From: Rhodococcus sp. (in: high G+C Gram-positive bacteria)
GTDB taxonomy: Bacteria > Actinomycetota > Actinomycetes > Mycobacteriales > Mycobacteriaceae
NCBI GenBank assembly: GCA_023264675.1
Contig: JAHFVG010000019.1
Coordinates: 6,097-70,096 of the forward strand
Direction of reading: 5' to 3'
DNA: 64,000 nucleotides
The position numbers and the translations under genes are program-made. The notes beneath the pieces were generated by a model. The model saw only the letters and a list, made by a program, of their open reading frames with translations, was not told the origin of the DNA and ran no database searches. Position 1 is the first letter of the stretch, and the number at the start of each line of letters is the position of its first letter. Below, piece after piece: positions 1-64,000 of the stretch.

Positions 1-342
1 GGTGATCGCCGTGTGACCGTATTTGCGCACGTGCAGGCATTTCGCCGACAGACCACGGTCGCACCGTTCACACCGGCCGCAGGACGTACCGATCGTCCAC
101 ACCACCCGATCCCCAACGGCTACCGACGCACTCGGGCCTGCGGCGACGACACGCCCGACACTCTCGTGGCCGAGGACGGTAGGCACCGGCGTCGAACGGC
201 GTCCGGATACGGTGTGCAGATCGCTGCCGCACACCGTCGAGAGTTCGACGTCCACCAGCACTTCGCCGTGTTGCAGATCTGGTAGCGGAACTTCCCGAAC
301 GAAGAATTCGGTACCCGACCAGATCGCGGCTTCAGCCCTCAT
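1..342 (-). CDS. Zn-dependent alcohol dehydrogenase, phosphonate-catabolism-associated (TIGR03366/HpnZ-like); 5' part only, runs off the window
   Basis: Manual translation from ATG at 342 gives MRAEAAIWSGTEFFVREVPLPDLQHGEVLVDVELSTVCGSDLHT...LGHESVG...CGRCERCDRGLSAKC. It has the catalytic Zn CGSD/GHE motifs and the 4-Cys structural Zn motif. ATGA overlap with the phnE stop. Not in the ORF track because there is no stop in the window. Confidence 0.9.
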   Translation of the reverse strand, partial: MRAEAAIWSGTEFFVREVPLPDLQHGEVLVDVELSTVCGSDLHTVSGRRSTPVPTVLGHESVGRVVAAGPSASVAVGDRVVWTIGTSCGRCERCDRGLSAKCLHVRKYGHTAIT

Positions 343-1160
343 GCGCCCAGTCGCTTGCGGACTGCGCCGCTGAGCAGATCGACCGCCACGACGAGGACCA
401 GAACCATGAGAATGTAGGTCATCATTTCGTCGAACCGGAACAGTGAGATCGACTGATTGATCAGGAATCCGATGCCGCCCGCACCGACGAGACCGAGGAC
501 GAGCGAGGATCGCACGTTCACGTCGAGGCGGTAGAGCAGCAGACCGACGAATTGTGGAACGACCGTCGGCAGGACCACATGCGCGGCGACCTGAGTGCTG
601 GAGGCACCGGCGACTCGTAGCGCGTCGATCGGGCCCTGATCGATTTCTTCCATGGATTCGGACCACAGTTTCGCCATCACTCCGGTGTTGTGCAGGATGA
701 TCGCGAGAACACCAGCGAACGGTCCGAGCCCGACGGCGGTGACGAAAATGAGCGCGAAGACGATATCGGGTACCGCGCGTAGGAACGACATGATGCCGCG
801 AGAAGCCTGATATACGAACGCGTTTCGGTTGGTGGTTCGTGCGCCGAGGACGGCTAACAGAATCGAGAACGGTATCGAGAACGTCGTGCCGACGAGTCCG
901 ATCGCCAAGGTGACCAGACAGGCCTCGATGCCGGGTAGAACGACTGTCGTCCACGAGAAGTCGGGCGGGAAAGCAGATTCCAGGAACTTGACGATTCCCT
1001 CCCACCCGTTGACGAGGGCGGTGACGGACACGTCGGTCTCTTCGACCGCCCAGACGTGCACGGCGACGAGTCCCAGTATCAGCGCTGCGCCGCCGAGCAG
1101 GGTCATGCGTCGGCGCGGTCGTGGTGGTACCGCAAGGCGTCGAATCGTGAGAGTGGTCAT
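339..1160 (-). CDS. phnE: Phosphonate ABC transporter permease PhnE
   Basis: Multiple TM helices, EAA-like loop (SESMEEIDQGPIDALRVAGAS), RLDVNVRSSLVLGLVGAGGIG. Start moved to ATG 1160 (MTTLTIRR), which overlaps the phnC stop. Confidence 0.92.
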   Translation of the reverse strand: MTTLTIRRLAVPPRPRRRMTLLGGAALILGLVAVHVWAVEETDVSVTALVNGWEGIVKFLESAFPPDFSWTTVVLPGIEACLVTLAIGLVGTTFSIPFSILLAVLGARTTNRNAFVYQASRGIMSFLRAVPDIVFALIFVTAVGLGPFAGVLAIILHNTGVMAKLWSESMEEIDQGPIDALRVAGASSTQVAAHVVLPTVVPQFVGLLLYRLDVNVRSSLVLGLVGAGGIGFLINQSISLFRFDEMMTYILMVLVLVVAVDLLSGAVRKRLGA

Positions 1161-1957
1161 CGGCTTTCCTTCTCGGAAGGTTCGTACAGTGCGGCCACGG
1201 TGTCGTCGTCGAGGTCGTAGGCAGCGCAGGAGAACGAGATTCGTCCCGCATCGAGGCCGACGATCCGGTGGCAGTGGCGTCGAGCGAGATCGGGTTGGTG
1301 CAGTACTGCGGCGACCGCGATTCCGTCGGCTGCCAGTGATTGCAGCAGGCGCATCACTTGCTCGGCCGAGGCCGGGTCCAACGCGGACACAGGTTCGTCG
1401 GCGAGCAGAACCGGCGCACGCTGGCACAGTGCACGGGCGATGGCGACGCGCTGCTGCTGACCGCCGGACAGTCGGTCGGCGCGGTCGTGGGCGCGATCGG
1501 CGAGTCCGACACGGTCGAGGCAACCCATGGCTTCCTCACGCAGTTCGCGCCCGAACGCGAGTGTTGACCAGGATCGCCGGAGGGACAATCTGCCCAGGGC
1601 TCCCGCGCAGACGTTGTCGAGAACCGATCGACGACCGACCAGATGGATCTGCTGGAACACCATCGCGGCGTTGTGCGCCGTGGACCGGCCGAGGGTCGAT
1701 TCTCCCGCAACCTCGATGGTTCCGCCGTCCACGGATGTCAGACCCACGACGCAGCGAAGCATCGTCGACTTGCCGGATCCGTTGGCGCCGAGAATGCCGA
1801 CGAGTTCTCCCGCGTGTACGTCGAGATCGACCCCGTGCAGGACAGTTCGGTCACCGAAGGAGGTGCGCAACTGACGGATCGACAGGGCCGGCAGATCACC
1901 GTGCACTTCGGACCGAGGTACTACTTCGGTCGGTTCGGAAACGACCTCGGTGGTCAT
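1157..1957 (-). CDS. phnC: Phosphonate ABC transporter ATP-binding protein PhnC
   Basis: Walker A GANGSGKS, signature LSGGQQQRVAIARAL, Walker B LLADEP, VLHQ. Start at ATG 1957 overlaps the phnD stop. Confidence 0.92.
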   Translation of the reverse strand: MTTEVVSEPTEVVPRSEVHGDLPALSIRQLRTSFGDRTVLHGVDLDVHAGELVGILGANGSGKSTMLRCVVGLTSVDGGTIEVAGESTLGRSTAHNAAMVFQQIHLVGRRSVLDNVCAGALGRLSLRRSWSTLAFGRELREEAMGCLDRVGLADRAHDRADRLSGGQQQRVAIARALCQRAPVLLADEPVSALDPASAEQVMRLLQSLAADGIAVAAVLHQPDLARRHCHRIVGLDAGRISFSCAAYDLDDDTVAALYEPSEKESR

Positions 1958-2862
1958 CCCGCGTCCTTCGAGGTGAGGCCGAGTGTGTCGGCCAGGTCGA
2001 ACAAGGGTTGGTAGGTGCTCTTGTCGACCGGGAGGAGTTGTCCGGCAGGATCGACGTCGAGCAGAGCGCCTGCCTCGGCGACAGCCTCGGGGGAAAGATT
2101 CACGAGTGCGTCGGCTACGGCTTTCTGGAACTCTTCGCTGGTGCCGCCGGCCACGGTGATGGGGTCGTTGGGGATGGGATTCGAAGTCCACACCTGACGG
2201 AACTGCGACTGATCGAACTGCCCCTCGCCGGTGGAGGTCGCCACTTGCTGCGAGTTGATCTCGGCAGCATCGACTTTGCCGTTGGTCAGGGCCAGGAGTG
2301 CTTCGGGATGGCCGCCGGCGTAGGTGATCTTCACGTCGGAGTCCTGCATGTTGCTGTCACGCAGAGCCATTCGTGGCAACGCATCTCCGGAGGTCGAACC
2401 GGGCTCCGAGAGTGCGAGGGTGCGGCCGCGGAGGTCCTCGATCGACTCGATGTCGGAGTCCTTGGGTACCCAGACTCCCGCGGTGTAGCTGGACAACGTT
2501 CCCTCGGCGGTCCCGAACGACGCGAGGGCGCGCGCATCAGCCTCCTGGCTGGCGAAGACATAACCGAGGGGCCCGAAAACGCCCAGCTCGAGCTGGCCGT
2601 TGCGCATGGCCAGAACCTCGGCTGCATAGTTGTCGACGACGGTCACCTCGACCGGGCAGTTCAGCTTCTCGGACAGTGCATCGCCGACAACCTGGAACGC
2701 GGGCGTGAGTTTGGCGGGGTCCTCGAAAGGCTCGACGCCGAACCTGATCTGGCCACCGGGGCAGGTGGGAGATTCGGCGGCTGTGTCGGAATTGCTACCG
2801 CACGAGGTCAAGGCGAGGGTGAGGGCGGCGAGCGCTACGGCCGCGTGACGGGACTTGATCAT
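1954..2862 (-). CDS. phnD: Phosphonate ABC transporter substrate-binding lipoprotein PhnD
   Basis: Lipobox LTSC, PhnD-like STSG motif, GGHPEALLAL, position in the phnCE operon. Confidence 0.9.
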   Translation of the reverse strand: MIKSRHAAVALAALTLALTSCGSNSDTAAESPTCPGGQIRFGVEPFEDPAKLTPAFQVVGDALSEKLNCPVEVTVVDNYAAEVLAMRNGQLELGVFGPLGYVFASQEADARALASFGTAEGTLSSYTAGVWVPKDSDIESIEDLRGRTLALSEPGSTSGDALPRMALRDSNMQDSDVKITYAGGHPEALLALTNGKVDAAEINSQQVATSTGEGQFDQSQFRQVWTSNPIPNDPITVAGGTSEEFQKAVADALVNLSPEAVAEAGALLDVDPAGQLLPVDKSTYQPLFDLADTLGLTSKDAG

Positions 2863-2886
2863 GGAGGTCTCCTGGTGGGGTGAGGG

Positions 2887-4002
2887 TCAGAACGAGTCGA
2901 GAACGGAGGTGGAAAGGCCGAAGGCGGTTGTCATGCCGATGCCGGAGGTGACCGACACCACCCTGACGCGTGTTGATGGTGCGGCAGTGAGGAAGTCGGT
3001 GTGCGGACTGGTGGCATATACCCCGCGCCACCGACGCAGGACGGTCAATGGAGTACCGAACAACCGTGCACCTTCGCGCAGGAGGAGTTCGGCATTGGAT
3101 TCGTCGTCGAAGGGAGTATGGGTGCGTGCGTTGTGGTGAGTGTCGCCGAGGACCACCGCACCGTCGGGGCGTTGTGTGAGCATGAGATTCATTGCAACGT
3201 CGATCAATTCGGGAGTGTCGGCTTCGATTCGACTACGCACAGCCTGCGCCGAGGGCATGGCGGCGAGTCCGTCGTAGCGAAGCATCGACAGTCCGGTCAG
3301 GATCGCCGAGTCCAGGACGATTCCTCCGGGTGGTGCGACTTCGAGCATCTGCAGGCGGCATCGCTCGACGCTCCACTCCGCCGCGATATTCGGAAACAGT
3401 CGGTCGACATCGTGACCGACAGCGTGGACGACGTGAGCTCCGCGCACCGCTCCTCGTGACGTGCGGACGACGGGGTCCTCGTCTCCGAGAATCTCGATCA
3501 CCGATGTATCCCAGAAGAATTGGACTCCCTCAGCGGCAAGCCATGCGGCGAGAGCAGGTGCCGCTTCGCGAGGATCGACCCGAAGATCCATCGGTAGGTG
3601 CGCGGCGCCCAGTACGTCGGCGCCGCCGATGGGGCTCGATGCTCGCATCCGAACCTGCTCGGATCCGCGCTCGGCGGCGAATTCCTCGAGCACGGCCACT
3701 TCGTCGGCAGCACGGGCGACGACGAGCGTGCCGCACTCTCGTACGTCGAACCCTGCCTTTCTGCCGAGAGCCAGCCAACGCTCACGGGCGGCCAAAGCAT
3801 AGGTCAGTGCTCGGCCTGACTGCGCCGTCGTGCAGATGTGTCCGAAGTTCCGGATCGAGGCGCCGACGGCGCGATCGTTTCGTTCGATGACGGCGACGGA
3901 CATGCCGCGCTGCACCGCCTCGGCGGCATGCGCGAGTCCGACGATGCCTGCGCCGACGACGACGAGGTCGAACGAGTGCTTGGGGGAGTGGTCGGTCTTC
4001 AC
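2887..4002 (-). CDS. FAD-dependent oxidoreductase, DAO family (TIGR03364/HpnW-like, putative aminophosphonate oxidase)
   Basis: GAGIVGLAHA dinucleotide-binding motif, GASIRNFG, VTSGIGMT. Syntenic with phnCDE and a PhnX-like HAD. Start is uncertain (GTG 4002 or the ORF-track start 4038). Confidence 0.85.
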   Translation of the reverse strand: MKTDHSPKHSFDLVVVGAGIVGLAHAAEAVQRGMSVAVIERNDRAVGASIRNFGHICTTAQSGRALTYALAARERWLALGRKAGFDVRECGTLVVARAADEVAVLEEFAAERGSEQVRMRASSPIGGADVLGAAHLPMDLRVDPREAAPALAAWLAAEGVQFFWDTSVIEILGDEDPVVRTSRGAVRGAHVVHAVGHDVDRLFPNIAAEWSVERCRLQMLEVAPPGGIVLDSAILTGLSMLRYDGLAAMPSAQAVRSRIEADTPELIDVAMNLMLTQRPDGAVVLGDTHHNARTHTPFDDESNAELLLREGARLFGTPLTVLRRWRGVYATSPHTDFLTAAPSTRVRVVSVTSGIGMTTAFGLSTSVLDSF

Positions 4003-4050
4003 GAGGACAACAGTCCACTTCCCGGGACGGAGGGTCAATGGAAAACTGAC

Positions 4051-4066
4051 ACTTGTTCGAACAAGT
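4051..4066. promoter_or_regulatory. Perfect 16-bp palindrome ACTTGTTCGAACAAGT, candidate operator of the adjacent GntR/HutC-family regulator
   Basis: Perfect palindrome in the divergent intergenic region; resembles HutC-subfamily TTGT-N4-ACAA operators. Confidence 0.65.
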
Positions 4067-4086
4067 TCACCGACCGTTCATGCAGC
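4065..4086 (+). promoter_or_regulatory. PHO-box-like 11-nt direct repeats GTTCACCGACC/GTTCATGCAGC
   Basis: Two GTTCA units exactly 11 nt apart, matching the actinobacterial PhoP GTTCA direct-repeat pattern, upstream of a phosphonate uptake operon. Confidence 0.55.
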
Positions 4087-4169
4087 ACGAGCTGGATTGT
4101 TTGCTTCGGTTACGACATGATTGGTCTTGTTCGGTTGGAGTTGTTCAGTCAGGTTGGAGGCTATCCGCG

Positions 4170-4913
4170 GTGTCACTTCCGCTGCATTCCCGCGTTGCCG
4201 ATAGTTTGCGTGCGCAGATCGCCGACGGCACCCTGGCAGTCGGTGCTCCGCTGCCCTCGGAAGCGACTCTGTGTGCGACGCATCATGCGTCGCGCGGCAC
4301 GGTTCGGGCCGCGTTGGCTGCGTTGCGTAACGAGGGATTGATTGCGGGCGGACGTGGTCGCCCGCCCGTCGTGTGCGACACCGCGGTCGGGCAGCCGTTC
4401 GAGACCTTCATGTCGTTCACCGCTTGGGCGGATTCCATCGGTCGAACGCCAGGGCAGCGCACGTTGGAGGTTGCTCGACGCTCGGCCACGTCGGTGGCTG
4501 CGGCGGCGCTCGATCTCGAGCCGGGCACCGCCGTCGTGGATGTGTTGAGGTTGCGTACGCTCGACGGCGCACCGGCGATGCTGGAGAGATCGAGTTTCGT
4601 CGAATCGGTCGGCCGGAAGCTGTTCGATTTCGATCCCGACTCGGGCTCGATCTACGCCTACCTGACCGGTGAGGGCGTCGATCTGCACGAAGGCAGGCAC
4701 ACCATCGATGCGGTTGCGGCCACCGACATCGACGCGGCACACCTCGACATAGATCCCGGGGCGCCGCTTCTGCGCGAAAGACGCAGAGCTGTAGACCTTT
4801 CCGGTACACCACTCGAATACGCGGACGATCGGTACCGGCCCGATCGAATCGCTTTCACCATCGACAACACACGAACCGCGCACGATTTGCGCATCGTCAA
4901 GGAGATCTCGTGA
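4170..4913 (+). CDS. GntR/HutC-family transcriptional regulator with UTRA domain (PhnF-like)
   Basis: wHTH (LPSEATLCATHHASRGTVRAAL) and UTRA (YRPDRIAF). GTG 4170 is preceded by GGAGG at 4156-4160. Confidence 0.88.
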   Translation: MSLPLHSRVADSLRAQIADGTLAVGAPLPSEATLCATHHASRGTVRAALAALRNEGLIAGGRGRPPVVCDTAVGQPFETFMSFTAWADSIGRTPGQRTLEVARRSATSVAAAALDLEPGTAVVDVLRLRTLDGAPAMLERSSFVESVGRKLFDFDPDSGSIYAYLTGEGVDLHEGRHTIDAVAATDIDAAHLDIDPGAPLLRERRRAVDLSGTPLEYADDRYRPDRIAFTIDNTRTAHDLRIVKEIS

Positions 4914-5605
4914 CACCGACACGCTCGTTCGACCTTGCCAGCCTCGACATGGCGGGCACCACCGTGGATGAGGGGGGCCTCGTGTACGAGGTGCTCTCGA
5001 GCACCGTCGTCGAGGCTGCCGGAACCCCGCTGCCCCCCGAACTCCTCGCTACGTGGAAGGGCACCAGCAAGCTCGAGGCAATAGCCGGCCTGCTCGATGG
5101 CTTGGGTGTTCCGGCCGACTCGATCTCGGTGGATGCCGTGTTCGAAACGTTCCGGGCGAACCTCATCGACGCATATCGGCAGACGCCGCCGAAACCGGTT
5201 GCCGGGGTTCCCGAAGCGCTGCGTTCATTGCGGGATCGGGGTGTGAAAGTCGCGTTGCAGACCGGCTATTCGGCAGATATTGCCGACGCGATTCTGGCGG
5301 GAATGGGCTGGACCGTCGGTACCGGTAAAGGCAACACTGTCGACGCATTGATCACGTCGGATCTGGTTCCGGCAAGCAGGCCTGCGCCCTATCTGATCTT
5401 TCGCAGCATGGAGGCCACCGGAGTGACGGATGTCCGACGAGTCCTCGTTGCGGGTGATACGCCGAACGACGTTCTTGCCGGTTGGAACGCGGGTGCTGGT
5501 TTCGTCGTTGGTGTTCTCAGCGGATCGTTCGACGAGGATGCACTGCAGCAAACACCCGCTACTCACGTTCTGGGAAGCCTGGCGACCGTCGGCACCCTGC
5601 TGTAG
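4910..5605 (+). CDS. Phosphonatase-like HAD hydrolase (TIGR03351/PhnX-like)
   Basis: Motif I DMAGT, cap WKGTSK, SRPAPYLI, AGDTPND. GTGA overlap with the regulator. Confidence 0.87.
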   Translation: MTPTRSFDLASLDMAGTTVDEGGLVYEVLSSTVVEAAGTPLPPELLATWKGTSKLEAIAGLLDGLGVPADSISVDAVFETFRANLIDAYRQTPPKPVAGVPEALRSLRDRGVKVALQTGYSADIADAILAGMGWTVGTGKGNTVDALITSDLVPASRPAPYLIFRSMEATGVTDVRRVLVAGDTPNDVLAGWNAGAGFVVGVLSGSFDEDALQQTPATHVLGSLATVGTLL

Positions 5606-5860
5606 CGGTCTGAAACGTCAACCATGAACGTCTGAGAAATGGTCGCCGCGCCCCAGATGCGCGTCACTGCTTCCGACAACCGCGCTCAGCGATCCTGGCG
5701 TAGTGTGATGTTCGCTGCACAGCGCCCAGTGGCGGAAACTTCGTCGACCTGGCCCGACATGGTGAAACGCTGAGACCTTGAACGATCGCGACTGAATGCG
5801 AGTCAAGAAACTTCCGAATGCTTACTTGTCAATCGTTCTGCAAGCGATCATTGTTGCGCG

Positions 5861-6079
5861 ATGACCTCTGCACACTCGCCCGTCGTCGACGAGGAGCGTC
5901 GCGCACTGAACGATGTTCGCGACCGGCTTCGTCTCCAGTTTTCGACCGTTGCTCCCGATGAAGTGGACACGGCTGTAGCTCACGCACACCGAAAGTTCGA
6001 CGGGGGCAAGATCCGCGATTTCGTACCGCTGTTCGTTGAAAGAGCAGCGCGCGAACACCTTGCAGGCGTGCCTCGCTGA
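5861..6079 (+). CDS. Small three-helix-bundle dimerization domain protein (DUF3562-like)
   Basis: 72 aa; the C-terminal KIRDFVPLFVERAARE pattern is typical of this actinobacterial family. Confidence 0.7.
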   Translation: MTSAHSPVVDEERRALNDVRDRLRLQFSTVAPDEVDTAVAHAHRKFDGGKIRDFVPLFVERAAREHLAGVPR

Positions 6080-6489
6080 CGCCGTCGTCGGACGGCCCGT
6101 AGGCGCTTGCCCGAATCGTCAGGGACTTGGTCGTGACCAAGCAACACGAGCAGTCCGGTCACGCGACATATCGTTCATCTGAATTGATCGGCAGCCTCTG
6201 GATGCATGTCGTTTTCAATGCACGCAAGGTAACAACGTCTGTCGTCGACAGGCCTCCAGAAGCATGCGCGATGCCGGTGATTCGTTCGAGTGCGTCAGCG
6301 GTGTGGTGAGACTGTTGACCGGCGCCACGGCATTGCCATGCTTCAACCGCAATGGGAACGACAGGCGGTAAGTCGGCAGTGGTAATGCGCCTACCGGCCT
6401 TGCGCACGCTCTTGCGAGGATCGGCCGCGCGGATGCCGCAATTTACCCTTGTCCTGGCCAGTATCCATTACCCAGCCACAGACCGGTAT

Positions 6490-6504
6490 ATCGGTTATTT
6501 CGAT
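6490..6504. promoter_or_regulatory. LysR-type recognition site ATC-N9-GAT (T-N11-A)
   Basis: ATCGGTTATTTCGAT is an interrupted palindrome just upstream of a TTGACG hexamer (6515-6520), ahead of the dctA-lysR-phnA operon. Confidence 0.5.
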
Positions 6505-6639
6505 GGGCAGGATTTTGACGTGGGTCAGTTTGGTTGCGGAGTTCACCTTCTCGTCATGACGCGTTAGCAGACACGCTCGGTCTTCTTCGGACGATGTTGT
6601 TGCACGGCGATACTGGATCGCTCTCGTGAAGGACGACTC

Positions 6640-8067
6640 ATGACCCACATCTCCACCGCACCACGCGACCGCATCGTCCCGTCGCGACGAACTCCATGGT
6701 TTCGTCACCTGTATGTCTGGGTGTTGATCGCGATGGTTCTCGGCTCATCGGTCGGTCTGCTGTGGCCGGGCGTCGGAACAGCTCTGAAACCGCTCGGCGA
6801 CGCATTTGTCAGTCTCCTGACCATGACTCTGGCGCCCCTTGTGCTGTGCATGGTTGTCGCCGGGATCGGTGCAGTGGCCAATCTCGGCTCGGTCGGCAAG
6901 GTAGCTTTGCGTTCGATCATCTATTTCGAGGCCGTGACGACGATCGCGCTTGCGCTCGGCCTACTGGCCGTCAATGTCGTACGGCCCGGCGACGGTCTGC
7001 ACGTGGACGCGGACTCACTCGAAATGACCGAAAATGTGGCCGCCGGGGTGGCCGCCGGCCAGGATCTGGAATGGTACGACTACTTTCTGCAGATCATCCC
7101 ATCGAACATCGTGGGTAGCTTGGCCGACGGCGCCATCTTGCCGATCCTGTTCTTCGCCATCCTGCTGGGAATCAGCCTGCAGATGATGGGGGAACGTGGC
7201 CGCGTTGTAGCTCGCGGCGTCGAACGTCTGGGAGAGGCTCTGTTTCAGGTAGTCCGAATCGTCGTCTGGGCCGCTCCGATAGGAGTCTTCGGTGCTATGT
7301 CCTACACCGTCGGGAACTTCGGGTCGGCGTCGCTGGGAGCGCTCGTCCAACTGATCGCAACGTTCTACGCCACGTCGCTGATGTTCATCGTGTTCGTTCT
7401 GGGAGGCGTTCTGCTGGTCATCGGATTGAGGCCGTGGCGCGTGCTCCTCTACCTGAAAGATGAAGTGCTGCTCGCACTGGGCGCCTCGTCGTCCGAAGTC
7501 GCACTGCCCGGCATCGTACGGAAGCTGGAGAGTGTCGGAGTCTCCAAGGAGACAGCAGGTATCAGTGTCACAGCGGGATACTCGTTCAATCTGGACGGAA
7601 CCTGCATTTACCTCACTCTGACAACGGGGTTCATAGCCCAGGCGCTCGGGATCGATATGTCCCTCGGTCAGCAGATTGTCTTGCTGCTGGTCATGCTGCT
7701 CGCATCCAAGGGCACCGCGGGCGTTACCGGGGGTGGCTTCGTCATGCTGACCACCAGCGTCTCCTCTCTCGGCCTGATCCCTGTATCGGGCGTTATGCTC
7801 GTGTTCGGTATCGATCGCTTCATGTCGGAATGTCGCGCGGTCGTCAATTCGCTGGGCAACGCTGTTGCCGGGCTCGTGGTGGCCCGCTGGCAAGGTGAGA
7901 TCGATCCCGGTCAGGTGCATTCCATCATGGCCGGACATTCGCCCGCATTCGACTCCGGCAGAGCCGAACTGGAGTCCGTCGAACAGCGCGACGAACAGTT
8001 CTTTCCCGACCCGGCCGAACGACCTACACCCGCGTCGGCGAGACACACGTCGGCAGCAACGCTGTGA
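6640..8067 (+). CDS. dctA: Dicarboxylate/amino acid:cation symporter (DctA family)
   Basis: ASSSEVALP, GYSFNLDGT, SKGTAGVTGGGF and DRFMSECRA motifs of the DAACS family. Confidence 0.88.
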   Translation: MTHISTAPRDRIVPSRRTPWFRHLYVWVLIAMVLGSSVGLLWPGVGTALKPLGDAFVSLLTMTLAPLVLCMVVAGIGAVANLGSVGKVALRSIIYFEAVTTIALALGLLAVNVVRPGDGLHVDADSLEMTENVAAGVAAGQDLEWYDYFLQIIPSNIVGSLADGAILPILFFAILLGISLQMMGERGRVVARGVERLGEALFQVVRIVVWAAPIGVFGAMSYTVGNFGSASLGALVQLIATFYATSLMFIVFVLGGVLLVIGLRPWRVLLYLKDEVLLALGASSSEVALPGIVRKLESVGVSKETAGISVTAGYSFNLDGTCIYLTLTTGFIAQALGIDMSLGQQIVLLLVMLLASKGTAGVTGGGFVMLTTSVSSLGLIPVSGVMLVFGIDRFMSECRAVVNSLGNAVAGLVVARWQGEIDPGQVHSIMAGHSPAFDSGRAELESVEQRDEQFFPDPAERPTPASARHTSAATL

Positions 8068-8972
8068 CGCTGCCCAGTCTTCATCGATTACGGGTCTTCG
8101 TCGCAATCGTCGATGCCGGGAGTGTGTCGTCCGGAGCCCGCCATCTCGGCATCGGTCAGTCCACTGCGTCGACTCACCTTCGCCAACTGGAGGTCGAGGT
8201 CGGAACTTCGTTGATCGACAGAACCCGTGGGCATTTCGGCCCTACCGAGGCAGGCATGATCTTGGTCGGGCACGCTCGCCGCCTGATGAATATTGCCGAC
8301 GAAGCTGTCGACGACTTGGCGCGAATCAGTCTGCGCCCGCTTACCGGATCGCTTGCCGTAGGTGCCACGACGACGACAACGGAGGGTTGCTTCCTGCCGA
8401 TCGCGTTGCAACGCTTCGCTTCCCAGTACCCCGACGTGGCTTTGAATCTGCAGGTGGACAACTCGTCGACGTTGCTGCGTCGAGTGCGCGACGGGGACGT
8501 CGGTGTCGCGGTCATCGCCACGGAAATCGACGATCCCGCCCTCACGACGATAGCTTTGTCACCCGAAGACCAGACCGTCATAGTGTCCAGCGAGCATCCG
8601 CTGGCAGGCTCGTCTGTCGACCCACACCTTCTCCGTAGTTCCGTGGTGCTGTTGCGCGAAGAGGGCTCGGCTACGAGGCAATATCAGGAATCATTGCTGT
8701 CGCAGTGGAGGATTCCCGGTGCGCATACGTGGACCCTGACCAGCACCAGCGCCATCGTCGCTGCGACCGCAGCAGGTTTGGGAATCTCCTGTCTGCCAGT
8801 GGTGGTCTGCCGAGATGCGCTGGCCCTGGGCAAGATTGCCGAAATACACCTCGAGCCGGCACCGCCGCCGCGGCCGGTGTCTCTCGTTCGGCGCAGCGAC
8901 CATCACCTCACCCGAGCAGAAGAGCATTTCGTGGTGCTGGTCCAGGACGCCCTCGACTCTCTCACCCGATAA
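8064..8972 (+). CDS. LysR-family transcriptional regulator
   Basis: N-terminal HTH (GSVSSGARHLGIGQSTASTHLRQLE) and LysR substrate domain (LLREEGSATR). GTGA overlap with the dctA stop. Confidence 0.92.
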   Translation: MTLPSLHRLRVFVAIVDAGSVSSGARHLGIGQSTASTHLRQLEVEVGTSLIDRTRGHFGPTEAGMILVGHARRLMNIADEAVDDLARISLRPLTGSLAVGATTTTTEGCFLPIALQRFASQYPDVALNLQVDNSSTLLRRVRDGDVGVAVIATEIDDPALTTIALSPEDQTVIVSSEHPLAGSSVDPHLLRSSVVLLREEGSATRQYQESLLSQWRIPGAHTWTLTSTSAIVAATAAGLGISCLPVVVCRDALALGKIAEIHLEPAPPPRPVSLVRRSDHHLTRAEEHFVVLVQDALDSLTR

Positions 8973-9017
8973 GCACTACGGTCCCACATCTTCTCGACAC
9001 GATCACGAAAGCAGGAA

Positions 9018-10382
9018 TTGAAATTGCACAAGCGCCAGTTCGATGTCAACGGCCGGACCTACACCGTCCCTGAGTCGCCAGTGGTAGTGATCTGCATCGA
9101 CGGTAGTGAACCCGACTACCACATCGAGGCAATCGAAGCTGGGCGTATGCCATGGCTCAGCCGGCTGCTGGATGGTGAATCGAGTTCATGGCCGGCGCAT
9201 TGTGCTATGCCTGCTCTCACCAATCCCAACAATATGTCGATTGCCACCGGGTGCACGTCCGACGTGCACGGCATCAGCGGCAACTACATCTTCGACACCG
9301 TCACCGGCGAAGAGGTTCTCATGAACGATTCGCGTTTTCTACGGGCTCCCACCATTTTCGGCGCAGCCAACGAAGCGGGCCTCGACGTCGTCGTGGTCAC
9401 CGCGAAGGACAAGCTGCGTCGTCTACTCGGTGCAGGTCTCGTCGAAGACGGCCCTGCACTCCAGGGCGGCAGTACATTCGTCCCGCCCTCGCGCACCGGC
9501 ATCTGCTTCTCGGCCGAGCGGGCCGACGAGGCGACACTACCGAACAACGGCATCGACAAGGTGTTGGAGTTGGTGGGTAAGCCGCTTCCGCAGGTGTACT
9601 CGGCAGACCTGTCCGAGTTCGTACTCGCTGCCGGAGTGGCGATTCTGGAGTCCGAGAACGTCGATCTGATGTACCTGTCGCTGACCGACTACATACAGCA
9701 CAAACATGCCCCCGGTACCGATACGGCGAACGCGTTCTACGAGATGATCGACTCGTACGCTGCCCGACTCGACGCTCTGGGTGCCGTCGTTGTGCTGACC
9801 GCTGATCACGGAATGAGCGCCAAGACCGATGACGGGGGGACAGTGCGGGTGATCTATGTCGAGGACGAAGTCCGCCGTATCCTCGGAGCCTCGGCAGCCG
9901 GTTCGAACAACGAAGGCGCCGATGGAATCAGAGTAATTCTTCCCATCACGGACCCTTACACGGTGCATCACGGAGCACTCGGATCGTTCGCGAGTGTTTA
10001 CCTTCCCGCCGGTGCCGATCGGACCGCGGTGATGACACAGCTGCGTGCACTCGACGGTGTGCAGGCCGTCCACAGTCGCGAGCACGCCGCCGAAACCTAT
10101 GGATTGCCCGCGGATCGAATCGGCGATGTCGTTCTGATGGCGGACGCAGACACGGCAGTGGGTAGGTTCGCGGAGTGGCACGACCTGAGCGGCCTCGACG
10201 TACCGCTTCGCTCGCACGGCGCACTCGGCGAACTACAGATTCCATTCATTCTCAATCGCGCTCTGCCCCGGCCGGAGTTACTCGACGAGCCGTACGGTCA
10301 ACCCGCCTACGTCCACAACTACGATGCGTTCTGGATAGCCACCACACTGGTCAGCCGCCATCAGAACACGTCTGTGGCGTAA
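9018..10382 (+). CDS. phnA: Phosphonoacetate hydrolase PhnA (alkaline phosphatase superfamily)
   Basis: VNGRTY..P..PVVVICIDGSEPDY, nucleophile region TNPNNMSIATG, YLSLTDYIQHK, ADHGM, RSHG. TTG start. Confidence 0.92.
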   Translation: MKLHKRQFDVNGRTYTVPESPVVVICIDGSEPDYHIEAIEAGRMPWLSRLLDGESSSWPAHCAMPALTNPNNMSIATGCTSDVHGISGNYIFDTVTGEEVLMNDSRFLRAPTIFGAANEAGLDVVVVTAKDKLRRLLGAGLVEDGPALQGGSTFVPPSRTGICFSAERADEATLPNNGIDKVLELVGKPLPQVYSADLSEFVLAAGVAILESENVDLMYLSLTDYIQHKHAPGTDTANAFYEMIDSYAARLDALGAVVVLTADHGMSAKTDDGGTVRVIYVEDEVRRILGASAAGSNNEGADGIRVILPITDPYTVHHGALGSFASVYLPAGADRTAVMTQLRALDGVQAVHSREHAAETYGLPADRIGDVVLMADADTAVGRFAEWHDLSGLDVPLRSHGALGELQIPFILNRALPRPELLDEPYGQPAYVHNYDAFWIATTLVSRHQNTSVA

Positions 10383-10393
10383 GCCGACGAGAA

Positions 10394-10424
10394 GTGGCGG
10401 ACGGGGCAGAACCTCGTCCGCCAC
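10394..10424. terminator. GC-rich hairpin between convergent phnA and the ABM gene
   Basis: GTGGCGGACG / CGTCCGCCAC perfect 10-bp stem just after the phnA stop; no U-tract, which is common in actinobacteria. Confidence 0.55.
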
Positions 10425-10463
10425 GCAACGAGACCAAGCGCAGCCGGGCCGATCTTCGTCCCG

Positions 10464-10781
10464 TCAGCTCGACGAGACGATGTGGACGTCGACCCGCATC
10501 GACGCATCGATCCCCGGGTCATCGGCGAGCAAATCGAGTACACGCTGGTGAGGTTCGTCGAACACCGGATTCGCGTAGTGCCTCGTGAACGATTCGTCGT
10601 CCCGGTAGAACTCGAAAGCCCACATGACGTCGGGGTTGCCGTTGTCGCGGCTCAGTACCCAGTCCACCGGACCGTCGGGATCGCCGGTGTGGTGCAAGTC
10701 GGTGCACAGATCGAACAGCTCTTTGCCCTTTCCTGGCTTGGCTTGAAATCGCAGGACTACACCGGGTTGATTGTTGTGCAT
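10464..10781 (-). CDS. ABM-domain (antibiotic biosynthesis monooxygenase / putative quinol monooxygenase) protein
   Basis: VVLRFQAKPGKG...FEFYRDDESF.RH pattern; start at ATG 10781 after GAAGG. Confidence 0.8.
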   Translation of the reverse strand: MHNNQPGVVLRFQAKPGKGKELFDLCTDLHHTGDPDGPVDWVLSRDNGNPDVMWAFEFYRDDESFTRHYANPVFDEPHQRVLDLLADDPGIDASMRVDVHIVSSS

Positions 10782-10813
10782 CGTTGTCGCCTTCATTGTT
10801 GTCGCAATTAATT

Positions 10814-10850
10814 GTTGGAACCATGTTCCATGGTGGAACATGGTTCCAAC
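10814..10850. promoter_or_regulatory. Tandem TetR operators TGGAAC-N3-GTTCCA forming a perfect 17-bp inverted repeat
   Basis: GTTGGAACCATGTTCCA-TGG-TGGAACATGGTTCCAAC lies between the divergent ABM and tetR genes. Confidence 0.75.
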
Positions 10851-10867
10851 TGTGTCAAGATTGTGTT

Positions 10868-11521
10868 GTGCGAACAGATGACGAGCGTTCCCCTCGGCGA
10901 CAGGATGCGCTCTCGGCGCACGTCATCGTCGCCGAGGCGGTTGCTGTACTCGATGACAGTGGGATTGGTGGCCTCACGTTTCGCGCTCTCTCCAAGCGCT
11001 TACGGACCGGGCCGGGGGCGATTTACCATCACGTTGCCAACAAGGAAGAACTACTCGCGGCGGCAGCCTTGAAGTTGGCCAACGATCTCGCCAGTGCTCA
11101 TCCCGACAACGTTCGGGAATTCATGCTCGCCATTCACGATCTGATCGAGGGCCATCGTTGGCTCGGCGCGCAGTTGTCAAGCGCGCCATGGCAGGACGCG
11201 GTGATGATGCTGTTCGAAAGCATCGGCGATCGTCTTGCTCGGCAGGGGCTGGAAGCGGTCAGGCTGTTCGATGTCGCGTCAGCGCTGGTGAACTACCTGC
11301 TCGGATCTGCCGGGCAGTATGCGGCAGGCGCACGAGTTCCGGGCGACATCGGGCGGGATGAGTTTCTCGTGGAAGTCACCACAAGCTGGACTTCCCGAAC
11401 CGACCCAGAACAATTTCCGTTCATACACTCAATAGCGGAGCAACTCGCCCATCATGACGACCGGCGGCAATTCGCAGCAGGCGTTGACCTCATCCTCTCC
11501 GGCGCATCCGCACCGAACTGA
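10868..11521 (+). CDS. TetR/AcrR-family regulator (TetR_C-like)
   Basis: HTH GLTFRALSKRLRTGPGAIYHHVANKEELL; start estimated at GTG 10868. Confidence 0.88.
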   Translation: MRTDDERSPRRQDALSAHVIVAEAVAVLDDSGIGGLTFRALSKRLRTGPGAIYHHVANKEELLAAAALKLANDLASAHPDNVREFMLAIHDLIEGHRWLGAQLSSAPWQDAVMMLFESIGDRLARQGLEAVRLFDVASALVNYLLGSAGQYAAGARVPGDIGRDEFLVEVTTSWTSRTDPEQFPFIHSIAEQLAHHDDRRQFAAGVDLILSGASAPN

Positions 11522-11668
11522 GTCAGAACTTCTCGGATTATCGGACCGAGGGACTGGATTCATCCCTTTCACTACGAGTCAGCGCGTGCCGTTGGGGGAG
11601 TCCGCCGGATGCGTCGCGAGCGATGAGCGTCGAAACGAGCTTGCACGGCAGGAGCATCGTCCCTAAAC

Positions 11669-11703
11669 TGACAGCGCGTCAATTATTATCGACAATACGT
11701 CAA
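11669..11703. promoter_or_regulatory. Candidate TetR operators TGAC-N5-GTCA and a degenerate second copy
   Basis: TGACAGCGCGTCA (11669-11681) and CGACAATACGTCA (11690-11702) lie upstream of the SDR-tetR pair. Confidence 0.45.
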
Positions 11704-11742
11704 ACAATGAGGCTGTCGACCTACCTGCGTTCGGAGAAGACG

Positions 11743-12594
11743 ATGAAGAGAATCATGATTACCGGTGTGGGCAGCGGTTTGGGTCGTGCCTTTGCAGCCA
11801 AAGCGCTGGAGGTCGGTCACGAGGTGGTGGGCACGGTGCGCACATCCGAGGACGCCGCTGCCTTCGAGTCGCTCGCGCCAGGACGTGCTCACGCCCGCTT
11901 GCTGGACGTGACCGATGACGCTGCCGTGGCGGCCACTGTCCGCGAGGTCGAGACTGCCGTGGGGCCCGTCGACGTAGTGATCGCGAATGCCGGCTACGGG
12001 CTGGAGGGCATCTTCGAGGAGACGTCGTTGGCGGACGTGCGAGCTCAGTTCGCAACGAACGTGTTCGGCGTGGCCGCTACGCTGCAGGCTGTCCTGCCCT
12101 ACATGCGCGAGCGTCGGGCAGGACACTTGCTCGCGGTAACGTCGATGGGCGGGCTGATGGCGGTCCCCGGAATGTCGGCATACTGTGCGAGCAAGTTCGC
12201 CGTGGAAGGCATGCTGGAGAGCATCGGCAAGGAGGTGGCGTCCTTCGGCATTCACGTGACGGCGATCGAGCCGGGTTCGTTCCGCACCGACTGGGCAGGC
12301 AGATCGATGACGCGCGCAGATCGCACCATTTCCGATTACGACGAGTTGTTCGATCCCATCCGAACTGCTCGTCAAAAGGCCAGCGGTAATCAGCTCGGCA
12401 ACCCGGTGAAGGGCGCCGAAGCGGTGTTGTCAATCCTCGACGAGGCCGAGCCGCCCGCGCATCTGGTGCTGGGGTCCGATGCTCTCAGGTTGGTCGGCGC
12501 GGCGAGGACTGCGGTCGACGAGGATATCCGTCAGTGGGAAACGCTCTCGCGGAGTACTGATTTCGCCGATGGCGCGCAGTTGGCCGCGAAGTAG
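11743..12594 (+). CDS. Short-chain dehydrogenase/reductase
   Basis: TGVGSGLG, NAG, YCASK. Start at ATG 11743 after GGAGA. Confidence 0.92.
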   Translation: MKRIMITGVGSGLGRAFAAKALEVGHEVVGTVRTSEDAAAFESLAPGRAHARLLDVTDDAAVAATVREVETAVGPVDVVIANAGYGLEGIFEETSLADVRAQFATNVFGVAATLQAVLPYMRERRAGHLLAVTSMGGLMAVPGMSAYCASKFAVEGMLESIGKEVASFGIHVTAIEPGSFRTDWAGRSMTRADRTISDYDELFDPIRTARQKASGNQLGNPVKGAEAVLSILDEAEPPAHLVLGSDALRLVGAARTAVDEDIRQWETLSRSTDFADGAQLAAK

Positions 12595-12619
12595 TGCCCA
12601 CGAAACGGGGGGTGACGTC

Positions 12620-13237
12620 GTGACCAAGTCCTGGCCGTCGCGAAGGTCGGAGTCGGCCGTCCGCAAGGGAGACCTTCGTCAACGGCTGATTCTCGACGTC
12701 GCCGAGGACTTGCTCGCTACACGCGGGTACGCGGAGACGACCGTCGCCGATATCGCCGAGGCCGCCGGGATCACTCGACCGGCACTGTACTTCTACTTCG
12801 CGTCGAAGCAGGAGGTGCTGATTGCCTTGGTGGCGAGGACAGTACAGGCCTTGCAGGAGAAATCCGGTGCAGCGCTCACCGCCACCGCGCCTGTCGGAGA
12901 CATCATCGCCACCGCCCTGGAACGCACAGTTCAACTCTGGCGCGAGCACGGGCCCGTGATGCGCGCGGCCACCGATCTTGGTTCTGCTATCCCTGAGATC
13001 AACGAAATGTGGACGGAAACAGCCGATGTCTTCGCCGGAGCCATCACCGAAACCCTCATCCGGAGCGGCGTTCAGGCGGGCGACGGCCCTGCCGAGGCGA
13101 CCGCGCTGGGGCGCGCAGTGTGCTGGATGATCGAACGCAGCTTCTATCAGGCGTCCAGGATCTCGCCTGAGGATCTCGACAACGCCAAACAGACCTGCGA
13201 AGCGGTGTGGCTGCAATTGGCAAATAAGCGAGGGTAA
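12620..13237 (+). CDS. TetR-family regulator (EthR-like)
   Basis: HTH TTVADIAEAAGITRPALYFYFASKQEVL; start estimated at GTG 12620. Confidence 0.88.
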   Translation: MTKSWPSRRSESAVRKGDLRQRLILDVAEDLLATRGYAETTVADIAEAAGITRPALYFYFASKQEVLIALVARTVQALQEKSGAALTATAPVGDIIATALERTVQLWREHGPVMRAATDLGSAIPEINEMWTETADVFAGAITETLIRSGVQAGDGPAEATALGRAVCWMIERSFYQASRISPEDLDNAKQTCEAVWLQLANKRG

Positions 13238-13298
13238 CCCACAGACGTAGAGTCCACCCCTTCACCGCATCACTCCTCGATATCGACAGGAGACACAG

Positions 13299-13655
13299 AT
13301 GGCCAAGCCGGAACTCGAATTTCACACACCACCCGCAGAATGGCTACGGCCCGACGGCGCAGCCCCTGGAATCTGGGAGCAAGAATTATCCCGCGATCCC
13401 AGTACCGGTGACTCGACCGTATTGCAGCGTTATGACCCCGGTACCCACTCCTCGCCAGGTGTGATCACCCATCGGTTCTGGGAGGAAGTGATTCTGCTCG
13501 AAGGCGATCTCCACGACGTCACCGCAAATCTGACCTTCACCGCAGGCATGTATGCATGCCGACCACCGGGCATGCCGCACGGCCCGTACCTCAGCACCAC
13601 CGGTTGCGTGATGTATGTAACCACCCGACACACGCAACCCGGTCCATCGACGTAG
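13299..13655 (+). CDS. Cupin-domain protein (ChrR-like cupin)
   Basis: H.FWEEVILLEGDL and YACRPPGMPHGP cupin motifs; RBS AGGAG. Confidence 0.82.
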   Translation: MAKPELEFHTPPAEWLRPDGAAPGIWEQELSRDPSTGDSTVLQRYDPGTHSSPGVITHRFWEEVILLEGDLHDVTANLTFTAGMYACRPPGMPHGPYLSTTGCVMYVTTRHTQPGPST

Positions 13656-13707
13656 CCGGGAGACTCGAGGCCGATGACCGCGTCGGGACGACGTCAGCTC
13701 ACACCTC

Positions 13708-14622
13708 CTACGTAAGTGTCGATTCGACGCTGGCGGGAACCGAATCGAGATGTGTTTTCCCGGAGGGGAAATGAGGGCGCAGAGCGGCGGCGAAGGCACG
13801 GTCGAGGACCCGGTCGGGTAGGAATTTCACGAACCGCAACAAGCCCGCTTCACGGCCGACGGTGTAGCGGGTGCGCGGTGTTCGTGCCGTGACTGCTTTG
13901 GCGATGACCGTGGCGACGGCGTCGGCCGGCGCGCCCGAGTCGGTATGCGCTGCAGTCTGTGCTGCGATGGCCTGCACCAGCGTGCCGTATCGCTGTTGTT
14001 GGTCGGGCGTCATGGTGGACGCGAGCTTTTTCGTCGAGGCGATCACGCGGCCGGGCATCTCCGTCACGACCCCGCCCGGTTCGACCACCACCACGTGAAC
14101 ACCCGTGGAGGCGAGTTCGCGCCGCAGGGAGTCGCTGACCGCTTCGAGCGCGAATTTCGTTGCGGCGTAGGGACCGTACGTGGCCATGGCGACCTTGCCG
14201 CCGACGGAGCTGATGTTGATCACCCGTCCCTTACTGCGAACCAGGTCGGGGAGTAGGGCTTGCGTGACGGCGACATGACCGAAGAGATTGACCTCGAACA
14301 AGCGTCGCCACTCCGCAATGGGGTAGACCTCGATCGGCACATTGACGCCGATGCCTGCGTTGTTCACCAGAGCTCGCACACCCCTGCCCTGCGGGTCTTC
14401 GCGCACTCGCGTCGCCAACGCTTCGACGTGGTCGGCATTGGTGATGTCGAGTATCACCGGCTCGATGCCAGGCCCTCGGATGGCGTCGGCATCGTGGTCG
14501 CGTCGCACGCCCGCGAGGACGTGAAACCCCCGCCGGGCCAGGTCGCGGGCTGTTGCGGCGCCGATACCGGTCGATGCCCCAGTGACGATGACCAGCTCTT
14601 GATTTTCAGTTGACGATGTCAT
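13708..14622 (-). CDS. Short-chain dehydrogenase/reductase
   Basis: TGASTGIG, NNAG, YAATK. Start moved to ATG 14622. Confidence 0.9.
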   Translation of the reverse strand: MTSSTENQELVIVTGASTGIGAATARDLARRGFHVLAGVRRDHDADAIRGPGIEPVILDITNADHVEALATRVREDPQGRGVRALVNNAGIGVNVPIEVYPIAEWRRLFEVNLFGHVAVTQALLPDLVRSKGRVINISSVGGKVAMATYGPYAATKFALEAVSDSLRRELASTGVHVVVVEPGGVVTEMPGRVIASTKKLASTMTPDQQQRYGTLVQAIAAQTAAHTDSGAPADAVATVIAKAVTARTPRTRYTVGREAGLLRFVKFLPDRVLDRAFAAALRPHFPSGKTHLDSVPASVESTLT

Positions 14623-14658
14623 CTTTATGACTTTACCGGGTGAGGTGACAATGTCAAC
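14609..14658. promoter_or_regulatory. Two TGAC-N3-GTCA TetR operator copies
   Basis: GTTGACGATGTCAT (14609-14622, covering the SDR start codon) and GTGACAATGTCAAC (14645-14658). Confidence 0.6.
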
Positions 14659-14687
14659 TAGAATGGGCGAATGACGAAGATGCAGAC

Positions 14688-15296
14688 ATGGTGAGCCGCG
14701 CGGAGTCGGCAGCCGCGACACGTCGCGCATTGCTGGACGATGCCGCCGAATTGCTCGACAGCGGCGGGCCCGGTGCTGTGACTTTGCGCGAGGTGGGTGC
14801 TCGTGCCGGGGTTTCTCGGGGTGCGCCATACCGCCACTTCGTCGACAAGGAGAGCTTGTTGACGGCGGTGGCCGCCGAGGCCTGGGAACACCTCGGAGAT
14901 CGCATGCAGGCGCTGCGCGGCGACAACGCGACGGTTCCGGCCGAGGCGCTGCGCGGCGACAACGCGACGGTTCCGGCCGTGGCGCTGAGGGCCGCACTCG
15001 CCGAGGTCATTGCCATCAGCCGCAGACAGCCGTATTTGTACGACCTGATGTTCCGCACTCCGACAGCGGATCCGGCCGCGGTTGTCCGTGCCGCTCAACG
15101 CATGTGCGACGAGTTCGCCGCCATCGTCACCACCGTCGTCGGCGAGCAGGACGCCGAGCGCTGCGCCTCGGTCCTTCTTACCGGTGCTCACGGAGCTGCC
15201 GGTCTCGAATCGAGCGGACTCCTCACCACCGACAAATGGCAGACGAATGCAGACGACCTCATCGATACGCTCATCGCTGCGGTCACGCAGCGGTGA
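14688..15296 (+). CDS. TetR-family regulator (WHG-type C-terminus) with an internal 12-aa duplication
   Basis: HTH VTLREVGARAGVSRGAPYRHFVDKESLL; divergent from the SDR. Confidence 0.88.
   Translation: MVSRAESAAATRRALLDDAAELLDSGGPGAVTLREVGARAGVSRGAPYRHFVDKESLLTAVAAEAWEHLGDRMQALRGDNATVPAEALRGDNATVPAVALRAALAEVIAISRRQPYLYDLMFRTPTADPAAVVRAAQRMCDEFAAIVTTVVGEQDAERCASVLLTGAHGAAGLESSGLLTTDKWQTNADDLIDTLIAAVTQR
14908..14979 (+). repeat. Perfect 36-bp in-frame tandem duplication
   Basis: AGGCGCTGCGCGGCGACAACGCGACGGTTCCGGCCG occurs twice (14908-14943, 14944-14979). Confidence 0.95.
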
Positions 15297-15421
15297 AGCC
15301 GAGTGATATGTCACCGGCGGTTTCGATGAGTTTCCGAATCCCCGGGAGTCGATACCGCCGAGGACAACATACTGCGTTGCCGATGACGGCAACTTTCCGC
15401 GGTAGGACAGATGGAGGCACG

Positions 15422-16711
15422 ATGAGCATCGACGACTCGAAGCACCGGAGCAGGATCGAAACAGGCGAGCAAGGGAGCCGTACGGACGGTCCGCGGGTGT
15501 TGGTGGCGGGTGCGAGCGTCGCGGGACCTGCGGTGGCGCATTGGCTTCGGCGATGGGGCGCCGAGGTGACCGTGGTGGAGCGGGCTCCTGACCTGCGTCC
15601 GGGCGGTCAGGCCGTGGACGCCCGTGGGGTGGCCAGGGACGTCATCGAGCGAATGGGGGTGGGCGACGCGGTGCGCGCGGCGTGCACCGACACCGCAGGC
15701 GCCCACACCGTGGACGCGAACGGGGAAGTGCTGCAAACATTTCGCGCCGACGACGAGGGTGGCGACGGCTTCATCGCGGACATCGAGATCCTGCGCGGGG
15801 ACCTAGCGAAGGTGCTCTACGACGACACGAGCGGCGGCGTCGAGTACATCTTCGGTGATCGAATCGCTGAGCTCGCGCAGGACACGGATGGGGTCGACGT
15901 GGTCTTCGCGAGCGGCACCGAGCGGCGCTTCGAGCTGGTGGTGGGGGCCGACGGTCTGCACTCGGCCTTGCGCGCACTGGTTTTCGGGTCGCACGATCGA
16001 TTCCTCCGCCACCTGGGGCACGTGCTGGCCTTCTACAGTGTGCCCAACGATTTCGGATTGGACCGTTGGCTGCTCGAGTATCAGGACCAGGAGTCCGGGC
16101 GATCGACGATGCTGCGACCTTTCCACGAGGGTTCCAGGGCCATGGCCATGTTCTACTTCGGTTCGTCCGAGTTCGGTGTCGACTACCGCGACATCGCAGC
16201 GCAGAAAGCCCTGCTCCGGGCCCGGATGACGGGAATGGGCTGGTTGACACCGAACATCCTCGAGCACCTCGACGACACACCGGACTTCTACCTCGATCAG
16301 GTCGCACAGGTGGTGATGGAGCGGTGGTCGACCGGCCGGGTGGTTCTGCTGGGAGATGCAGCATTCAGTTCGTCGCCGATGTCGGGACAGGGGACCGGGC
16401 TGGCGTTGGTCGGCGCCTACGTGTTGGCCGGCGAACTCGCCGCGGCCGACTGGGACCCCGAAGTCGGGTTTGCTCGCTACGAAGAACGTATGCGCTCGTA
16501 CGTCGAGGCCAACCAGGAGATTGGGCGGTTGAACGCACGCACTCGCGATGTTCCCGGGCCTGACACGGAGCCGATGCCCGACTTCGCCGGAGAGTGGTTC
16601 ACAGAACTGCTCGGGCGCGCGATCAACGGCGTCGAGCTGCCCGACTACACGGGAGTGTCGGGTTCCCGTTCACCTTCGGGGTCGCAGATCGCCCCTTCGT
16701 CAACGCCATGA
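15422..16711 (+). CDS. FAD-dependent monooxygenase (class A; similar to the tetracycline destructase/MabTetX group)
   Basis: GASVAGP, RPGGQAVDARG, EILRGDL, GADGLHS, GDAAFSSSPMSGQGTGLALVGAYVLAGEL. ATG 15422 follows GGAGG. Confidence 0.85.
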   Translation: MSIDDSKHRSRIETGEQGSRTDGPRVLVAGASVAGPAVAHWLRRWGAEVTVVERAPDLRPGGQAVDARGVARDVIERMGVGDAVRAACTDTAGAHTVDANGEVLQTFRADDEGGDGFIADIEILRGDLAKVLYDDTSGGVEYIFGDRIAELAQDTDGVDVVFASGTERRFELVVGADGLHSALRALVFGSHDRFLRHLGHVLAFYSVPNDFGLDRWLLEYQDQESGRSTMLRPFHEGSRAMAMFYFGSSEFGVDYRDIAAQKALLRARMTGMGWLTPNILEHLDDTPDFYLDQVAQVVMERWSTGRVVLLGDAAFSSSPMSGQGTGLALVGAYVLAGELAAADWDPEVGFARYEERMRSYVEANQEIGRLNARTRDVPGPDTEPMPDFAGEWFTELLGRAINGVELPDYTGVSGSRSPSGSQIAPSSTP

Positions 16712-16807
16712 CAATGATGTCCGGAAAGGCCGGCACCAGCCACCATCGGCATCGGGCTACGGGCGCGGGGAGCGGATCCGCATTCGGGGCTTCATACTTG
16801 TCGCAAG

Positions 16808-18343
16808 ATGAGACTCACTTGCGCACTCTTCGTCCTCACCGGCGCCTTGCTTCTGTCTGCCACACCTGCCTCGGCGGTCCCCGGTGAAGCCGACTTCTAC
16901 GATGCCGCCGTCGTAGAGCTCGAGACCTACGCGCCCGGGTCCATCATGCGCCGGGAACCTGTGCCGCAGCTCGACGTTCTGGGATCGCACACCGAGCGAA
17001 TTCTGTACCGATCGGCGGATCCCCGTGATCGCGCGGTGGCGGTGTCCGGGCTTCTGATCACGCCGACCAGTGGGTGGAATGGTCCCGGACCCCGGCCCGT
17101 GATCGCTTACGCGCCAGGTAGTTACGGGATCGCCGACCGCTGCTCGGGCTCGTCCGACCTGGGACTGGCAACGACGATCCCCGCCCTGTTGCCTCTCCTG
17201 GCTGCGGGGTACCAAGTCGTCACGACGGACTATCAGGGATTGGGAACGCCCGGCGAGTACGAGTTCCTCGGGCGAGTCGCAAGCGCACGCGCTCTAGTGG
17301 ACTCGGCTCGCGCTGCGGCACGCGAGACCGACGCGCCCGTCGTGTTCTACGGGTACTCGGCGGGCGGTGTGGCGTCCGCCGCCGCGGTCGAAGTCGCCCC
17401 CACGTACGCACCCGAGGTGTCGGTGGTCGGCGCCTTCGTCGGCGCCGCACCGACCGATCCCGTGCTGCGGGTCGAGTCTCTGGACGGCACCGGGTCAGCG
17501 GCAACGATGCTGTACACGATCGTCGGGCTGATCGGCGCGCATCCTGATCGAGCGGGTGAGATCCGTGCCCTCTTCAACGACCGTGGGCGCGCCGCTCTTC
17601 ATGCGGCGCAGGACTTCTGCACTATCGACGCGCTGACTTATGGAACACTGCGGTCCGAGGACTTGACTGCTGACGGCACGTCCCTGACCGTGCTCATGAC
17701 GGGGCCTGTTCTGGGTCCGCTGACGGCGGAGAACACCGTTGGGTTCACCGCGCCCATCGCACCCGTGATGATCGCGCACGGCATCCACGATCGTTCGGTC
17801 GGTATCGAGCACAGCCGTCGTCTGGCCGACCGCTGGCGCGCCCGTGGCTCGACCGACCTCACCGTCCGCGAGTTGGACTTCTGCACCGATCGCTTTCCCG
17901 CATTCGACCATCCGGGAGCGAACGCTGTCGTCTATCCCGAGGTGATCGGATGGATCGACCAGCTTGTCGGGCGGTCTTGGAGACCGCGACCGGAGCCGTA
18001 CCCGACGAGACGCCGTCGATGGATCACGGCAACGAAAGCGAGGAAAGCGATCGGATCAGCTCGTGTTCGTCGACGCGGGTGCTCCGACCATCGCGGATCA
18101 CGGCTTCACCGTCCACCCAGACCGTGTCCACAACCTGTCGCGTTCCGGTGGTCAACAACGACGCACCCGGGTCGCGCACCGGTAGGCAGGCGAAGTCCCG
18201 CTCGAACCGGACCATCGTCAGATCGGCGACGTCGCCGACCGAAACTCCACCCGCACAGGGCGCAAGCCCCAAGGCCGCATTCGCGCCGCCCGAGGCGATA
18301 TCCAGCATCGCGTCGAAACCGAACAGGTCGGCCTTCTTGTTGA
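16808..18343 (+). CDS. Secreted lipase (LIP family); the catalytic core ends near 17965 and the frame runs on into the convergent gene
   Basis: Signal peptide, TDYQGLGTPG, GYSAGG nucleophile, HGIHD, DHPG. The last ~125 codons look non-homologous, and about 107 of them overlap the amidohydrolase antisense. Confidence 0.78.
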   Translation: MRLTCALFVLTGALLLSATPASAVPGEADFYDAAVVELETYAPGSIMRREPVPQLDVLGSHTERILYRSADPRDRAVAVSGLLITPTSGWNGPGPRPVIAYAPGSYGIADRCSGSSDLGLATTIPALLPLLAAGYQVVTTDYQGLGTPGEYEFLGRVASARALVDSARAAARETDAPVVFYGYSAGGVASAAAVEVAPTYAPEVSVVGAFVGAAPTDPVLRVESLDGTGSAATMLYTIVGLIGAHPDRAGEIRALFNDRGRAALHAAQDFCTIDALTYGTLRSEDLTADGTSLTVLMTGPVLGPLTAENTVGFTAPIAPVMIAHGIHDRSVGIEHSRRLADRWRARGSTDLTVRELDFCTDRFPAFDHPGANAVVYPEVIGWIDQLVGRSWRPRPEPYPTRRRRWITATKARKAIGSARVRRRGCSDHRGSRLHRPPRPCPQPVAFRWSTTTHPGRAPVGRRSPARTGPSSDRRRRRPKLHPHRAQAPRPHSRRPRRYPASRRNRTGRPSC

Positions 18344-19337
18344 CCGCGCGCTGGACATAGGCGCCGATACGCAGAGTTTCCAACATGTCCTGGGTGTCGT
18401 TGCTGGCAGCGCCGTCCACCCCCAACCCGACGCGCAGTCCGGCGGCGAGCATGTCCGGGACCGCGGCAACACCCGATCCCAGACGCATGTTGCTCAGGGG
18501 GTTGTACGAGATTCCGACTCCGCGTTCTGCCAGGACCGAGCGCCCGTGTGCGTCCAACTCGACACAGTGGACAGCCAGCACTCGGTCCCAGAGGAACCCG
18601 TGCCGATCGAGGTAGTCGACGGCCCCGAGACCGACGTGTTCGCGGCACATCACGTCGTCCGTCGGGGTCTCGAGCAGATGGATCATGACGGTCATGTCCC
18701 GCGAGCGGGTGAACTCTCGGACCGCCGCCATGCCGTCGGAAGTCAGGGAACGAGGGTTGGGGACCGCCACTGCAATCGAGATCCGTGTCCCGGCAACGTT
18801 GTCGGCGAGGTGCTCGACGTGATCGAGGACCTCGTGCAGTGGTTGCATCAACCGCGGGTCGAATCCCCACCGCCGGCTCGAGTCGGCCCGGTCGGCGGTA
18901 CCGCGTCCGAGCACGGCACGAATTCCGGTGTCGTTCAGCCCCTTGACAACAGCCTCGTGCACATCGGTGGACGGATGCGGCCACATGTGCTCGACGAGTG
19001 TGGTCGTACCACTACGAAGCGCCTCCAGCGATGCGGCGACGGTCGCGGTGTAGGCGCGCTCGGGTGTGATCGCCACTGAATCCTCCGCGACCGCCAACAG
19101 CCACTCGAGCAGCGGAATGCCCTCTGCGATACCGCGCATCAGCGACTGCTGCATATGCGTGTGCGTGTTGACGAAACCCGGAATCAGATACGCGCCAGTA
19201 CCGTCGACACCGGTGGATCCCGATGATCCCGCGTGGAGGATGTCGGTTACCACGCCGGCACCGACCACGACGTCGCGATGAGGCAACCACTGCCCGCCCG
19301 AGTAAACCGTGACGTCGTGAATCAGAGTGTTGTGCAT
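18024..19337 (-). CDS. Metal-dependent amidohydrolase/deaminase (TRZ/ATZ, MtaD/8-oxoguanine deaminase-like)
   Basis: NTHTH, IHLLET, VHCV, DGAASND. Start moved to ATG 19337. Confidence 0.87.
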   Translation of the reverse strand: MHNTLIHDVTVYSGGQWLPHRDVVVGAGVVTDILHAGSSGSTGVDGTGAYLIPGFVNTHTHMQQSLMRGIAEGIPLLEWLLAVAEDSVAITPERAYTATVAASLEALRSGTTTLVEHMWPHPSTDVHEAVVKGLNDTGIRAVLGRGTADRADSSRRWGFDPRLMQPLHEVLDHVEHLADNVAGTRISIAVAVPNPRSLTSDGMAAVREFTRSRDMTVMIHLLETPTDDVMCREHVGLGAVDYLDRHGFLWDRVLAVHCVELDAHGRSVLAERGVGISYNPLSNMRLGSGVAAVPDMLAAGLRVGLGVDGAASNDTQDMLETLRIGAYVQRAVNKKADLFGFDAMLDIASGGANAALGLAPCAGGVSVGDVADLTMVRFERDFACLPVRDPGASLLTTGTRQVVDTVWVDGEAVIRDGRSTRVDEHELIRSLSSLSLP

Positions 19338-19371
19338 GGGCGTTGTCCCTTCGTGTCCGCTTCGGCGGAAG

Positions 19372-20340
19372 TCAGCGAGCGAAGTTGGCGTTGATCCGCT
19401 GGTACAGATAATCCTCGGCGGTGATGGAGGGGTACTTGCCTGTCGGACCTTCGATGACGGCATCACGGTTGGCCTGCGCGAAGAATGCAAGGCTGTAGCG
19501 AGCACCCTGATACTCGTCCGCAGCGGGGTTCTTCACACGGTGAAAGTTGGACGGTAGGACGTCATCGCTCCACCGCATCAGCATGTCGCCGATGTTGCAG
19601 GTGATGGCGTCGTCCGACGGTTCGATCGGCGTCCACTCCTGGGCGTCCATCTCCCGTCCCGGGCACACCTGTAGCCCACCCTGACCGCTTCGCTGAAAGA
19701 GCAAAGTGAGGCAATCGAAGTCGGTATGTGCTCCGGCGCGCCACGTGTCGGCTTCATCTCCCATCGCGAAGTAATGCAACATCCGGAGTGTGCTCTGGTA
19801 GCTCCGCGACGACGGGTCATGAGCCCGGGTGAAGAACTCCTGATCGAATCCGAGTTTGACGGCAAAGCACGACAGCAACGTCATCGCGAGTTCCCAGCAC
19901 TTCGTCTCGAAGGAAAGTATGGTCTCGCTGAAACCGGCGAGTTCGGACTCCGACGGCCACAGCGTGTCCATATGTGGGCGCGTGACCTGGTACGACTCCT
20001 TCTGATCGGGTGTCCCGATCGATGGCCGCACCTGAGATTTGTACTCCCAACCAGAGTTCAGACCCTTCTTCAGGGGGTACTGGGACTTGACGGTCTCCGG
20101 CAATGCGAAGAACGCCTCTGCCGCAGCGAAGGCGCGGCGCACCTCGTTCAGATCGATTCCATGCTCGACCACCTGGAAGAAGCCGATGTCCGTTGCCGCG
20201 GACCACAGTGCCTCGGTGATCTCATCTCGGCGGGTGTCGAAGTCGGAGAGGTCGATTCGTCTGATCTCGCGGGCGGTCGTCTCGGTTCCGAGTCCACCCA
20301 TACGGCTTTCACGGTTCAGTTCGGTCAGGTCGTAGTTCAT
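19372..20340 (-). CDS. 2-oxoglutarate/Fe(II) oxygenase, IPNS/DIOX family
   Basis: GFFQVVEHGI, HTDFD, HRV, RYS. Start at ATG 20340 after AGGAG. Confidence 0.9.
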   Translation of the reverse strand: MNYDLTELNRESRMGGLGTETTAREIRRIDLSDFDTRRDEITEALWSAATDIGFFQVVEHGIDLNEVRRAFAAAEAFFALPETVKSQYPLKKGLNSGWEYKSQVRPSIGTPDQKESYQVTRPHMDTLWPSESELAGFSETILSFETKCWELAMTLLSCFAVKLGFDQEFFTRAHDPSSRSYQSTLRMLHYFAMGDEADTWRAGAHTDFDCLTLLFQRSGQGGLQVCPGREMDAQEWTPIEPSDDAITCNIGDMLMRWSDDVLPSNFHRVKNPAADEYQGARYSLAFFAQANRDAVIEGPTGKYPSITAEDYLYQRINANFAR

Positions 20341-20384
20341 TACTGTCCATTCTCCTACGAGTCGGGGGTTTCTTCTCTGGTGGT

Positions 20385-21551
20385 TCAACCGATCCCGATG
20401 GACGGGTCGGTGAAGCGGTTGGTGAACAGTTGGTCTGCGGTCACGTCCGCCGGTAGGCGTGCGCCGTCGGCGGCAAGGACCGGCCCGAGTTCTTCGAGGT
20501 TTCGCTGTGTGCGCGAGGGGTCGTACGTCCCGACCGAACCATCGGCTTCGTCCGCGATCAGTCCCTCGTCTCTCAGCAGCGTCGAGCTGAACGCGGCCTC
20601 ACCCTCGGTGTACGGAGTGAACGAGGTGTCCTGCGACACGATGTCGACGATGGTGGAATCGGTGTCTTCCGGCGAGGAGATGTAGTCGGCGGTGGCCTGT
20701 TGAACGATCGGAACCAATTTCTCCAAGCACGGTGAGAGGGACTCCAGCCTGTCCGCTCGTACGGAAACGTTGGACGCGTAGATGTCGAAGCCGGTGTCCT
20801 TGACCAACTGGTACGAGACGGGCTTGGACCATGCAGGCGTGTCCGACTCGTAGGTGTACGGCTCTGAATTGGCGAATCCTTGCTGGGCAATCTCCGGATC
20901 GCCGACGAAACGGGCGGGAGCACCGTCGTACCCGGTATCGAGTTGCGAGGCTTTCAGCAGTCCGTTCTCCACCAGCCACTGCGGAAAGATCTGCTCCTTG
21001 GAGACGACGACGGTGGCGTCGGATGCACCGATGTCGGCGATCGAGGTCCAGTCCGGGTGGCTCTCCGGATCCCACATCAGGATTGCGGGGCTGTATTTGA
21101 GCAGGGGAGTCACGCCGACGACAGGTTGATCCGCGGCAGCGGCGATGACCTGGTCACCGTGCACGATGCCGAGATCGATCGAGTCGTCCACATACATCTG
21201 TGACGTCACCGACTGGAAACCGATCGCAGGACCACCCGCACGCAGAGCGATATCCACCCCGGTATCTTTGCCTTGCGCAACGAGCGGGCCGGTGACCGAC
21301 TTTTCGTCGGCGTCGACGGTGTATCCGGGACCGAGCATCCGAAACAGTGCGCCCATGTCGGATTGGGGTTGCCACTGAAGCTGAATCGTCACTGTCGACG
21401 GGCACACACCGGCCAAGCTGTCCTCGGCAGCGACGGGGTCCAGCGACGCCTCGGTTGCGGGGTCGGCGCTGTCCGAGCTGCAGGCACTCGCGCTCAGAGC
21501 GATGGCCAGCATGACCGCTGCGCCGGCGGTTCGAGTTCTCTTCGTGACCAT
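20385..21551 (-). CDS. ABC transporter substrate-binding lipoprotein (NMT1/THI5-like, SsuA/TauA class)
   Basis: Lipobox ASAC, IQLQWQPQSD, GGP; divergent from the NitT/TauT ATPase and permease. Start at ATG 21551. Confidence 0.8.
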   Translation of the reverse strand: MVTKRTRTAGAAVMLAIALSASACSSDSADPATEASLDPVAAEDSLAGVCPSTVTIQLQWQPQSDMGALFRMLGPGYTVDADEKSVTGPLVAQGKDTGVDIALRAGGPAIGFQSVTSQMYVDDSIDLGIVHGDQVIAAAADQPVVGVTPLLKYSPAILMWDPESHPDWTSIADIGASDATVVVSKEQIFPQWLVENGLLKASQLDTGYDGAPARFVGDPEIAQQGFANSEPYTYESDTPAWSKPVSYQLVKDTGFDIYASNVSVRADRLESLSPCLEKLVPIVQQATADYISSPEDTDSTIVDIVSQDTSFTPYTEGEAAFSSTLLRDEGLIADEADGSVGTYDPSRTQRNLEELGPVLAADGARLPADVTADQLFTNRFTDPSIGIG

Positions 21552-21655
21552 GGCGGGCAACTCTCTGATAGTTGGATTCTGGGAGATGTTGTGCGAAGCC
21601 GATATTCGACGACGGATGCGGCGAGCGGCTGACAACAGTGTGCACGTGGCGTGAT

Positions 21656-21820
21656 TGCATGTAAACCCGGAAATCGACTCGGTGTGTGCGGGCAGCGGAT
21701 TCTTCGCAACAAAGCCCAGCTCGTCGTGCATTCACGTGGTGATCTGTCACGTGAAGTTAACGAGGCGCAACTTGTGTGAAATGCATGTAATGCAGTCTTG
21801 CTACATACAAATTACATGCA
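21656..21820. promoter_or_regulatory. Repeated TGCATGTAA motif, candidate GntR(FCD) operators
   Basis: TGCATGTAA at 21656-21664 and 21782-21790; inverted copy TTACATGCA at 21812-21820. Confidence 0.6.
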
Positions 21821-21840
21821 CTTGAACCTTGGAGGCTGCG

Positions 21841-22620
21841 GTGGACCTGATCGATACCATGCAGGATGCCGACGCAACACTGCTGACGAAGAACACTCGG
21901 ATCGTTTTCGACTCGGTGGTGAAACGCTTTCCCACCGGAACGACGGCGCTCGACGGGATCGACCTTGCTATCCGTGACGGCGAGTTCGTTGCGGTGGTGG
22001 GCCCGTCCGGTTGCGGGAAGTCGACACTACTGCGAATGGCGGCGGGCCTGGAGAGTTGCACCGACGGAAATGTCGCTCTCGGAACCGAATCCGTCGGTTT
22101 CATCTTTCAGGAGCCGACCCTCCTGCCGTGGCGGGACGTACGGGGAAACGTGGAATTGTCCGCCGAGCTGGGAAGCGTCGAGAAGCTGACTCGTCGTCGA
22201 CGAGCGGTGGAGGCGATCGAGGCGGTCGGGCTCGACGGATTCGGCGACCAGCTTCCGAGTGCGTTGTCCGGCGGCATGAAGATGAGGGTGTCGCTCGCCC
22301 GCGCGCTCACCTTGTTGCCGGATGTCTTGCTGCTGGACGAGCCGTTCGGCGCGCTCGACGAGATGACCAGATTCGACATGCAGTCGCTCCTTCAGAAGCT
22401 CTGCAACGAAAGGAAATTCACGGCAATGTTCGTCACTCATTCGGTCTCCGAAGCAGTATTCCTTGCCGATCGGGTAGTGGTGATGACGGCGCGGCCAGGC
22501 CGAGTTCACTCGGTCGTCGACATCGAGTTCGACGGGCCTCGCACGGAGAGCCTTCGTTTCGACCGCAGGTTCACCGACTATGTTGCGCGCATCTCGTCCG
22601 GTCTGCGAGGAATCGCCTGA
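21841..22620 (+). CDS. ABC transporter ATP-binding protein (NitT/TauT family)
   Basis: GPSGCGKS, FQEPTLLPW, LSGGMKMR, LLDEPFGALD. GTG 21841 follows GGAGG. Confidence 0.92.
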   Translation: MDLIDTMQDADATLLTKNTRIVFDSVVKRFPTGTTALDGIDLAIRDGEFVAVVGPSGCGKSTLLRMAAGLESCTDGNVALGTESVGFIFQEPTLLPWRDVRGNVELSAELGSVEKLTRRRRAVEAIEAVGLDGFGDQLPSALSGGMKMRVSLARALTLLPDVLLLDEPFGALDEMTRFDMQSLLQKLCNERKFTAMFVTHSVSEAVFLADRVVVMTARPGRVHSVVDIEFDGPRTESLRFDRRFTDYVARISSGLRGIA

Positions 22621-23489
22621 TGACGCAGTCTCTCACCGTCCGAATGCCCCGCGTTCGTATTGCCCGCGAGAACGTGAGAAGTTCGGCGCCTGCCAAGAAA
22701 TCCGCACGCGCTGCGGTGTCGATCGGTGTCCCCGTGGCGTCGTTCGTCGTTGCGATCCTGGCGTGGTACGCGGTCACCTACTTGATTCTCGCGCCGGAGC
22801 GGCGCTTTCTGCTGCCGGCGCCACACCGTGTGCTGACGCAGTCCCTTGCCGATTGGTCCCATCTTGGGCCCATGCTGGAGGCCCTCGCTGTCACGGCGCG
22901 GGTGACTGCCTTCGGATTCGTGATCGCGGTGCTGTTCGGTCTCGCCGTAGGGATCCTGATGAATCAAGCTCGATGGATCGAGCGAGCAGTATATCCGTAC
23001 GCTGTTGTGCTGCAGGTTATTCCGATTCTCGCGATCGTTCCGTTGATCGGTCTGTGGTTCGGCTACGGGATGGTCGCCCGTATTATCGTCTGCGTGATGA
23101 TCGCGGCGTTCCCGATCATCACCAACACTCACTTCGGACTCCAATCCGTCGATCGTGGGTTACACGAACTGTTCACGCTCGGACGCGCGTCGAAGGTGCA
23201 GCGCCTCGTCAAACTCGAAATGCGCGCGGCACTCCCGGCGATCATGGCCGGAATCCGCACCGCGGCAGGGCTGGTGGTCGTAGGCGCGATCATCGGCGAC
23301 ATGTTCTTCGCCAAGGGGCAGCCGGGTATCGGGACACTGCTCGATGTCTATCGGAGCCGTCTGCAATCCGAGGACCTCATCGCAGCGATCGCAATCGCCT
23401 CGGCGTTCGGCATCGCGGTCTTCTCGCTCTTCGGCATCCTCTCGCGGGCCCTGGTCGGTAACTGGCACGCATCGGGGGCCCGATCATGA
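22620..23489 (+). CDS. ABC transporter permease (NitT/TauT family)
   Basis: TM helices and EAA-like loop (GRASKVQRLVKLEMRAALP). Start at ATG 22620 overlaps the ATPase stop. Confidence 0.9.
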   Translation: MTQSLTVRMPRVRIARENVRSSAPAKKSARAAVSIGVPVASFVVAILAWYAVTYLILAPERRFLLPAPHRVLTQSLADWSHLGPMLEALAVTARVTAFGFVIAVLFGLAVGILMNQARWIERAVYPYAVVLQVIPILAIVPLIGLWFGYGMVARIIVCVMIAAFPIITNTHFGLQSVDRGLHELFTLGRASKVQRLVKLEMRAALPAIMAGIRTAAGLVVVGAIIGDMFFAKGQPGIGTLLDVYRSRLQSEDLIAAIAIASAFGIAVFSLFGILSRALVGNWHASGARS

Positions 23490-24556
23490 CACTTCGTACA
23501 GACCGGAAAGGCTCAGCCACCGTGGTATTCGACATTCCCACCATCGATATCGGCCCATTCGTCGACGACGCGCGAATCAGCGAACGCGACACCGTTGCAC
23601 GTGAGCTGGATCGCGCATGCACCGAGGTCGGATTCGTGCAGATCGTCGGCCACGGCATAGCCGACGAGGTCATCGACGGCCTCGCCCGTGGCCTCGACCA
23701 GTTCTTCGCGCTACCGCTGAGCATCAAGAAGCAGTACCGCCGGCCGCCCGAGCAGAATCGAGGTTACTCGCCGCCGAAATCCGAATCGCTGAGCATGAGC
23801 CTCGGCGTCCCGTCGGCGAACAACATGAACGACTTCTACGAGTCGATCGTGGTGGGCACCGAGGTATCGGACTACCCCGAACTCGATCTACCCGAGTCCA
23901 GCTACGCAAGCAATGCGTGGCCGAAGGAGTCGGCCGAGTTCATGCCCGCGGTTCAGAACTACTTCCGACACGCGCAATCGCTGTCGCGAGTACTGCTGCG
24001 CGCGTTCACCGCCGCGCTGCGCTTGAACGACGGTTACTTCGACCGGATGGTGGACCATTCGATCGACGCGTTCAAGATGAACAACTATGCGCTGCCCGAG
24101 GGGGAAACGAGCTTCGATGTAGGTGCGACAGGCATGGGTGCTCACACCGACTTCGGGATCCTGACGATCCTGTGGGCCGACCAGGTTCCCGGCTTACAGG
24201 TGTTGGGGTCGGACGGCCTGTGGCACGACGTCCAACCGGCCGACGGAGCCCTGCTCGTCAACCTCGGTGATGCGATGGCGCGATGGACGAACGATCGGTG
24301 GATGTCCACGGTTCACCGAGTCGACCCACCGATCGTCGACGGTCAGATCATCCGTCGTCGCTCGGCGGCCTTCTTCTTCGACGGAAACCACGATGCGGTC
24401 ATCGAGACGCTTCCCGGGTGTGAAAGCAATGGTGAGGCCACGTATTCACCGATCACTGTCGCCGAGAACATTGCTGCAAAAGTCGCGGGACTGCGCACCG
24501 GTATCGCACCGAACGGTGAGTTGCGCGAAGCTGCACGGGTGATGGCGGCGAAGTAG
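23486..24556 (+). CDS. 2-oxoglutarate/Fe(II) oxygenase, IPNS/DIOX family
   Basis: IPTIDI, GFVQIVGHGI, HTDFG, HRV, RRS. ATGA overlap with the permease. Confidence 0.9.
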   Translation: MTLRTDRKGSATVVFDIPTIDIGPFVDDARISERDTVARELDRACTEVGFVQIVGHGIADEVIDGLARGLDQFFALPLSIKKQYRRPPEQNRGYSPPKSESLSMSLGVPSANNMNDFYESIVVGTEVSDYPELDLPESSYASNAWPKESAEFMPAVQNYFRHAQSLSRVLLRAFTAALRLNDGYFDRMVDHSIDAFKMNNYALPEGETSFDVGATGMGAHTDFGILTILWADQVPGLQVLGSDGLWHDVQPADGALLVNLGDAMARWTNDRWMSTVHRVDPPIVDGQIIRRRSAAFFFDGNHDAVIETLPGCESNGEATYSPITVAENIAAKVAGLRTGIAPNGELREAARVMAAK

Positions 24557-24603
24557 GCGAGAATGATGGTCGGCACGGTAACTGACATGCATGGACGGGA
24601 CAC

Positions 24604-25248
24604 ATGACCACAACGGATCGGGAACTACTCACGGAGTCGGTACACGCGATACTGCGTGAGCAGATCTTCTCCGGCGAGCTGCCTCCCGGCACGGCATTGA
24701 GCGTTCCAGCGTTGGCCGCCAAGCTCGAGGTCAGCCGAACGCCGGTGCGTGAGGCAGTGCAACAGTTGATCTACGAGGGAATCGCTGTCCACACCCGCAA
24801 TGCGGGGGCCAAGGTCGATTCGCTCGACGCGAACACCATTCGCTCGGTATTCGAAGTCCGGGAACTACTCGACGGTTTGGCGGCCCATCGAGCGACACTC
24901 AATGCCACGCACGACGTCATTGCGGAACTCCGGCTCATGGTCAGCGAGCAGCGGGACTTGCTCGGTGGCCATGCCGATGCCAAACGCGATGCGTTGTTGG
25001 ATCTTCGCTTTCACACGCGTATCCGTGACGTGGCGCAGAATCGGCCCTTGAGCGATGCACTGCTGCGGCTCGACAGCCAGGCTCATCTCTATCGGTCCGA
25101 CATGTGGTCGAGCGACACCGGGCGTCGACTGGCAGTCCAGGAGCACGAACGAATCGTCGACGCCATCGAGACCGGCGATGCCGAGGCCGCCAGAACGGCC
25201 GCGTCCGCGCACGTGGCGGGATTGCTGGTGCGGATCACGCGAAAGTAG
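24604..25248 (+). CDS. GntR-family regulator, FCD domain
   Basis: LAAKLEVSRTPVREA HTH, FH, EHERI. Confidence 0.92.
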   Translation: MTTTDRELLTESVHAILREQIFSGELPPGTALSVPALAAKLEVSRTPVREAVQQLIYEGIAVHTRNAGAKVDSLDANTIRSVFEVRELLDGLAAHRATLNATHDVIAELRLMVSEQRDLLGGHADAKRDALLDLRFHTRIRDVAQNRPLSDALLRLDSQAHLYRSDMWSSDTGRRLAVQEHERIVDAIETGDAEAARTAASAHVAGLLVRITRK

Positions 25249-25466
25249 TCCACGGCCGTACTCCTTTCATCGTGCGTAGATCGATCGAGGGGGTACCGCT
25301 GGTACCCGGATGAACAGACACTCCCCAGAGCGACTCGGTCTGCCTAGATTGGATGTCATGGATGTTCATGCTGTGACTTCGTACACCGGCGTCGACATCC
25401 CGGCGCTCGAGTACGACGTATTCGGCCGCGACATCCCGGAAGCCTGACCAGAAAGAGTCCTCGACC

Positions 25467-25877
25467 ATGAATATCGAACCTGTTGTTGCGACATCGAAGA
25501 ACCCGCCGGAGCAGTTCGCCGGCGACGTCTGGCTCGATCCGATCGCAGTGCCTCACGAACCCGATCAGCACATGGTGGTTGCAACAGTGCGGTTTGCGCC
25601 GGGTGCGCGTACAGCCTGGCACTCGCACGTGCACGGGCAGTATCTGCGCGTGACGCACGGCGTCGCACGGTTCGGGGGGCGTGACGGAACGATCATCGAA
25701 GTGCGTGCCGGTCAGACCCTGTACACGCCTCCCGGCGAGGAGCATTGGCACGCGGCCACCGAGGACACCTTCATGGAACACATCGCGATGCTCGAGAACG
25801 GCGAGGACCCGGCAACTACCACCACCTGGCTCGAACACATCACGGACGACGAATATGCGGGCCGTCGTATTCTCTGA
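25467..25877 (+). CDS. Cupin-domain protein (QdoI/mandelonitrile lyase-like)
   Basis: FAPGARTAWHSH..GQ and EEHWHAA motifs. Confidence 0.87.
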   Translation: MNIEPVVATSKNPPEQFAGDVWLDPIAVPHEPDQHMVVATVRFAPGARTAWHSHVHGQYLRVTHGVARFGGRDGTIIEVRAGQTLYTPPGEEHWHAATEDTFMEHIAMLENGEDPATTTTWLEHITDDEYAGRRIL

Positions 25878-25905
25878 AAACCTCTGTGTGGCTGCGGGTT
25901 CGGTG

Positions 25906-26655
25906 TCAGTAGTTGTTGCCGAGCATGGCGTACTGCGCCCAGAGCGGCCGGGTGAGCAACGCGGCCCGATCGATGAATGTTGTTGTCGCCCAGATGTCGG
26001 CCCAGACCAGTTCGGGTCCCACTACCGTCGTCGAACCGATGCGCTGCACCGCTGATCCGGTCCGCGGATCGATGATGTGTGCACCGCGTGCCGAGGTACC
26101 CGACGTGGCTACGGCGCCGTCGGTGATCGCGACGACGTGGGTGATGGTGGATGGGCATTGCGGGTCCTCGACGCCGACGCGCCACGGCCGCGCGAGTTCC
26201 GGCGAGTCGACGCCGAGGCCGCAGACGATGTCGCCTCCCGCGTTGATCGAGAACGCGACGTGGTGTGTGTCGCGCAGGTGCTGGGCGGCGTCGCCGACTG
26301 CCCAGCCTTTGACGAGTCCAGTGGGGTCCCATCCTCGGGAGCCGTCCGGTCCGATGAGGTCGGTGGTGAACAGCCCGCCGGTTTCGGCAGCGGCCCGCTC
26401 GCACAGTTGCTGTACCTCCCTGATCCAAGGGTGCGCGTCGTCGATGGTGAGTTCTCCTCGGCGCAGGCGCATCACGTCGCTGTCGGGCCGCCACGTGCTG
26501 AACACGTCGTCGACGAGGCGTAGATGGGCGAAGGCCCGGTCGACGGCGTCGCCGACGTCGGGGCGGTTCCGCTCGGCGGCGCGTACGTGTATCGAGATCG
26601 GCATTCCCATGATCTGCTCGACCCAGGCTCGGGTGGACACGTTTTCGGGACTCAT
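25906..26655 (-). CDS. apbE: FAD:protein FMN transferase (ApbE family)
   Basis: MGMPISI, DPTGLVKGWA, INAGGD, VATSG, HIIDPRTG, ADIWAT. ATG 26655 overlaps the stop of the FMN-binding gene. Confidence 0.87.
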   Translation of the reverse strand: MSPENVSTRAWVEQIMGMPISIHVRAAERNRPDVGDAVDRAFAHLRLVDDVFSTWRPDSDVMRLRRGELTIDDAHPWIREVQQLCERAAAETGGLFTTDLIGPDGSRGWDPTGLVKGWAVGDAAQHLRDTHHVAFSINAGGDIVCGLGVDSPELARPWRVGVEDPQCPSTITHVVAITDGAVATSGTSARGAHIIDPRTGSAVQRIGSTTVVGPELVWADIWATTTFIDRAALLTRPLWAQYAMLGNNY

Positions 26656-27149
26656 GACAGGTGCGCCTGGTCGATCGCGGACTGCAGACTCTCGACGTAT
26701 CCCTCGGAGGTGTAGGTGGCGCCGGAGACCATGTCGATGTCGGCCGATCCCGCCTCGATTGTTTCCTCCTCGAGAACGGGGACTGCTCGGGCATTGATCT
26801 GTTGGTCTCGTCCATTGCTCGTGGGGTAGTCGATCGCGGCGGCATCGGTGATGGTCCCGTCGGTGATCGTGATCTGCACTCGAACAGGTCCGAATCGGGT
26901 ACTGACCGACGTTCCGGTCACCGTCTGGGGCGTCGCCGCGGTGGTGGTCGTGTCGCTGGGGGGAGGGGTTCCCGCGGACGCCGACGGCGAGGGATCCGAC
27001 TCCGTCGAAACATTGGATGTTGTTGCAGGTGCCGTCGATTCGGAGGAGAGGATCACTGTCGGTGTCGGTCCGCTGGTCGAAGTGTGGTAGCTGAACAACA
27101 GCACCAGCGCGGACAGCGTGGTCAGAACCCAGGTGGTGATTTTTCGCAT
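26652..27149 (-). CDS. Membrane-anchored extracytosolic FMN-binding protein
   Basis: N-terminal TM/signal, S/T/P linker, FGPVRVQITI, flavinylation motif SGAT (DMVSGATYTS). Confidence 0.88.
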   Translation of the reverse strand: MRKITTWVLTTLSALVLLFSYHTSTSGPTPTVILSSESTAPATTSNVSTESDPSPSASAGTPPPSDTTTTAATPQTVTGTSVSTRFGPVRVQITITDGTITDAAAIDYPTSNGRDQQINARAVPVLEEETIEAGSADIDMVSGATYTSEGYVESLQSAIDQAHLS

Positions 27150-27158
27150 GATCGGCTC

Positions 27159-28577
27159 TCAGAGATGAAAGGATTCGGAGTGGATTCGCTCGGCAGGCGT
27201 GCCCGCTTGGCGGGCGGCTCGTCGCACGGCTTCGGTCCACGGGTCGGGGCCGCAGATGAAGATGTCTCGCTCTGCGGCGTCGGGGCACATGTAAAGCAGT
27301 GCCGCGGTGTCGTCCCAGTTATTGGCGTGCACTGGTAGCCAACTGTCGCGGTCGGGAATGCGACGGCCTTCGACGACGCGGTAGTCAGCGCCTCGCTCGC
27401 GGGCGAGATCGTGGATCTCGTGGCTCAGGACGGCCTCGTCGACACTGCGGACGCGATGAACAACCATCACCTCGCCCGGCTGTTGGGGTAGCGATTCGAG
27501 GAGGGAGCGTATGGGGGTGATGCCGATTCCGGCGCCGATCAACAGTGTTTTGCTACGTGTTCGGGTGCCCGCGTGCATTCGGCCATACGGTCCCTCGACG
27601 AGAACGCGTGTACCTGGCTGCAGCGTGGTCAGTTCAGCGGTGCCGTCGCCGAGGACAGCGGCAGTGAATCTCAATGTCGTGGCGTCGGGAGCGGCCGACA
27701 ACGAATACGGGTGGGCGCGGGTCCAGCCGGGTCCGGTGAGAAAACGCCACTGGAAGTACTGCCCGCCCTGGGCCCGTAAGTGTTCGACGCCGGGGCCGGC
27801 CACGGTGACGGTCACGGCATTACCGGGCTCGCATCGAACGTGCACGACTCGAATGTTCGCGCGCGCCGATGCCCACAATGGAAGCGCGATCCGCCACAGC
27901 AGAACCGATCCGGCGCACCCGATGTACAGCGTCCACCAGAAGATCGTGGCTGCAGTGGATTTCAGAAAGTCTTCACCGCTCCACAGCTGATGGGGGAGTG
28001 CAAGGCCTGCGCCGAGGTAGGCGTAAAGGTGGATCAGATGCCACGATTCGTATCGCAGCCGGCGCCGAGCAGCTCGCGCCGAGGTGATCACCACCAGGAT
28101 CAATGCAAGGGTGCCGGCCACCGCGAGCAGAACACCGGGATAATCGATGGTGAGGTCGACGATCGTGTCCCACACCTTGGTCGGGTCCGCGGCGGCGTAG
28201 CCCAGAACGATCAGACCGATGTGGGCGAGCATGAGCGTGAACGAAGTGAACCCGACAAGCCGGTGCACCCGCGTCAATTCGTCCTGCCCCCACGCGCGTT
28301 CGATCCAGGGCACACGCGCCATGAGGAACACCTGAAGTAGAAGCGAGGCCGAGGCGAGGAGGCCGGTGAGTCGACCCACGGAGGTCAGCGCATCGCTGGT
28401 ACCGGTCCACAAGTTCTGGATCCCGCCGTCGCTTGTCCACAACGCAGCTACGAACAGCAGCACTGCCCACGCGGCGATCGCCGATGCGTATCGCCACCAC
28501 CGCGGCACGAGACGGGGCTCGGTGCGCTGCGACGCCTCAGCGATGGTGCGTGGTTCTCCGTGCAACAAGCTGCTCAT
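27159..28577 (-). CDS. Ferric reductase-like transmembrane protein fused to an FNR-type FAD/NAD domain
   Basis: Heme His in HRLVG, LAHIG, WHLIH, LPHQ; HPYSLS, EGPYG, GAGIGITP, CGP. Confidence 0.88.
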   Translation of the reverse strand: MSSLLHGEPRTIAEASQRTEPRLVPRWWRYASAIAAWAVLLFVAALWTSDGGIQNLWTGTSDALTSVGRLTGLLASASLLLQVFLMARVPWIERAWGQDELTRVHRLVGFTSFTLMLAHIGLIVLGYAAADPTKVWDTIVDLTIDYPGVLLAVAGTLALILVVITSARAARRRLRYESWHLIHLYAYLGAGLALPHQLWSGEDFLKSTAATIFWWTLYIGCAGSVLLWRIALPLWASARANIRVVHVRCEPGNAVTVTVAGPGVEHLRAQGGQYFQWRFLTGPGWTRAHPYSLSAAPDATTLRFTAAVLGDGTAELTTLQPGTRVLVEGPYGRMHAGTRTRSKTLLIGAGIGITPIRSLLESLPQQPGEVMVVHRVRSVDEAVLSHEIHDLARERGADYRVVEGRRIPDRDSWLPVHANNWDDTAALLYMCPDAAERDIFICGPDPWTEAVRRAARQAGTPAERIHSESFHL

Positions 28578-28731
28578 GAACGATGATCCTCGTTGCGCTC
28601 CATGCGGGGAGCCTGGGATCCAGCTGCATGATCGCTGTGAATCGTTGTCCCGGCGTGCGACTGTTCCGCCGGGTGGTTGAATCTACAATCGACGGGGCAG
28701 GCCGATCTGCCTCGATTGGAAAGGTCGAACA

Positions 28732-29766
28732 ATGCATCTGGGCGTGGACAGCTTCGTCTCCTCCGTGACGGACCCGACGGACGAGCGAGTGATCGGTCCG
28801 GCAGAGCGGATGGGGCACCTGCTGGAGGAGATTGCGCTTGCCGACCAGGTCGGGCTCTACTCGTTCGGCATCGGCGAGCATCATCGCAGCGAGTACTACG
28901 ACTCGGCGCCGTCGATCATTCTTGCCGCCGCGGCCGCTCGCACCGAACGGATCAGACTCGGCAGCGCCGTGAAGGTGCTCAGCGCCGATGACCCGGTTCG
29001 TGTATTCCAGGAGTTCGCTACCCTCGATCTGATCTCGAAGGGACGCATCGACCTCGTTGTCGGCCGCGGGTCGTTCACCGAGTCGTTCCCGTTGTTCGGG
29101 TTGGACCTGCACGACTACGATTCCCTCTTCGCGGAGAAGCTGGAGCTTCTCTTGCAGATTCGCGACAACGTCGAGGTCACGTGGTCCGGTCGGCACCGGC
29201 CTGCACTGGACCGACAGAGCATTTTTCCGCGCCCGGTGCAGGATCCCCTGCCCATCTGGGTCGGTGTCGGCGGAACCCCGGAGTCCTTCGTCCGCGCGGG
29301 GTTGCTGGGACTACCGCTGATGATCGCCATCATCGGCGGAGAACCACGCCAATTCGCTCCGTTGGTGGATCTGTACCGCCGGGCGGGAGCGGAAGCAGGA
29401 CACGCTCCCGAGAAGCTGCAGGTCGGTCTGCACGTGTTCGGCTTCGTGGCCGAGTCGACGCAGGTTGCAGCCGACACCATCTATCCAGGCTGGCACGAGA
29501 TGTTCACCAAGGTTTCGCGCGAGCGCGGGTTCGCCCGTCCCACCCGCCAGCAGTTCGACGCCACCTCCGGTCCGAACGGTGCATTCTTCATGGGCGACCC
29601 GCAGACTGTCGCCGACAAGATCTTGCGGGTCGGCGAACAGCTGGGCGGAGTGGACCGACTGTCGCTTCAGATGACTAATCCGCGGTTGGCACACGGGGAC
29701 TTGCTGCGCGGGATCGAACTTCTGGGTACCGAGGTTGCCCCGCTGGTAAGCGCCCACTCACACTGA
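28732..29766 (+). CDS. LLM-class flavin-dependent oxidoreductase
   Basis: GIGEHHR, DPVRVFQEFATLDLIS.GR, GRGSF. Confidence 0.9.
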   Translation: MHLGVDSFVSSVTDPTDERVIGPAERMGHLLEEIALADQVGLYSFGIGEHHRSEYYDSAPSIILAAAAARTERIRLGSAVKVLSADDPVRVFQEFATLDLISKGRIDLVVGRGSFTESFPLFGLDLHDYDSLFAEKLELLLQIRDNVEVTWSGRHRPALDRQSIFPRPVQDPLPIWVGVGGTPESFVRAGLLGLPLMIAIIGGEPRQFAPLVDLYRRAGAEAGHAPEKLQVGLHVFGFVAESTQVAADTIYPGWHEMFTKVSRERGFARPTRQQFDATSGPNGAFFMGDPQTVADKILRVGEQLGGVDRLSLQMTNPRLAHGDLLRGIELLGTEVAPLVSAHSH

Positions 29767-29786
29767 CCCCGTGAGGGCCGCGCTCG

Positions 29787-30527
29787 TCATACTCCGGCAA
29801 CACCGAGCAACTGTCCGATTCCGTAGGTCACGATCATCGCGAGAGCACCGCCGATCACGATGCGTGCCGTCGCCCGGCCAGGCTCGGAACCGCCGAGCCG
29901 CGCACTGATCTGGCCGGTGAGTGCGAGGGCGAGCAGCACGGCAACGAAGGTGACGGGAATACGGGCTGTCGTCGGCGGCGCCAGTATCGCCAGGAGCGGC
30001 AACGAAGCACCGATGGTGAAGGACAGCGCCGACGACAGCGCTGCTTGAATCGGACTGGTCAGGTCGTCTGGATCCAGGCGCAACTCGGCGTCGACGTGGG
30101 CGGCGAACGCGTCGTGGGCGGTGAGTTCACGCGCCACGGTGAGCGCGGTCGCCTTGCTGAGTCCTTTCTCTTCGTAGATCGAGGCCAGTTCCTCGAGTTC
30201 GGCCTCCGGGTCGTCTCGCAGCTCGGCTTCTTCCTTGGCCAACAGCGACTTTTCGGTGTCTCGCTGCGTGCTGACCGAGACGTACTCGCCGAGCGCCATC
30301 GATACCGCTCCCGCCACCAGACCTGCAGCGCCCGCCGTCAAGATCGGTCCGCGTTCGGCGGTGACGGCCGCGACGCCGACGACGAGACCTGCGGTGGAGA
30401 CGATTCCGTCGTTGGCTCCCAGCACACCCGCCCGCAACCAGTTCAATCGCGATGCGACGGAGCCGCCGTGGGGCTCGCCGGGATGGTTCGTGGTCGCGTC
30501 GGGAACTGCGCCGTCCGAGTCGTTCAT
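29787..30527 (-). CDS. VIT1/CCC1-family Fe/Mn transporter
   Basis: LRAGVLGANDGIVS, SMALGEYVSVS and a Glu-rich metal-binding loop. Confidence 0.93.
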   Translation of the reverse strand: MNDSDGAVPDATTNHPGEPHGGSVASRLNWLRAGVLGANDGIVSTAGLVVGVAAVTAERGPILTAGAAGLVAGAVSMALGEYVSVSTQRDTEKSLLAKEEAELRDDPEAELEELASIYEEKGLSKATALTVARELTAHDAFAAHVDAELRLDPDDLTSPIQAALSSALSFTIGASLPLLAILAPPTTARIPVTFVAVLLALALTGQISARLGGSEPGRATARIVIGGALAMIVTYGIGQLLGVAGV

Positions 30528-30644
30528 GCCGACAAAGTTACGGTCAGGGGCACTGTGTCGCCAGCAATGCGAGGCTGTCCAACCTCGACGATTCGGTATT
30601 ACCGGCGGTGGGCCAGCGGCGAACCAGATGTCGACAGCACAGCG

Positions 30645-31973
30645 CTACTTTTTGCCGTTGCCGTTGCCGTTGCCGTTGTTGCCGTTGGAGTTGCCGTTGC
30701 CGTTGCCGTTGTTGCCGTTGGAGTTGCCATTGCCATTGCCGTTGTTCCCCGTCTCGACCGAGGGGGCGGACGGAACCGGAGCGGCCGGCTCCGAAACGGC
30801 GCCTACCGCTGGCGCCTCGACCTGTGGGGCAACGGGACTCGGTACGGCGGTGGTTGTCGGTACGGCGGTGGTTGTCGGTACGTCAGTGGTTGTCGGTACC
30901 TGCGGGCTCGTGGGAACGGGAGGCGCGGTTGTGGCCTCGACCGGAGGACCGGCCTGATCGGGCAATGACAGGATTCCCCACAGGACCACCGCAGCAACGA
31001 GGATCGCGCCCACAACGCCCAAGATCAGCCCCCGCCGCGACGCCGGACGGGCGAGCGTCACCGTGTCGGCTTCATCGAGTTCGGCCGTCTGCGGAGTGGC
31101 TGCCAGGATCGCCGTTCCGATCGGGGATGTTTCGGCATCGGGAAGGGTGCGCAGCGATTCCGAGACCTCGGCTGCCGATGGACGATGTTCCGGCCGCCGG
31201 GCAGTCATCTTGGTCAGCAGTGACACCCAGCCTTCGCCGAGCTCGGTAGGCACCTCGGGATCCCGGTGCAGTCGCGCTAGGGCCGCAGCAGTCGAGTTTC
31301 CCTCGAACACCATTCTTCCGGTGAGACATTCGATCAGGACCAGACCCAGTGAGTAGACGTCCGATTCAGGTCCGGCGTTGGCGCCGGTTGCCTGCTCGGG
31401 ACTGAGATAGTGTGCTGTCCCCACTGCCGAGCCGTGTGCTGTCAGGCGGTCGGCGTCGACGACGCGGGCGATACCGAAGTCGGTGAGTTTGGTTCGGCTG
31501 ATCGCGCCGTCGCCGATCAGAACGTTGGCGGGTTTTATGTCTCGATGAACGACGCCGGCGCTGTGGATGTACGACAACGATTCCGCGAGTTCGCGACCGA
31601 TGCGGGCGACAATGTCCGGTGGCAGTTGCCGGTGGTCGCGGAATGCACCGAGCGTCGGGCCCTCGATCAACTCCATCACCAGATATCGCACATCGACTCC
31701 GGAACCGTCGCGTGTGACGCCTGCATCGAACAGAGTCACCAAGCCCGGATACGACAGCGAGGCCAAGGTCCGCATCTCGGCGTCGATGCGGTGTTCGTCG
31801 TGCGGGGCGTGATCGGAGTGACGGAAGACCTTCACGGCCACTTGGCGCCCGAGAAGCCGATCCTCGGCACCGAAGACGTCGGCTGCACCCCCGCGGCCGA
31901 GCACACGGCCCAACTCGTACCGGCCCGCGAAAAGGCTGTCGGAGCTGATCGGCGGGCGGTCCTGACCAGCCAT
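30645..31973 (-). CDS. Transmembrane Hanks-type Ser/Thr protein kinase with a low-complexity extracellular tail
   Basis: GRGG, VAVK, HRDIKPAN, DFG, YLSPEQ; a single TM helix followed by Pro/Thr and Gly/Asn repeats. Start at ATG 31973. Confidence 0.9.
   Translation of the reverse strand: MAGQDRPPISSDSLFAGRYELGRVLGRGGAADVFGAEDRLLGRQVAVKVFRHSDHAPHDEHRIDAEMRTLASLSYPGLVTLFDAGVTRDGSGVDVRYLVMELIEGPTLGAFRDHRQLPPDIVARIGRELAESLSYIHSAGVVHRDIKPANVLIGDGAISRTKLTDFGIARVVDADRLTAHGSAVGTAHYLSPEQATGANAGPESDVYSLGLVLIECLTGRMVFEGNSTAAALARLHRDPEVPTELGEGWVSLLTKMTARRPEHRPSAAEVSESLRTLPDAETSPIGTAILAATPQTAELDEADTVTLARPASRRGLILGVVGAILVAAVVLWGILSLPDQAGPPVEATTAPPVPTSPQVPTTTDVPTTTAVPTTTAVPSPVAPQVEAPAVGAVSEPAAPVPSAPSVETGNNGNGNGNSNGNNGNGNGNSNGNNGNGNGNGKK
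30652..30745 (-). repeat. Gly-Asn coding repeat (two exact 33-bp units plus partial copies)
   Basis: TTGCCGTTGCCGTTGCCGTTGTTGCCGTTGGAG at 30658-30690 and 30691-30723. Confidence 0.9.
30841..30899 (-). repeat. 18-bp tandem repeat encoding VPTTT(A/D)
   Basis: GGTACGGCGGTGGTTGTC twice plus one variant copy. Confidence 0.9.
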
Positions 31974-32128
31974 CGTCGTCACTCCGTCCTTGCTGTCGTC
32001 CCTCTGCGGTCCGACTCTATCGCCGCACCGAGCGCGCGTTGGCACGGAGTCGGTGTACCTCGCGCGGTTCGTGCAGGCAAGATGGGTCCGGGTGGGGATC
32101 GGACGCGTCGACGAACGAAAGGCGGGCT

Positions 32129-33364
32129 GTGACCCAACCTGTCCCTGGCCTCGGTGGGTTCGGACCGATCGAATCCGCATATCAACCCGTCATAGACCTG
32201 GACTCAGGAGCGCTCGTAGGTTTCGAGGCGCTGGTCAGGCCAGGATCGGGAAGCCCATGGACCTCGCCGGACGAGATGTTCGCCGAGGCTGCTCGATGCG
32301 GTACGACGATTGCCTTCGACTGGCAGTGCCGAGTGTCGGCGCTGGAGGGTGCACTCGGTGCCGATCTACCCCGTGAGCTCGCCCTGTTCGTCAATGCAGA
32401 ACCTCTGGCGCTCGATGCGCCTCCGCCGCCGTACGCTCGATCGATTCTGGCCGAGGCGTCCAACTTGTCGATCGTCGTCGAGATCACGGAACGCAATCTC
32501 ATGAACGACCCCGCCGGGCTGCTGCGTGCTGCCGCGCACGCCCGGGACATGGGATGGCGAATCGCTGTCGACGATGTGGGAGCCGACTCCTCCAGCCTCG
32601 CCCTCCTCGCGCTGTTGCGTCCCGACGTGATCAAGTTGGACATGCGTCTGGTCCATCAGCGCACAAGTTCGGAGACCGCGGCAATTCTCTCGGCCGTCGC
32701 CGTCGAGTCCGAACGTACCGGCGCGGTTGTCGTCGCCGAGGGCATCGAGAACCAGATCCATGAACGCCGCGCGCGGTCCTTCGGTGCCCGATGGGGCCAG
32801 GGCTGGTTCTACGGTTCTCCGGCCCCGTTGCCGAGATTCGAGGCCGTCGACAGTCAACCGGACCTGCTGTTCGTCGCGCCGGCGGTGACGGTCCGAGCCC
32901 CGTCCGCCGTGACGCCGTTCGGGCTCGATCGCGGTGGCCGCGACCCGAAGAACATCGACGAATCACTTCTCGAATCGCTCGAGAACACTCTGCTCGAACG
33001 AGCCTCGGCGATGGGGTCGACCGCCGTTGTTCTCGTCACGCTTCCGGTCACGACGGCGTTGTCGGCGTCACGTCACGCGTTGCTCAGCGAACTTGGCAGC
33101 GGCAGCGCGCTCACGGTGATGTTCGGGCGATCGGTGGATGTCGGGGGTCGATATCGCACGGTCGACGTCGATGCGCACGAGCCCCTTGCCCGCGAGCGAT
33201 CGGTCATCGTGGTCGACCCGTTGTTCGACGCTGCGCTGATCGCTCTCGATGTGGGGGAGGCTCCCGACGGGTCGCGCGTGTACGACTACAGCCTTACTTT
33301 CGATCGCGATCAGGTTCTGGATGCCGCCACATTGCTCATGCACAGGATTCCCTCACGTCGATGA
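32129..33364 (+). CDS. EAL-domain c-di-GMP phosphodiesterase with a C-terminal DICT-like sensory domain
   Basis: YQP, FEALVR, FVN, EITE, DDVG, IKLD, AEGIE, QGW motifs are all present. Start estimated at GTG 32129. Confidence 0.85.
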   Translation: MTQPVPGLGGFGPIESAYQPVIDLDSGALVGFEALVRPGSGSPWTSPDEMFAEAARCGTTIAFDWQCRVSALEGALGADLPRELALFVNAEPLALDAPPPPYARSILAEASNLSIVVEITERNLMNDPAGLLRAAAHARDMGWRIAVDDVGADSSSLALLALLRPDVIKLDMRLVHQRTSSETAAILSAVAVESERTGAVVVAEGIENQIHERRARSFGARWGQGWFYGSPAPLPRFEAVDSQPDLLFVAPAVTVRAPSAVTPFGLDRGGRDPKNIDESLLESLENTLLERASAMGSTAVVLVTLPVTTALSASRHALLSELGSGSALTVMFGRSVDVGGRYRTVDVDAHEPLARERSVIVVDPLFDAALIALDVGEAPDGSRVYDYSLTFDRDQVLDAATLLMHRIPSRR

Positions 33365-33402
33365 CGGGTGGTAACTCGGCGGCCGCTGGATCAGGCCGGT
33401 AC

Positions 33403-34833
33403 TCACATGGCGTCGGTGATTCTCCGGAATGCTTGTGCAGCTTCGAGTTCGAAAGCCAATTCGAGGAGCCGCCCCTCGGCTCCATGATCGGCCGATAGCT
33501 GAACTCCGATCGGAAGTCCCTCCGGCGACTGCGCGAGCGGCAACGAGAGTGCGGGCCCGCCGCTGGCATTGTTGAGCGGGGTGAAGGCGACGTAGGCGAG
33601 GAGCCGGGGAAACAAGACGTCGAAACCGTTGGCCGGGGACAGATGTCCGAGTCGAGGAGTCGTGTGCGCCACCACCGGAGACACCATGACGTCGACGTCT
33701 GCGAAAGACCGGTGGTAGATGGCCTCCGATTGTCGGAGGCGGCGAATCACCTGAGGGGTACGCCAGAACGCTCGGAGAAACATCGCCGAGAGCCCACGAG
33801 TGAGGGCATCGATTGCAGACGCATCGAAACTGGGGTCCATGACCCTTTTTCCGAATCGGTGCACCGCAAATGCCAGCAACCCCCAGTAGTGCTTGAAATC
33901 CTCCTGGAATGCTTCGAGTTCCTTCTCCGGCAGCGGAAGACCCAGTTCGGTGACATCGTGCCCGAGCGCACTGAGCAACTGTGCCGTGTCCGAGACGGCT
34001 TTCCTCGTCGGATCGTCGACGTCGATCCCGGGCAGCGAGCTGCTGATCACGCCAATCCGCAGACGTCTGCTCGACGGCCCCTCGACCAGACCGACAGGGG
34101 CGAGACGTGGCGCCGCGCGATACCGCTCGATCTGAGCTACGAACGTGGCGGTATCGCGGACCGTCCGAGTGAGAACCCCGTTGGACACGATGTTCACCGG
34201 CATGCCCGCGGAATGAGCGTCCGCGAGTTCTCGGCCACGAGTGAGTTTGAGTCCGACCAGTCCACAGGCTGCGGCGGGAATACGGATGGAACCGCCGCCG
34301 TCGTTCGCGTGGGCGAGTGGCACCACTCCCGCAGCCACCAGGGCAGCCGAACCGCCGGAGGACGCCCCGCTGGAGTACTCCGTATTCCACGGATTTCGGG
34401 TCGGCGGCAGAGTTTCGTACTCGGTGCTGGCGTTGAATCCGAACTCGGGCAGAGTCGACTTGCCGAGACTGATGAGCCCGGTGGACAGCAATTGATCGGT
34501 GAATGGCGCATTGCGGGTCGCGGGGGCGGCGTCGACACCGAGCGATCCGTGGTTGCTCGCCAGCCCGGCAACGTCGGTGTTGTCTTTGACGAAAGTGGGC
34601 ACCCCCGCGAACACACCCGAGCCCGGACGTCGTGCGTGTTCGCGAGCGCGGTCGAAATCCGAGCTCTGGATTGCGTTGAGTCTGCTGTCGACGGCGTCGG
34701 CGCGCGCAATTGCCGCGTCGACGGCCTCGGCGGCGCTGATGTCACCGGATGCGATGGCCGCGGCGATCCCCGTCGCGTCTAGTCGGCCCAGCGCATCGTC
34801 ACCGAACGAGTGGACCCGGGTGGACAGTGACAA
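33403..34833 (-). CDS. Amidase (amidase signature family)
   Basis: FVKD, GASSGGS, DGGGSIRIPA (Ser-cisSer-Lys triad). Confidence 0.92.
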   Translation of the reverse strand: MSLSTRVHSFGDDALGRLDATGIAAAIASGDISAAEAVDAAIARADAVDSRLNAIQSSDFDRAREHARRPGSGVFAGVPTFVKDNTDVAGLASNHGSLGVDAAPATRNAPFTDQLLSTGLISLGKSTLPEFGFNASTEYETLPPTRNPWNTEYSSGASSGGSAALVAAGVVPLAHANDGGGSIRIPAAACGLVGLKLTRGRELADAHSAGMPVNIVSNGVLTRTVRDTATFVAQIERYRAAPRLAPVGLVEGPSSRRLRIGVISSSLPGIDVDDPTRKAVSDTAQLLSALGHDVTELGLPLPEKELEAFQEDFKHYWGLLAFAVHRFGKRVMDPSFDASAIDALTRGLSAMFLRAFWRTPQVIRRLRQSEAIYHRSFADVDVMVSPVVAHTTPRLGHLSPANGFDVLFPRLLAYVAFTPLNNASGGPALSLPLAQSPEGLPIGVQLSADHGAEGRLLELAFELEAAQAFRRITDAM

Positions 34834-34889
34834 CAGCAGACCCCCTGTGTGAAGTTACGAGCCGAGTGTCCGAGCGTAGCGCCGACTTC

Positions 34890-35666
34890 CTAGATGGAGT
34901 GTCGGGTTCCGCCCAGATGGCGTGCGAGGAAGCGCGCCGAGCTGTCCTGCTCGTGTTCGGGGACTTGAAAGTGGCTGCCCGGGTGGGCGTGCAAGGTCTT
35001 GTCCTTCGAGGCGAAGGCGTCGAACAACGCAAGACCGGAGGTGCGATCGATGTGGTCGTCGTCCCATGGAATCCGATACTCGAGTGGGACCGTTATCTTT
35101 CGCGCGGACTCGATCAGAGCGTCCGCGACGAATACTCCGCCGAAACTCAGCGCTGCGATCCGAGATTCGACCGAGGCCAACATGAGCCCTGTTGCGACGC
35201 CGAGCGTCACTCCGCCGTATCCGATGGGAGCTTCGGCGCCGATGTCGGGCAGAGCCTGTAGGGCGTCGAGGGTTCTCTGCCATTCCGGCACAGCGCGATC
35301 GGCCAGCGACATGTTGTAGTCGACGACTGCCGAGGCGATGGAACGACCACCCGCTCGGGCACTCTGGATATCGTCGACCCACTGCTGATCCTGACGATTG
35401 CGTGGGCGGTCGCCGTGCCCGGGTGCGTCGATCGCGGCGACGAGAAAGCCATAGGTTTCGACGCAGTGAAGTGCGTTCGCCACCAAACCCGGCGCCTTCT
35501 TGTGCATACCGCCGCTGTGGCCCGACAAGAGCAACGGCGAGCCTGGGGCCGTCGAGCCGGAGGTGGGTGACCAGAGAACGCCGGTGATCTCGCCGAGCGT
35601 GAACTCTCGTTCGACGAGGCCGTGTGCCGATGTGCCCGAGACGAGTGTGTGAGAGATGAAGTCCAT
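34890..35666 (-). CDS. Alpha/beta-fold hydrolase (dienelactone hydrolase-like) with an atypical nucleophile elbow
   Basis: LLLSGHSGG, IDAPGHGDR, elbow GVTLG, WDD, HPGSH. ATG 35666 follows GAAAGG. Confidence 0.82.
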   Translation of the reverse strand: MDFISHTLVSGTSAHGLVEREFTLGEITGVLWSPTSGSTAPGSPLLLSGHSGGMHKKAPGLVANALHCVETYGFLVAAIDAPGHGDRPRNRQDQQWVDDIQSARAGGRSIASAVVDYNMSLADRAVPEWQRTLDALQALPDIGAEAPIGYGGVTLGVATGLMLASVESRIAALSFGGVFVADALIESARKITVPLEYRIPWDDDHIDRTSGLALFDAFASKDKTLHAHPGSHFQVPEHEQDSSARFLARHLGGTRHSI

Positions 35667-35754
35667 GGTGTGGCCTTTCGGGAATGCCTTGTCGAGGAGG
35701 CGCTCCCGGCGACACCTAGATAGTTCGCCCGGCCGTGAATCCGAGGGGAGCACC
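35667..35754 (-). promoter_or_regulatory. Alternative RNA hairpins (translational attenuator) sequestering the hydrolase RBS
   Basis: One fold pairs GGUGUCGCC:GGCCACACC and GGGAGCGCCU:AGGCAUUCCC around GAAAGG. A competing fold pairs GGUGCUCCC:GGGAGCGCC and GGCGA:UCGCC. Confidence 0.65.
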
Positions 35755-35775
35755 CAATGGGGATACAGCGTTCAT
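35716..35775 (-). CDS. Leader peptide (uORF) MNAVSPLGAPLGFTAGRTI
   Basis: Full consensus SD AAGGAGGTGA (35781-35790) 5 nt before the ATG; the stop is 49 nt upstream of the hydrolase start. Confidence 0.7.
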   Translation of the reverse strand: MNAVSPLGAPLGFTAGRTI

Positions 35776-35811
35776 GGGTCTCACCTCCTTGCGTGCGATC
35801 ACGGTCACCGG

Positions 35812-35848
35812 ACGGTATCAACCCGAAAGGCACACGTCCACCGATTTG
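35812..35848 (-). promoter_or_regulatory. Housekeeping-sigma-type promoter TGGACG-N17-TACCGT with an upstream CAAATC element
   Basis: -35 at 35835-35840, -10 at 35812-35817, and an A-rich element at 35843-35848 just upstream of the -35. Confidence 0.45.
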
Positions 35849-35881
35849 ATTTTGGGCACCCTGGCCTGTGGTCGAGCCAGC

Positions 35882-36298
35882 TCAGGTTGCGTCAGGGGCG
35901 AGCGGTCCCAACTCGGTGACGAGTACCTCTTGAACAACGCGCATTGCTGCGAGCGCAGCGGGCGCCCCGCAGTAGCCGGCAGTGTGAATCACGGTTTCGA
36001 CGATCTCCTCGCGCGTCAGCCCGTTGCGCAGTGCGCCGCGCACGTGACCCGCGAGTTCTTCGTGCGCTCGCAACGAAATGAGGATTCCCAGGTTCAGCAG
36101 GCTGCGACTGCGCCTGTCCAGACCGGGCCGCGTCCACACCGCTCCCCACACCGACTCGGTCACGAACGACTGCAAGGCGGCCGAGTCGGTGCCGTCGGCT
36201 TTCGCGAAGGCGCGTTCGACGAAGTCGGCGCCCATCACTTCTCGGCGGACCTTCAATCCTTGTTCGAACTTCTCGTGTGGAGCTGAATCCTGCGTCAT
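35882..36298 (-). CDS. Carboxymuconolactone decarboxylase (CMD/AhpD-like) family protein
   Basis: VWGAVWTRPGLDRRSRSL, ELAGHVRGALRNG, YCGAP. Confidence 0.88.
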   Translation of the reverse strand: MTQDSAPHEKFEQGLKVRREVMGADFVERAFAKADGTDSAALQSFVTESVWGAVWTRPGLDRRSRSLLNLGILISLRAHEELAGHVRGALRNGLTREEIVETVIHTAGYCGAPAALAAMRVVQEVLVTELGPLAPDAT

Positions 36299-36504
36299 GG
36301 TCTCGGTCTCCGTGTGTTCGATGGGTACAGGGGTTTCTCGACCACCCTCGGCGGTGCTTCACACCGTGCAGGTGGTCGAGGTGAGTACAACGTGACCGTC
36401 AGATCATCGTTGCGAAACCCTAACGCGTCGAGCGGCGGGCAAGGTCGTGGCTCGTACGGAACGTACGAATCTGCAACCAGGTTCACGGAGCGGAAGGTCT
36501 TGTC

Positions 36505-37707
36505 ATGACGGTGGACTCCGCCGATGTTCGGACCGCGACCGAGATGCTGTCGCTGACCGAGGCGCGGGCTGTGATCGGACTCGCGGTGTCGCCGTTGCCT
36601 GCCCGCCTTGCGGCAGTCACCGACAGTCTCGGTGCAGGGTTGGCGTCGCCGATACTGGCCGAGGCACCGCTTCCCGCAGTCGATCTGTCGGCGATGGACG
36701 GTTATGCCGTTGCAGGCCCCGGGCCCTGGCGGGTGCGAGACGACGTTCGGACGGCAGGCGGGCCGTCGGTCCCTGCTCTCGTGCCGGGTACAGCCGTGCG
36801 GATCGCCACCGGCGCTCGGCTGCCGCAGGGTGCGGATACCGTCGTCCGCGACGAACATCTGGTGTCCTCGGTTCCGGATGGTCTGATTGCGCGGAAGATG
36901 GGATTCCCGGTCCGTGACGATGTCCGTCGGCGAGGCGAATGCTGGGGCAGTGGGCGCGAGCTGGTTGCAGCCGGAACCCGGGTGTCGACGGCAGTGATCT
37001 CGTCAGCACTGTCAGCGGGGGTGAACGAGGTGTGGGTACGAGGGAAGGTACGCGCACACGTGCTGCTCACCGGTGACGAGATCAGCCGTTCGGACGTTCT
37101 CGACCCCGGCCAGACCCGCGACACCCTCGGTCCGATTCTGCCGACGGTGCTCACCGGCCTCGATATGGCCTGCTCGTTCGTCTCACACGTACGAGACGAC
37201 GAGGGGGCGATGCTTCGCGAGATTCGCGCCGTGGACGAAGTCGACGTTGTCTTTGTCGTCGGGTCGACCGGACGGGGTGCGGCCGACCATCTACGCACCG
37301 GCCTGGGTGCACTCGGGGCGACCACGATCATCGACGGGATCGATATTCGCCCAGGCGGTTCGCTGCTCACCGCAGTGCTCCCTTGCGGTCGCATCGTGAT
37401 CGGATTGCCGGGAAATCCACTGGCCGCTGTCGCATCTCTGTTGGCAATCGGTCCCGCTCTGGTCGTCGCGTTGACCGGCCGCAGGCCGACAGCTCCCGTG
37501 CTGGGCATACTGTCCGGGTACGTGTGCGACGGCTCCGATCGAACCAGGGTGGTGCCGGCGAGTCGGCACATCGACGGGCGGTGGAAGGTCCATCCGTCCG
37601 GATCCACCGCCCACCTTGCGGCTCTCGTCGGTGTCGATGCCTTGGCGATCATCCCGCGAAACCATTGTGACGCAACACCGATAGAGCTGTTGCCCGTCGT
37701 AGTGTGA
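36505..37707 (+). CDS. moeA: Molybdopterin molybdotransferase MoeA
   Basis: SAMDGYAV, IATGARLPQGAD, LTGDE, RPG, GLPGNP. Confidence 0.9.
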   Translation: MTVDSADVRTATEMLSLTEARAVIGLAVSPLPARLAAVTDSLGAGLASPILAEAPLPAVDLSAMDGYAVAGPGPWRVRDDVRTAGGPSVPALVPGTAVRIATGARLPQGADTVVRDEHLVSSVPDGLIARKMGFPVRDDVRRRGECWGSGRELVAAGTRVSTAVISSALSAGVNEVWVRGKVRAHVLLTGDEISRSDVLDPGQTRDTLGPILPTVLTGLDMACSFVSHVRDDEGAMLREIRAVDEVDVVFVVGSTGRGAADHLRTGLGALGATTIIDGIDIRPGGSLLTAVLPCGRIVIGLPGNPLAAVASLLAIGPALVVALTGRRPTAPVLGILSGYVCDGSDRTRVVPASRHIDGRWKVHPSGSTAHLAALVGVDALAIIPRNHCDATPIELLPVVV

Positions 37708-37711
37708 TCGT

Positions 37712-38080
37712 ATGACCGACATGACACCACCGGACGGGGGAGCACTGCTGTTCTCCTATGGAACTTTGCAGCAGCGCGAGGTTCAGATCGCCAACTTCGG
37801 CGGTGTATTGCCGGGTGAGGCCGACGTTCTTCCCGGGCATGCACTGACGGTGTTGCTGATCACCGATCCCGACGTCGTCGCGCTCAGCGGAACCGATCGT
37901 CACCCGATCGTGGCGCCGAGCGACGATCCCGATGCCCGGGTCGACGGGACGGTCTTTGCACTCACCGCCGAGCAACTTGCTGCAGCCGACACCTACGAAG
38001 TTGCCGACTATGCCCGGTTCGAGGTCACCCTCGGCTCCGGTCGGCGCGCGTGGGTTTACCTTGCCGCCGCGCCCCACTGA
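37712..38080 (+). CDS. Gamma-glutamylcyclotransferase family protein
   Basis: LFSYGTL, ADTYE, AWVY. Confidence 0.87.
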   Translation: MTDMTPPDGGALLFSYGTLQQREVQIANFGGVLPGEADVLPGHALTVLLITDPDVVALSGTDRHPIVAPSDDPDARVDGTVFALTAEQLAAADTYEVADYARFEVTLGSGRRAWVYLAAAPH

Positions 38081-38190
38081 TCTCTCGGCGAGCACCGTCG
38101 GCCATCCGTCGATCCTTTCGCAGCGAAGTACTCATAGCGATGTACAACGAGGACGAGGATGAGCACCGTGACGAAATCAGGTGGAGCAGA

Positions 38191-39477
38191 GTGGCACAGG
38201 AGCCGCTGATGCCTGAGCGTCCGCAGGGTTTCGAGCGTCTCGGGCGTTTCCGAAGTCCCTTGCGGGGGCCGTGGTTGACGTCGTTCTTCGGTTCGCTGTT
38301 GTTGTTGGGCCTGCCGATCATCATCCTGACCGGCTTGCTGTCCTATATCGCGTACGGTCCACAATTCGGGCAATCACGGCCGAGCGACGTCGGCTGGTTG
38401 AAACTGCCGACGTTCGACTGGCCGACCGACCCGGCTTGGTTGTATCAACTGACCCAGGGTGTGCACGTCGGACTCGGTCTGGTGATCATTCCTCTCATCC
38501 TCGCAAAGCTCTGGTCGGTGATGCCCAAGCTGACTCAGTGGCCCCCGGTCCGATCGGTAGCGCAACTGCTCGAACGGATTTCGCTTCTCGCTCTGGTCGG
38601 CGGCCTTCTGTTCGAGATCATCACCGGCGTTCTGAACATCCATTACGACTACATCTTCGGTTTCGACTTCTATGCCGCGCACTACTTCGGGGCGTGGGTG
38701 TTCATCGCAGGCTTCGTCGTCCATGTCGTACTCAAAGTTCCGCTGATGTGGCGAACACTGCGTTCGCGCTCACTCATGGAAGTACTGCGGACACGGACCG
38801 AGGACACCGAACCGGAAGAACTCGACGAGGGTGGCCTCGTCTCGCGTGATCCCGCCGCCGTCACCATCGCCCGTCGCGGTGCACTCGGTCTCGTTGCCGC
38901 GGGGACGGCATTCATTGCGGTTCTGACCGTCGGGCAGACGGTGGGCGGGCCGTTGCGCAAAGCTGCCCTCCTGCTCCCACGCGGGCGATCGTACGGTAAC
39001 GGGCCCAACGACTTTCAGATCAACCGGACAGCGCAGGCGGCAGGGATAACCGACGGCGTCACCGGTGCGGAGTGGCAACTCACCCTCTCCAGCACCGATG
39101 ACGACACCTCGGACGTGGTACTGACCCGCGGCCGATTACTGTCGATGCCCCAGCACACTGCCGTACTACCGATCGCCTGCGTCGAAGGGTGGTCGAGTAC
39201 ACAAACCTGGACAGGTGTGCGGCTCGCCGATCTGGCGGTGCTCGCAGGCGTGTCCGATCCGCGGTCCGCGGTCGTGACATCGCTCGAGCAGAGCGGTGCG
39301 TTCAATCGGGCTGTCCTGCAGGGCAATCAGGTGACCCACGCCGACGGACTGCTGGCGTTGAGGGTCAACGGCGACGAGCTTTCACTCGACCACGGTTACC
39401 CCGCTCGGATCATCGTTCCGGCTCTCCCCGGAGTGCACAACACCAAGTGGGTCGCGGCTATCGAGTTCCGAGTCTGA
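38191..39477 (+). CDS. Membrane-bound molybdopterin-dependent oxidoreductase (sulfite oxidase/YedY family) with an N-terminal cytochrome-b-like domain
   Basis: Four TM helices with His, internal RRGALG + TM, IACVEGWS (Mo-Cys), LDHGYPARII.P, KWV. Start is 38191 or 38209. Confidence 0.85.
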   Translation: MAQEPLMPERPQGFERLGRFRSPLRGPWLTSFFGSLLLLGLPIIILTGLLSYIAYGPQFGQSRPSDVGWLKLPTFDWPTDPAWLYQLTQGVHVGLGLVIIPLILAKLWSVMPKLTQWPPVRSVAQLLERISLLALVGGLLFEIITGVLNIHYDYIFGFDFYAAHYFGAWVFIAGFVVHVVLKVPLMWRTLRSRSLMEVLRTRTEDTEPEELDEGGLVSRDPAAVTIARRGALGLVAAGTAFIAVLTVGQTVGGPLRKAALLLPRGRSYGNGPNDFQINRTAQAAGITDGVTGAEWQLTLSSTDDDTSDVVLTRGRLLSMPQHTAVLPIACVEGWSSTQTWTGVRLADLAVLAGVSDPRSAVVTSLEQSGAFNRAVLQGNQVTHADGLLALRVNGDELSLDHGYPARIIVPALPGVHNTKWVAAIEFRV

Positions 39478-39550
39478 TGCTCGGAGACGCGGATGATCTG
39501 CCGACGATCCGACTACCTGCATCCCGGCGTCGGGATCGGCGAACAGTTCT

Positions 39551-40447
39551 TCAGACCCGGAAGTACGAACCGCTTGCCAGATCGTCCAGCAGTGTCGGTC
39601 CCGTCGGTGTCCAGTCGAGGAGATTCCGTGTGATGACGCTCGACGACGACAGGTCCATCGCGAAGAACTGCCCGATGAAGCCGAAATGATCGACTGCTCT
39701 GTCGGCGGCGACGGACGTGACGGGCAGATCGAGTCCGCGACCGATGGCCTCGGCTATCTCCCGGGACGGAACACCTTCTTCGGCGACAGCGTGTAGTCGC
39801 GCACCGGACGGCGCGTGTTCGAGCCCGAGTCGTATCATGGCGGCGGCATCGGTTCGATGGACAGCGGCCCAGCGGGTCGATCCGTCGCCGACGTAGGCCG
39901 ACACACCCTTGGCGCGGGCAACGCCGACGAGGTAGGAGATGAAGCCGTGGTCGCCGTCTCCGTGAACCGTCGGAGAGAAACGTAGTGCGATCGCCTTCAC
40001 CCCCTTCTCCGCGTAGTCGAAGGCAAGGTTCTCAGTGCCACCGCGAGGTGAATCCGGGCCGATAGCGGGGGAGACGTCGTTTTCGGTGGACGGGCGGCCC
40101 ATGGCGAGGCCTGCCACACCGGCGGCGACGAGAAACGGACGGTCCGACCCGGCGAGTACGTCGCACATCGTCTCGACGGCCGCACGTTCGGCACGATTCG
40201 ATTCGGCCGGGTTGGCCCAATCATGCTTGTTGGCAAGATGAATCACGGCGTCCGCGTTCGTTGCTCCCGAGCGAAGACTGTCGAGATCGTCGAGATCGCC
40301 GCGCAAGGCGCCAGCTCCCACGGCGCCCAGTGTCTCGGCGGCTCGGTCGGTGCGGACCAATCCGGTGACCTGGTGACCGGACGCTCGCAAGTGTTCGACT
40401 GTCGCAGAACCGATCCAGCCGGATGCTCCGGTGACGAATACATGCAT
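39551..40447 (-). CDS. Extended/atypical SDR (NAD-dependent epimerase/dehydratase family)
   Basis: TGASGWIG, VIHLAN, WAAVHR.DAA. Confidence 0.88.
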   Translation of the reverse strand: MHVFVTGASGWIGSATVEHLRASGHQVTGLVRTDRAAETLGAVGAGALRGDLDDLDSLRSGATNADAVIHLANKHDWANPAESNRAERAAVETMCDVLAGSDRPFLVAAGVAGLAMGRPSTENDVSPAIGPDSPRGGTENLAFDYAEKGVKAIALRFSPTVHGDGDHGFISYLVGVARAKGVSAYVGDGSTRWAAVHRTDAAAMIRLGLEHAPSGARLHAVAEEGVPSREIAEAIGRGLDLPVTSVAADRAVDHFGFIGQFFAMDLSSSSVITRNLLDWTPTGPTLLDDLASGSYFRV

Positions 40448-40466
40448 CGAATTAGTCTCCTTTGGT

Positions 40467-40514
40467 GATGTCAGCCCCTGACGTCAGCGTACGCCGAACG
40501 TCAGCCGCTGTCAT
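40467..40514. promoter_or_regulatory. Tandem GTCAG-N3-CTG(A/T)C TetR operators
   Basis: GATGTCAGCCCCTGACGTC (40467-40485) and ACGTCAGCCGCTGTCAT lie in the divergent intergenic region. Confidence 0.6.
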
Positions 40515-40521
40515 CACTAGG

Positions 40522-41109
40522 ATGAGTGCCATGGCCAGATGGGAGCCCGGTTCACGGGAGAGATTGAGGGTTGCGGCGCTCGAGCTCTATGTCGCGCGTG
40601 GATTCGAACAGACGACTACCGCCGATATCGCACGCTCGGTCGGTCTCACGGAGCGCACCTTCTTCCGGTATTTCACCGACAAGCGTGAGGTTCTGTTCGG
40701 AGGTCAAGAACAGTTGGAGAAGATCTTCGTCGACGGCATCGCGTCGGCACCGGAGGGTTCCTCGCCTGTCGACGCCGTTGCGCATGCTCTGGAAGCCGCG
40801 GCGGAGTTCTTTCCCGAGGATCACCGCTCGGACGCGCGACAACGTCAGAACGTCATCCTCGCCAACGAAGGCCTGCGTGAACGTGAGCTGCTCAAGATGG
40901 CGCGGCTGTCTCAGTCCATCGCATCGGCACTCCGCGATCGCGGGACGCCCGAGCCTCAGTCGACGCTCGCGGCGGAGGCCGGCGTGACGGTATTCGGTGT
41001 CGCGTTCCGGTTGTGGGTCGAGGCAGGCGAGAAGCGGTCGTTCGCCCAGTTGGAACGAGATGTTCTCGGCGAACTGCAGGGAGTGATCACGCCCGGCCGG
41101 TCGAGCTGA
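40522..41109 (+). CDS. TetR-family regulator
   Basis: RWEPGSRERL, GFEQTTTADIARSVGLTERTFFRYFTDKREVLF. Start is 40522 or 40531. Confidence 0.9.
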   Translation: MSAMARWEPGSRERLRVAALELYVARGFEQTTTADIARSVGLTERTFFRYFTDKREVLFGGQEQLEKIFVDGIASAPEGSSPVDAVAHALEAAAEFFPEDHRSDARQRQNVILANEGLRERELLKMARLSQSIASALRDRGTPEPQSTLAAEAGVTVFGVAFRLWVEAGEKRSFAQLERDVLGELQGVITPGRSS

Positions 41110-41151
41110 GCCGGGCAGGTGTGATCATTGCGTGCCGCCGCGCTGCCCGCG

Positions 41152-41514
41152 TCACCGTTCGAGTCGTTCACGGACCTCGGCAAGGCGTTGCTGTAGTTCG
41201 GCTTCGTCGATGACTCCGTGCGACACGAGTGAATGCGCCAGTGCCACAAGCTGATTCTCAGGATAGGGGAGGGCGGAGTACGTCGACGACGTCAGTGCAT
41301 CCTCCTCGTCGCGCCGAGTCTTGAAGTCGAGGACGTCAGTGCCGCATTCCGAACGATCCAGAACGTCGCACAGAGCATCCAAGCTGGACTTCCACGGCGG
41401 CAGTGGATTGCTCACGCCGTACTTCGTCGCCATTCGGGGCCAGACGTGATCACGGGAAACGATGTCCCGAAGTACGGAGATCTGGGTGGTGAGCTCGGGC
41501 TCGACGTCGGTCAT
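41152..41514 (-). CDS. Thiocyanate hydrolase accessory/activator protein (P15K/NHase-activator-like)
   Basis: Last gene of the scn operon (ATGA overlap); the C-terminal LVSHGVIDEAELQQRLAEVRERLE resembles NHase beta-N/activator helices. Confidence 0.65.
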   Translation of the reverse strand: MTDVEPELTTQISVLRDIVSRDHVWPRMATKYGVSNPLPPWKSSLDALCDVLDRSECGTDVLDFKTRRDEEDALTSSTYSALPYPENQLVALAHSLVSHGVIDEAELQQRLAEVRERLER

Positions 41515-42254
41515 GACTTGTCCTCGGCGCTCGACGCGACCGCGGGGTGTATCGCGGGCCGGGTGGCGGTGATGACGTTCGTGGTCACGCCGGGCTTCGG
41601 GAGTGCTACGCCGATCAGACAGTCTCGGGTGATGATCTCGGACAATTGATCCTCGTTCCAGCCCTCGGTACCGTCAGGCCGCACCGGCATCACCATGAAG
41701 CGGTGCTTCTGATTCGAATCCTGCACTCGAACAGCAATGTCCGCTGGCACGTTCAATCCGAACTCGGACAGGACCTGACGGGGCCAGCGGACCAGTCGCC
41801 GCCGATAATTCGGTGTCCGATACCACTCGGGTGAATTTCCGAGGATCGGTCGTGGATAGCAGGAGCACAGCGCGCAGACGATCACGTTGTGAAGGTCCGG
41901 GGTGTCTTCCAGGATCTCGAACGCCGTGAAGTCACTGGGAGTGCCGAAACCCGTCGGTTCGAGCCAATCGACGCCGACCGCTTTGCTCGCCTCCATCGCG
42001 TCGCTGAGCGCGAGTTGCTTGAACGACTCGTCGAGCCACGCTCTGGCCACCAACCGGGCAGCGGGGGTCGGGCCTATCTGCTCGGCGAATTCCGTGAAAT
42101 GTCGATGCTCCTCGGCGGTGAAAAGCCCTTTCTCGATGCATAATTCGCGAAGGGCGATTTCGAGCACTTCGAAGTCGGTGACTTCGTCGACCATGGGCGC
42201 CACCGTCCGAGCGTGGTCATGGTCATGGTCATGGTCGTGGTGATCATCGGACAT
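41511..42254 (-). CDS. scnC: Thiocyanate hydrolase gamma subunit (Co-binding, NHase alpha homolog)
   Basis: HD-rich N-terminus, VCALCSCYPRPILG.SPEWYR.PNYRRRLVRWPRQVL, closely matching ScnC as I recall it. ATG 42254 follows AGGAGG. Confidence 0.9.
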   Translation of the reverse strand: MSDDHHDHDHDHDHARTVAPMVDEVTDFEVLEIALRELCIEKGLFTAEEHRHFTEFAEQIGPTPAARLVARAWLDESFKQLALSDAMEASKAVGVDWLEPTGFGTPSDFTAFEILEDTPDLHNVIVCALCSCYPRPILGNSPEWYRTPNYRRRLVRWPRQVLSEFGLNVPADIAVRVQDSNQKHRFMVMPVRPDGTEGWNEDQLSEIITRDCLIGVALPKPGVTTNVITATRPAIHPAVASSAEDKS

Positions 42255-43125
42255 GTGCGTCCTCCTGATGAGGGGACTTGGCGCTCTGGGGAACTGCGCG
42301 AAGCCAACGTTCGGGAATCTCGGTCTGGAGGGTGTCGATCGTCGGTCCGGTGTATCCGTGCCACAACGTGGACAGTGAGAATCTGACGACGTAGAACCAC
42401 TCGGCCACGGCGCCGGGCCGATCCCATGTCTCGTCCTCCGGGGCTGGACTCTCGTAGGCCACCGCTGCAATCTCGCCGACGGCACCGCGCACGTATTCCG
42501 GTGTGCGGGTGTAGAAGACGACCGGCAATTCGCGAACCTGCACTGAATCGCCGACTCCGAACCGGGGAATCCCTGCCGTGCCGGCGAACACTTGTGGGTC
42601 GCCTTTTCCGAGGGCGTGAAGATGGTGAGTGTTGCGCTCGACCTGTGAACCGTCGCCGGCGAACTTGGGTTGAGCTTCCGGCAGTGCACCGCCGAGCCCC
42701 CCTGCGAAGCGCTCGGTCACTTCGGCGATTCGGTCGCTGAGCTCGCCGGAGCTCACGTGATGTTTCTCGACGAGAATCCGGGCCACCGCCAGCAGCCATC
42801 GCCCGTAGTACGGAATCCCCAGATATACCGCACGACCCACATCGACGTTACCGATTCGGCGGCGCTCCTCGGACACCCAGATGCCGCGCCAGGCCAGTAC
42901 CTCGCAGATGACGTAGGTCAGGTGTTCCCAGTTCTCGTATTCCTTGTTCTCGTACGTCATCGGAGCATCGGGTTCGCCGCCGACATCGTGAGAGGGCTTC
43001 ATGTACGCCGAAAATCTGGCGTGATCCAGCAGATCCGGAGTCGGGGCATCGGGGAGTTCGGGGTACGCAGACTTCAGTCGCGCCACCAGGTCGAGTTGCT
43101 CTGCACGTTCAGCCGAGTTGGTCAT
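42244..43125 (-). CDS. scnB: Fused thiocyanate hydrolase beta+alpha subunit (NHase-beta-like, SH3-like C-terminus)
   Basis: ScnB-like half: HDVGGE, LAWRGIW..EERRR, YLG.PYYGRWLL. ScnA-like half: GDPQ.F.G, YTRT..Y.RGA.G, YESPA.EDE, EWFY, TEIPERWL. One continuous frame. Confidence 0.87.
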   Translation of the reverse strand: MTNSAERAEQLDLVARLKSAYPELPDAPTPDLLDHARFSAYMKPSHDVGGEPDAPMTYENKEYENWEHLTYVICEVLAWRGIWVSEERRRIGNVDVGRAVYLGIPYYGRWLLAVARILVEKHHVSSGELSDRIAEVTERFAGGLGGALPEAQPKFAGDGSQVERNTHHLHALGKGDPQVFAGTAGIPRFGVGDSVQVRELPVVFYTRTPEYVRGAVGEIAAVAYESPAPEDETWDRPGAVAEWFYVVRFSLSTLWHGYTGPTIDTLQTEIPERWLRAVPQSAKSPHQEDAHVR

Positions 43126-43431
43126 GACAAGACGCTCTCGTGTTCGGGACGATCCAGCTGTCAGTCCTTCAACCGTGGTCGCCGGTCCACCGGGGGATCC
43201 AGCGGACACTCGACCTGGCCGGGCCGTGAAGTACCCGGTCACCTCGATCGTTTCGTCCAATTTCTCATATCGGACGGTCGTGTGCCGCCGAAATGGAAAT
43301 TGCACGTCCCGTCCCGGCTCCCGTTCGCCGCTCAGCCTTGCGCTTGTTCGTCTCTTTCAGCATTGTCGACGGTGACGAGTTCGTCGGACCACATCTGGTC
43401 CGATCGGGGTGATCGAGGGAGATGGTCGAAG

Positions 43432-45096
43432 ATGGACGCGGACGTGATCGTTGTCGGAGCAGGCCTGGCAGGTTTGGTGGCTACCGCCGAACTGGCAGAC
43501 GCAGGCAAACGCGTCGTGCTTCTCGATCAGGAACCCGAGCAGAACCTCGGCGGCCAGGCATTCTGGTCGCTGGGCGGGATGTTCATGATCGATACTCCCG
43601 AGCAGCGCCGGATGGGCGTCAAGGACTCTCCCGAACTGGCCTGGCAGGACTGGCTCGGGACGGCAACCTTCGACCGCGGTATCGACGATCCCGCGGGTGA
43701 GGACTACTGGGGCTATCGCTGGGCGCGTGCGTATCTCGACTTCGCGGCAGGGGAGAAGCGGTCCTGGCTGCACGCGCAGGGTGTCCGGTGGGTGCCCATC
43801 GTGGGGTGGGCCGAACGCGGCGGATACCTTGCCGACGGCCACGGCAACTCGGTTCCTCGATTCCATCTCACGTGGGGCACCGGGCCCGGTGTCGTCGCGC
43901 CGTTCGAACGCCGCGTTCGTGAGGCGGCGGCACAAGGGCTGGTGCGGTTCGCCTTTCGTCATCGAGTGGACGAGTTGACCATCACCGACGGTGTGGTCGA
44001 CGGCGTCCGCGGGGCGGTTCTCGAGCCCAGTTCTGCCGAACGCGGGTCCGGTAGTACCCGAACCGAGGTCGAGGAATTCGAACTTCACGCAAGCGCCGTC
44101 CTCGTCACCGCCGGTGGAATCGGGGGCAATCACGATCTGGTTCGCGCGAACTGGCCTGCCAGGCTGGGGGCCGCTCCGAAGTCCATGATCTCCGGCGTGC
44201 CCGAACACGTGGATGGACGCATGATCGGCATCACCGAGCGCGCAGGCGGCCGACTGGTGAACAAGGATCGGATGTGGCACTACACCGAGGGCATCAGGAA
44301 CTGGAATTCGATCTGGGCCAATCACGGCATTCGCATCATTCCTGGGCCGTCGTCGATGTGGTTCGACGCGCGGGGCCGCCGATTCCCTGCCCCGAACTTC
44401 CCCGGTTTCGACACCCTCGGCACCCTTCAGGCGATCCAGGACACCGGATACGACTACTCGTGGTTCGTACTCACCCAGAAGATCATCGAGAAGGAGTTCG
44501 CGCTGTCCGGGTCGGAGCAGAACCCCGACATCACCGGAAGGAACCTCAAACTTGTTCTCGGACGGGTATTGCCGGGCGCGAGCGAACCGATCGAAGCGTT
44601 CAAGAAGCACGGCGAGGACTTCGTGGTGGCCGACAACATCGACGACCTCGTGGCCGGCATGAACAAGATCACCGACGAACCGCTGATCGATCGGGACGAT
44701 CTGCATCGCCAGATCGTCGCCCGTGACCGGGAGACCGACAATGCGTTCACCAAGGATCTGCAGATCTCCGCCATTCACAACTCCCGTCGCTCACGCGGAG
44801 AGCGGATCGCCAGGACGGCGTCTCCTCACAAGATCCTCGATCCGAAATCGGGACCGCTGATCGCTGTCCGGCTCAACATCGTCACCCGCAAGACGCTCGG
44901 CGGCATTCAAACCGACCTGGCGGGACGCGTGCAGAGCGATGATGGCGCGGCCGTTCCCGGTCTGTGGGCTGCCGGCGAGATCGCCGGGTTCGGTGGCGGC
45001 GGGGTGCACGGATACCGATCTCTGGAAGGAACCTTTCTCGGCGGGTGCATCTTCAGCGGTCGACAGGCCGGTCGGGCGCTGGCCGCGGAGGTCTAG
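43432..45096 (+). CDS. FAD-binding dehydrogenase (FAD_binding_2; KsdD-like/Rv0785 family)
   Basis: GAGLAGL, GGQAFWSLGG, HGNSVPRFH.TWGTGPG, RKTLGG, EGTFLGGC. Start at ATG 43432. Confidence 0.88.
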   Translation: MDADVIVVGAGLAGLVATAELADAGKRVVLLDQEPEQNLGGQAFWSLGGMFMIDTPEQRRMGVKDSPELAWQDWLGTATFDRGIDDPAGEDYWGYRWARAYLDFAAGEKRSWLHAQGVRWVPIVGWAERGGYLADGHGNSVPRFHLTWGTGPGVVAPFERRVREAAAQGLVRFAFRHRVDELTITDGVVDGVRGAVLEPSSAERGSGSTRTEVEEFELHASAVLVTAGGIGGNHDLVRANWPARLGAAPKSMISGVPEHVDGRMIGITERAGGRLVNKDRMWHYTEGIRNWNSIWANHGIRIIPGPSSMWFDARGRRFPAPNFPGFDTLGTLQAIQDTGYDYSWFVLTQKIIEKEFALSGSEQNPDITGRNLKLVLGRVLPGASEPIEAFKKHGEDFVVADNIDDLVAGMNKITDEPLIDRDDLHRQIVARDRETDNAFTKDLQISAIHNSRRSRGERIARTASPHKILDPKSGPLIAVRLNIVTRKTLGGIQTDLAGRVQSDDGAAVPGLWAAGEIAGFGGGGVHGYRSLEGTFLGGCIFSGRQAGRALAAEV

Positions 45097-45157
45097 CCGG
45101 GCGCAGGACGCCTGTCTCGGTGCCCTCGGCGGCTCGCCGAAAACTCGGAGCGCCCTC

Positions 45158-45187
45158 TTGACGCGGATCTCATCGAGCCTTTATGGT
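45158..45187 (+). promoter_or_regulatory. Sigma-A-type promoter of the rha operon (TTGACG-N18-TATGGT)
   Basis: -35 at 45158-45163 and -10 at 45182-45187. Confidence 0.55.
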
Positions 45188-45203
45188 GAGGCAGCCCACT
45201 GAA

Positions 45204-45215
45204 TGAAACGTTTCA
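45204..45215. promoter_or_regulatory. LacI-family operator TGAAACGTTTCA
   Basis: Perfect 12-bp palindrome with the LacI AAnCGnTT core, just downstream of the predicted -10. Confidence 0.7.
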
Positions 45216-45254
45216 ATCGACTGGGTTCCTGCTCCTTCTCCCTATCGAGGCTCG

Positions 45255-45608
45255 ATGAATCCGCTCGCAACCGAAGCACCTGCACCCGCGCTCCAGCGTG
45301 TGTGCTTTCTCCTGGCCCTGCGCCCGGATCGAGTCGATGACTACCTCGCGGCTCACGAGTACGTGTGGCCGGAGATGCTCGACGCTCTGCGCACCGCCGG
45401 TTGGCGAAACTACTCGCTGTTTCTCCGCCGGGAAGACGGCCTCGTCGTCGGCTACGTCGAATCCGAGGACCCGGCTGCGATGACGGCCGCGATCAGCGCG
45501 ACGGACGTCGACGCTCGGTGGCAGGCGACCATGGCCGAGTACTTCGAACCGTCCGCTCGTCCGGACGAGCCGCTCGAATTTCTCACGCACTACTTTCACC
45601 TCCCCTGA
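45255..45608 (+). CDS. rhaM: L-rhamnose mutarotase
   Basis: Y..AHEYVWPEM...L...GWRNYSLFL; rha operon context. Confidence 0.9.
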   Translation: MNPLATEAPAPALQRVCFLLALRPDRVDDYLAAHEYVWPEMLDALRTAGWRNYSLFLRREDGLVVGYVESEDPAAMTAAISATDVDARWQATMAEYFEPSARPDEPLEFLTHYFHLP

Positions 45609-45651
45609 TCTCGGGTCGCGAGACGCGGCCCCCACACCTTCCGGAGCCCTC

Positions 45652-47025
45652 ATGAAGATCGGCGCCAAATCCACCACCGGGTGGAAGGCAACCATTTCGG
45701 TTGCCATGAGCAATTACATCGAAGCAGGATCGATCATTGCGATCGCAACCTCGCTCACGTTGTGGCAGAACGAGTTCGGCATCAGCAACCTCGCCGTCGG
45801 TCTGCTGGCAGCCTTCAGTGCCAACGCCTTCGGTGCTGCGATCGGCGCAGGTATCGGTGGGCCCCTGTGTGATCGTTACGGACGTAAAGCGATCTACACC
45901 TACGACCTCATGGTGTACATGGTCGGAGTATTGATCGCGGCGTTCGCCGTCAACTTCACCATGCTGTTGGCCGCATTCGTCATCACCGGTGTCGCGGTCG
46001 GCGCCGGCGTGCCTGCCTCGTGGACCTACATCGCCGAACAGGCACCCTCACGTGAACGCGCCCGGCACGTCGGCACCGCCCAACTTGCCTGGTCGGTAGG
46101 ACCGTTCGTGGGATTCGCGCTGGCGGCTGCCCTCTCGCCGCTCGACCTACTCGGATCGCGCATCATCTTCCTGCATCTCTTCGTCGTGGCTGCTGTCGTC
46201 TGGTGGATCCGTCAGGGACTGCCGGAATCGGTCATCTGGAAAGACGAAGCCAAGAACACCGCCGCTGCCGCCGCTCGCGCCGTCACCTTCGGAGCCCAGG
46301 GACTGAAGGGGCTGTTCACCAAGCGCGTCAACATCACAGCGCTGCTCGTGCTCATCGGTATCTACGGGTTCTGGAACACAGTCGCAGGCCAGGCAGGGAT
46401 CTTCATGCCCCGCGTCTACGAGAGCGCGGGCGTCGAGAGCGCCGTCCAGCAGAACCTCCTGCAGGTGCTGGTGTGGGGATGCACCGTTGCGGCGACGTAC
46501 TTCGGGTTCATGCGCTACGCCGACCGTGTGTCGCAGCGAGCCCTCTACTGCGTCGGAGCCGTCCTCGGCATCGCGGCCTGGGCGATCCTCGTGTTCTTCA
46601 CCGACGCGGGCATGCCGACGCTGCTGATCTTCGCGGTGACGTGGGGAGCCGCGGCCGGTATCGGAGCTCAGGCCTTCTACAGCCTGTGGGCCAGCGAGCT
46701 GTTCGCCACCCCGTACCGCGCCAGTGCGCAAGGCTTCATGTTCTTCGTCGTGCGCACCGCGACCGGTCTGCTCAGCTACTTCTTCCCGACGCTGCTTGCG
46801 GCCACCGGCCTCACCACGGTCGGCCTGCTCCTCATCGGCCTTCTCACCGTCGCCCTCGCGATCGGAGCCGTATTCGCCCCGAATACGCGCGGAAAGTCGT
46901 TGCAGGAGATCGAAACCGAACGATACGGCGACGTCGTGTCCGCCGACCTGACCGACTCCGTCGGTGAAACCGACTTCCCAGACCACGCCGGCGACGCCGG
47001 CCGTACCCCGGAGCGTGCACTGTGA
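45652..47025 (+). CDS. MFS sugar transporter (probable L-rhamnose importer)
   Basis: About 12 TM helices, DRYGRK, YIAE, ELF, PNTRGKSL; inside the rha operon. Confidence 0.87.
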   Translation: MKIGAKSTTGWKATISVAMSNYIEAGSIIAIATSLTLWQNEFGISNLAVGLLAAFSANAFGAAIGAGIGGPLCDRYGRKAIYTYDLMVYMVGVLIAAFAVNFTMLLAAFVITGVAVGAGVPASWTYIAEQAPSRERARHVGTAQLAWSVGPFVGFALAAALSPLDLLGSRIIFLHLFVVAAVVWWIRQGLPESVIWKDEAKNTAAAAARAVTFGAQGLKGLFTKRVNITALLVLIGIYGFWNTVAGQAGIFMPRVYESAGVESAVQQNLLQVLVWGCTVAATYFGFMRYADRVSQRALYCVGAVLGIAAWAILVFFTDAGMPTLLIFAVTWGAAAGIGAQAFYSLWASELFATPYRASAQGFMFFVVRTATGLLSYFFPTLLAATGLTTVGLLLIGLLTVALAIGAVFAPNTRGKSLQEIETERYGDVVSADLTDSVGETDFPDHAGDAGRTPERAL

Positions 47026-48185
47026 TTGCCCCCGACCCGACTGCTGTCCTCGACGCCCTCGCCATCGAGCTTCCCTCATGGGCTTTCGGTAACTCGGGAA
47101 CTCGTTTCAAGGTCTTCGGGACTCCGGGCACACCGCGAACGATCGAGGAGAAGATCGCGGACGCGGCCACCGTTCATCGACTCACCGGGCTTGCTCCATC
47201 GGTCGCACTGCACATCCCGTGGGACCTCGTGGACGATTTCGGTGCCTTGACCCGCTATGCGCAGGATCAGGGCGTGAGGCTGGGAACGGTCAATTCGAAC
47301 ACGTTCCAGGACGACGACTACAAGTTCGGAAGTCTCACCCACACTGACAAGACGGTGCGGCAGAAGGCGATCGATCACCACATTCGCTGCCTCGACATCA
47401 TGTCGGAGATCGGCTCGCAGGATCTGAAGGTGTGGTTGGCGGACGGAACGAACTATCCGGGTCAAGGCGATATCCGCGGGCGGCAGGACCGACTCGCAGA
47501 GTCGCTGGCAGCGATCTATCAGCATGTCGGCGAACATCAGCGGTTGGTGCTCGAGTACAAGTTCTTCGAGCCCGCGTTCTATGTCACCGACGTCCCCGAC
47601 TGGGGTACCTCGTATGCGCACACCGTCGCATTGGGGGAGCGGGCAGCAGTGTGCCTCGACACCGGTCATCACGCGCCCGGTACGAACATCGAATTCATCG
47701 TTGCTCAACTGCTCAGACTCGGAAAGCTCGGTTCGTTCGACTTCAACTCGCGCTTCTACGCCGACGACGATCTGATCGTCGGTGCGGCGGATCCGTTCCA
47801 GCTCTTCAGGATTCTGTTCGAGGTGATCCGCGGCGGCGGACTCGCGCCGGGTTCGGATCTCGCACTCATGCTCGACCAGTGCCACAACGTCGAGGCGAAG
47901 ATTCCCGGGCAGATCCGATCGGTGCTCAACGTGCAGGAAATGACGTTGCGGGCGGCACTCGTCGACACCGGTGCGTTGACCACTGCCCAGGAAGCAGGAG
48001 ATGTGCTCGGCGCCAACGAGATCTTCATGGACGCCTTCTACACCGACGTCCGGCCGCGGCTCGAGACCTGGCGTCAGGAGCGCGGCCTACCGGCCGCACC
48101 CATGCGGGCGTATGCCGAATCCGGCTACCAGGAGCGCATCGACACCGAGCGCGTAGGCGGCACTCAGACATCCTGGGGCGCCTGA
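47022..48185 (+). CDS. rhaI: L-rhamnose isomerase (RhaI, xylose-isomerase-like)
   Basis: IELPSWAFGNSGTRF, HIPWD, EYKFFEP, DTGHH, FNSRFYADDD, DQCHN. Confidence 0.93.
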   Translation: MIAPDPTAVLDALAIELPSWAFGNSGTRFKVFGTPGTPRTIEEKIADAATVHRLTGLAPSVALHIPWDLVDDFGALTRYAQDQGVRLGTVNSNTFQDDDYKFGSLTHTDKTVRQKAIDHHIRCLDIMSEIGSQDLKVWLADGTNYPGQGDIRGRQDRLAESLAAIYQHVGEHQRLVLEYKFFEPAFYVTDVPDWGTSYAHTVALGERAAVCLDTGHHAPGTNIEFIVAQLLRLGKLGSFDFNSRFYADDDLIVGAADPFQLFRILFEVIRGGGLAPGSDLALMLDQCHNVEAKIPGQIRSVLNVQEMTLRAALVDTGALTTAQEAGDVLGANEIFMDAFYTDVRPRLETWRQERGLPAAPMRAYAESGYQERIDTERVGGTQTSWGA

Positions 48186-48224
48186 GACATGACAACCGAC
48201 CCAGCTCCCACAAGGAAGACGATC

Positions 48225-50258
48225 ATGAACAAGTCTGTCGCCGCACTGCTGGCGCGATCGAATCGCCTCGGCTCGGACCCCACCAACACCAACTACGCGG
48301 GGGGCAACACCTCCGCGAAGGGCACCGATATCGACCCGGTGACCGGAGACGACGTCGACCTGATGTGGGTCAAGGGGTCGGGTGGCGACCTCGGTACCCT
48401 CACCGAAAGCGGTCTTGCGGTGCTTCGCCTCGATCGGTTGCGTTCACTCGTCGACGTCTACCCGGGAGTCGACCGCGAAGACGAGATGGTTGCCGCCTTC
48501 GACTACACGCTGCACGGGCGGGGCGGTGCTGCACCGTCCATCGACACCGCCATGCACGGTCTGGTCGACGCGCCGCACGTGGACCATTTGCATCCCGATT
48601 CGGGAATTGCGATCGCCACGTCCGCGGACGGCGAAGAGTTGACTCGCGCCATCTACGGTGACCGCGTGGTGTGGGTTCCGTGGCGCCGACCGGGGTTCCA
48701 ACTGGGACTGGATATTTCGGCGATAAAGTCCGAGAATCCGCAGGCGATCGGCTGCATCCTCGGCGGGCACGGAATCACTGCCTGGGGAGACACGAGCGAC
48801 GAGGCCGAGGCTCACTCTCTCGAGATCATTCAGGCAGCACAGGCGTACCTCGACGAGAACGGCAAAGCCGATCCCTTCGGCACACCTCTCGACGGTTACG
48901 GAGCACTGCCGGAGGAACAGCGACGCGCCAAGGCCGCAGCACTGGCGCCGCACATCCGCGGTCTCGCCTCCACCGACGAACCCAAGGTCGGCCACTTCAC
49001 CGACTCCGCCGCCGTCCTCGACTTTCTGGCCGCGACCGAGCACCCGCGTCTCGCCGCACTCGGGACGAGCTGCCCCGATCACTTCCTGCGAACCAAGGTG
49101 ACGCCACTCGTTCTCGACCTTCCGGCGGACGCATCGCTTCAGCAGTGCATCGAGCGGCTCTCGACGTTGCACGAGCAGTACCGCAAGGACTACCAGGCGT
49201 ACTACGACAGGTTCGCGACCGAGGAATCTCCGGCAATCCGCGGGGCCGACCCGGCCGTGGTGCTGATCCCCGGCGTCGGAATGTTCACCTACGGCAAGGA
49301 CAAGCAGACCGCCCGCGTGGCCGGTGAGTTCTACGTCAACGCCATCAATGTCATGCGCGGAGCGGAGTCGGTCTCGCAGTACAGTCCGATCGACGAATCG
49401 GAGAAGTTCAAGATCGAGTACTGGGCACTCGAAGAAGCCAAGCTCGCGCGTATGCCGAAGCCGAAGCCGCTCGCGACCCGTATCGCATTGGTCACCGGCG
49501 CGGCGTCGGGAATCGGCAAGGCGATCGCCACCAGGCTCGCTGCCGAAGGAGCCTGCGTCGTCATCGCCGACCTGGACGAGCAGAAGGCAGTCGACGTCGC
49601 AGCCGAGATCGGCAACACCGACGTCGCGATCGGTGTCCGCGCCGATGTCACCGACGAAGCCGCCGTTCAGGCCGCAGTCGATGCGACGGTCCTCGCCTTC
49701 GGCGGAATCGACCTCGTGGTCAACAACGCTGGGTTGTCGCTGTCCAAGCCTTTGCTGGACACGACCGTCGCGGACTGGGACCTGCAGCACGACGTGATGG
49801 CACGCGGATCTTTCCTGGTCTCACGTTCGGCTGCGTCGGCACTCATCGCTCAGAAGATGGGCGGAGACATCTTGTACATCTCGTCGAAGAATTCCGTCTT
49901 CGCCGGCCCCAACAACATCGCCTACTCCGCAACCAAGGCCGACCAGGCACACCAGGTGCGCTTGCTGGCAGCAGAACTGGGCGAACACGGAGTGAAGGTC
50001 AACGGAATCAACCCCGACGGGGTGGTTCAGGGCTCGGGAATCTTCGCAGGCGGATGGGGTGCATCGCGTGCCGCGGTGTACGGCGTGGACGAATCCGATC
50101 TCGGCAAGTTCTACGCCCAGCGGACACTACTGAAGCGCGAGGTACTGCCCGAGAACATCGCCAACGCTGCGTTCGTGATGTGCACGTCCGACTTTTCGCA
50201 CACCACCGGGCTGCACGTGCCCGTCGACGCGGGTGTTGCCGCTGCGTTCCTGCGATGA
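48225..50258 (+). CDS. rhaD: Bifunctional rhamnulose-1-phosphate aldolase / short-chain (lactaldehyde) dehydrogenase
   Basis: GGNTSAK, KGSG.DL, PSIDT.MH, HLHPD, SCPDHFLRTK and a C-terminal SDR (TGAASGIG, YSATK). Start 48225 follows AAGGAAG. Confidence 0.93.
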   Translation: MNKSVAALLARSNRLGSDPTNTNYAGGNTSAKGTDIDPVTGDDVDLMWVKGSGGDLGTLTESGLAVLRLDRLRSLVDVYPGVDREDEMVAAFDYTLHGRGGAAPSIDTAMHGLVDAPHVDHLHPDSGIAIATSADGEELTRAIYGDRVVWVPWRRPGFQLGLDISAIKSENPQAIGCILGGHGITAWGDTSDEAEAHSLEIIQAAQAYLDENGKADPFGTPLDGYGALPEEQRRAKAAALAPHIRGLASTDEPKVGHFTDSAAVLDFLAATEHPRLAALGTSCPDHFLRTKVTPLVLDLPADASLQQCIERLSTLHEQYRKDYQAYYDRFATEESPAIRGADPAVVLIPGVGMFTYGKDKQTARVAGEFYVNAINVMRGAESVSQYSPIDESEKFKIEYWALEEAKLARMPKPKPLATRIALVTGAASGIGKAIATRLAAEGACVVIADLDEQKAVDVAAEIGNTDVAIGVRADVTDEAAVQAAVDATVLAFGGIDLVVNNAGLSLSKPLLDTTVADWDLQHDVMARGSFLVSRSAASALIAQKMGGDILYISSKNSVFAGPNNIAYSATKADQAHQVRLLAAELGEHGVKVNGINPDGVVQGSGIFAGGWGASRAAVYGVDESDLGKFYAQRTLLKREVLPENIANAAFVMCTSDFSHTTGLHVPVDAGVAAAFLR

Positions 50259-51715
50259 CGATCGGGCAGGTCGCAGCGATCGATCTCGGTGCCACGAGCG
50301 GGCGGGTGGTCCTCGCGAACGTCGGAACGGACACGGCGGGCAAGGACGTACTCGAACTCGAGGTGGCGGTGCGGTTTCCAAACGAGCCGCTGCGCCTGTG
50401 GAACGGCTCGCGGGCGGCGCTGCACACGGACGTTCCAGCGCTCTTCGGGCACGTCTCACGCGGCCTGGCAGACCTCTCGCGCCGGTCGACCGACCTGGTG
50501 AGCATCGCGGTCGACTCGTGGGCAGTGGACTATGGCCTGCTGAGGGATGGACGCTTGCTCGGCCTTCCCCATCATTACCGCGACGAGCGGGCAGCACGCG
50601 GCGTCACGCTGGTCGAGTCCGTGGTCGATCGGGCAGAGTTGTTCGCCCGCAACGGTTTGCAGTTCCTTCCGTTCACCACCCTCTACCAGCTGGCGGTGGA
50701 CCGAGCCGACGGCGTATTGGACCTCGCGGACCGCGCGCTGCTGATTCCCGATCTGATCGGGTACTGGCTGACCGGCATCGAGGCGACCGAACACACGAAT
50801 GCGTCGACGACCGGACTGTTCGGCACCGACGGCACCCGCGACACGGCATTGTTCGACAGACTCGGTCTCGCGTCGTCGTTGTTCGCGGACGTGATCGAGC
50901 CAGGGTCGGTTCTCGGCCGCGTACTTCCCGGCGTCGTCGACGGTTGTCAGGACGTGGCGGTGTCCGTCGTCGGATCTCACGACACCGCTTCCGCGGTCGC
51001 TGCCGTCCCCATGGATCCCGATACTTCCGCCTATATCTCCTGCGGGACGTGGGGGCTGGTGGGCGTCGAAACGCGTGCACCCCTCGTCCACGAGCGCACT
51101 CGCGCAGCCGGATTCACCAACGAGGCCGGTGTGGACGGCCGAACCAGGCTGTTGCACAACGTCATGGGTCTGTGGTTGCTCTCCGAATCCGTTCGCGAAT
51201 GGTCGGTGCAGGACGGCGAAGCAGTCGACCTGCCGGAATTGCTTGCTGCGGCAGCGCAGTGCCCGTCGTCGTCGCTCGTCTTCGACGCCGACGACGACAC
51301 CTTTCTTCCACGAGGTGACATGCCCGCTCGTATCGGCCGCTGGTATCGCGAACGCGGTCTCGAAGTTCCGGCATCACGGGTGGAAACCGTCCGCGCCATC
51401 ATCGACTCGCTCGCCGCGGCGTTCGCGCGTTCGGTGCGCGACGCCGCAGCAGTGTCCGGCATCGACGTTCGACGGGTGCACGTGGTCGGTGGTGGCGCTC
51501 AGAACGCGCTGCTGTGTCGTGCGATTGCCGATCAGCTCGGACTGCCGGTGTTTGCAGGCCCCGTGGAAGCGACAGCCATCGGTAACGTGTTGATACAGGG
51601 ACGGACACACGGATTGATCGGCGGTGACCTCGAACGACTCCGCGATACCGTCGCGTCGGCGTTCCCACCCCAACGTTACGACCCCTCGCCCCGCCACGGT
51701 TCACGCACCGCGTGA
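50255..51715 (+). CDS. rhaB: Rhamnulokinase (FGGY family)
   Basis: [51 protein letters not shown] overlap. Confidence 0.92.
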
Positions 51716-51734
51716 TCACCGGAAAGGAACATCG

Positions 51735-52970
51735 ATGATCAAGAGGCAGTTTCCCAAGGTGCGCGATCTAGCGCCCCTCATGCAGTTCAAGAAGCCCGAG
51801 TTGAACGCGAAGAAGCGTCGGCTCGACGGGGCGTTGACGATCGAAGATCTGCGTGCGATCGCCAAACGCCGCACGCCGACCGCCGCGTTCGACTACACCG
51901 ACGGTTCCGCCGAAGCCGAGTTGTCGATCGGTCGCGCGCGGCAAGCATTTCAGGACATCGAATTTCACCCGGCGATTCTGCGTGACGTCTCCAAGGTCTC
52001 GACCGGGTGGGACGTACTGGGCGCGCCGGTCTCGCTTCCCTTCGGAATCGCGCCGACCGGATTCACCCGAATGATGCAGACCGAAGGCGAGATTGCCGGA
52101 GCGCATGCAGCAGCGCGGGCAGGGATTCCGTTCTCGCTGTCCACGATGGGCACGACCTCGATCGAGGACGTTCGTGACGCGAATCCACGGGGACGCAACT
52201 GGTTCCAGTTGTACATGTGGAAGGACCGCGAGCGCTCGATGGCTCTCGTCGACCGGGCCGCGGAGGCAGGCTTCGACACCCTTCTCGTCACCGTCGACGT
52301 ACCCGTGGCAGGCGCCAGGCTGCGCGACAAGAGAAACGGTATGACCATCCCTCCTGCCCTGACGCCGGGCACGGTGATCGACGCGCTGCCGCGCCCCAAG
52401 TGGTGGATCGACTTCCTCACCACCGAGCCGTTGTCGTTCGCATCGATCGATCGGTGGTCCGGTACCGTCGCGGAATTGCTGGACACGATGTTCGATCCGA
52501 CCGTCACGTTCGAGGACCTCGCCTGGATCAAGGCGCAGTGGCCAGGCAAACTCGTGGTCAAAGGCATCCAGACGCTGGAGGACGCACACGCCGTCACCGA
52601 GCTCGGTGCGGACGGCATCATTCTGTCCAATCACGGCGGCCGACAACTCGATCGCGCGCCGATCCCGTTCCATCTGCTTCCCTCGGTCGCTCGCGAAGTA
52701 GGCAAGGACACCGAGGTCATGATCGACACCGGCATCATGTCGGGCGCCGACATCGTTGCGTCGATCGCCCTCGGCGCGCGGTTCACGCTCGTCGGGCGCG
52801 CATATCTCTACGGACTCATGGCCGGGGGAGAGGCCGGTGTGAACCGAGCCGTGGACATTCTCTCCGAGCAGGTGGAACGCACGATGCGACTGCTCGGGGT
52901 GACTGCGCTCGAGGAGCTGGTTCCCTCTCATGTCACTCAACTGGAGCGTCTGATTCCGCGCGCTCGCTGA
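51735..52970 (+). CDS. lldD: FMN-dependent alpha-hydroxy acid dehydrogenase (L-lactate dehydrogenase)
   Basis: [37 protein letters not shown]; located after the rha genes. Confidence 0.88.
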
Positions 52971-53067
52971 TCCTGCGTGCGGGTGGGTTCGCTTTGCTCG
53001 TCTACCATCCTGTGCGACCCTCGAACCCCTCGGAGTTCGAAAACCCTGGACGGAAGGCGTCGCACGC

Positions 53068-53946
53068 GTGATCACCGGAAGCATCGTCGCAATAGTCACT
53101 CCGATGACCGAGAGCGGCGACGTCGACCACGTCTCGTTCGGTGAACTCGTCGAACGACAGGTCACCTCGGGTACCTCTGCCATCGTTGCAGTAGGTACCA
53201 CGGGGGAGTCCTCGACACTGTCCGTCGCCGAGCACACGGAGATCATCCGGCGCACCATCGACGTGGTCGCCGGCCGGGTGCCGGTGATCGCAGGCACCGG
53301 CGCCAATTCCACCTCCGAGGCGATCCACCTGACCCGGGCAGCACTTGCCGCCGGAGCAGACGGCGCGTTGCTGGTCACGCCGTACTACAACAAGCCTCCG
53401 CAGGAAGGTCTGTACCGGCACTTCCGGGCCATCGCCGAAGCCGTCGACATCCCTCAATACCTGTACAACGTTCCCGGACGGACCGGGTGTGACATGCTCC
53501 CGTCCACGGTTGCCAGGCTTGCCGAGATCCCGAACATCGTCGGCCTCAAGGAGGCCGCAGGCGATCTGGATCGGGTCCGTGAACTTGTCGCACTCGAGCT
53601 ACCCGATTTCGCGCTGTACTCCGGAGACGACAGCACGGCGCGGGCGAGCATGCTGGCCGGGTTCCACGGCAACATCTCCGTCACGGCTAACGTTGCCCCC
53701 GAAGCGATGGCACGGATGTGCGCGGCGGCGTTGGCGGGCGACGCCGAGGCGGCGTCGGAGATCGACGCCAACCTGGTCGGGCTGCACAGCGCTCTGTTCG
53801 CCGAGCCGAACCCGATCCCGGTGAAGTGGGCTCTTGCCGAAATGGGGCTGATGCCCGGCGGGATCAGGCTGCCACTCGTCGAACTCGACGAGTGGCATCA
53901 CGAGGACGTTCGCGCGGCGTTGCGCAGCGCATCACTGTTGGACTGA
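53068..53946 (+). CDS. dapA: 4-hydroxy-tetrahydrodipicolinate synthase (proteobacterial-type DapA)
   Basis: GTTGES, VTPYYNKP, YNVPGRT, Schiff-base GLKEA, SGDD, NPIPVK. Confidence 0.9.
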   Translation: MITGSIVAIVTPMTESGDVDHVSFGELVERQVTSGTSAIVAVGTTGESSTLSVAEHTEIIRRTIDVVAGRVPVIAGTGANSTSEAIHLTRAALAAGADGALLVTPYYNKPPQEGLYRHFRAIAEAVDIPQYLYNVPGRTGCDMLPSTVARLAEIPNIVGLKEAAGDLDRVRELVALELPDFALYSGDDSTARASMLAGFHGNISVTANVAPEAMARMCAAALAGDAEAASEIDANLVGLHSALFAEPNPIPVKWALAEMGLMPGGIRLPLVELDEWHHEDVRAALRSASLLD

Positions 53947-53954
53947 TCGCTCGA

Positions 53955-54974
53955 TCAGCGCCAGCCGAGGGCCGGAGCGACTTCGGTGAGCAGCGCGTCC
54001 ATCACGTGGGCGCAGTAGTCGACGCCGAGCTGATTCGGGACCGTCAGCAGCACCGTGTCGGCGGCAGCGATGGCCTCGTCGGCGGCGAGCTCCTCGATCA
54101 GTCGGTCCGGTTCGCCCGCGTACGACTTCCCGAAGCGGGCGATCCCTCCGTCGATGTAACCGACCTGATCGTCCCCGTCGGCTTGTCGGCCGAAGTAGGC
54201 GCGATCGATATCGTCGACGATCGGGAAGATGCTGCGACTCACCGACACGCGAGGCTCGAAGGCGTGACCCGAATCGGCCCACGTCTTCCGGAACCGCTCG
54301 ATCTGCTCGGCCTGGAGCTGATGGAACGGTATACCCGTGTCCTCGGTCAACAGTGTCGAGCTCATCAAATTCATACCCTGCTCGGCAGCCCACTCCGCAG
54401 TCTGGCGGTTACCTGCACCCCACCAGATTCTCGACCGCAGTCCCTCCGAGTGCGGTTCGAGACGGAGCAAACCCGGTGGATTGGGAAACATCGGGCGCGG
54501 ATTCGGCTGCGCGAAACCCTGTCCGTTCAGCAGATCGAGGAACGTCCGCGTGTGTTCCCGCGCCATCTCCGCGTGATCGGTTCCGTCGGCCGGCGCATGG
54601 CCGAAGTAGCGGTATCCCTCGATGACCTGCTCGGGCGATCCCCGGCTGATTCCGAGTTGTAGTCTGCCGCCCGAGATCAGATCCGCGGAGCTTGCGTCCT
54701 CGATCATGTAGTACGGGTTCTCGTAGCGCATGTCGATCACGCCGGTCCCGATCTCGATTTTCGACGTCTTCGCACCGATTGCCGCGAGCAGCGGAAACGG
54801 CGAGGACAGCTGATTGGCGAAGTGGTGGACACGGTAGTAAGCGCCGTCGGCGCCCAACTCCTCGGCTGCCACGGCGAGGTCTATCGACTGGAGGAGGACG
54901 TCGGAGGCCGAGCGCGTCTGCGACTGCGGGGACGGCGTCCAGTGACCGAAGGACAGAAACCCGATCTTCTTCAT
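53955..54974 (-). CDS. LLM-class flavin-dependent oxidoreductase
   Basis: MKKIGFLSFGHW, YRVHHF, ISRGSPE, WWGAG. Confidence 0.9.
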   Translation of the reverse strand: MKKIGFLSFGHWTPSPQSQTRSASDVLLQSIDLAVAAEELGADGAYYRVHHFANQLSSPFPLLAAIGAKTSKIEIGTGVIDMRYENPYYMIEDASSADLISGGRLQLGISRGSPEQVIEGYRYFGHAPADGTDHAEMAREHTRTFLDLLNGQGFAQPNPRPMFPNPPGLLRLEPHSEGLRSRIWWGAGNRQTAEWAAEQGMNLMSSTLLTEDTGIPFHQLQAEQIERFRKTWADSGHAFEPRVSVSRSIFPIVDDIDRAYFGRQADGDDQVGYIDGGIARFGKSYAGEPDRLIEELAADEAIAAADTVLLTVPNQLGVDYCAHVMDALLTEVAPALGWR

Positions 54975-55074
54975 TGACGTTTCAACATAGTTATCGCGGT
55001 GCAGTATTCCCTGTCGGGTCGGCTATCGAAGAGATGGCCTCGGGTGCCGGACGGCCGGGTGAGATAATGCACCG

Positions 55075-55875
55075 GTGGATGCACGAACAAAGAACAACGT
55101 CACGGTCGTCGGGGCCACGGACGGCCCGACGGTGATGCTGGCCCACGGGTTCGGCTGCGATCAGAACCTGTGGCGCGCAGTCACCGAGCTGTTGACCCCG
55201 TCATGCCGCGTCGTATTGTTCGACCACGTAGGAGCCGGTCGATCCGACCTGTCCGCGTGGAACGAGGACGAGTACTCGACGCTCGATGCGTATGCCTCCG
55301 ACGTCGTCGACATCGTTCGCGACCTCGACCTGCACGACGTCGTGTTCGTCGGGCACTCGGTGGCGTCGATGATCGGTGTGCTGGCGGCCGCGAACCACCC
55401 CGAACTCTTCTCGCGACTCGTGCTGCTGACGCCGTCCCCCCGATACATCGACGATGGTGACTACCGCGGTGGGTTCAGCCGAGGTGATATCGACGAGCTG
55501 CTCGAATCTCTCGACAGCAACTATCTCGGTTGGTCACGGGCGATGGCGCCGTCGATCATGGGAAATCCGGACCGCCCCGAACTGGGTGAGCAGCTGACCG
55601 ACAGCTTCTGCAGAACAGATCCGTCGGCTGCGCGTGCGTTCGCACGAGCGACGTTCCTCTCGGACAACCGCGAAGATCTCGGCCGCGTGTCGACGCCGAC
55701 ACTGGTCATCGAATGCGCCGAGGATTCGTTGGCCCCTCGTTCGGTCGGTCGCTATGTGCGTGATCACATCGACGGCGCCGAGATGGTCACCCTCGACGCC
55801 AGCGGACACTGCCCTCACGTCAGCGATCCCGAGGCAACGGCAGCGGCAATTCTGTCGTTCGTTCACTCCCGATGA
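55075..55875 (+). CDS. RsbQ-like alpha/beta hydrolase (D14/KAI2-related)
   Basis: NNVTVVG, LAHGFGCDQNLW, GHSV, SPRY, GHCPH; coupled to a PAS-PP2C gene. Confidence 0.87.
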   Translation: MDARTKNNVTVVGATDGPTVMLAHGFGCDQNLWRAVTELLTPSCRVVLFDHVGAGRSDLSAWNEDEYSTLDAYASDVVDIVRDLDLHDVVFVGHSVASMIGVLAAANHPELFSRLVLLTPSPRYIDDGDYRGGFSRGDIDELLESLDSNYLGWSRAMAPSIMGNPDRPELGEQLTDSFCRTDPSAARAFARATFLSDNREDLGRVSTPTLVIECAEDSLAPRSVGRYVRDHIDGAEMVTLDASGHCPHVSDPEATAAAILSFVHSR

Positions 55876-57071
55876 ACGAGGACGATCCCGTGCTGCACGA
55901 CACCGCGGAGGATCTCTACGAGAACGCTCCGTGCGGCTATCTGTCGACGTGGCCCGACGGCCGAATCGCGCGAGCCAATGCGACCATCCTCGGCTGGCTC
56001 GGCTTCGACGGCGACCGCGTCGTCGGTCGCCGATTCGTGGATCTTCTGACTGTCGGTGGCCGCATTCACTTCGAAACGCACTTTGCGCCGGTTCTACGGC
56101 TGAACGGCGAATTGGACAGCGTAGCACTGGATCTCGTGGACTCGGCCGGGGTTCGGCTGCCGATGTTCATCACTGCCAATGTCAAAGTCAGCGCCGATGG
56201 CACTCCGATGTCCATTCGAATCACCGCGATCGATGCCCGAGACCGGCGTTCCTACGAGCGTGAGTTGCTCGAGGAGCGGCGTCTGGCCGAACTGGAGCGG
56301 GAGCGAACTCAGTTGCTCGCGAAGACACTTCAGCGATCGCTTCTGCCGCCGACACTGTCACCGCCGCCTGGACTCGACGCTGCCGCGTATTACCATTTCG
56401 CGTCACGATACGACGTCGGTGGCGACTTCTACGACCTGTTCCCGCTGGCAGACGACCGGTGGGGTTTCTTTCTGGGTGATGTCTGTGGGAAAGGGCCCGA
56501 TGCGGCCGTCGTGACATCCTCGACGCGCTACACCCTGCGTGCGGCCGCAGTCTACGACCGCGACCCGGTTGCCGTGCTGCACAATCTCAATTCGGTGCTG
56601 TATCAGGAATTCGGGCACGACGATGCACGATTCTGCACCGTGGTCTTCGGAGTTCTCACCTCGTGCGACGGTGGATTCGACGTCGAGCTCGCCAGCGGTG
56701 GGCATCCGCCTGCCCTGGTGCTGCGATCGGACGGATCGGCCAGGTACATCGACACGCCCGGTGGACAACTCGTCGGAATTCTTCCCGACGCCCGCTTCAC
56801 TTCGGCGCGGATTCTGCTCGCGCCAGGCGATACGTTGGTGCTCTACACCGACGGGCTCACCGAAGCCAGAACCGGCCGCGGCCGGGAGCGATACGACGAG
56901 AACGACACACTGCTGGACTTTGCGCGTTCGACTGCTCCATCGAACGCCCACGACACTGTCGCCGCGCTGCGCGAGATTCTGGACGGCTTCGGCGAGGGGC
57001 TGGAAGACGACGCCGCCATCCTGGCTTTCGGTGTTCCGCCGCACTACGACCCGGCAGGCGCCACGTCCTGA
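55872..57071 (+). CDS. RsbP-like PAS domain + PP2C/SpoIIE phosphatase
   Basis: N-terminal PAS (LYENAPCGY), LQRSLLP, GGDFYD, GDVCGKG, LYTDGL, DD. ATGA overlap. Confidence 0.9.
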   Translation: MNEDDPVLHDTAEDLYENAPCGYLSTWPDGRIARANATILGWLGFDGDRVVGRRFVDLLTVGGRIHFETHFAPVLRLNGELDSVALDLVDSAGVRLPMFITANVKVSADGTPMSIRITAIDARDRRSYERELLEERRLAELERERTQLLAKTLQRSLLPPTLSPPPGLDAAAYYHFASRYDVGGDFYDLFPLADDRWGFFLGDVCGKGPDAAVVTSSTRYTLRAAAVYDRDPVAVLHNLNSVLYQEFGHDDARFCTVVFGVLTSCDGGFDVELASGGHPPALVLRSDGSARYIDTPGGQLVGILPDARFTSARILLAPGDTLVLYTDGLTEARTGRGRERYDENDTLLDFARSTAPSNAHDTVAALREILDGFGEGLEDDAAILAFGVPPHYDPAGATS

Positions 57072-58156
57072 CGGGAGATCAGCTTCGCCAGAAGGCTGGG
57101 AAGCGTCACCGACAGATCGTGCTCGGCAGCGACGCGAGCGCGCGCGGCATCGGCGATGGTGCGTCGCAGCTCGGCGTCGGCGAGAACCGACCGTAGAGCC
57201 TCGGCCAAGGCGCCGACGTTGCCCGGCTCCACCAAGATTCCTGCGCCGGCGGCGAGAAACTCGCTGGTCCCTCCGTGATCGGTCCCGACCACCGGAAGTC
57301 CATGAGACATGGCTTCGAGCACCGAGAGTGGTCCCGCTTCAGGGGACGTGCTTGCCGAGACCACGACATCCCAACGCTGCAATGCGGTGTCGGGATCGAC
57401 GTGGCCGAGGAACGCGACGCGGTCGGCGAGATCCGGTCGCCGAGCCCGTGCGGAGAGTTCTGCAACGTAGTCTGCATCGCCCGGAAAGCTGCTGCCCGCC
57501 AACTCGACACGAATTCCGGGAACCATCGCCGCCGCGTCCAGCAAGACTCGGTGTCCCTTCCACTCGGTGAGGAGAGCCAGCATTCCGACGACCGGCGGAT
57601 CGTGTAGTTCGCCGCCGAAGCGAGAGACGGGCCAGCGGACGCCGTTGTGCGAGACGATCACGGGGACGTCGGCGATGCGCAGCGGGACCGCAGTGGCGTC
57701 GGACACCGACACCGCGAGGCGAATTGCCGGTTTGCTGATCGCCACCACTGCGCGTTGCTTGCTGCTCGTCATGGTGTCGTGCACCAACCACGACGCCCCG
57801 CGCGTGGGCCGTGCCACACGCGCAACCGGCAAGGCGAACAGCGAGTTCACCACGGTCGCGGTGTCCTCGGCTCGCGCGAGCGGGCGAAGCTTTCGTCCGG
57901 CGGCGATCCACCGGTACACCAGACGTACAGCGGCAAGTCCGCGCGCCACACCTCGTTCGCCGCCGAGGCCGAGCTGGTCGATCTCCACGTGTCGGACACC
58001 GCTGGGAAGTGACTCGGCAAGCCGACCCGACGGACACGCGACGATGACGTCGAGCCCATCACGGCGTGCCTCACCGATCAGGTCGAGCAATACCTTCTCC
58101 GCTCCGGAGACCTGACCCGTGTGAGCAAGAAACAGGACCTTCGATGTACCGATCAT
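57044..58156 (-). CDS. Glycosyltransferase family 4
   Basis: SGAE, KGH, EAG..SVLEAMSHG.PVV. Start moved to ATG 58156. Confidence 0.88.
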   Translation of the reverse strand: MIGTSKVLFLAHTGQVSGAEKVLLDLIGEARRDGLDVIVACPSGRLAESLPSGVRHVEIDQLGLGGERGVARGLAAVRLVYRWIAAGRKLRPLARAEDTATVVNSLFALPVARVARPTRGASWLVHDTMTSSKQRAVVAISKPAIRLAVSVSDATAVPLRIADVPVIVSHNGVRWPVSRFGGELHDPPVVGMLALLTEWKGHRVLLDAAAMVPGIRVELAGSSFPGDADYVAELSARARRPDLADRVAFLGHVDPDTALQRWDVVVSASTSPEAGPLSVLEAMSHGLPVVGTDHGGTSEFLAAGAGILVEPGNVGALAEALRSVLADAELRRTIADAARARVAAEHDLSVTLPSLLAKLISRQDVAPAGS

Positions 58157-58220
58157 CGGCAACACCCCTTCGTTCGGCGACGACATCTGTCGATTCGATC
58201 GGCCACTGCCCGCCCGAGCA

Positions 58221-59459
58221 CTACCGATCACACGTAGTGGGGGCAGGGATTCCCGCCAGGCGTCCGTCGACCCAATCCACCACGGCTCGGCCGACATTCA
58301 ATATTCCGTGGCCCTGCCCCGGCGCGACGACGAGATCGATGGTGTCGCCCATCGCGCAACCCTCGCGGACGGCATTCTCGGTCCACGGGGGCAATATCAG
58401 TTCGTCCTGGTCGCCGTAGGCGACCAACATGGGGCGGGGAGACGGTCCGCTGGGTTCGGAGTAGTCTGCCAGAGCCGCGCGCAGCCGCTCGGCGGCACCG
58501 ACATTCGCCGGGAGGTAGTTCTCCGGAGTCACTTCCTCGGCGATCTTCGCCTGCAATCCTGCTTTTTCGTCGACGCAGGCCGTGAACACATCGCTCCGCT
58601 CGGCCAGGACTCCATGAAGATAGTCCTCGGGCTCGACGTCGGGGTGGGTGAGCCTGATCCCGTCGAGAAGTGCCGGCAGCACGGTGATCTGCTCGTCCGT
58701 CAGCGTTCCGTTCTGCATGGAGTCGACGAGCGGAGTCAGGTCCGTGGCCGGGGAGACGCTGATCGAGCCGAGAAGATTCAGTCCCTGCCCGTAGTCGCCG
58801 GACAACTCGTTCGCGGACCAGACCGCCTGTCCGCCTTGGGAAACACCGTACCCAAGCCAGTCCATCGAGGTACCGGGCACTGCTTCGCGGGCGGCGCGTA
58901 CGGCATCGATGATGTTGTACCCCGCGCTTGTCGGCTCGAGGTACGGATGCGGCCCCGGTGTGCCGAGACCCTGGTAGTCGGTCATGACGACGACATACCC
59001 GTTGGCGAGAAAGGGAATGACGGTCGGAAGATTGCCGAGCAGTCCGATGTTCGCCGACGGAGCGCATCGACTGGCAGAACCCGAGGTCGAATGTCCGATG
59101 GACACCACTCGCCATCCACCGGGTGGAGGATCGCCCTTGGGAACGAACAGAACTCCCGACACTTCGGTCGGCGAACCGTCGATGCCGGAGGTCGATCGAT
59201 AGCGGATGGTGTTCGAGGTCTGCGTCAGGGATTCCAGCGCCGCGTATCCCTGGAAAGGGGACGGAGCGCCGATCAGTTCGCCGGGGGACGCATTCGCCAC
59301 TTCGTCGCTGACCGAGGGCTCGGCTCCGCCGGTACCGGAGCATGCCACACCCGCGACAACGAGCATCAACGCTCCGAGCGCCATCGAGAATCGCCTCGGG
59401 CGAAAATGCCGTCCGAAGCTGCGTGATCCGGCCGTGCTGCGGGGTTCAGGCCCGGACAT
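58221..59459 (-). CDS. Secreted/lipoprotein lipase-esterase (LIP family)
   Basis: Hydrophobic signal ending in VAC, TDYQGLGTPG.HPY, GVSQGG, YGDQD, GHG. Start is approximate. Confidence 0.82.
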   Translation of the reverse strand: MSGPEPRSTAGSRSFGRHFRPRRFSMALGALMLVVAGVACSGTGGAEPSVSDEVANASPGELIGAPSPFQGYAALESLTQTSNTIRYRSTSGIDGSPTEVSGVLFVPKGDPPPGGWRVVSIGHSTSGSASRCAPSANIGLLGNLPTVIPFLANGYVVVMTDYQGLGTPGPHPYLEPTSAGYNIIDAVRAAREAVPGTSMDWLGYGVSQGGQAVWSANELSGDYGQGLNLLGSISVSPATDLTPLVDSMQNGTLTDEQITVLPALLDGIRLTHPDVEPEDYLHGVLAERSDVFTACVDEKAGLQAKIAEEVTPENYLPANVGAAERLRAALADYSEPSGPSPRPMLVAYGDQDELILPPWTENAVREGCAMGDTIDLVVAPGQGHGILNVGRAVVDWVDGRLAGIPAPTTCDR

Positions 59460-60711
59460 CCTGAAGCAGCCCAACCGGATCGGTGCACGCGCGTACGAGT
59501 GCAGACTCGATGATCTCATCGTCGACGAACTTGTTGCAGTACGACGCGGTGTAGGTGCGGCCGCCACCGACCTCGGTGATGAGCATGGTGACTCCGTCGG
59601 GCCCATCCGGTTCCAACGATGCCGCGACCTGCGGAGGGCGTCCGTCCTCGGCCCACTTCAGATGGCCGAACATCGGCAGCTTTCCGAGATCGCTCACGGC
59701 GAGCCTCAGTGCGTTCGGTACCTCGACCACCTGGGTGTTCGACGCTCCGCCTGCGGTGCGCGGCCTGATGGCATCCTTGAGTTCGGACATACCGAGAATC
59801 GCGATCGGCCAACCGGAGTCGATGACATCGCGCATCGTCGATGCGATGTCCGCGGGAGTCGAGTTCTCGGGCAGATGTAGCGGAATCCCGACGGCGAAGT
59901 TCCCGTGTGCACCGAGGAATTCGGGAGCGAGATAGCGCCGCGAATTGAACAGAATCATGATGTGCTCGTCGACCGTGACGTTCTCGGCGCGTAATGCTGC
60001 CGCCCACAACGCAACCGAGATGGATGCCGAAGTAGCACCCTCGGCATGCGACGAAGACCATTTCTTCAACTGTGCGACCTGGGCCGGTGCCATGTAACCG
60101 GATTTGCTGACCTTCGCGCTCGTCCAGTCCTCGATCTTCTGGGTGGGCAGAGAATCCTGCGTCGGCGGTCGCTTGTGGGCGCCTCGAAGTCGCCAGAAGT
60201 CGCGCAGGGCACGAGGATGCGCGCCGTAGTGGCGCCGCAGGGCGGTCCATGTCGCGCGGGCGGGCAAGCTTTCGGCAAGTCCGGCGGCACGGGAACCGTC
60301 GGGATCGCTTGCCAACGCCGCCATCGCCATCAGACCCATTTGTCCGTCGCCGATTCCATGGGAGAAGTCGACGGCGAGATAGTCTCCCCAGATCAACACC
60401 TCGAGTGGGCTACGTCGCCCCGGGCGGTTTCTGATGTCCGTCAACAATTTTCCGAGGTCGGCGGTATCGGCGTCGGGGGAGTGGTGTACATCGTTGTCGG
60501 CGAACGAGGTTCGATAGTTCCATTCGCGCGAGGCCGAATCCGGGGCGAGCGCTATCCTGGCGGCGGCGGACGCGCGTTCGGCCTCGGTGAGGGTTGCGCG
60601 CGTGCCTGCAGGATCCAGATCGAGGAGCGGGCCGATGACCGCGATGATGCGGCCGTCGGCGAACACTCGGTCCATCGCAGTCGGGCGATAGGTGCGCTCA
60701 GAGGGCGGCAT
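59446..60711 (-). CDS. CoA-dependent acyltransferase (condensation/CAT-like fold, HxxxDG)
   Basis: AVDFSHGIGDG active-site-like motif; N.R...GNF segment and SDLG motif typical of condensation/PapA-like proteins. Start is 60711 or 60675. Confidence 0.6.
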   Translation of the reverse strand: MPPSERTYRPTAMDRVFADGRIIAVIGPLLDLDPAGTRATLTEAERASAAARIALAPDSASREWNYRTSFADNDVHHSPDADTADLGKLLTDIRNRPGRRSPLEVLIWGDYLAVDFSHGIGDGQMGLMAMAALASDPDGSRAAGLAESLPARATWTALRRHYGAHPRALRDFWRLRGAHKRPPTQDSLPTQKIEDWTSAKVSKSGYMAPAQVAQLKKWSSSHAEGATSASISVALWAAALRAENVTVDEHIMILFNSRRYLAPEFLGAHGNFAVGIPLHLPENSTPADIASTMRDVIDSGWPIAILGMSELKDAIRPRTAGGASNTQVVEVPNALRLAVSDLGKLPMFGHLKWAEDGRPPQVAASLEPDGPDGVTMLITEVGGGRTYTASYCNKFVDDEIIESALVRACTDPVGLLQDVRA

Positions 60712-61807
60712 CGACGACCTCGGCCATCCTGTCGCGGAAGTGGCTGCGGGAGAAGCCTTCGGACCAGGTTCTGATTTCTGCGCGGTCGAAGTCGCCCGGA
60801 GAGAACGACCGCATCGCGGCCGCGAAGCCGTCGATGACTTCTTCGTCCGTCCCCGGTGCAACGTGCAGACCCGTCTTACCCGGTACGACGGTGTCGATCG
60901 CACCGCCTTCGCCGAGAGCGATCACCGGCGTTCCGGTAGCCATCGACTCGACGGGAACGATTCCGAAATCCTCGATGCCCGGCATCAGCAGTGCGCGTGT
61001 CGTGCGGTGGAGTTCGAGCAACTGCTCGTGCGAGACCCGGCCCAGAAATGTCGTCTTGGGGCCTGCCATCTCTCGGCAGGCATCCATCGCCCTGCCGTCT
61101 CCTGCCACCACCAACGGCACGTCGGCCAGTGCCGCTGCTCGCACGGCGATATCCGGTCGCTTGTAGGGAACCAGTCGTCCCGCCAGCAGGAAGAAGTCCG
61201 CGCGTTCGACGGATGGATCGGGGGTGAATCCCTCCGTATCGACCGGTGGATGCACGACGAGTGCGTCGTCGCGGCCCCACCAGTCTGCGATCCGTTGCGC
61301 TACCGCCGTCGAATTCGCAACCACCGTCGTCAGTTTCGGTGCCGCGGAAGTTTCGCATCGCCTAGCCACGGCCGACAGCGCGGTGAGAACGGCCGCTCCC
61401 GCCTTGCCTCCGCCTTCTCCCGCTCGAAGCTCCGGATCCCACGCCCATCGCGCCGGGCTGTGGACATAGGCGATCACCGGTGCGTCGGTGGCGAAAACAG
61501 CCTGGGTGGCGAACGCGTGATGACTCACCACCACTGCCTCGTAGTCCTGTAGCTTCATCCGGCGGAAGGCGAGCGGGACCATGGGCAGCACCGGTGCGTA
61601 CGAGCGTTGACCGATGGCGTTGTACACCCCGTTCAGCCACGTCGTGGTGGGCGGTGTCGTCAGGCCTGCGGGTATGCCTTCTTCTCGTGCGATCGGAGCG
61701 AAGACGTCTGCGTTCGGCCAATGTATGGCCAACTGCTCCATCACGTGTTCGGAACCGGCGATCTCGGTGAATCGCTCGTGTACCAACGCGAGCCTGTTAT
61801 CCGGCAT
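60698..61807 (-). CDS. Glycosyltransferase family 4 (WbaZ-like)
   Basis: HE...GSE, YVHSPARW, RLVPYKR, EDFGIVPVESMA.G.PV. Confidence 0.9.
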   Translation of the reverse strand: MPDNRLALVHERFTEIAGSEHVMEQLAIHWPNADVFAPIAREEGIPAGLTTPPTTTWLNGVYNAIGQRSYAPVLPMVPLAFRRMKLQDYEAVVVSHHAFATQAVFATDAPVIAYVHSPARWAWDPELRAGEGGGKAGAAVLTALSAVARRCETSAAPKLTTVVANSTAVAQRIADWWGRDDALVVHPPVDTEGFTPDPSVERADFFLLAGRLVPYKRPDIAVRAAALADVPLVVAGDGRAMDACREMAGPKTTFLGRVSHEQLLELHRTTRALLMPGIEDFGIVPVESMATGTPVIALGEGGAIDTVVPGKTGLHVAPGTDEEVIDGFAAAMRSFSPGDFDRAEIRTWSEGFSRSHFRDRMAEVVDAAL

Positions 61808-63065
61808 TGCTCTCGACCTCCGCGCTCTTCGGTGACGTCGGCTGCGATGCGGGGCGCTTGCGGCTCTTCGGCTGCAACAGCAGATAAGCGGGACGCTCGA
61901 ACTCCGAGATTCGTTTCAGCGTGCGCGCTGCTTCCTTGCGATCATGTCCGCCCTTGGACAGCAGAACCACCACGGTATCGACGTCCTCGACATCCACTGC
62001 ACGCCACCATTCGTCGGTCAGGCCCATGGTGACTACCGCGGATCGCTGCGGGCGGTCAGCCGATGCATAGGTGGGCGGTGGTACGTATGCGGCGTCGTCG
62101 CCGACAAGCACGACGATCACCGAATCGCGTGTGTGAGCGGAGTGTCTTGCATTGGTGGCGGTATCGACGCTGTCACGTTGTAGTGCGTCGATCTTCGCCA
62201 CCAACACCGGGGGCAGAGTGTCCGACGCCCCGGTGTCGAACCGAGCTCCGTTCTTCTTCGCCGCGCGTCGTGCCCACGATCGATTCGGCCTCGATCCGAA
62301 TCTGCCGCGCAGCAGCACGATCAATTCGGCGGCGACGATCAGAGCGGCGAGAGCGGCAACCAATGCCTCGGACAACGGCTTCGGGGCCACGGGGGTTGTG
62401 CTCTGCTCCGGACTGGCCAATACCACGAGTTGGTCGCCGCCACTGCTCTGGAGAGTGGACAGCTGAGTTTGAAGATTGGTCAGTTCCGTTGCCGCTGTCG
62501 TTCGTGTCGGATCGTCGGCGGCAAGGCCCGAAACCTTGGCTTCCGCGGCAGCGATGGCCGCCTGCGCCTGCTCGACCTGCCCCTGCGTGTCGCGGGCGTA
62601 GTTGGCTTGCGATGCCTGCGCAACGGTGGAGACGAGTGATTGCGCAAGTTCGAGTGCAAGTTCGGGCGAATCCGCGGTGACGGTGAACGTCAGAAGGGCG
62701 GGGGAGGTGCCAGGGGTCAAGGTCACACTGCTCGCGAGTTCGGAGGCATCCAGATCGGTATCGACCTGACCCAGAACCTGCTGCAGCACGTCGGTATCGG
62801 TGGCGAGTTGGATGAATGGCCCTCGCATCTGTTCGATGAACGCGTCACCGGGGACCAGAGTCTGGGTCGGCTTCACTTCGGTGACGACCGATGCCGAATA
62901 CTCCTTGTCGGTCAACTCGCTTCGAACATAGAACACAGCGGCTCCGACGATCAACGCGACAACCAACGCGGGCAGCAATGCGCGACCGAGTTCACGCATG
63001 TGTCCAGCCAGGTCTATCGAAGGAGGGACATCGCTGCGGTGGGTGGCGTTCTCTACGTGCACCAA
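61797..63065 (-). CDS. Polysaccharide co-polymerase/chain-length regulator (Wzz/CpsC-like)
   Basis: N-terminal TM, Y.AS, coiled coil, P..P.P + second TM; degenerate cytoplasmic tail. Confidence 0.7.
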   Translation of the reverse strand: MVHVENATHRSDVPPSIDLAGHMRELGRALLPALVVALIVGAAVFYVRSELTDKEYSASVVTEVKPTQTLVPGDAFIEQMRGPFIQLATDTDVLQQVLGQVDTDLDASELASSVTLTPGTSPALLTFTVTADSPELALELAQSLVSTVAQASQANYARDTQGQVEQAQAAIAAAEAKVSGLAADDPTRTTAATELTNLQTQLSTLQSSGGDQLVVLASPEQSTTPVAPKPLSEALVAALAALIVAAELIVLLRGRFGSRPNRSWARRAAKKNGARFDTGASDTLPPVLVAKIDALQRDSVDTATNARHSAHTRDSVIVVLVGDDAAYVPPPTYASADRPQRSAVVTMGLTDEWWRAVDVEDVDTVVVLLSKGGHDRKEAARTLKRISEFERPAYLLLQPKSRKRPASQPTSPKSAEVESNAG

Positions 63066-63305
63066 CCGAATCTCCTTACGTCGTCTTTTCGATGATAACC
63101 GAGCAGTAGCACGGTTCGTTGCCTTCGGTCTGGCCTGTCGGTCTCGGGTGTGCGTCGCTGCTGGTCAACATCATCGATGAGGGTGAAATATGCAGGAGTG
63201 CAGAAAAACTCGTTGAAACGGGGTGTGGTCTTGTTTCGAGTGCGAAATCGAACGGCTGATGCTGAAACGGTGTTCGCGGCAGACCGGGTACCGCGGACGG
63301 CCCGG

Positions 63306-64000
63306 TCACGAATCCTCCTTCTTTCCGCGTGGCAGAGGCGATTCCATGACACCGACAGCAACCAAACCGATCACGGAGCCGCCCACGAGTGCCGCCGCGA
63401 GCACCGATACCGGAAACCAGAACGCGGAAAATGTGTGAACGGCAGCATATCCCGCTCCGGTCCACACCGCCGTGATCACCACGAGCGCCACGATCGACCG
63501 AACCGGCAACAAGCCGGACATCGGCATACTCCGAGCGATGACGATCCACAGCAGTACGACGGTCGTGCCGATCGTTGCCACAGTGGATATCGCTGCCCCG
63601 TTGTAGGACATGCGTGGAATGAGAATCACATTGAGCCCGACATTCAAGGCGAGCCCGAGCAGAGCGACCACCGGGTAGTGCCGTTGCATGCCTGCCGAGG
63701 CGAGCATGAAGATTCCGAGAAGCACCAGCGACATCAACGCCGCCCCGAGGACGAGCAGTCGAGCCGCGTTCGCGCCCTCCACGAAACGTTCGCCGTAGAG
63801 CAACCGAATCAATGGCTCGGCGGACGGCCAGAACGCCGCGACTGCCATGGCGCCGAACACGGCGAACAGTGTCGCTGCCGAACGGGATCGGGACCGGAAC
63901 GTCTCGAGATCGTGCGGCCACGATGCAATCAGCAGCGTGCTCACCGGCGCCACGGCGGCAAGAGCGAACGTATCCATCATGTCCGAGAACTTGTAGCCGA
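63306..64000 (-). CDS. Polysaccharide flippase (Wzx); 3' part only, starts beyond the window
   Basis: The frame is open to the window edge (GYKFSDMM...); multiple TM helices, LLYGERF, LNVILIP..SYNGAAIST. Confidence 0.82.
   Translation of the reverse strand, partial: GYKFSDMMDTFALAAVAPVSTLLIASWPHDLETFRSRSRSAATLFAVFGAMAVAAFWPSAEPLIRLLYGERFVEGANAARLLVLGAALMSLVLLGIFMLASAGMQRHYPVVALLGLALNVGLNVILIPRMSYNGAAISTVATIGTTVVLLWIVIARSMPMSGLLPVRSIVALVVITAVWTGAGYAAVHTFSAFWFPVSVLAAALVGGSVIGLVAVGVMESPLPRGKKEDS

Follow-up and report, generated by a model that had tools for sequence, protein, structure and literature searches.

The first 5,605 nucleotides of a 64,000-nt stretch of Rhodococcus sp. DNA (JAHFVG010000019.1:6097-70096; the whole stretch is called the window here) hold a seven-gene cassette that we consider likely to scavenge phosphate (Pi) from two-carbon phosphonates, with two entry enzymes leading to one shared C-P cleavage step. 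Gene calls confirmed the content and divergent arrangement claimed in an earlier note on this DNA: the minus strand encodes an FAD oxidase, PhnD, PhnC, PhnE and a Zn-dependent alcohol dehydrogenase (ADH), and the plus strand a GntR regulator and a HAD hydrolase.

1..342, minus strand: pbfG, 5' part (114 of 343 codons; the window edge cuts the gene), Zn-dependent medium-chain dehydrogenase ('HpnZ'); last gene of the putative operon
339..1160, minus strand: phnE, ABC transporter permease, 273 aa (TIGR01097, 267 against a cutoff of 216.7), with a 4-nt overlap on each side
1157..1957, minus strand: phnC, ABC transporter ATPase, 266 aa (best family TIGR02315, 227.7, under the cutoff of 266.1)
1954..2862, minus strand: phnD, lipoprotein substrate-binding protein, 302 aa (lipobox LALTSC)
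2887..4002, minus strand: pbfD, FAD-dependent amine oxidase ('HpnW'), 371 aa, GTG start (TIGR03364); first gene of the putative operon
4003..4169: divergent promoter/operator region between pbfD and the regulator gene
4170..4913, plus strand: GntR/HutC-subfamily regulator, 247 aa, with a winged HTH and a UTRA effector domain (PF00392, PF07702)
4910..5605, plus strand: PhnX-like HAD hydrolase ('HpnX'), 231 aa (TIGR03351), with a 4-nt overlap with the regulator gene

Organization and distribution of the cassette

Successive 4-nt overlaps join phnD, phnC, phnE and the ADH gene, and only 24 nt separate the oxidase stop from phnD, so that the five minus-strand genes look like a single operon. The locus had been described as complete, which holds for the source contig but not for the window, where the ADH gene is truncated. 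The TIGR03364, TIGR03351 and TIGR03366 profiles were all matched above cutoff, the last with the full-length ADH.

The identical seven genes, in identical order and with unrelated flanks, were found in Rhodococcus sp. G-MC3 and Rhodococcoides trifolii. Among 80 loci retrieved using the ADH as query, 14 contained the seven-gene cassette, and its order is common to Rhodococcus, Rhodococcoides, Williamsia, Galactobacter and Nocardioides. This recurrence between unrelated flanks indicates that the genes are not grouped together by chance. A Tsukamurella plasmid carries the same HAD-GntR/PbfD core together with an ABC transporter annotated as 2-aminoethylphosphonate (AEP)-specific and without the ADH, consistent with a PbfD branch that acts on AEP.

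Searches with tblastn gave no match to PhnW anywhere in the 64 kb, in agreement with the earlier note, nor any match to C-P lyase genes or to a PhnY-type aldehyde dehydrogenase over the same range. The surroundings of the cassette were also inspected for pepM and ppd biosynthetic genes, and the genes and large ORFs covered there included neither.

FAD oxidase and HAD hydrolase

In a profile search, the oxidase matched TIGR03364 with 399.4 bits (cutoff 285.1); it also has a PF01266 match and a GAGIVG dinucleotide-binding motif. TIGR03364 corresponds to the PbfD family (Zangelmi et al., iScience 2023, PMC10590968), and all PbfD entries in the published table carry this annotation (PMC10590968). 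PbfD1 and PbfD2, the two enzymes assayed, yield phosphonoacetaldehyde (PAA) from both AEP and N-methyl-AEP, with O2 as the acceptor, and Pi was freed in these assays only once PhnX was added (PMC10590968). On the basis of family membership, the window oxidase is probably an AEP/N-methyl-AEP oxidase yielding PAA. Its identity is only ~23-25% to an Acinetobacter PbfD1-type protein and ~25-38% to planctomycete and proteobacterial PbfD-type proteins, and its substrate preference is therefore read at the level of the family; the published Table S1 lists no actinobacterial PbfD (PMC10590968).

The HAD hydrolase scored 247.6 against TIGR03351 (cutoff 218.9) and 86.9 against the canonical PhnX model TIGR01422, under its cutoff of 220, and matched the B. 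cereus PhnX structures with E = 1.5e-16. The residues D13 (in DxAGT), K54 (equivalent to the Schiff-base K53), T118, R157, D183 and D187 are kept, His56 of PhnX is replaced by Ala57, and the C-terminal insertion of PhnX (~22 aa) is missing. The Asp nucleophile, cap Lys, Arg and Mg-binding Asp align with those of the B. cereus and Acinetobacter PhnX proteins and are invariant or nearly so across 43 sequences. This conservation suggests that the window HAD is probably a phosphonoacetaldehyde hydrolase carrying out the C-P-cleaving step. The PhnX used in both the PbfD and the PbfG studies was the canonical Vibrio splendidus enzyme (PMC10590968, PMC13576164).

The core logic of the earlier note, in which FAD-dependent oxidative deamination of an aminoethylphosphonate supplies a phosphono-aldehyde to a PhnX-like HAD, matches the published TIGR03364/PbfD results (PMC10590968). 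Its description of the pathway as biochemically unresolved, with a substrate only guessed, is outdated, as characterizations of the oxidase family (2023) and the ADH family (2026) have been published.

The dehydrogenase as a probable second entry enzyme

The ADH fragment in the window matched TIGR03366 best (128 bits), and the full-length protein from the protein database (P0124) scored 357.3 against a cutoff of 328.1. TIGR03366 corresponds to PbfG, an NAD-dependent 2-hydroxyethylphosphonate (HEP) dehydrogenase forming PAA (Piazza et al., Protein Sci 2026, PMC13576164). Among characterized proteins, this pf00107 Zn-ADH is closest to threonine dehydrogenases, and its gene sits in phnX or phnY-phnA clusters of Actinomycetota, Mycobacteriales included (PMC13576164). 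For the characterized enzyme, from C. protaetiae, the kcat/KM of HEP oxidation is 88,500 M-1 s-1, and ethanol, 1-propanol and glycolate gave no appreciable activity (PMC13576164).

To link the window ADH to this enzyme, we used the ADH of Cellulosimicrobium sp. PMB13 (locus L051; TIGR03366, 413 bits) as a proxy. It carries C45, S47, R56, H66, H124, C166 and N298 at the exact published PbfG numbers and shares 52% identity with the window ADH over 338 aa; its gene adjoins those of an oxidase (TIGR03364, 391.5 bits) and a HAD (TIGR03351, 261.8 bits). All seven zinc and substrate residues are kept in the window ADH, as C38, S40, R49, H59, H110, C152 and N284, and, apart from gaps, the equivalent residues do not vary across 82 aligned homologues. 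In 27 of the 80 loci, the ADH family occurs with PhnA and an aldehyde dehydrogenase and without the oxidase or HAD, an association that is sensible only if the ADH substrate is a phosphonate. These observations suggest that the window ADH is probably an NAD-dependent HEP dehydrogenase, most likely giving a second entry route from HEP to PAA. The disposal of an aldehyde product, the role assigned to it previously, is probably not its function: it is contradicted by the substrate range of the characterized orthologue, whose residues the window ADH keeps.

The PbfG equilibrium favors HEP, with a kcat/KM of 290,000 M-1 s-1 for PAA reduction, and its authors noted a possible tug-of-war if PbfG were co-expressed with an enzyme converting AEP to PAA (PMC13576164); the reaction direction in the window operon is therefore offered as a proposal only. 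Together with the competition between PbfG and PhnX demonstrated in vitro (PMC13576164) and the predicted co-transcription of pbfG with pbfD, these properties would suit a PbfG that works mainly reductively, turning PAA into HEP and buffering the reactive PAA from PbfD rather than admitting HEP. We regard this as unlikely. Irreversible PhnX-type hydrolysis pulls flux forward (PMC13576164), Nocardia-type and PhnA-type clusters hold pbfG without an AEP-oxidizing enzyme, a setting in which only oxidation would be useful, and neither pepM nor ppd was among the surrounding genes and large ORFs inspected.

Also unlikely is the original TIGRFAM-type model, which the earlier note follows in its role for the ADH: the oxidase would use an aminophosphonate different from AEP (such as 1-hydroxy-2-AEP), the HAD would cleave hydroxy-phosphonoacetaldehyde, and the ADH would reduce the freed acetaldehyde or glycolaldehyde and so dispose of it. 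PMC10590968 quotes the TIGR03364 description as proposing HAEP for the substrate; in addition, the HAD lies in a clade apart from canonical PhnX, the change of His56 to Ala makes a slightly different 2-oxo-alkylphosphonate substrate conceivable, and the ADH gene is the last of the operon. However, the assayed TIGR03364 enzymes give PAA from AEP and N-methyl-AEP, and the characterized TIGR03366 enzyme is specific for HEP and PAA. The Arg, His, Asn and Ser with which PbfG binds the phosphonate also recur in the window ADH, and the 27 PhnA-associated loci pair its family with neither oxidase nor HAD.

Regulator and divergent promoter

The earlier note's "PhnF-like GntR" is upheld as a member of the HutC subfamily of GntR proteins but not as an established PhnF, as its TIGR02325 (PhnF) score of 100.3 falls under the equivalog cutoff of 156.8. 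The best solved relatives of the regulator are NagR/YvoA and DasR, and it is no nearer to 3f8m (taken as M. smegmatis PhnF) than to either of these two. The regulator probably represses both divergent transcripts. The promoter region between them contains the following elements:

4051-4066: O1, perfect palindrome ACTTGTTCGAACAAGT, candidate operator
4038-4033, pbfD strand: conserved TTGAC(C)
4154-4139: O2, weaker candidate site ACCTGACTGAACAACT
4065-4086: PHO-box-like 11-nt direct repeats GTTCACCGACC/GTTCATGCAGC, overlapping O1

No second copy of O1 was found in the 64 kb when two mismatches were allowed. The motif ACTTGT-N4-ACAAGT, or a version with one or two changes, occurs at the equivalent position in 20 of 21 sequences compared, corresponding to 19 of 20 related loci because L002 and L033 are one R. 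trifolii region. The palindrome is flanked by conserved TGAAC-N6-TGAAC upstream and TTGAC downstream. The divergent promoter thus holds a conserved palindrome with a predicted operator function.

The PhnDCE importer

PhnC is 43.6% identical to E. coli PhnC. PhnD passed the broad model TIGR01098 (189.9 against 112), with a PF12974 match, and missed the equivalog cutoff of TIGR03431 (171.9 against 261.1). Aligned with E. coli PhnD (3p7i), the window protein retains the S-T-S phosphonate motif and Asp205 (IPNDPI) and has Gln in place of Glu177. The best solved relatives of the window PhnD are PtxB-type phosphite binders, at ~28% identity.

The missed equivalog cutoff and the PtxB-type relatives could be read as signs of a high-affinity importer of phosphate (or phosphite), with the enzymes relying on other uptake and the cassette forming a Pho-type co-regulated unit. 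The phnF/phnDCE locus of M. smegmatis is divergent in the same way and has two PhnF operators; its PhnDCE carries Pi and not phosphonate or phosphite (PMC7866108). Such a role seems improbable here: pbfD and pbfG enclose the transporter genes, which overlap by 4 nt, a layout kept in at least 14 loci, and the equivalent slot in Tsukamurella is filled by the AEP-annotated transporter. Moreover, the Asp retained within IPNDPI (QYPW at this position in PtxB) is the one with which E. coli PhnD contacts the 2-AEP amine, and the regulator shows no particular closeness to 3f8m.

Comparison with known systems

The PMB13 locus, standing in for the pbfG-pbfD-phnX(-like) cluster of Cellulosimicrobium, shares with the window the TIGR03366 ADH, TIGR03364 oxidase, TIGR03351 HAD, a PhnDCE-type ABC transporter and a GntR-like gene. 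Its order is phnDCE-pbfG-(gntR)-pbfD-HAD, compared with HAD-gntR<>pbfD-phnDCE-pbfG in the window. The transporter proteins are only 28-47% identical between the two, the oxidase and HAD 46-48%, and the ADH 52%, with identical zinc and substrate residues.

In the PbfD2-type pathway (Mariniblastus fucicola and many Proteobacteria; PMC10590968), as in the window, a TIGR03364 oxidase replaces PhnW and feeds a PAA hydrolase, and no phnW lies in the neighborhood. The window differs in adding pbfG and the PhnDCE importer and in lacking the phnZ or pbfA often found in those clusters. The canonical PhnW-PhnX pathway (B. cereus, Salmonella, Pseudomonas and the Acinetobacter plasmid L004) has the same final chemistry, with DxAGT and a cap-domain Schiff-base lysine. 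In contrast, the window lacks the PLP transaminase, and its HAD falls in TIGR03351 rather than TIGR01422, without His56 and the ~22-aa C-terminal insertion.

The M. smegmatis phnF/phnDCE system (Gebhard and Cook; PMC7866108) resembles the window in its divergent GntR (HutC)-type repressor and two operator sites, which are candidates in the window. It has no catabolic enzymes and transports Pi, whereas the window transporter sits between the genes of two predicted phosphonate-oxidizing enzymes, and the window regulator scores under the PhnF model cutoff.

A neighboring phosphonoacetate module

Next to the cassette, three plus-strand genes form an independent phosphonoacetate module, a second and separate C-P hydrolase system:

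6640..8067, plus strand: DctA-family cation:dicarboxylate symporter, 475 aa (PF00375); first gene of the module
8064..8972, plus strand: LysR-family regulator, 302 aa (NCBIfam LysR matches), upstream of phnA
9018..10382, plus strand: phnA, phosphonoacetate hydrolase, 454 aa (TIGR02335 equivalog, 466.5 against 407.55)

The symporter scored 488.7 against the DctA model NF002461, slightly below the cutoff of 513, and is possibly a phosphonoacetate importer. The LysR protein reached 127 bits against TIGR03339 (AEP-catabolism-associated LysR), under its cutoff, and is 33% identical to the LysR preceding phnA in Mycobacterium sp. 21AC1. The window PhnA is 72-76% identical to PhnA proteins adjoining pbfG in many actinobacterial loci.

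Such loci include the LysR-PhnA-MFS-PbfG-aldehyde dehydrogenase clusters of Kribbella, Agromyces, Mycobacterium, Streptomyces and others, which are of the phnY-phnA HEP-cluster type; most of these have a PhnA in that 72-76% range. They share the PbfG family with the window, at 54-60% identity where PhnA is window-like and down to 41% in the most distant ones counted. In the window, however, PbfG is tied to the PhnX-like route, and PhnA stands apart with LysR and the DctA-type carrier, with no PhnY in the 64 kb.

Proposed pathway

Under the preferred reading of the cassette as a Pi-scavenging system with two entries, PhnDCE with the lipoprotein PhnD would import phosphonates as putative ligands. 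PbfD, using FAD and O2, would convert AEP and N-methyl-AEP to PAA with release of NH3 or methylamine and H2O2, by analogy with the two family members assayed. PbfG, using Zn and NAD+, would form PAA from HEP, as its 52% identity to the Cellulosimicrobium orthologue and the conserved active site suggest. The TIGR03351 HAD, with Lys54 as the Schiff base and Asp13 as the nucleophile, would then split PAA into acetaldehyde and Pi, as predicted from its catalytic residues. The HutC-type GntR protein may repress both divergent transcripts at the ACTTGT-N4-ACAAGT operators until an effector binds, and the PHO-box-like repeats overlapping O1 suggest added control by phosphate limitation.

With two of its three enzyme families already characterized biochemically (in 2023 and 2026), the cassette appears to be a Rhodococcus-type copy of a known kind of system, which would import two-carbon phosphonates, make phosphonoacetaldehyde and free phosphate, and is largely explained already.

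Gene organization of the locus

All seven genes that the earlier note had assigned to the cassette were present within 1-5605, and their boundaries were the same in gene calls on the source contig. They lie in two divergent gene groups:

4002-2887, minus strand: FAD oxidase gene (pbfD), 371 aa
2862-1954, minus strand: phnD, separated from the oxidase gene by a 24-nt gap
1957-1157, minus strand: phnC
1160-339, minus strand: phnE
342 and running off the window, minus strand: Zn-dependent alcohol dehydrogenase (ADH) gene (pbfG), 114 of 343 codons inside
4170-4913, plus strand: GntR/UTRA regulator gene
4910-5605, plus strand: HAD hydrolase gene, overlapping the regulator gene by 4 nt

The genes phnD, phnC, phnE and ADH are joined by consecutive 4-nt overlaps. 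On the source contig the operon ends at the ADH gene, because a convergent gene comes next; the description of the locus as complete therefore holds for the contig but not for the window, which carries only 114 of the 343 ADH codons. G+C content was uniform (about 62-66%), and the nearest relatives of every cassette protein were found in Rhodococcus, Rhodococcoides and Williamsia.

Searches by tblastn of the 64 kb with Acinetobacter PhnW, E. coli C-P lyase and actinobacterial aldehyde dehydrogenase queries detected no PhnW, C-P lyase subunits or PhnY-type aldehyde dehydrogenase, in agreement with the earlier statement that no PLP transaminase PhnW is present. An Rfam scan of 1-12000 and a scan of 3900-6700 for sigma-70 promoters and intrinsic terminators gave no match. 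Between the HAD and DctA genes, some 1 kb (5606-6639) contained no convincing gene, had no Rfam match and showed no promoter-like or terminator-like site; a 72-aa ORF is called there in one assembly. Farther away, at 45652-51715 (plus strand), genes for a sugar-type MFS transporter, a class II aldolase fused to a short-chain dehydrogenase, and a kinase of the FGGY type lie together, possibly a sugar (rhamnose-type) catabolic set with no relation to the cassette. The remainder of the window has the appearance of an ordinary Nocardiaceae chromosome.

FAD oxidase and the proposed aminophosphonate route

The profile search proposed in the earlier note placed the oxidase and the HAD hydrolase above the cutoffs of TIGR03364 and TIGR03351, respectively, and the ADH above that of TIGR03366 when the full-length protein was used. 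The oxidase scored 399.4 bits against TIGR03364 ("HpnW"; cutoff 285.1), with ThiO as the runner-up family at 78 bits. The DAO-type FAD domain PF01266 spanned residues 24-375 of the 383-aa oxidase ORF, and the N-terminal GxGxxG motif was present as VVVGAGIVGLAHA.

FAD enzymes from 2-aminoethylphosphonate (AEP) clusters were the subject of Zangelmi et al. 2023, in which conversion of AEP and N-methyl-AEP to phosphonoacetaldehyde (PAA) was reported for two PbfD members only, those of A. baumannii and Mariniblastus fucicola (PMC10590968). The acceptor was O2, H2O2 was formed, and release of phosphate required PhnX; apart from the PbfD1 subgroup, pbfD mostly occurred with phnX alone, in place of PhnW (PMC10590968). 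At our locus, where PhnW is likewise absent from the 64 kb, the oxidase gene is divergent from that of the TIGR03351 HAD, the predicted PAA-consuming partner in the cluster. The earlier logic of an oxidase yielding an aldehyde that the HAD cleaves was right, and it has experimental backing at the level of the family.

Alcohol dehydrogenase and the proposed hydroxyphosphonate route

The full-length ADH, taken from the protein database (P0124), scored 357.3 against TIGR03366 ("HpnZ"; cutoff 328.1). For the 114-aa fragment inside the window TIGR03366 was also the top match, at 128.4 bits, with other families at 118 or below. Threonine dehydrogenase and general alcohol dehydrogenase were rejected as assignments, as those models reached at most 118 bits against 357 for TIGR03366.

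The name PbfG was given to a pf00107 Zn-dehydrogenase by Piazza et al. 2026 (PMC13576164). Oxidation of 2-hydroxyethylphosphonate (HEP) to PAA with NAD+ was reported there for the C. protaetiae enzyme only (kcat 9.9 s-1; kcat/KM 88,500 M-1 s-1), which had no appreciable activity on ethanol, 1-propanol, glycolate, threonine or AEP (PMC13576164). Its modelled active site comprises zinc ligands Cys45, His66 and Cys166 and substrate residues Ser47, Arg56, His124 and Asn298 (PMC13576164).

Our comparison with PbfG was made through the ADH of Cellulosimicrobium sp. PMB13 (locus L051), standing in for the C. protaetiae sequence. In this protein Cys45, Ser47, Arg56, His66, His124, Cys166 and Asn298 all have their published numbers, and on the strength of this exact agreement we treat it as a reliable substitute for the enzyme that was characterised. 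The PMB13 ADH scored 413 bits on TIGR03366, the adjoining oxidase 391.5 on TIGR03364 and the HAD 261.8 on TIGR03351; the "HpnW/X/Z" trio is therefore common to the window and the organism group from which PbfG came. The window ADH was 52% identical to the PMB13 ADH over 338 residues and has equivalents of all seven residues (C38, S40, R49, H59, H110, C152 and N284), with C38, H59 and C152 as catalytic zinc ligands. These seven positions and the structural-zinc cysteines C88, C91, C94 and C102 were invariant, gaps aside, among 82 aligned homologues; of the zinc ligands, only C38, H59 and the structural cysteines lie within the window itself. From these proxy data we infer that TIGR03366 corresponds to PbfG, the TIGRFAM model being uncited in PMC13576164.

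The earlier note had the ADH dispose of the aldehyde product, which these results do not bear out: the substrates of the characterised orthologue are the phosphonate alcohol and its aldehyde, not ethanol, and 27 related loci have the ADH without oxidase or HAD. Since the ADH is paired in those 27 loci with PhnA and an aldehyde dehydrogenase, and would be useful there only on HEP, they argue for a phosphonate substrate for the family.

The direction of the reaction is a separate matter. The PbfG equilibrium favours HEP, and a tug-of-war is possible if PbfG is co-expressed with an AEP-to-PAA enzyme (PMC13576164). For this reason the physiological direction at our locus is one that we infer, and a reductive PbfG, acting within the operon as a buffer for PAA, is a rival that the equilibrium favours. 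We retain HEP oxidation as the more likely role.

HAD hydrolase

The HAD hydrolase scored 247.6 against TIGR03351 ("HpnX"; cutoff 218.9), and its orthologues in four related loci (L001, L002, L051 and L073) were also above the cutoff. It fell below that of canonical PhnX (TIGR01422, 86.9 versus 220). We aligned 43 sequences, among them PhnX of an Acinetobacter and, for B. cereus PhnX, residues 42-210. D13 lies in a DxAGT motif (D13-M-A-G-T), the Asp nucleophile motif of PhnX; K54 shares a column with the Schiff-base Lys53 of the PhnX cap domain, and this Lys column was invariant. R157 corresponds to PhnX Arg160, D183 and D187 to Asp186 and Asp190, and T118 was also conserved, the catalytic positions being kept in 41-43 of the 43 sequences. 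PhnX His56 is replaced by Ala57, His being limited to five canonical-type sequences of the 43, and the C-terminal insertion of PhnX, about 22 residues long, has no counterpart. When the HAD was aligned pairwise with B. cereus PhnX by phmmer, Lys53 fell opposite Leu; that alignment was set aside in view of the invariant Lys column of the 43-sequence alignment.

Because the catalytic residue set is conserved, PAA hydrolysis would be the likeliest activity of this enzyme. The PhnX assayed in both published studies was the canonical Vibrio splendidus enzyme (PMC10590968, PMC13576164); the literature searched made no mention of TIGR03351 and yielded no assay of a protein of this family.

Transporter

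PhnE passed the TIGR01097 equivalog model (267 versus 216.7). PhnC and PhnD were under their equivalog cutoffs (TIGR02315, 227.7 versus 266.1; TIGR03431, 171.9 versus 261.1), and PhnD was above that of the broad TIGR01098 model for phosphate/phosphite/phosphonate substrate-binding proteins (189.9 versus 112). PhnD has a lipoprotein signal, LALTSC. Its alignment to E. coli PhnD showed that the S-T-S phosphonate-binding motif is kept, that the Asp of IPNDPI corresponds to Asp205, and that Gln stands opposite Glu177. In the E. coli protein (3p7i), Asp205 belongs to a pair of acidic residues in contact with the amine of 2-AEP. The best solved matches of PhnD were phosphite binders, which have QYPW where PhnD has the Asp.

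That PhnDCE imports phosphate (Pi) only is a legitimate rival to phosphonate uptake, because PhnDCE of M. smegmatis, encoded beside a divergent phnF in a layout similar to that of the window, carries Pi and not phosphonates (PMC7866108). Against a Pi-only importer, phnDCE of the window is embedded between the genes of both oxidising enzymes and is translationally coupled.

Regulator and divergent promoter

The regulator has a GntR helix-turn-helix and a UTRA domain of the HutC subfamily. It did not reach the cutoff of the PhnF model TIGR02325 (100.3 versus 156.8), and its best solved relatives were NagR/YvoA and DasR. In the divergent region (4003-4169, 167 bp), positions 4051-4066 form a perfect 16-bp palindrome, ACTTGTTCGAACAAGT, the sole match in the window even with two mismatches allowed. 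In a comparison of 21 sequences (the window and 20 related loci) anchored on this motif, ACTTGT-N4-ACAAGT, or a form with one or two changes, was found in the same place in 20 (19 of the 20 related loci), the sole exception being a Nonomuraea locus (L005). The flanks are also conserved, with TGAAC-N6-TGAAC upstream and TTGAC 11-12 nt downstream on the oxidase side; in the window the conserved TTGAC lies at 4033-4038, toward the oxidase gene.

Another site of the palindrome type, ACCTGACTGAACAACT, is weaker and occurs at 4154-4139, beside the start codon of the regulator gene. M. smegmatis PhnF has two operators in a bidirectional promoter, an arrangement like that of the window (PMC7866108). 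On sequence grounds, both sites of the window are predicted operators. Read on the plus strand, the upstream TGAAC elements fall in two direct repeats of 11 nt, GTTCACCGACC and GTTCATGCAGC, which have GTTCACC and GTTCATG as their core, occupy 4065-4086 and overlap the palindrome. We take these repeats to resemble the actinobacterial PhoP PHO box (an 11-nt direct repeat with core GTTCACC), and as a lead we mark 4065-4086 as a putative PHO box.

Adjoining probable phosphonoacetate module

Three further genes lie directly downstream of the HAD gene:

6640-8067, plus strand: DctA-family symporter gene
8064-8972, plus strand: LysR regulator gene
9018-10382, plus strand: phnA, phosphonoacetate hydrolase gene (TIGR02335, 466.5 versus 407.55, covering profile positions 2-403 of 408)

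Because the window lacks PhnY, this module probably handles imported phosphonoacetate; at a guess, uptake may be through the DctA-type carrier. The PhnA module does not adjoin the cassette in its closest relatives, Rhodococcus sp. G-MC3 and Rhodococcoides trifolii. PhnA and the PbfG family are repeatedly associated in other genomes, and the phosphonate island of the window therefore exceeds the limits set by the earlier note.

Distribution of the cassette

The seven genes occurred in the same order in Rhodococcus sp. G-MC3 and Rhodococcoides trifolii, with 66-89% protein identity and unrelated flanks; the HAD orthologues of these two are 75-84% identical to the window protein. A scan of species-representative genomes with the ADH alignment identified 80 loci, which were typed by tblastn with the window proteins.

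Types of ADH loci in species-representative genomes (n = 80)
Window-like cassette: 14 loci; Rhodococcus, Williamsia, Galactobacter, Nocardioides, Actinoplanes
Window-like, ending at a contig edge: 2 loci
Window-like, with phnA between phnE and ADH: 2 loci; Marmoricola endophyticus and a Nocardioidaceae MAG
Three enzymes in another order: 8 loci; Cellulosimicrobium, Isoptericola, Promicromonospora, Krasilnikoviella, Streptosporangium
HAD-phnDCE-ADH without oxidase: 6 loci; Nocardia
LysR-PhnA-MFS-ADH-aldehyde dehydrogenase, without oxidase or HAD: 27 loci
ADH with distant oxidase and PhnX-type genes: 4 loci; non-actinobacterial
No recognisable partner within the retrieved stretch: 17 loci

The phnA homologue inside the cassette lies at about 8673-10000 in the Nocardioidaceae MAG (L030) and at about 8820-10000 in Marmoricola endophyticus (L034); in both, one operon of oxidase, transporter, PhnA and PbfG genes stands opposite GntR-HAD. 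Isoptericola hypogeus has two PbfG paralogues about 43% identical (L006 and L061), split between a PhnA-type cluster and a PbfD/HAD-type cluster, which suggests two PbfG subclades, each tied to one PAA-consuming route. In Nocardia spp. (L049, L062, L065-L067 and L079) the order is GntR-HAD-phnDCE-ADH without the oxidase; the HAD of this type passes TIGR03351 at 253.8 bits and is about 33% identical to that of the window. The Nocardia cluster resembles a form of the cassette specialised for HEP alone. A Tsukamurella plasmid shares the HAD-GntR/oxidase core of the window, but the ABC transporter joined to it is annotated for 2-aminoethylphosphonate, and the ADH is absent.

Interpretation

Most probably the locus is a cassette in which two entry routes feed one cleavage step. 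AEP or N-methyl-AEP would be converted to PAA by PbfD and HEP would be converted to PAA by PbfG, and the two routes would converge on PAA cleavage by the HAD. The interpretation in the earlier note is partly supported; its description of the pathway as biochemically unresolved is out of date, two of the three enzyme families having been characterised.

A more far-reaching combination seems improbable to us. It would have the TIGR03351 clade, which lacks His56 and the C-terminal insertion, differ from PhnX in substrate range or mechanism; one PhnD serve both amino- and hydroxy-ethylphosphonates, giving a true dual-substrate funnel in which PbfG also buffers a toxic aldehyde; HutC-type and Pho control act together where the operator and PHO box overlap; and the whole be coupled to the phosphonoacetate module. 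Were it true, the carrier of the DctA family would represent a new type of importer for phosphonates.

The locus is a further example of an already described cassette type. The TIGRFAM "HpnW/X/Z" trio now maps to PbfD, a PhnX-like hydrolase and PbfG, and with two of these families characterised the locus should therefore be annotated as a cassette for AEP/N-methyl-AEP and HEP utilisation rather than as a pathway of unknown function. As a compact system with culturable relatives, it is suited to work on the activity of the TIGR03351 clade, the ligands of actinobacterial PhnD, and the conserved operator with its possible PHO box, and it bears on the mineralisation of phosphonate phosphorus by soil actinobacteria.

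What the first reader, a model, noticed from the sequence alone, without database searches (positions are those of the whole stretch)
6490..10382. dctA-lysR-phnA operon: candidate DAACS-family phosphonoacetate importer
Seen: a DctA-family symporter, a co-directional LysR (GTGA-coupled, whereas LysR genes are usually divergent) and phosphonoacetate hydrolase form one run, with an ATC-N9-GAT LysR box upstream. Known: phosphonoacetate is an isostere of malonate, and described phnA systems use an MFS-type PhnB or an ABC transporter with a LysR (PhnR). Inference: a dicarboxylate-transporter paralog has been recruited for phosphonoacetate uptake. I do not know of this transporter class being described for phosphonates.
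Basis: partly seen in the sequence, partly recalled or inferred. Interest (0 to 1): 0.72.

Follow-up and report, generated by a model that had tools for sequence, protein, structure and literature searches.

The report
Candidate phosphonoacetate importer-hydrolase gene cassette
A three-gene cassette found in many soil and groundwater actinobacteria joins a modified dicarboxylate-type transporter, a LysR regulator and phosphonoacetate hydrolase, so the transporter most likely imports phosphonoacetate, a job known so far for other transporter families; transport itself is untested.

Summary
The window holds a DAACS/DctA-like gene (6640-8067), a LysR gene that overlaps it by GTGA (8064-8972) and a bona fide phnA (9018-10382).

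The linkage is not chance. Of 10 sampled proteins in the transporter's own clade, 9 have the same SDF-LysR-PhnA order, each in unrelated flanks. A sister clade keeps the link in a rearranged form. None of 80 canonical DctA loci has phnA.

Together the two phnA-linked clades separate from canonical DctA in 200/200 bootstraps. They share substitutions next to pocket residues and keep the DctA carboxylate-binding core.

In 80 other phnA loci there is no DAACS gene. 69 carry a phnY-type dehydrogenase that makes phosphonoacetate inside the cell. The closest PhnA relatives have a GlpT/PgtP-like MFS transporter where this cassette has the DAACS gene.

The ATC-N9-GAT box is at chance level in this window alone. 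As ATCG-N7-CGAT it is conserved upstream in 7 of 10 orthologous loci.

Best reading: a self-contained, LysR-controlled phosphonoacetate uptake and hydrolysis module. Transport and co-transcription are untested. DAACS proteins (GltT/GltP) are already known to admit glyphosate, so this is a new variant of a known kind.

The parts
6490..6504 (.). LysR-type (T-N11-A) box ATCGGTTATTTCGAT, the proposed recognition site of the cassette's own LysR
   Evidence: Sequence. Strict ATCG-N7-CGAT / CGAT-N7-ATCG palindromes occur 10 times at -250..-80 of 9 clade-A loci against 0.24 expected (Poisson P about 1e-13), and again in L173. They lie at in-phase distances (26, 37 or 48 nt) upstream of a conserved GTTCAC.
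6541..6547 (+). Conserved GTTCACC element: either a PHO-box-like repeat unit or the -35 / LysR activation site of the operon promoter (unresolved)
   Evidence: (G/C)TTCAC is present upstream of the transporter gene in all 10 clade-A loci. Weak in-phase repeats at +/-11 and +/-22 nt. GTTCACC is the S. coelicolor PHO-box core (PMC4415409).
6607..6621 (+). Palindrome GCGATACTGGATCGC just upstream of the ribosome-binding site; function unknown
   Evidence: Conserved in the window, L172 (M. mengxianglii) and L001 (R. fascians) at -33/-31 from the start codon.
6640..8067 (+). DAACS-family (DctA-derived) secondary transporter, 475 aa; proposed phosphonoacetate:cation symporter
8064..8972 (+). LysR-type transcriptional regulator, 302 aa, overlapping the transporter gene by GTGA
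   Evidence: The same position and 4-bp overlaps are seen in L001-L003, L170, L172 and L173.
9018..10382 (+). phnA, phosphonoacetate hydrolase (type 1), 454 aa; the start may be TTG 9024
   Evidence: TIGR02335 466.5 bits against a cut-off of 407.55. E 1.7e-128 to 3SZY. All catalytic motifs conserved.
10394..10424 (+). 13-bp G+C-rich hairpin after the phnA stop, between convergent genes; a likely operon end, with no U-tract
   Evidence: Free energy -28.2 kcal/mol, z-score -4.15, 0 of 200 shuffles as stable. Sequence.

Best explanation
The three genes form a self-contained phosphonoacetate utilisation cassette. The DctA-derived DAACS transporter imports external phosphonoacetate, an anionic, amine-free analogue of short dicarboxylates, probably with protons as DctA does. 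PhnA hydrolyses it to acetate and phosphate. The LysR protein encoded between them binds the conserved ATCG-N7-CGAT box upstream of the transporter gene and switches the operon on when phosphonoacetate is present. Because the regulator is inside its own operon, this gives positive feedback. The conserved GTTCACC next to the box may add phosphate-starvation (PhoP/RegX3-type) control. In evolutionary terms, a DctA paralogue with a remodelled pocket took the place held by a GlpT/PgtP-like MFS transporter in sister phnA loci. Shown here: the gene identities, the conserved linkage, the separate lineage, the clade-specific substitutions and the conserved upstream box. Inferred: the transported substrate, the inducer, co-transcription and any Pho control.
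For: (1) Conserved cassette. 9 of 10 sampled clade-A transporters have SDF-LysR-PhnA in the same order, mostly with 4-bp overlaps, in unrelated flanks and at least five genera (the window itself). (2) Sister clade A' keeps the link in other layouts: L006 has phnA>, <lysR, SDF>; L171 has phnA, acetyl-CoA synthetase, <lysR, SDF, PHO4, PhoU_div. That fits use of the products acetate and phosphate. (3) Negative controls. 0 of 79 canonical DctA metagenome loci and 0 of 1 Embleya dctA locus has phnA. (4) Lineage. Clade A is supported in 199/200, A' in 200/200 and A+A' against all canonical DctA including E. coli in 200/200 NJ bootstraps. (5) Pocket. The DctA core is kept: SSS 283-285, NLDGT 317-321, Ser396 at the GltPh D394 position (so no amino-group ligand), Arg399 and Asn403. 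Clade-specific changes sit beside it: T282A/S, P311S/G/T, A359T, S365G, I368V, V369M, L401V. Most are shared by A and A'. (6) Need for import. None of the five cassette loci included in that scan (L001-L004, L006), nor the 64-kb window, has a phnY or phnW homologue. By contrast 69 of 80 other phnA loci have a PhnY-type aldehyde dehydrogenase within 6 kb. (7) Displacement. 9 of the actinobacterial phnA loci in that scan, including the closest type-1 relatives at 72-75% identity and Agromyces fucosus, have an organophosphate-antiporter-type MFS directly after phnA, plus a LysR gene nearby in all nine. (8) The upstream box is conserved. (9) Precedent. The P. fluorescens 23F operon is phnA plus a transporter plus a phosphonoacetate-responsive LysR regulator, without phnW or phnY (PMC3266647).
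Against: No transport, expression or induction data exist; no RNA runs were found for this sequence. The pocket changes are conservative and their effect on specificity is only inferred by homology to GltPh. The transporter is still about 47-52% identical to canonical DctA, and the 50%-identity representative library has no separate representative for it, so it may still carry C4-dicarboxylates. One clade-A locus (L170) and one A' locus (L005) have SDF-LysR without an adjacent phnA. Five cassette loci carry a divergent type-2 PhnA-like enzyme that scores 373-383 bits, below the TIGR02335 cut-off, so their substrate could be a related phosphonocarboxylate. The window also has a PhnCDE-type ABC importer 4 kb away that could bring in phosphonates. 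No sigma-70-like promoter above chance was found.
Confidence: 0.7

Rival explanations
1. The transporter is an ordinary C4-dicarboxylate (succinate, fumarate, malate) importer that travels with LysR and phnA without carrying phosphonoacetate. Phosphonoacetate would enter by another route, such as the neighbouring PhnCDE-type ABC system or an unlinked MFS.
For: All DctA core residues are kept. The score is only just below the DctA model cut-off (488.7 against 513; the L006 protein scores 512.0). The clade merges with DctA at 50% clustering. A PhnD/C/E-type system lies at 339-2862 in the window.
Against: This does not explain why 11 of 13 sampled members of the A and A' lineages sit next to phnA while 0 of 80 canonical DctA do. 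It does not explain why the cassette occurs without any PhnCDE in the other genomes. It does not explain why the gene occupies the slot of the MFS transporter in sister loci. Canonical actinobacterial dctA sits beside a sensor kinase and response regulator instead.
Confidence: 0.12
2. The cassette handles a different phosphonocarboxylate (for example 2-phosphonopropionate, phosphonoformate or 3-phosphonopropionate), and phosphonoacetate is only a side substrate. This applies above all to the loci with the type-2 PhnA-like enzyme.
For: Type-2 enzymes (L002, L003, L004, L089, L169) are only 40-46% identical to type 1 and score below the equivalog cut-off. They change residues next to metal ligands (TDYIQHK to TDRVQHA). 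A DctA-type pocket is built for C4-length dianions.
Against: The window's own PhnA is type 1. It passes the curated equivalog threshold and is 72-75% identical to the PhnA of actinobacterial loci that also carry a PhnY-type dehydrogenase. All catalytic and Lys130/Lys132 motifs are conserved in both types. One transporter clade serves both enzyme types.
Confidence: 0.1
3. The three genes are adjacent but not one functional unit in this organism: separate promoters, or a decaying horizontally acquired remnant.
For: There is a 45-nt gap before phnA (97 nt in L172). There are no transcript data. G+C dips over 5.5-11.5 kb, and about 1 kb of unannotated DNA lies upstream.
Against: All three ORFs are intact and full length, with catalytic residues kept. 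There is a GTGA overlap, no internal terminator-like site, and a strong hairpin only after phnA. The order is identical across genera.
Confidence: 0.05

Closest known systems
Pseudomonas fluorescens 23F phosphonoacetate operon (phnA, an associated transporter and the LysR-type PhnR; Kulakova et al. 2001, 2009, as summarised in PMC3266647)
   Same: A stand-alone phnA with its own transporter and a LysR-type regulator, and no phnW or phnY. The substrate must come from outside.
   Different: The transporter here is a DAACS/DctA derivative, not the phosphonate transporter of that operon (GlpT-like MFS by my recollection; the primary paper could not be read). The LysR gene lies co-directionally between transporter and hydrolase. 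The host is an actinobacterium. The LysR protein does not reach the TIGR03339 phosphonate-LysR cut-off (127 against 341 bits).
Canonical DctA C4-dicarboxylate:H+ symporters (E. coli b3528 and actinobacterial DctA)
   Same: Same fold and family (PF00375). Same core motifs: SSS, NLDGT, Ser at the GltPh D394 position, Arg399, Asn403, Asn407. Identity is 44-52%.
   Different: A separate, bootstrap-supported lineage. Clade-specific substitutions in HP1, TM7, HP2 and TM8. Below the NCBIfam DctA cut-off. Linked to phnA and LysR instead of a DctS/DcuS-type two-component system.
Actinobacterial phnA loci with an organophosphate-antiporter-type MFS (e.g. Agromyces fucosus L009, Mycobacterium sp. PSTR-4-N L013)
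   Same: PhnA of the same type (72-75% identical), a LysR regulator nearby and a single secondary transporter next to phnA.
   Different: The transporter is PgtP/GlpT-like MFS. Most of these loci also encode a Zn-alcohol dehydrogenase and an aldehyde dehydrogenase, so they may make phosphonoacetate from another phosphonate.
phnWAY pathway for 2-aminoethylphosphonate (Sinorhizobium meliloti type)
   Same: The same terminal enzyme, PhnA (E 1.7e-128 to 3SZY).
   Different: In that pathway phosphonoacetate is produced inside the cell by PhnW and PhnY, and the transporters (ABC and others) carry aminoethylphosphonate. The window has no phnW or phnY.
GltT / GltP glutamate-aspartate symporters that admit glyphosate and glufosinate (Wicke et al. 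2019, as reviewed in PMC10574752)
   Same: DAACS-family proteins that carry a phosphonate or phosphinate into the cell.
   Different: That uptake is adventitious, through amino-acid transporters that are not linked to any catabolic operon. Here the protein is of the dicarboxylate (amine-free) type and is genetically dedicated to a C-P hydrolase.

Membership tests
DAACS family (TC 2.A.23; Pfam SDF PF00375) | Full-length match to the SDF profile and homology to solved GltPh/GltTk-type transporters | tested here: met
   PF00375 334.6 bits over residues 24-417. E 1.6e-70 to 9BGZ and about 1e-51 to GltPh chains.
DctA subfamily (NCBIfam NF002461 / NF009587) | Score at or above the curated whole-protein cut-off | tested here: not met
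   488.7 against a cut-off of 513, and 431.3 against 570. Relatives are named only 'cation:dicarboxylate symporter family transporter' by NCBI.
DctA subfamily (NCBIfam NF002461 / NF009587) | Dicarboxylate-type pocket: Arg at the GltPh R397 position and no Asp at the D394 position (no amino-group ligand) | tested here: met
   Arg399 and Ser396 are invariant in clades A, A' and canonical DctA. The roles of the GltPh residues are from established structural knowledge (Boudker et al. 2007, recalled, not re-read).
DctA subfamily (NCBIfam NF002461 / NF009587) | Transport of succinate, fumarate and malate | not testable with these tools
   Needs uptake assays.
Phosphonoacetate hydrolase PhnA (TIGR02335 equivalog) | Score above the curated equivalog cut-off | tested here: met
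   466.5 against 407.55. Type-2 enzymes of L002-L004 score 373-383 and do not meet it.
Phosphonoacetate hydrolase PhnA (TIGR02335 equivalog) | Thr nucleophile and alkaline-phosphatase-superfamily metal-ligand motifs | tested here: met
   Thr68 aligns with the residue mutated in 3T02. The D28, D224/H228, D263/H264 and H400 motifs are invariant across 14 sequences.
LysR-type transcriptional regulators | N-terminal HTH_1 domain plus C-terminal LysR_substrate domain | tested here: met
   PF00126 62.3 bits and PF03466 139.9 bits.
Phosphonate-associated LysR (TIGR03339 phn_lysR) | Score above the curated cut-off | tested here: not met
   127.3 against 341.1.
Stand-alone, substrate-inducible phosphonoacetate operon (P. 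fluorescens 23F type) | phnA together with a transporter and a LysR regulator, without phnW or phnY | tested here: met
   definition from PMC3266647.
Stand-alone, substrate-inducible phosphonoacetate operon (P. fluorescens 23F type) | Transporter homologous to that operon's phosphonate transporter | tested here: inconclusive
   The transporter here is DAACS, not MFS. The 23F transporter sequence and the primary paper were not available. The MFS found in sister actinobacterial loci is GlpT/PgtP-like.
Stand-alone, substrate-inducible phosphonoacetate operon (P. fluorescens 23F type) | Induction by phosphonoacetate independent of phosphate status | not testable with these tools
   No RNA data. 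A conserved GTTCACC hints at possible Pho control instead.

The most novel reading that the evidence does not exclude
The A and A' lineages are the first DAACS transporters dedicated to a phosphonate: phosphonoacetate:H+ symporters that arose once from DctA through a few pocket substitutions. They then spread among actinobacteria as a compact import-sense-cleave cassette under combined LysR and Pho control. This would imply that free phosphonoacetate is a regular nutrient in soil and groundwater.
Probability: 0.55. Interest if true: 0.62.

Novelty: new variant of a known kind. Interest (0 to 1): 0.55.

Why it matters
It would give a specific, testable function to a set of actinobacterial proteins now annotated only as 'cation:dicarboxylate symporter family transporter'. 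It would add a third transporter family (after ABC and MFS-type carriers) to dedicated phosphonate catabolism.

It offers a natural specificity switch, DctA to phosphonoacetate, defined by roughly a dozen substitutions that can be tested by mutagenesis.

A stand-alone uptake-plus-hydrolysis module kept in many soil and groundwater actinobacteria argues that free phosphonoacetate exists in nature, and its biogenic origin is still debated.

The LysR protein and its box are also a ready-made candidate for a phosphonoacetate biosensor in Gram-positive hosts.

Tried and rejected
1. Loose ATC-N9-GAT as evidence on its own: rejected. It occurs 25 times against 20.4 expected.
2. Consensus promoter and terminator scan: nothing above the shuffles.
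3. Rfam scan of the whole window: no family matched, so there is no riboswitch upstream.
4. RNA evidence. The only runs holding the sequence are groundwater metagenome DNA.
It was used as a negative control rather than a clade census.
6. Representative-library search. No listed representative carries the clade signature and the best hit is a canonical DctA, so clade A appears to be absorbed into a DctA-represented cluster; it gave no family-size estimate.
7. Plasmid search. No clade-A member occurs on PLSDB plasmids; all hits are below 50% identity.
8. The primary papers on the P. fluorescens operon and the PhnA structure were not held, so I relied on reviews.
9. Structure prediction was not run, because coordinates are not returned and sequence homology to GltPh already fixes the fold.
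10. The idea that the neighbouring aminoethylphosphonate-type cluster feeds PhnA was rejected: no phnY or phnW homologue occurs anywhere in the 64-kb window.


Full report
OBSERVATION

The window carries three co-directional ORFs at 6640-8067, 8064-8972 and 9018-10382.
- The first is a 475-aa member of the sodium:dicarboxylate symporter family (PF00375, 334.6 bits). Its best NCBIfam match is DctA, but it falls below the curated cut-off (488.7 against 513).
- The second is a LysR-type regulator with HTH_1 and LysR_substrate domains. Its GTG start overlaps the transporter's TGA stop as GTGA at 8064-8067.
- The third passes the phosphonoacetate hydrolase equivalog model (TIGR02335, 466.5 against 407.55). 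It aligns end to end with the solved S. meliloti PhnA (3SZY, E 1.7e-128). The Thr68 nucleophile lies in the LTNPNN motif, the same residue that is Ala in the 3T02 mutant chain.
- A 45-nt gap separates lysR from phnA.
- A 13-bp G+C-rich hairpin at 10394-10424 follows the phnA stop (-28.2 kcal/mol, z -4.15). It faces a convergent ABM-domain gene.
- ATCGGTTATTTCGAT is at 6490-6504.

IS THE LINKAGE MORE THAN CHANCE?

A search of 5.8 billion proteins showed two bands of relatives. One band, at 55-86% identity, is named only 'cation:dicarboxylate symporter family transporter' and comes from Mycolicibacterium, Rhodococcus, Nocardia, Pseudonocardia, Nocardiopsis, Streptomyces, Nonomuraea, Clavibacter, Plantibacter and Microbacterium. 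Proteins at or below 52% identity are named DctA.

I looked up the genomic context of nine members of the close band ('clade A'), which with the window makes ten sampled members.
- Eight of the nine have the same SDF-LysR-Phosphodiest(PhnA) order, mostly with 4-bp overlaps, and each lies in completely different flanking genes. They are R. fascians L001, S. hygroscopicus L002, Microbacterium L003, S. hainanensis L004, Rhodococcus sp. ABRD24 L169, M. mengxianglii L172, Nonomuraea L173/L174 and a metagenome contig L089.
- One deep-branching member (L170) has SDF-LysR but no phnA.

A small sister clade (A', 51-53% identical) also keeps the link, in other layouts.
- L006 has phnA>, <lysR, SDF>.
- L171 has phnA, acetyl-CoA synthetase, <lysR, SDF, PHO4, PhoU_div. 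That neighbourhood fits disposal of PhnA's two products, acetate and phosphate.
- L005 has SDF-LysR plus PHO4/PhoU_div without phnA.

The controls are clean. A canonical Embleya dctA sits beside a sensor kinase and response regulator. None of 79 canonical DctA loci fetched from metagenomes has any phnA homologue within reach.

PHYLOGENY

I built a neighbour-joining tree of 113 proteins including E. coli DctA and ran 200 bootstraps. Support was 199/200 for clade A, 200/200 for A', and 200/200 for the split of A+A' from all canonical DctA. The phnA-linked transporters therefore appear to have a single origin.

The lineage is narrow. In a library clustered at 50% identity, none of the 150 best-scoring representatives carries the clade signature and the top hit is a canonical DctA. 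No member was found on PLSDB plasmids.

THE VIEW FROM PHNA

A scan of one genome per species with a PhnA profile returned 80 loci at 49-75% identity.
- None has a DAACS gene within 8 kb.
- 69 have a PhnY-type aldehyde dehydrogenase within 6 kb, 40 have a PhnW-type aminotransferase, and many have ABC transporter genes. This is the known phnWAY route, in which phosphonoacetate is made inside the cell. It matches the published figure of 71 of 89 operons (PMC3266647).
- None of the five DAACS-linked loci in that scan (L001-L004, L006), nor the whole 64-kb window, has a phnY or phnW homologue. Their PhnA must therefore be fed from outside.
- The closest actinobacterial PhnA relatives (72-75%) include Agromyces fucosus, a species reported to metabolise phosphonoacetate (reference list of PMC10574752), and Mycobacterium sp. 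PSTR-4-N. They carry, directly after phnA, an MFS transporter of the organophosphate:phosphate antiporter type (PgtP/GlpT-like), and all nine have a LysR gene nearby. Nine loci show this arrangement.

The DAACS gene thus fills the transporter slot of an otherwise equivalent module. This is a non-orthologous displacement, and it is the strongest argument for the proposed function.

PhnA itself comes in two types.
- Type 1 is in the window, L001, L172, L006 and L171 and passes the equivalog cut-off.
- Type 2 is in L002, L003, L004, L089 and L169. It is 40-46% identical to type 1 and scores 373-383 bits, below the cut-off. It keeps every catalytic motif but changes TDYIQHK to TDRVQHA.

Both types are served by the same transporter clade.

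THE POCKET

I mapped the protein on GltPh through the HMMER alignment. The roles of the GltPh residues are from established structural knowledge, recalled and not re-read.

The DctA core is invariant in all groups:
- SSS 283-285;
- NLDGT 317-321;
- Ser396 at the GltPh D394 position, so there is no ligand for an amino group;
- Arg399 (R397), Asn403 (N401) and Asn407.

Beside these, clades A and A' differ from 55 canonical DctA sequences at positions that are nearly fixed in each group:

| Change (DctA to clade) | GltPh position / element |
|---|---|
| T282A/S (V/M in A') | T275, HP1 |
| P311S/G/T | position 304, TM7 |
| A359T | T352, HP2 |
| S365G | A358 |
| I368V | I361, HP2 |
| V369M | M362, HP2 |
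| L401V | M399, TM8 |
| K61T, T71M, G89A, S156N, V279A | elsewhere |

Several changes replace a residue with a smaller one, and one adds a hydroxyl on HP2. That fits a bulkier tetrahedral phosphonate in place of one carboxylate. This is inference, not a demonstrated effect.

REGULATION

The loose ATC-N9-GAT pattern is at chance level in the window (25 against 20.4). The strict palindromes ATCG-N7-CGAT and CGAT-N7-ATCG behave differently.
- They occur 10 times between -250 and -80 of nine clade-A transporter genes, against 0.24 expected from the same loci (P about 1e-13). Six loci have exact copies and two have N8 variants. L173 adds a seventh exact case.
- Several loci show the triple form ATCG-N7-CGAT-N7-ATCG.
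- The box contains the classical LysR T-N11-A core.
- It lies 26, 37 or 48 nt upstream of a (G/C)TTCAC element that is present in all ten loci. These spacings differ by whole helical turns.
- Clade A' loci, whose LysR is only about 30% identical and is divergently transcribed, carry a different conserved box, CTAT-N7-ATAG.

- Positions +/-11 and +/-22 from the element match it better (2.8-3.1 of 7) than background (1.8) or off-phase controls (1.3-2.0).
- The motif is over-represented in the window (25 against 9.75).
- A clear tandem GTTCACCGACC-GTTCATGCAGC sits in the divergent promoter region of the neighbouring phosphonate cluster.

Whether the element upstream of the cassette is a Pho site or simply the -35 / activation site of a LysR-dependent promoter remains open.

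MECHANISM PROPOSED

Basal transcription supplies a little transporter, regulator and hydrolase. Imported phosphonoacetate activates the LysR protein at its box and raises transcription of all three genes, which gives positive feedback because the regulator is inside the operon. PhnA then releases acetate and phosphate.
- Shown: the gene identities, linkage, lineage, substitutions and box conservation.
- Inferred: the substrate, the inducer, the single transcript, proton coupling and Pho input.

COMPARISON WITH WHAT IS KNOWN

Functionally this is the actinobacterial counterpart of the P. fluorescens 23F operon, which has phnA, a transporter and a phosphonoacetate-responsive LysR, without phnW or phnY (PMC3266647). 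The transporter here comes from a different superfamily, and the regulator is embedded in the operon.

A 2023 review lists these transporter types for phosphonates (PMC10574752):
- ABC systems;
- the AepP facilitator;
- a sodium symporter in S. meliloti;
- the DAACS proteins GltT and GltP as entry routes for glyphosate and glufosinate.

The class is therefore not wholly new to phosphonates. Five full-text searches found no paper connecting phnA or phosphonoacetate with DctA or DAACS transporters. The library covers only open-access papers and preprints.

VERDICT

I rate this a new variant of a known kind, with moderate interest. It is a precise and cheaply testable functional prediction for a distinct DctA offshoot, and it offers a natural specificity switch to study.

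Noticed in passing
window 339-5605: A second phosphonate locus lies next to the cassette. It has a PhnE-like permease (339-1523, -), an ABC ATPase (1157-2191, -), a PhnD-type binding protein (1954-2862, -), a TIGR03364 FAD oxidoreductase (2887-4038, -), a GntR/UTRA regulator (4053-4913, +) and a PhnX-like HAD hydrolase (4910-5605, +). This looks like an aminoethylphosphonate-type uptake and degradation cluster.
   Followed up: partly
window 4055-4086: GTTC-core repeats GTTCGAACAA / GTTCACCGACC / GTTCATGCAGC, 10-11 nt apart, lie in the divergent promoter region of that cluster. They resemble an actinobacterial PHO box. The annotated TTG start of the GntR gene at 4053 is probably too far upstream.
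   Followed up: partly
window, whole (25 sites): GTTCACC occurs 25 times against 9.75 expected from shuffles, and no shuffle reached 25. The reason is unknown; codon or composition effects were not separated from regulatory sites.
   Followed up: no
window 6607-6621; L172 and L001 at the same offset: The palindrome GCGATACTGGATCGC lies just upstream of the transporter's ribosome-binding site and is conserved in the three Mycobacteriales loci. It uses the same CGAT/ATCG half-sites as the LysR box but with N5 spacing. It could be a second operator or a 5'-UTR hairpin.
   Followed up: no
window 5606-6639: About 1 kb between the PhnX-like gene and the cassette has only small ORFs (for example 5861-6079 + and 6159-6407 -) with no Pfam match. 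G+C dips to 0.59-0.61 over 5.5-11.5 kb against 0.62-0.67 in the flanks, which suggests horizontal acquisition of the cassette.
   Followed up: partly
window 14908-14987: A 36-bp unit is present in 2.2 tandem copies at 97% identity. It lies inside a 202-aa ORF (14688-15296, +) that I take to be a TetR-family regulator from its sequence (not checked against Pfam), and it duplicates the peptide ALRGDNATVPA.
   Followed up: no
window 30652-30899: Arrays of TTGCCG-type hexamer, 27/33-nt and 18-nt tandem repeats, reminiscent of Gly/Asn-rich repeat proteins of Mycobacteriales.
   Followed up: no
L008-L010, L012, L014, L015, L019 (about 9.4-13.5 kb in each locus): These actinobacterial loci carry phnA, a GlpT/PgtP-like MFS, an aldehyde dehydrogenase and a LysR gene; a Zn-alcohol dehydrogenase clustered with the others in L008, L009, L010, L014 and L015. 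The dehydrogenases could convert 2-hydroxyethylphosphonate to phosphonoacetate, giving a possible separate route into PhnA.
   Followed up: partly
L171 7-9348: The sister-clade locus has phnA, acetyl-CoA synthetase (called as two pieces), <lysR (two pieces), SDF, a PHO4 phosphate transporter, PhoU_div and an MFS, next to a Mu-type transposase. The split genes may be assembly frameshifts.
   Followed up: no
L002 9276-10547, L003 9228-10451, L004 8279-9547, L089 7111-8319, L169 7291-8532: These loci carry a divergent type-2 PhnA-like enzyme. The three scored (L002, L003, L004) reach 373-383 bits, below the TIGR02335 cut-off. It has Tyr225Arg and Lys229Ala next to metal ligands, and in my sample it was seen only beside clade-A transporters. 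Its substrate is untested.
   Followed up: partly

Follow-up and report, generated by a model that had tools for sequence, protein, structure and literature searches.

A conserved, modular actinobacterial gene cluster with two 2-oxoglutarate oxygenases, an amidohydrolase and an ABC importer: a possible role in N-heterocycle scavenging

Seven intact genes, arranged in two divergent operons, occupy positions 18024-25248 of the window (the whole 64-kb stretch of DNA analysed). As a tentative interpretation, the cluster would be a nitrogen-scavenging (or salvage) module under GntR/FCD repression, acting on a small planar oxo/amino N-heterocycle, most likely a purine. The substrate probably belongs to the amino/oxo N-heterocycle class, and a purine-type substrate feeding urate or xanthine is proposed provisionally. 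The first-pass annotation had placed the same seven genes at these positions and had suggested a route for a modified nucleobase or N-heterocycle; the linkage of the genes and the compound class are supported by the present data, but the single linear route that it envisaged is not. The DNA originates from a groundwater metagenome and belongs to a Rhodococcus-like bacterium.

Gene content, conservation and modularity

The minus-strand operon comprises the amidohydrolase, OX1 and SBP genes, and the plus-strand operon those for the ATPase, permease, OX2 and GntR/FCD regulator (table 1). The ATPase stop and permease start overlap by 1 nt, and permease and OX2 by 4 nt (ATGA). Alternative starts are an ATG at 21859 for the ATPase and a GTG at 23522 for OX2. 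One ABC transporter is split over a divergent promoter, as had been noted before, and this arrangement recurs in 31 related loci, with SBP and ATPase separated by 177-405 bp.

Table 1. Features of the cluster and its divergent promoter (window coordinates).
Feature	Position	Strand	Description
AMID1 amidohydrolase	18024..19337	-	437 aa; Pfam Amidohydro_1, 171 bits
OX1	19372..20340	-	322 aa; Pfam DIOX_N + 2OG-FeII_Oxy; Fe(II)/2-oxoglutarate oxygenase, IPNS/DIOX_N type
SBP	20385..21551	-	388 aa; lipoprotein of NitT/TauT-type ABC importer; lipobox Cys24
Divergent control region	21552..21828		277 bp, common to both operons
Putative operator copy 1	21654..21665		ATTGCATGTAAA; match to ATTRCATGYAAT
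Putative operator copy 2	21780..21791		AATGCATGTAAT
Putative operator copy 3	21811..21822		ATTACATGCACT; immediately 5' of ATPase start
ABC ATP-binding subunit	21829..22620	+	263 aa from TTG; Pfam ABC_tran
ABC permease	22620..23489	+	289 aa; Pfam BPD_transp_1
OX2	23486..24556	+	356 aa; Pfam DIOX_N + 2OG-FeII_Oxy; Fe(II)/2-oxoglutarate oxygenase, IPNS/DIOX_N type
Operator-like site	24583..24591	-	TGCATGTCA; 1 mismatch; between OX2 and regulator gene; weak, alone not above chance
GntR+FCD regulator (FadR subfamily)	24604..25248	+	214 aa; Pfam GntR + FCD

About 55 orthologous loci were compared. In the 41 genome loci whose OX2 is at least 57% identical, the SBP gene was present in 38, a GntR/FCD gene in 35, and both ATPase and permease in 34; in most orthologous loci OX2 adjoins the SBP/ABC genes. 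In several actinobacterial genera the seven genes stay linked although their order varies, with at least five arrangements observed. This co-retention, together with a common putative operator that is also found on separated units, supports the functional tie proposed earlier.

OX1 was found in 24 loci, 23 of which also encode an amidohydrolase, either AMID1 (n=13) or the non-orthologous, CodA-like AMID2 (n=10); the only exception is a 4.8-kb contig. Nine loci contain the full importer, OX2 and GntR but lack both OX1 and any amidohydrolase. OX2 is absent from two loci with SBP, OX1, AMID1, ABC genes and GntR (L084, L097), and from two others in which GntR-OX1 lies divergent to SBP (L095, L096). 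The occurrence of OX2 without an amidohydrolase, and of OX1 plus amidohydrolase without OX2, argues against a single path of two oxidations and one deamination. By gene content, the system is modular, with the oxygenases in two separable and probably parallel branches.

A putative operator shared by both operons

A conserved 12-bp pseudo-palindrome, ATTRCATGYAAT, is present in three copies in the divergent promoter and was taken as a putative operator. Exact TGCATGTAA matches occur three times in the window, and all three are operator copies. The pseudo-palindrome or its core was detected in 31 of 32 divergent promoters (two to three copies each), and in 1.54 Mb of related DNA sites with at most one mismatch were nearly confined to cluster promoters. 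All transcription units bear it, including both separated units of rearranged Actinocorallia clusters, as do the gaps between SBP and OX2 in Nocardia loci that have no GntR gene nearby. An effector would release the GntR/FCD protein from the three ATTRCATGYAAT sites, so that both operons are turned on together.

Predicted properties of the importer and enzymes

The SBP has a signal peptide, and its lipobox Cys24 is invariant. It matches Pfam NMT1 weakly (23.3 bits, cut-off 20.5), and a sequence search of the PDB returned no match. Foldseek comparison of an AF2 model (pLDDT 85.7) gave ThiY (3ix1, E 4e-15), a thiamin-binding SBP (4nmy) and Thi5 as top matches, with TauA, SsuA and NrtA as weaker neighbours, which places the modelled fold class nearest to the pyrimidine binders ThiY and Thi5. 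The nearest NCBIfam models were SsuB, NtrCD and TauB for the ATPase, and SaoP, SsuC and NtrB for the permease, all below cut-off.

The HxD...H and RxS motifs reported earlier for both oxygenases could be read from the translations (HTD, FHRV and RYS in OX1; HTD, VHRV and RRS in OX2). In a PDB sequence search, the nearest natural solved relative of OX1 was the Neurospora crassa thymine dioxygenase 5c3p (E 6e-29). OX2 matched the same structure (E 1.5e-33), slightly below 9ovh, a reconstructed ancestral protein. Thymine-7-hydroxylase (T7H) is the nearest natural characterised relative of both enzymes, and the stacking residue Phe292 is kept, as is Tyr217 (Phe here). OX1 retains the counterpart of T7H Arg190, whereas all OX2 orthologs examined have Lys197 at this position, at which OX2 paralogs, like T7H, have Arg. 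Ring or sp3 C-hydroxylation would fit OX1 and OX2 at least as well as demethylation, which is possible. A literature search found no precedent for aromatic purine C-H hydroxylation by the DIOX-type 2OG oxygenase family.

In AMID1 the active-site motifs are kept (HxH in NTHTH, HxxE in HLLE, His in VHCVE, Asp in VDGAAS), as is the Gln after strand 1 (HTHMQQ). It is predicted to be a TRZ/ATZ-type metal-dependent deaminase/hydrolase of amidohydrolase superfamily subtype III, resembling the GuaD cluster. Its best NCBIfam model, 8-oxoguanine deaminase, scored 244 bits (cut-off 532), and it fell far under every equivalog cut-off. Its top PDB matches (E 1e-41 to 1e-43) were AtzA (4v1x), 3hpa and 7ww2, the last listed as an 8-oxoguanine deaminase, so that solved enzymes of this activity are among its best relatives. 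Within the superfamily, AMID1 and AMID2 both fall into the nucleobase-deaminase subtype (PMC12828455). Since AMID2, which is CodA-like but not a cytosine deaminase, lacks Gln156 and Asp314 of CodA, and AMID1 scores below the NCBIfam cut-offs, neither can be assigned a named substrate.

AtzA at the head of the AMID1 list, TrzN further among its matches and AtzC among those of AMID2 would suit the breakdown of xenobiotic s-triazines (atrazine- or melamine-like), in which the oxygenases N-dealkylate the side chains while dechlorination or deamination falls to the TRZ/ATZ hydrolase. However, the cluster is located on the chromosome in a syntenic setting, and across many actinobacterial genera its proteins are 55-75% identical, which makes it much too ancient and widely distributed for a herbicide pathway. 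Neither cyanuric-acid hydrolase nor other atz/trz genes were found nearby, and the groundwater source also speaks against this reading, which is highly improbable.

A pyrimidine pair is also unlikely. Here a T7H-like methyl oxidation would act on thymine and 5-methylcytosine, or on a thiamine-derived 4-amino-pyrimidine (HMP/FAMP), with the oxo pyrimidine going to OX2 and the 4-amino analogue to OX1 plus deaminase. The relationship of both oxygenases to T7H, the SBP neighbours that bind thiamine pyrimidines and the relationship of AMID2 to cytosine deaminase are consistent with it. Against it, the change of Arg190 to Lys, the residue found in OX2, causes a drastic loss of T7H activity (PMC4787775). 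Neither the cluster nor its annotated flanks showed an iso-orotate decarboxylase-type gene, an Rfam scan gave zero matches in the whole window, and hence no TPP riboswitch, and the catabolic neighbours seen were those of purines, not pyrimidines.

The importer could instead serve a non-heterocyclic nutrient (a sulfonate, sulfate ester, phosphonate or guanidino compound) by the logic of TauABC-TauD, with hydroxylation of the carbon next to the heteroatom freeing sulfite, phosphate or guanidine. The Ssu/Tau-type models nearest to the ATPase and permease, the still significant similarity of the SBP to TauA and SsuA, and ssu/tauD-like genes upstream of one Streptomyces paralog (L054) point this way, and a 2OG-dependent methylguanidine hydroxylase exists (PMC12508155). 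However, the transporter matches are all far under equivalog cut-offs, and ThiY, the thiamin SBP and Thi5 outscore TauA and SsuA. Cys and Met are not depleted (0.9-4.2% in the seven proteins, window background 2.8 +/- 0.9%), and the Rfam scan of the window found no guanidine riboswitch. The EFE-like top match of OX2, 9ovh, is an inactive ancestor and therefore silent on arginine or guanidine chemistry. A nucleobase-type deaminase would have no role in such a scheme, which we regard as improbable.

Neighbouring genes and the proposed pathway

In Rhodococcus sp. RD6.2 (L006) the SBP-OX1-AMID1 arm runs on, on the same strand, into genes for uricase, HIU hydrolase, DUF6986 and allantoicase. In two Mycolicibacterium loci (L009, L012) the genes adjoining OX1 encode HIU hydrolase, uricase, a PbuX xanthine permease that scores 498 bits against a cut-off of 414, and a bona fide 8-oxoguanine deaminase at 676 bits (cut-off 532). 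Urate genes adjoin the orthologous cluster in just these two independent lineages, and no ATTRCATGYAAT operator copy was found at them, which leaves adjacency as the sole link. PbuX follows OX2 paralogs (about 50% identity) in five Streptomyces loci, and in three loci such paralogs have a bona fide 8-oxoguanine deaminase nearby. On a Solirubrobacteraceae contig (L047) two paralogs flank OHCU decarboxylase and HIU hydrolase, beside uricase, a GntR/FCD regulator and a Bmp-type ABC importer.

In many metagenome loci, distant relatives of the SBP (38-47% identity) are encoded in operons of the type AMID2-like-ATPase-permease-SBP-FAD oxidase. Of 36 distant SBP loci, 6 contain creatininase-family genes, and in L095 and L096 such genes adjoin the orthologous SBP, OX1 and GntR genes, together with FAD oxidase and TRZ/ATZ hydrolases. 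With the MTHFR-like gene of some distant operons, which would suit N-methyl handling, these genes point as much to creatinine/hydantoin or N-methylated substrates.

Creatinine and 1-methylhydantoin (or related hydantoins) would form a five-membered cyclic guanidine/ureide pair. OX2 would convert 1-methylhydantoin to 5-hydroxy-1-methylhydantoin (at C5), and OX1 would form 5-hydroxycreatinine, which the amidohydrolase turns into the same product; the ring would be opened by enzymes encoded elsewhere. The two-branch oxo/amino logic fits equally, sp3 C-H hydroxylation is canonical 2OG oxygenase chemistry, and known creatinine deaminases are CodA-family enzymes, in keeping with an AMID2 that is CodA-like yet no cytosine deaminase. 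However, creatininase, hydantoinase and sarcosine-pathway genes were found neither in the window cluster nor in most orthologous loci, the neighbours in orthologous loci are those of urate catabolism, and the nearest AMID1 relatives act on six-membered-ring amidines. This substrate pair is considered rather unlikely.

The amino-N-heterocycle or nucleobase idea agrees with the SBP neighbours, the two nucleobase-type deaminases, the urate genes and the purine-linked OX2 paralogs. The operons of the distant SBP relatives and the kinship of both oxygenases with T7H also favour the heterocycle class. In the purine reading that we prefer, the lipoprotein SBP would take up the compound outside the cell and the NitT/TauT-type ABC system would bring it in. 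OX2 alone would oxidise the oxo form (our guess is xanthine to urate), while OX1 would oxidise the amino analogue before the amidohydrolase removes its amino group (perhaps guanine to 8-oxoguanine, then to urate). Both branches would end in a product usable by ordinary urate/allantoin catabolism. This exact C8-hydroxylation scheme is doubtful, and oxidative N-demethylation of methylated purines, counted within the purine estimate, is equally so or slightly more. Against the purine reading, the nearest SBP structural neighbours bind pyrimidines, the purine-linked paralogs are about 50% identical and differ from the OX2 orthologs at residue 197, a key position of the pocket (Arg in the paralogs, invariant Lys in the orthologs), and aromatic purine C-H hydroxylation has no precedent found for these oxygenases.

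Many actinobacteria already possess xanthine dehydrogenase, which also counts against the purine reading. In fungi the conversion of xanthine to urate is catalysed by the 2OG enzyme XanA, which is unrelated to OX2. The cluster matches no described pathway, and is conserved across many actinobacteria.

Gene content, operator and flanks of the cluster

Seven genes in the window form two divergent arms. The minus arm encodes a TRZ/ATZ-type amidohydrolase (AMID1), an Fe(II)/2-oxoglutarate (2OG) oxygenase (OX1) and the lipoprotein substrate-binding protein (SBP) of an ABC importer, and the plus arm encodes the ATPase and permease, a second 2OG oxygenase (OX2) and a GntR/FCD regulator. The first-pass annotation had described this cluster correctly in every particular, namely its seven genes, their arrangement and motifs, and the presence of both HxD...H and RxS. 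The G+C content of the window is 60-66%, its best protein matches are Rhodococcus proteins, and a groundwater metagenome is the sole public run that contains the region in full.

Coordinates and sequence features of the seven genes of the cluster
Feature	Position	Strand	Match or junction
AMID1	18024-19337	-	Pfam Amidohydro_1, 171 bits
OX1	19372-20340	-	DIOX_N and 2OG-FeII_Oxy
SBP, lipoprotein	20385-21551	-	weak NMT1 match, 23.3 bits (cut-off 20.5)
ABC ATPase	21829-22620	+	3' end overlaps permease start (TGATG)
Permease	22620-23489	+	ATGA overlap with OX2
OX2	23486-24556	+	DIOX_N and 2OG-FeII_Oxy
GntR and FCD regulator	24604-25248	+	Pfam GntR 55.6 bits, FCD 76.7 bits

OX1 and OX2 are both predicted to be Fe(II)/2OG oxygenases of the IPNS/DIOX_N type, with DIOX_N and 2OG-FeII_Oxy scores of 67-90 bits against gathering cut-offs of 23-27. 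The facial triad (HxD...H) is intact (HTD and FHRV in OX1; H220, D222 and H277 in OX2) and invariant in 25 orthologs, and the RxS motif that binds the C5-carboxylate of 2OG is kept as RYS in OX1 and RRS in OX2. The translation of AMID1 contains the catalytic set NTHTHMQQ, HLLE, VHCVE and VDGAAS. According to the pattern given in PMC12828455 (HxH, HxxE, His and Asp, with a Gln after beta-strand 1), the predicted protein fits the subtype III deaminases of the amidohydrolase superfamily (TRZ/ATZ, GuaD cluster).

The importer belongs to the NitT/TauT family (TC 3.A.1.17-like), with an SBP of the NMT1/SsuA fold, a BPD_transp_1 permease and an ATPase nearest to those of the Ssu/Tau/Ntr systems. The SBP sequence found no match in the PDB. 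Its AF2 model, which is confident (pLDDT 85.7), lies nearest to the formylaminopyrimidine-binding protein ThiY (E 4e-15), a thiamin-binding SBP and Thi5, followed by TauA, SsuA, NrtA and CmpA (E 1e-10 to 1e-7).

The octamer TGCATGTA was found in 31 of the 32 intergenic regions between divergent SBP and ATPase genes, where it lies within a 12-bp pseudo-palindrome, ATT(A/G)CATG(C/T)AAT, present in two to three copies per region. Exact TGCATGTAA matches in the 64-kb window are limited to three, at 21656, 21782 and 21812, and in 1.54 Mb of loci plus the window the 12-mer with at most one mismatch is confined almost exclusively to these promoters. Where the cluster is split, in Actinocorallia, each of the two transcription units carries it, and it was also found in the gaps between SBP and OX2 of three Nocardia loci lacking a GntR gene within 10 kb. 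Such a distribution is good evidence for one dedicated regulon marked by the operator. The regulator combines an N-terminal GntR winged helix with a C-terminal FCD domain, as predicted for the FadR/FCD subfamily of the GntR family, and its predicted operator ATTRCATGYAAT is a conserved pseudo-palindrome in its own locus; we infer that the GntR/FCD protein recognises it. An Rfam scan of the whole window detected no riboswitch or other RNA family, and scans for promoter and terminator consensus sequences gave matches at chance level. Public RNA runs for the R. qingshengii ortholog held only long contigs from an assembler, of flat depth and under coded conditions, and were uninformative on induction or operon boundaries.

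On the AMID1 side, the ORF of a secretory lipase (LIP, 16808-18343, plus strand) encodes 511 amino acids, with a Pfam domain that ends at residue 385; its last ~115 residues form an Arg/Pro-rich tail, encoded antisense to the 3' end of AMID1. In Williamsia the counterpart has 396 amino acids, and the tail probably reflects spurious read-through, loss of a stop codon or an indel in the assembly. The pair formed by LIP and an FAD monooxygenase (15104-18000) is syntenic with Williamsia muralis (L081 2148-4930), where two small multidrug-resistance genes occupy the place of AMID1, and AMID2, a CodA-like amidohydrolase absent from the window, lies at the other end of the cluster. Beyond the regulator, a small cupin gene (25467-25877) is followed by genes for an ApbE flavin transferase, an FMN_bind protein and a Ferric_reduct/NAD_binding membrane protein (25906-28577, minus strand), likely a flavinylated membrane redox module unrelated to the cluster. 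No link to the cluster was seen for the next genes (28732-32189), which encode a luciferase-like monooxygenase, a VIT1-family iron/manganese transporter and a Ser/Thr protein kinase.

Distribution and modular composition

One genome per species was scanned for OX2 relatives, which were found at no fewer than 548 places among the species-representative genomes, and 80 loci with 10-kb flanks were retained. A separate comparison gave about 2,500 relatives of OX2 at E<=1e-20, the closest in Rhodococcus, Williamsia, Gordonia, Nocardia, Mycolicibacterium, Corynebacterium and Streptomyces. The orthologous cluster was seen in these seven genera as well as in Tsukamurella, Actinocorallia and Nocardioides. 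Its components carry only generic names, such as "isopenicillin N synthase family dioxygenase" or "nitrate ABC transporter substrate-binding protein", and none of the four specific families reaches the NCBIfam equivalog level.

When the seven window proteins were compared by tblastn with the 41 loci in which OX2 is at least 57% identical, an SBP ortholog was present in 38, GntR in 35, ATPase and permease in 34, OX1 in 24 and AMID1 in 14. The transporter is absent where the OX2 relative is 55% identical or less, and such relatives are paralogs. The seven genes stay together despite several rearrangements: besides the order of the window, there is AMID1-SBP<->ATP-PERM-OX2-OX1-GntR in Nocardia, Tsukamurella and some Mycolicibacterium (<-> marks a divergent pair). 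The cluster is broken into two units in Actinocorallia, OX1 is inverted in one Streptomyces locus, and a metagenome contig has the order AMID1-ATP-PERM-SBP-OX1-GntR.

Among the 24 loci with OX1, 13 carry AMID1 and 10 carry AMID2 (416 amino acids, directly downstream of GntR); the sole OX1 locus without an amidohydrolase is a 4.8-kb contig. Nine loci (in Gordonia, R. wratislaviensis and others) have the full importer, OX2 and GntR without OX1 or an amidohydrolase, and loci of Nocardia and Corynebacterium retain just SBP and OX2, some of them together with GntR. The opposite pattern is seen in metagenome loci L084 and L097, which contain SBP, OX1, AMID1, the ABC genes and GntR without OX2; this oxygenase is also missing from L095 and L096 (GntR-OX1<->SBP). 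Since some loci have OX2 without OX1 or an amidohydrolase and others have OX1 without OX2, each oxygenase is dispensable, and the single route of two oxidations plus deamination proposed in the first-pass annotation has to be corrected accordingly. OX2 would need no deaminase to function, and OX1 would depend on one. Read in the simplest way, the loci point to two parallel branches behind one importer, in which OX2 acts on a compound that needs no deamination, and OX1 together with the deaminase acts on its amino analogue. A dedicated OX1 suggests that oxidation precedes deamination in the second branch, because deamination first would let OX2 serve both.

Related arrangements were observed elsewhere. 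In a paralogous system of Mycolicibacterium palauense (L062 4516-12200), an XRE-cupin regulator, a canonical NMT1 SBP (127 bits) and an ATPase 50% identical to that of the window accompany an OX2-like and an OX1-like oxygenase lying side by side; the design of a transporter with two oxygenases has evolved or been retained more than once. In two Nocardia genomes (L015/L016 7169-8604), a protein of ~230 amino acids with a C-terminal RidA/L-PSP domain adjoins the SBP/OX2 pair, and the same type of protein adjoins an OX2 paralog in a Burkholderiales MAG (L067 11249-11941). This protein may help by hydrolysing imines.

Scanning of metagenomes with the SBP alignment extended the comparison to relatives at 38-47% identity, for which the typical operon is AMID2-like-ATPase-permease-SBP-FAD_binding_4 oxidase, the oxidase having PDB 6V42 as its best match. 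From these operons it follows that the theme of import, oxidation and hydrolytic deamination is older than the 2OG oxygenases, and the AMID2-like deaminase is the predicted ancestral partner of this SBP's transporter family. The AMID2-like operon is widespread in the metagenome contigs (L101-L162), often with a NIT-sensor histidine kinase and a Peripla_BP_6 protein. Distant SBP operons often add a TRZ/ATZ hydrolase or a creatininase-family, MTHFR-like or luciferase-like monooxygenase protein. The creatininase-family and MTHFR-like neighbours are consistent with a creatinine/1-methylhydantoin pair hydroxylated at C5, as is the fact that sp3 hydroxylation is the canonical chemistry of these oxygenases; this is the strongest rival outside the purines, although we consider it rather unlikely.

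Purine-gene neighbourhoods and candidate substrates

The cluster is probably a module under GntR control that is dedicated to scavenging an oxo/amino pair of nucleobase-like heterocycles. The most likely case, put forward tentatively, is a purine pair feeding urate. In Rhodococcus sp. RD6.2, SBP-OX1-AMID1 on the same strand are followed by genes for uricase, HIU hydrolase, DUF6986 and allantoicase. In two Mycolicibacterium loci (L009 and L012), the PbuX xanthine permease (498 bits, cut-off 414), HIU hydrolase and uricase abut OX1, together with a bona fide 8-oxoguanine deaminase (676 bits, cut-off 532). Such adjacency of the orthologous cluster to urate genes was seen in only two independent lineages, and no copy of the operator was found upstream of the neighbouring urate genes. 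A uricase gene also lies 8 kb from a distant SBP in metagenome contig L119.

OX2 paralogs were found in comparable surroundings. PbuX directly follows a paralog of ~50% identity in five Streptomyces loci (L054, L057, L066, L073 and L079; about 10001-12800), and a bona fide 8-oxoguanine deaminase lies 0.5-2 kb from a paralog in L074, L077 and L079. In a Solirubrobacteraceae MAG (L047 1-13419), genes for uricase and a GntR/FCD protein are divergent from a Bmp-type ABC importer, and the locus continues as paralog-OHCU decarboxylase-HIU hydrolase-paralog with overlapping stops and starts. This is a putative compact purine cluster, and no xanthine dehydrogenase was noted among the annotated ORFs of its 13 kb. 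The purine-linked paralogs differ from OX2 orthologs at position 197, and other paralogs occur in contexts unrelated to purines, with an XRE-cupin regulator (10 loci), a sugar-type ABC system or MFS transporters. Because the contexts of the paralogs are so diverse, their transfer to OX2 is weak.

In the exact form that we favour, the purine scheme would have OX2 oxidise xanthine to urate, OX1 convert guanine to 8-oxoguanine, and AMID1 turn 8-oxoguanine into urate. Doubtful as this assignment is, it would explain the two-branch modularity, the relatives of AMID1, the neighbouring urate genes and the PbuX-linked paralogs. OX1 and OX2 would then be the first bacterial molybdenum-independent purine ring hydroxylases, members of the IPNS/T7H-like 2OG family, a proposal that we likewise regard as unlikely in its full extent. 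If true, enzymes of the 8-oxoguanine deaminase type would gain a catabolic role beyond damage clearing, a new high-affinity ABC purine importer would be defined, and 2OG-dependent purine ring hydroxylation would add a new reaction to the chemistry of the family in bacteria.

The same context would also accommodate a sub-variant, the oxidative N-demethylation of methylated purines, an idea raised in the first-pass annotation, which we consider rather unlikely. It is compatible with L071, where a Rieske VanA-like oxygenase is encoded next to three paralogs. The gene order there (4785-11640) runs from the Rieske gene through the three IPNS-type paralogs to a Bmp-type ABC importer, and resembles that of a system in which several oxygenases act on a substituted purine or nucleoside.

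The superfamily of each protein is already known, and the logic of an importer with catabolic enzymes and a local repressor is ordinary; what is newly observed is the modular design with two branches, together with the operator. No described pathway of this composition was found in the literature on IPNS-family oxygenases with ABC and amidohydrolase genes in Rhodococcus, and that on bacterial xanthine dioxygenase, molybdenum-independent xanthine oxidation and 2OG-dependent nucleobase catabolism contained no matching pathway. The identity of the substrate would give a function to four large unannotated families (the SBP, the two oxygenase subfamilies and the AMID2-like amidohydrolases) and would show in what way actinobacteria of soil and groundwater scavenge a heterocycle rich in nitrogen; new 2OG-dependent nucleobase chemistry might emerge. 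Thanks to the modular pattern and the sharp operator, the system lends itself to direct tests in Rhodococcus strains that are genetically tractable; the cluster proteins of R. erythropolis and R. qingshengii share 68-77% identity with those of the window.

Comparison with characterised systems

The best solved relatives of AMID1 are AtzA and 3hpa, followed by 7ww2 (8-oxoguanine deaminase). It stays far under all equivalog cut-offs, with 243.6 bits against the 8-oxoguanine deaminase equivalog NF006055 (cut-off 532) and 100.9 bits against guanine deaminase TIGR02967 (cut-off 375), and is ~32% identical to the bona fide 8-oxoguanine deaminase that reaches 676 bits. With the group of 8-oxoguanine deaminase, AtzB and the N2,N2-dimethylguanine hydrolase NdmH (PDB 3HPA, 7WW2), AMID1 shares the catalytic set and the GuaD-type Gln, whereas in sister clusters it is swapped for a CodA-like enzyme. 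Guanine analogues, including modified ones, are the substrates of this group (PMC13054789, PMC12828455). AMID2 scores 173 bits against NCBIfam cytosine-deaminase models, below the cut-off, and its PDB matches are CodA and AtzC. It belongs to the same subfamily as E. coli CodA and AtzC and has the same metal and catalytic residues, but lacks Gln156 and Asp314 of CodA; its signatures are PHAHLDKAL and GxDN. Both AMID1 and AMID2 fall within the nucleobase-deaminase subtype, which acts on amino- or alkylamino-substituted oxo-purines, oxo-pyrimidines and oxo-triazines (PMC12828455, PMC13054789). Degradation of s-triazines, to which the Atz-type matches might point, is poorly supported and very improbable.

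The nearest natural characterised relative of OX1 and OX2 is thymine-7-hydroxylase (T7H) of Neurospora crassa (E 6e-29 and 1.5e-33, respectively; PDB 5C3P-5C3S), which has the same fold and Pfam architecture (DIOX_N and 2OG-FeII_Oxy), although identity is only ~30%. T7H grips the free nucleobase between two aromatic residues, whose equivalents in OX2 are kept as Phe297 and Phe223. Phe292 and Asn87 of T7H are kept in both oxygenases and Tyr217 is replaced by Phe; the equivalent of Arg190 is Arg in OX1 and the paralogs but Lys197 in all OX2 orthologs examined. The pocket residues were rejected as a substrate discriminator because they are also found in family members of unknown function. The fungal T7H pathway (thymidine salvage) includes an iso-orotate decarboxylase, and the genes of the window cluster sit with an ABC importer and a deaminase; neither the cluster nor the annotated flanks, in the window and in related loci, showed a gene for the decarboxylase. 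A pyrimidine or thiamine-pyrimidine pair would agree with the relation to T7H and with the likeness of the SBP model to ThiY, but the lack of a decarboxylase and of a TPP riboswitch, together with Lys197 in OX2, argues against it and makes it improbable.

A slightly better PDB match of OX2, 9OVH, is the reconstructed and essentially inactive ancestor Anc357, and therefore carries no functional information. With 6JYV having no known function, the EFE/guanidine lead from the PDB matches was dropped. For partners of ethylene- or guanidine-forming enzymes, the window gave no Rfam match and the locus no guanidine-pathway gene. MgdH/MgdL of Vreelandella boliviensis demethylate methylguanidine under riboswitch control, coupled to a guanidine carboxylase (PMC12508155). 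The gene composition is alike in that a 2OG oxygenase and an ABC importer unlock a nitrogen-rich compound as a nitrogen source, but the window cluster has neither the riboswitch nor the carboxylase. As regards sulfonates, the cluster scores far below the cut-offs of the sulfonate, taurine and nitrate equivalogs (SsuABC, TauABC and NrtABC), and contains no TauD or SsuD gene. Scavenging of a sulfonate- or guanidine-type compound is poorly supported and quite improbable. A sulfur-starvation signature is absent, as Cys and Met are not depleted in the cluster proteins.

The purine reading has a functional counterpart in XanA, a fungal alpha-ketoglutarate-dependent, molybdenum-independent dioxygenase that converts xanthine to urate and belongs to the TauD family, a different Pfam family from OX1 and OX2. 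Its placement in the TauD family is also cited in PMC9304392 (ref. 15). By analogy, OX2 may work in a XanA-like mode, as a 2OG oxygenase in place of xanthine dehydrogenase upstream of uricase, and the genes for uricase, HIU hydrolase, OHCU decarboxylase and PbuX beside OX2 and its paralogs support this analogy. OX1 and OX2 do not match the TauD fold (PF02668), so that the likeness would be functional at most.

ThiXYZ/ThiY (the formylaminopyrimidine/HMP importer), TauABC-TauD and SsuABC all have a NitT/TauT-type importer with an NMT1-fold SBP, as does the cluster. The SBP is ~60-90 residues longer than its top structural matches, and the cluster, unlike ThiXYZ, has no TPP riboswitch. TauD is of a different family from OX1 and OX2, but the likeness to tauABCD lies in the arrangement, where an importer is encoded together with an oxygenase that attacks the imported compound.
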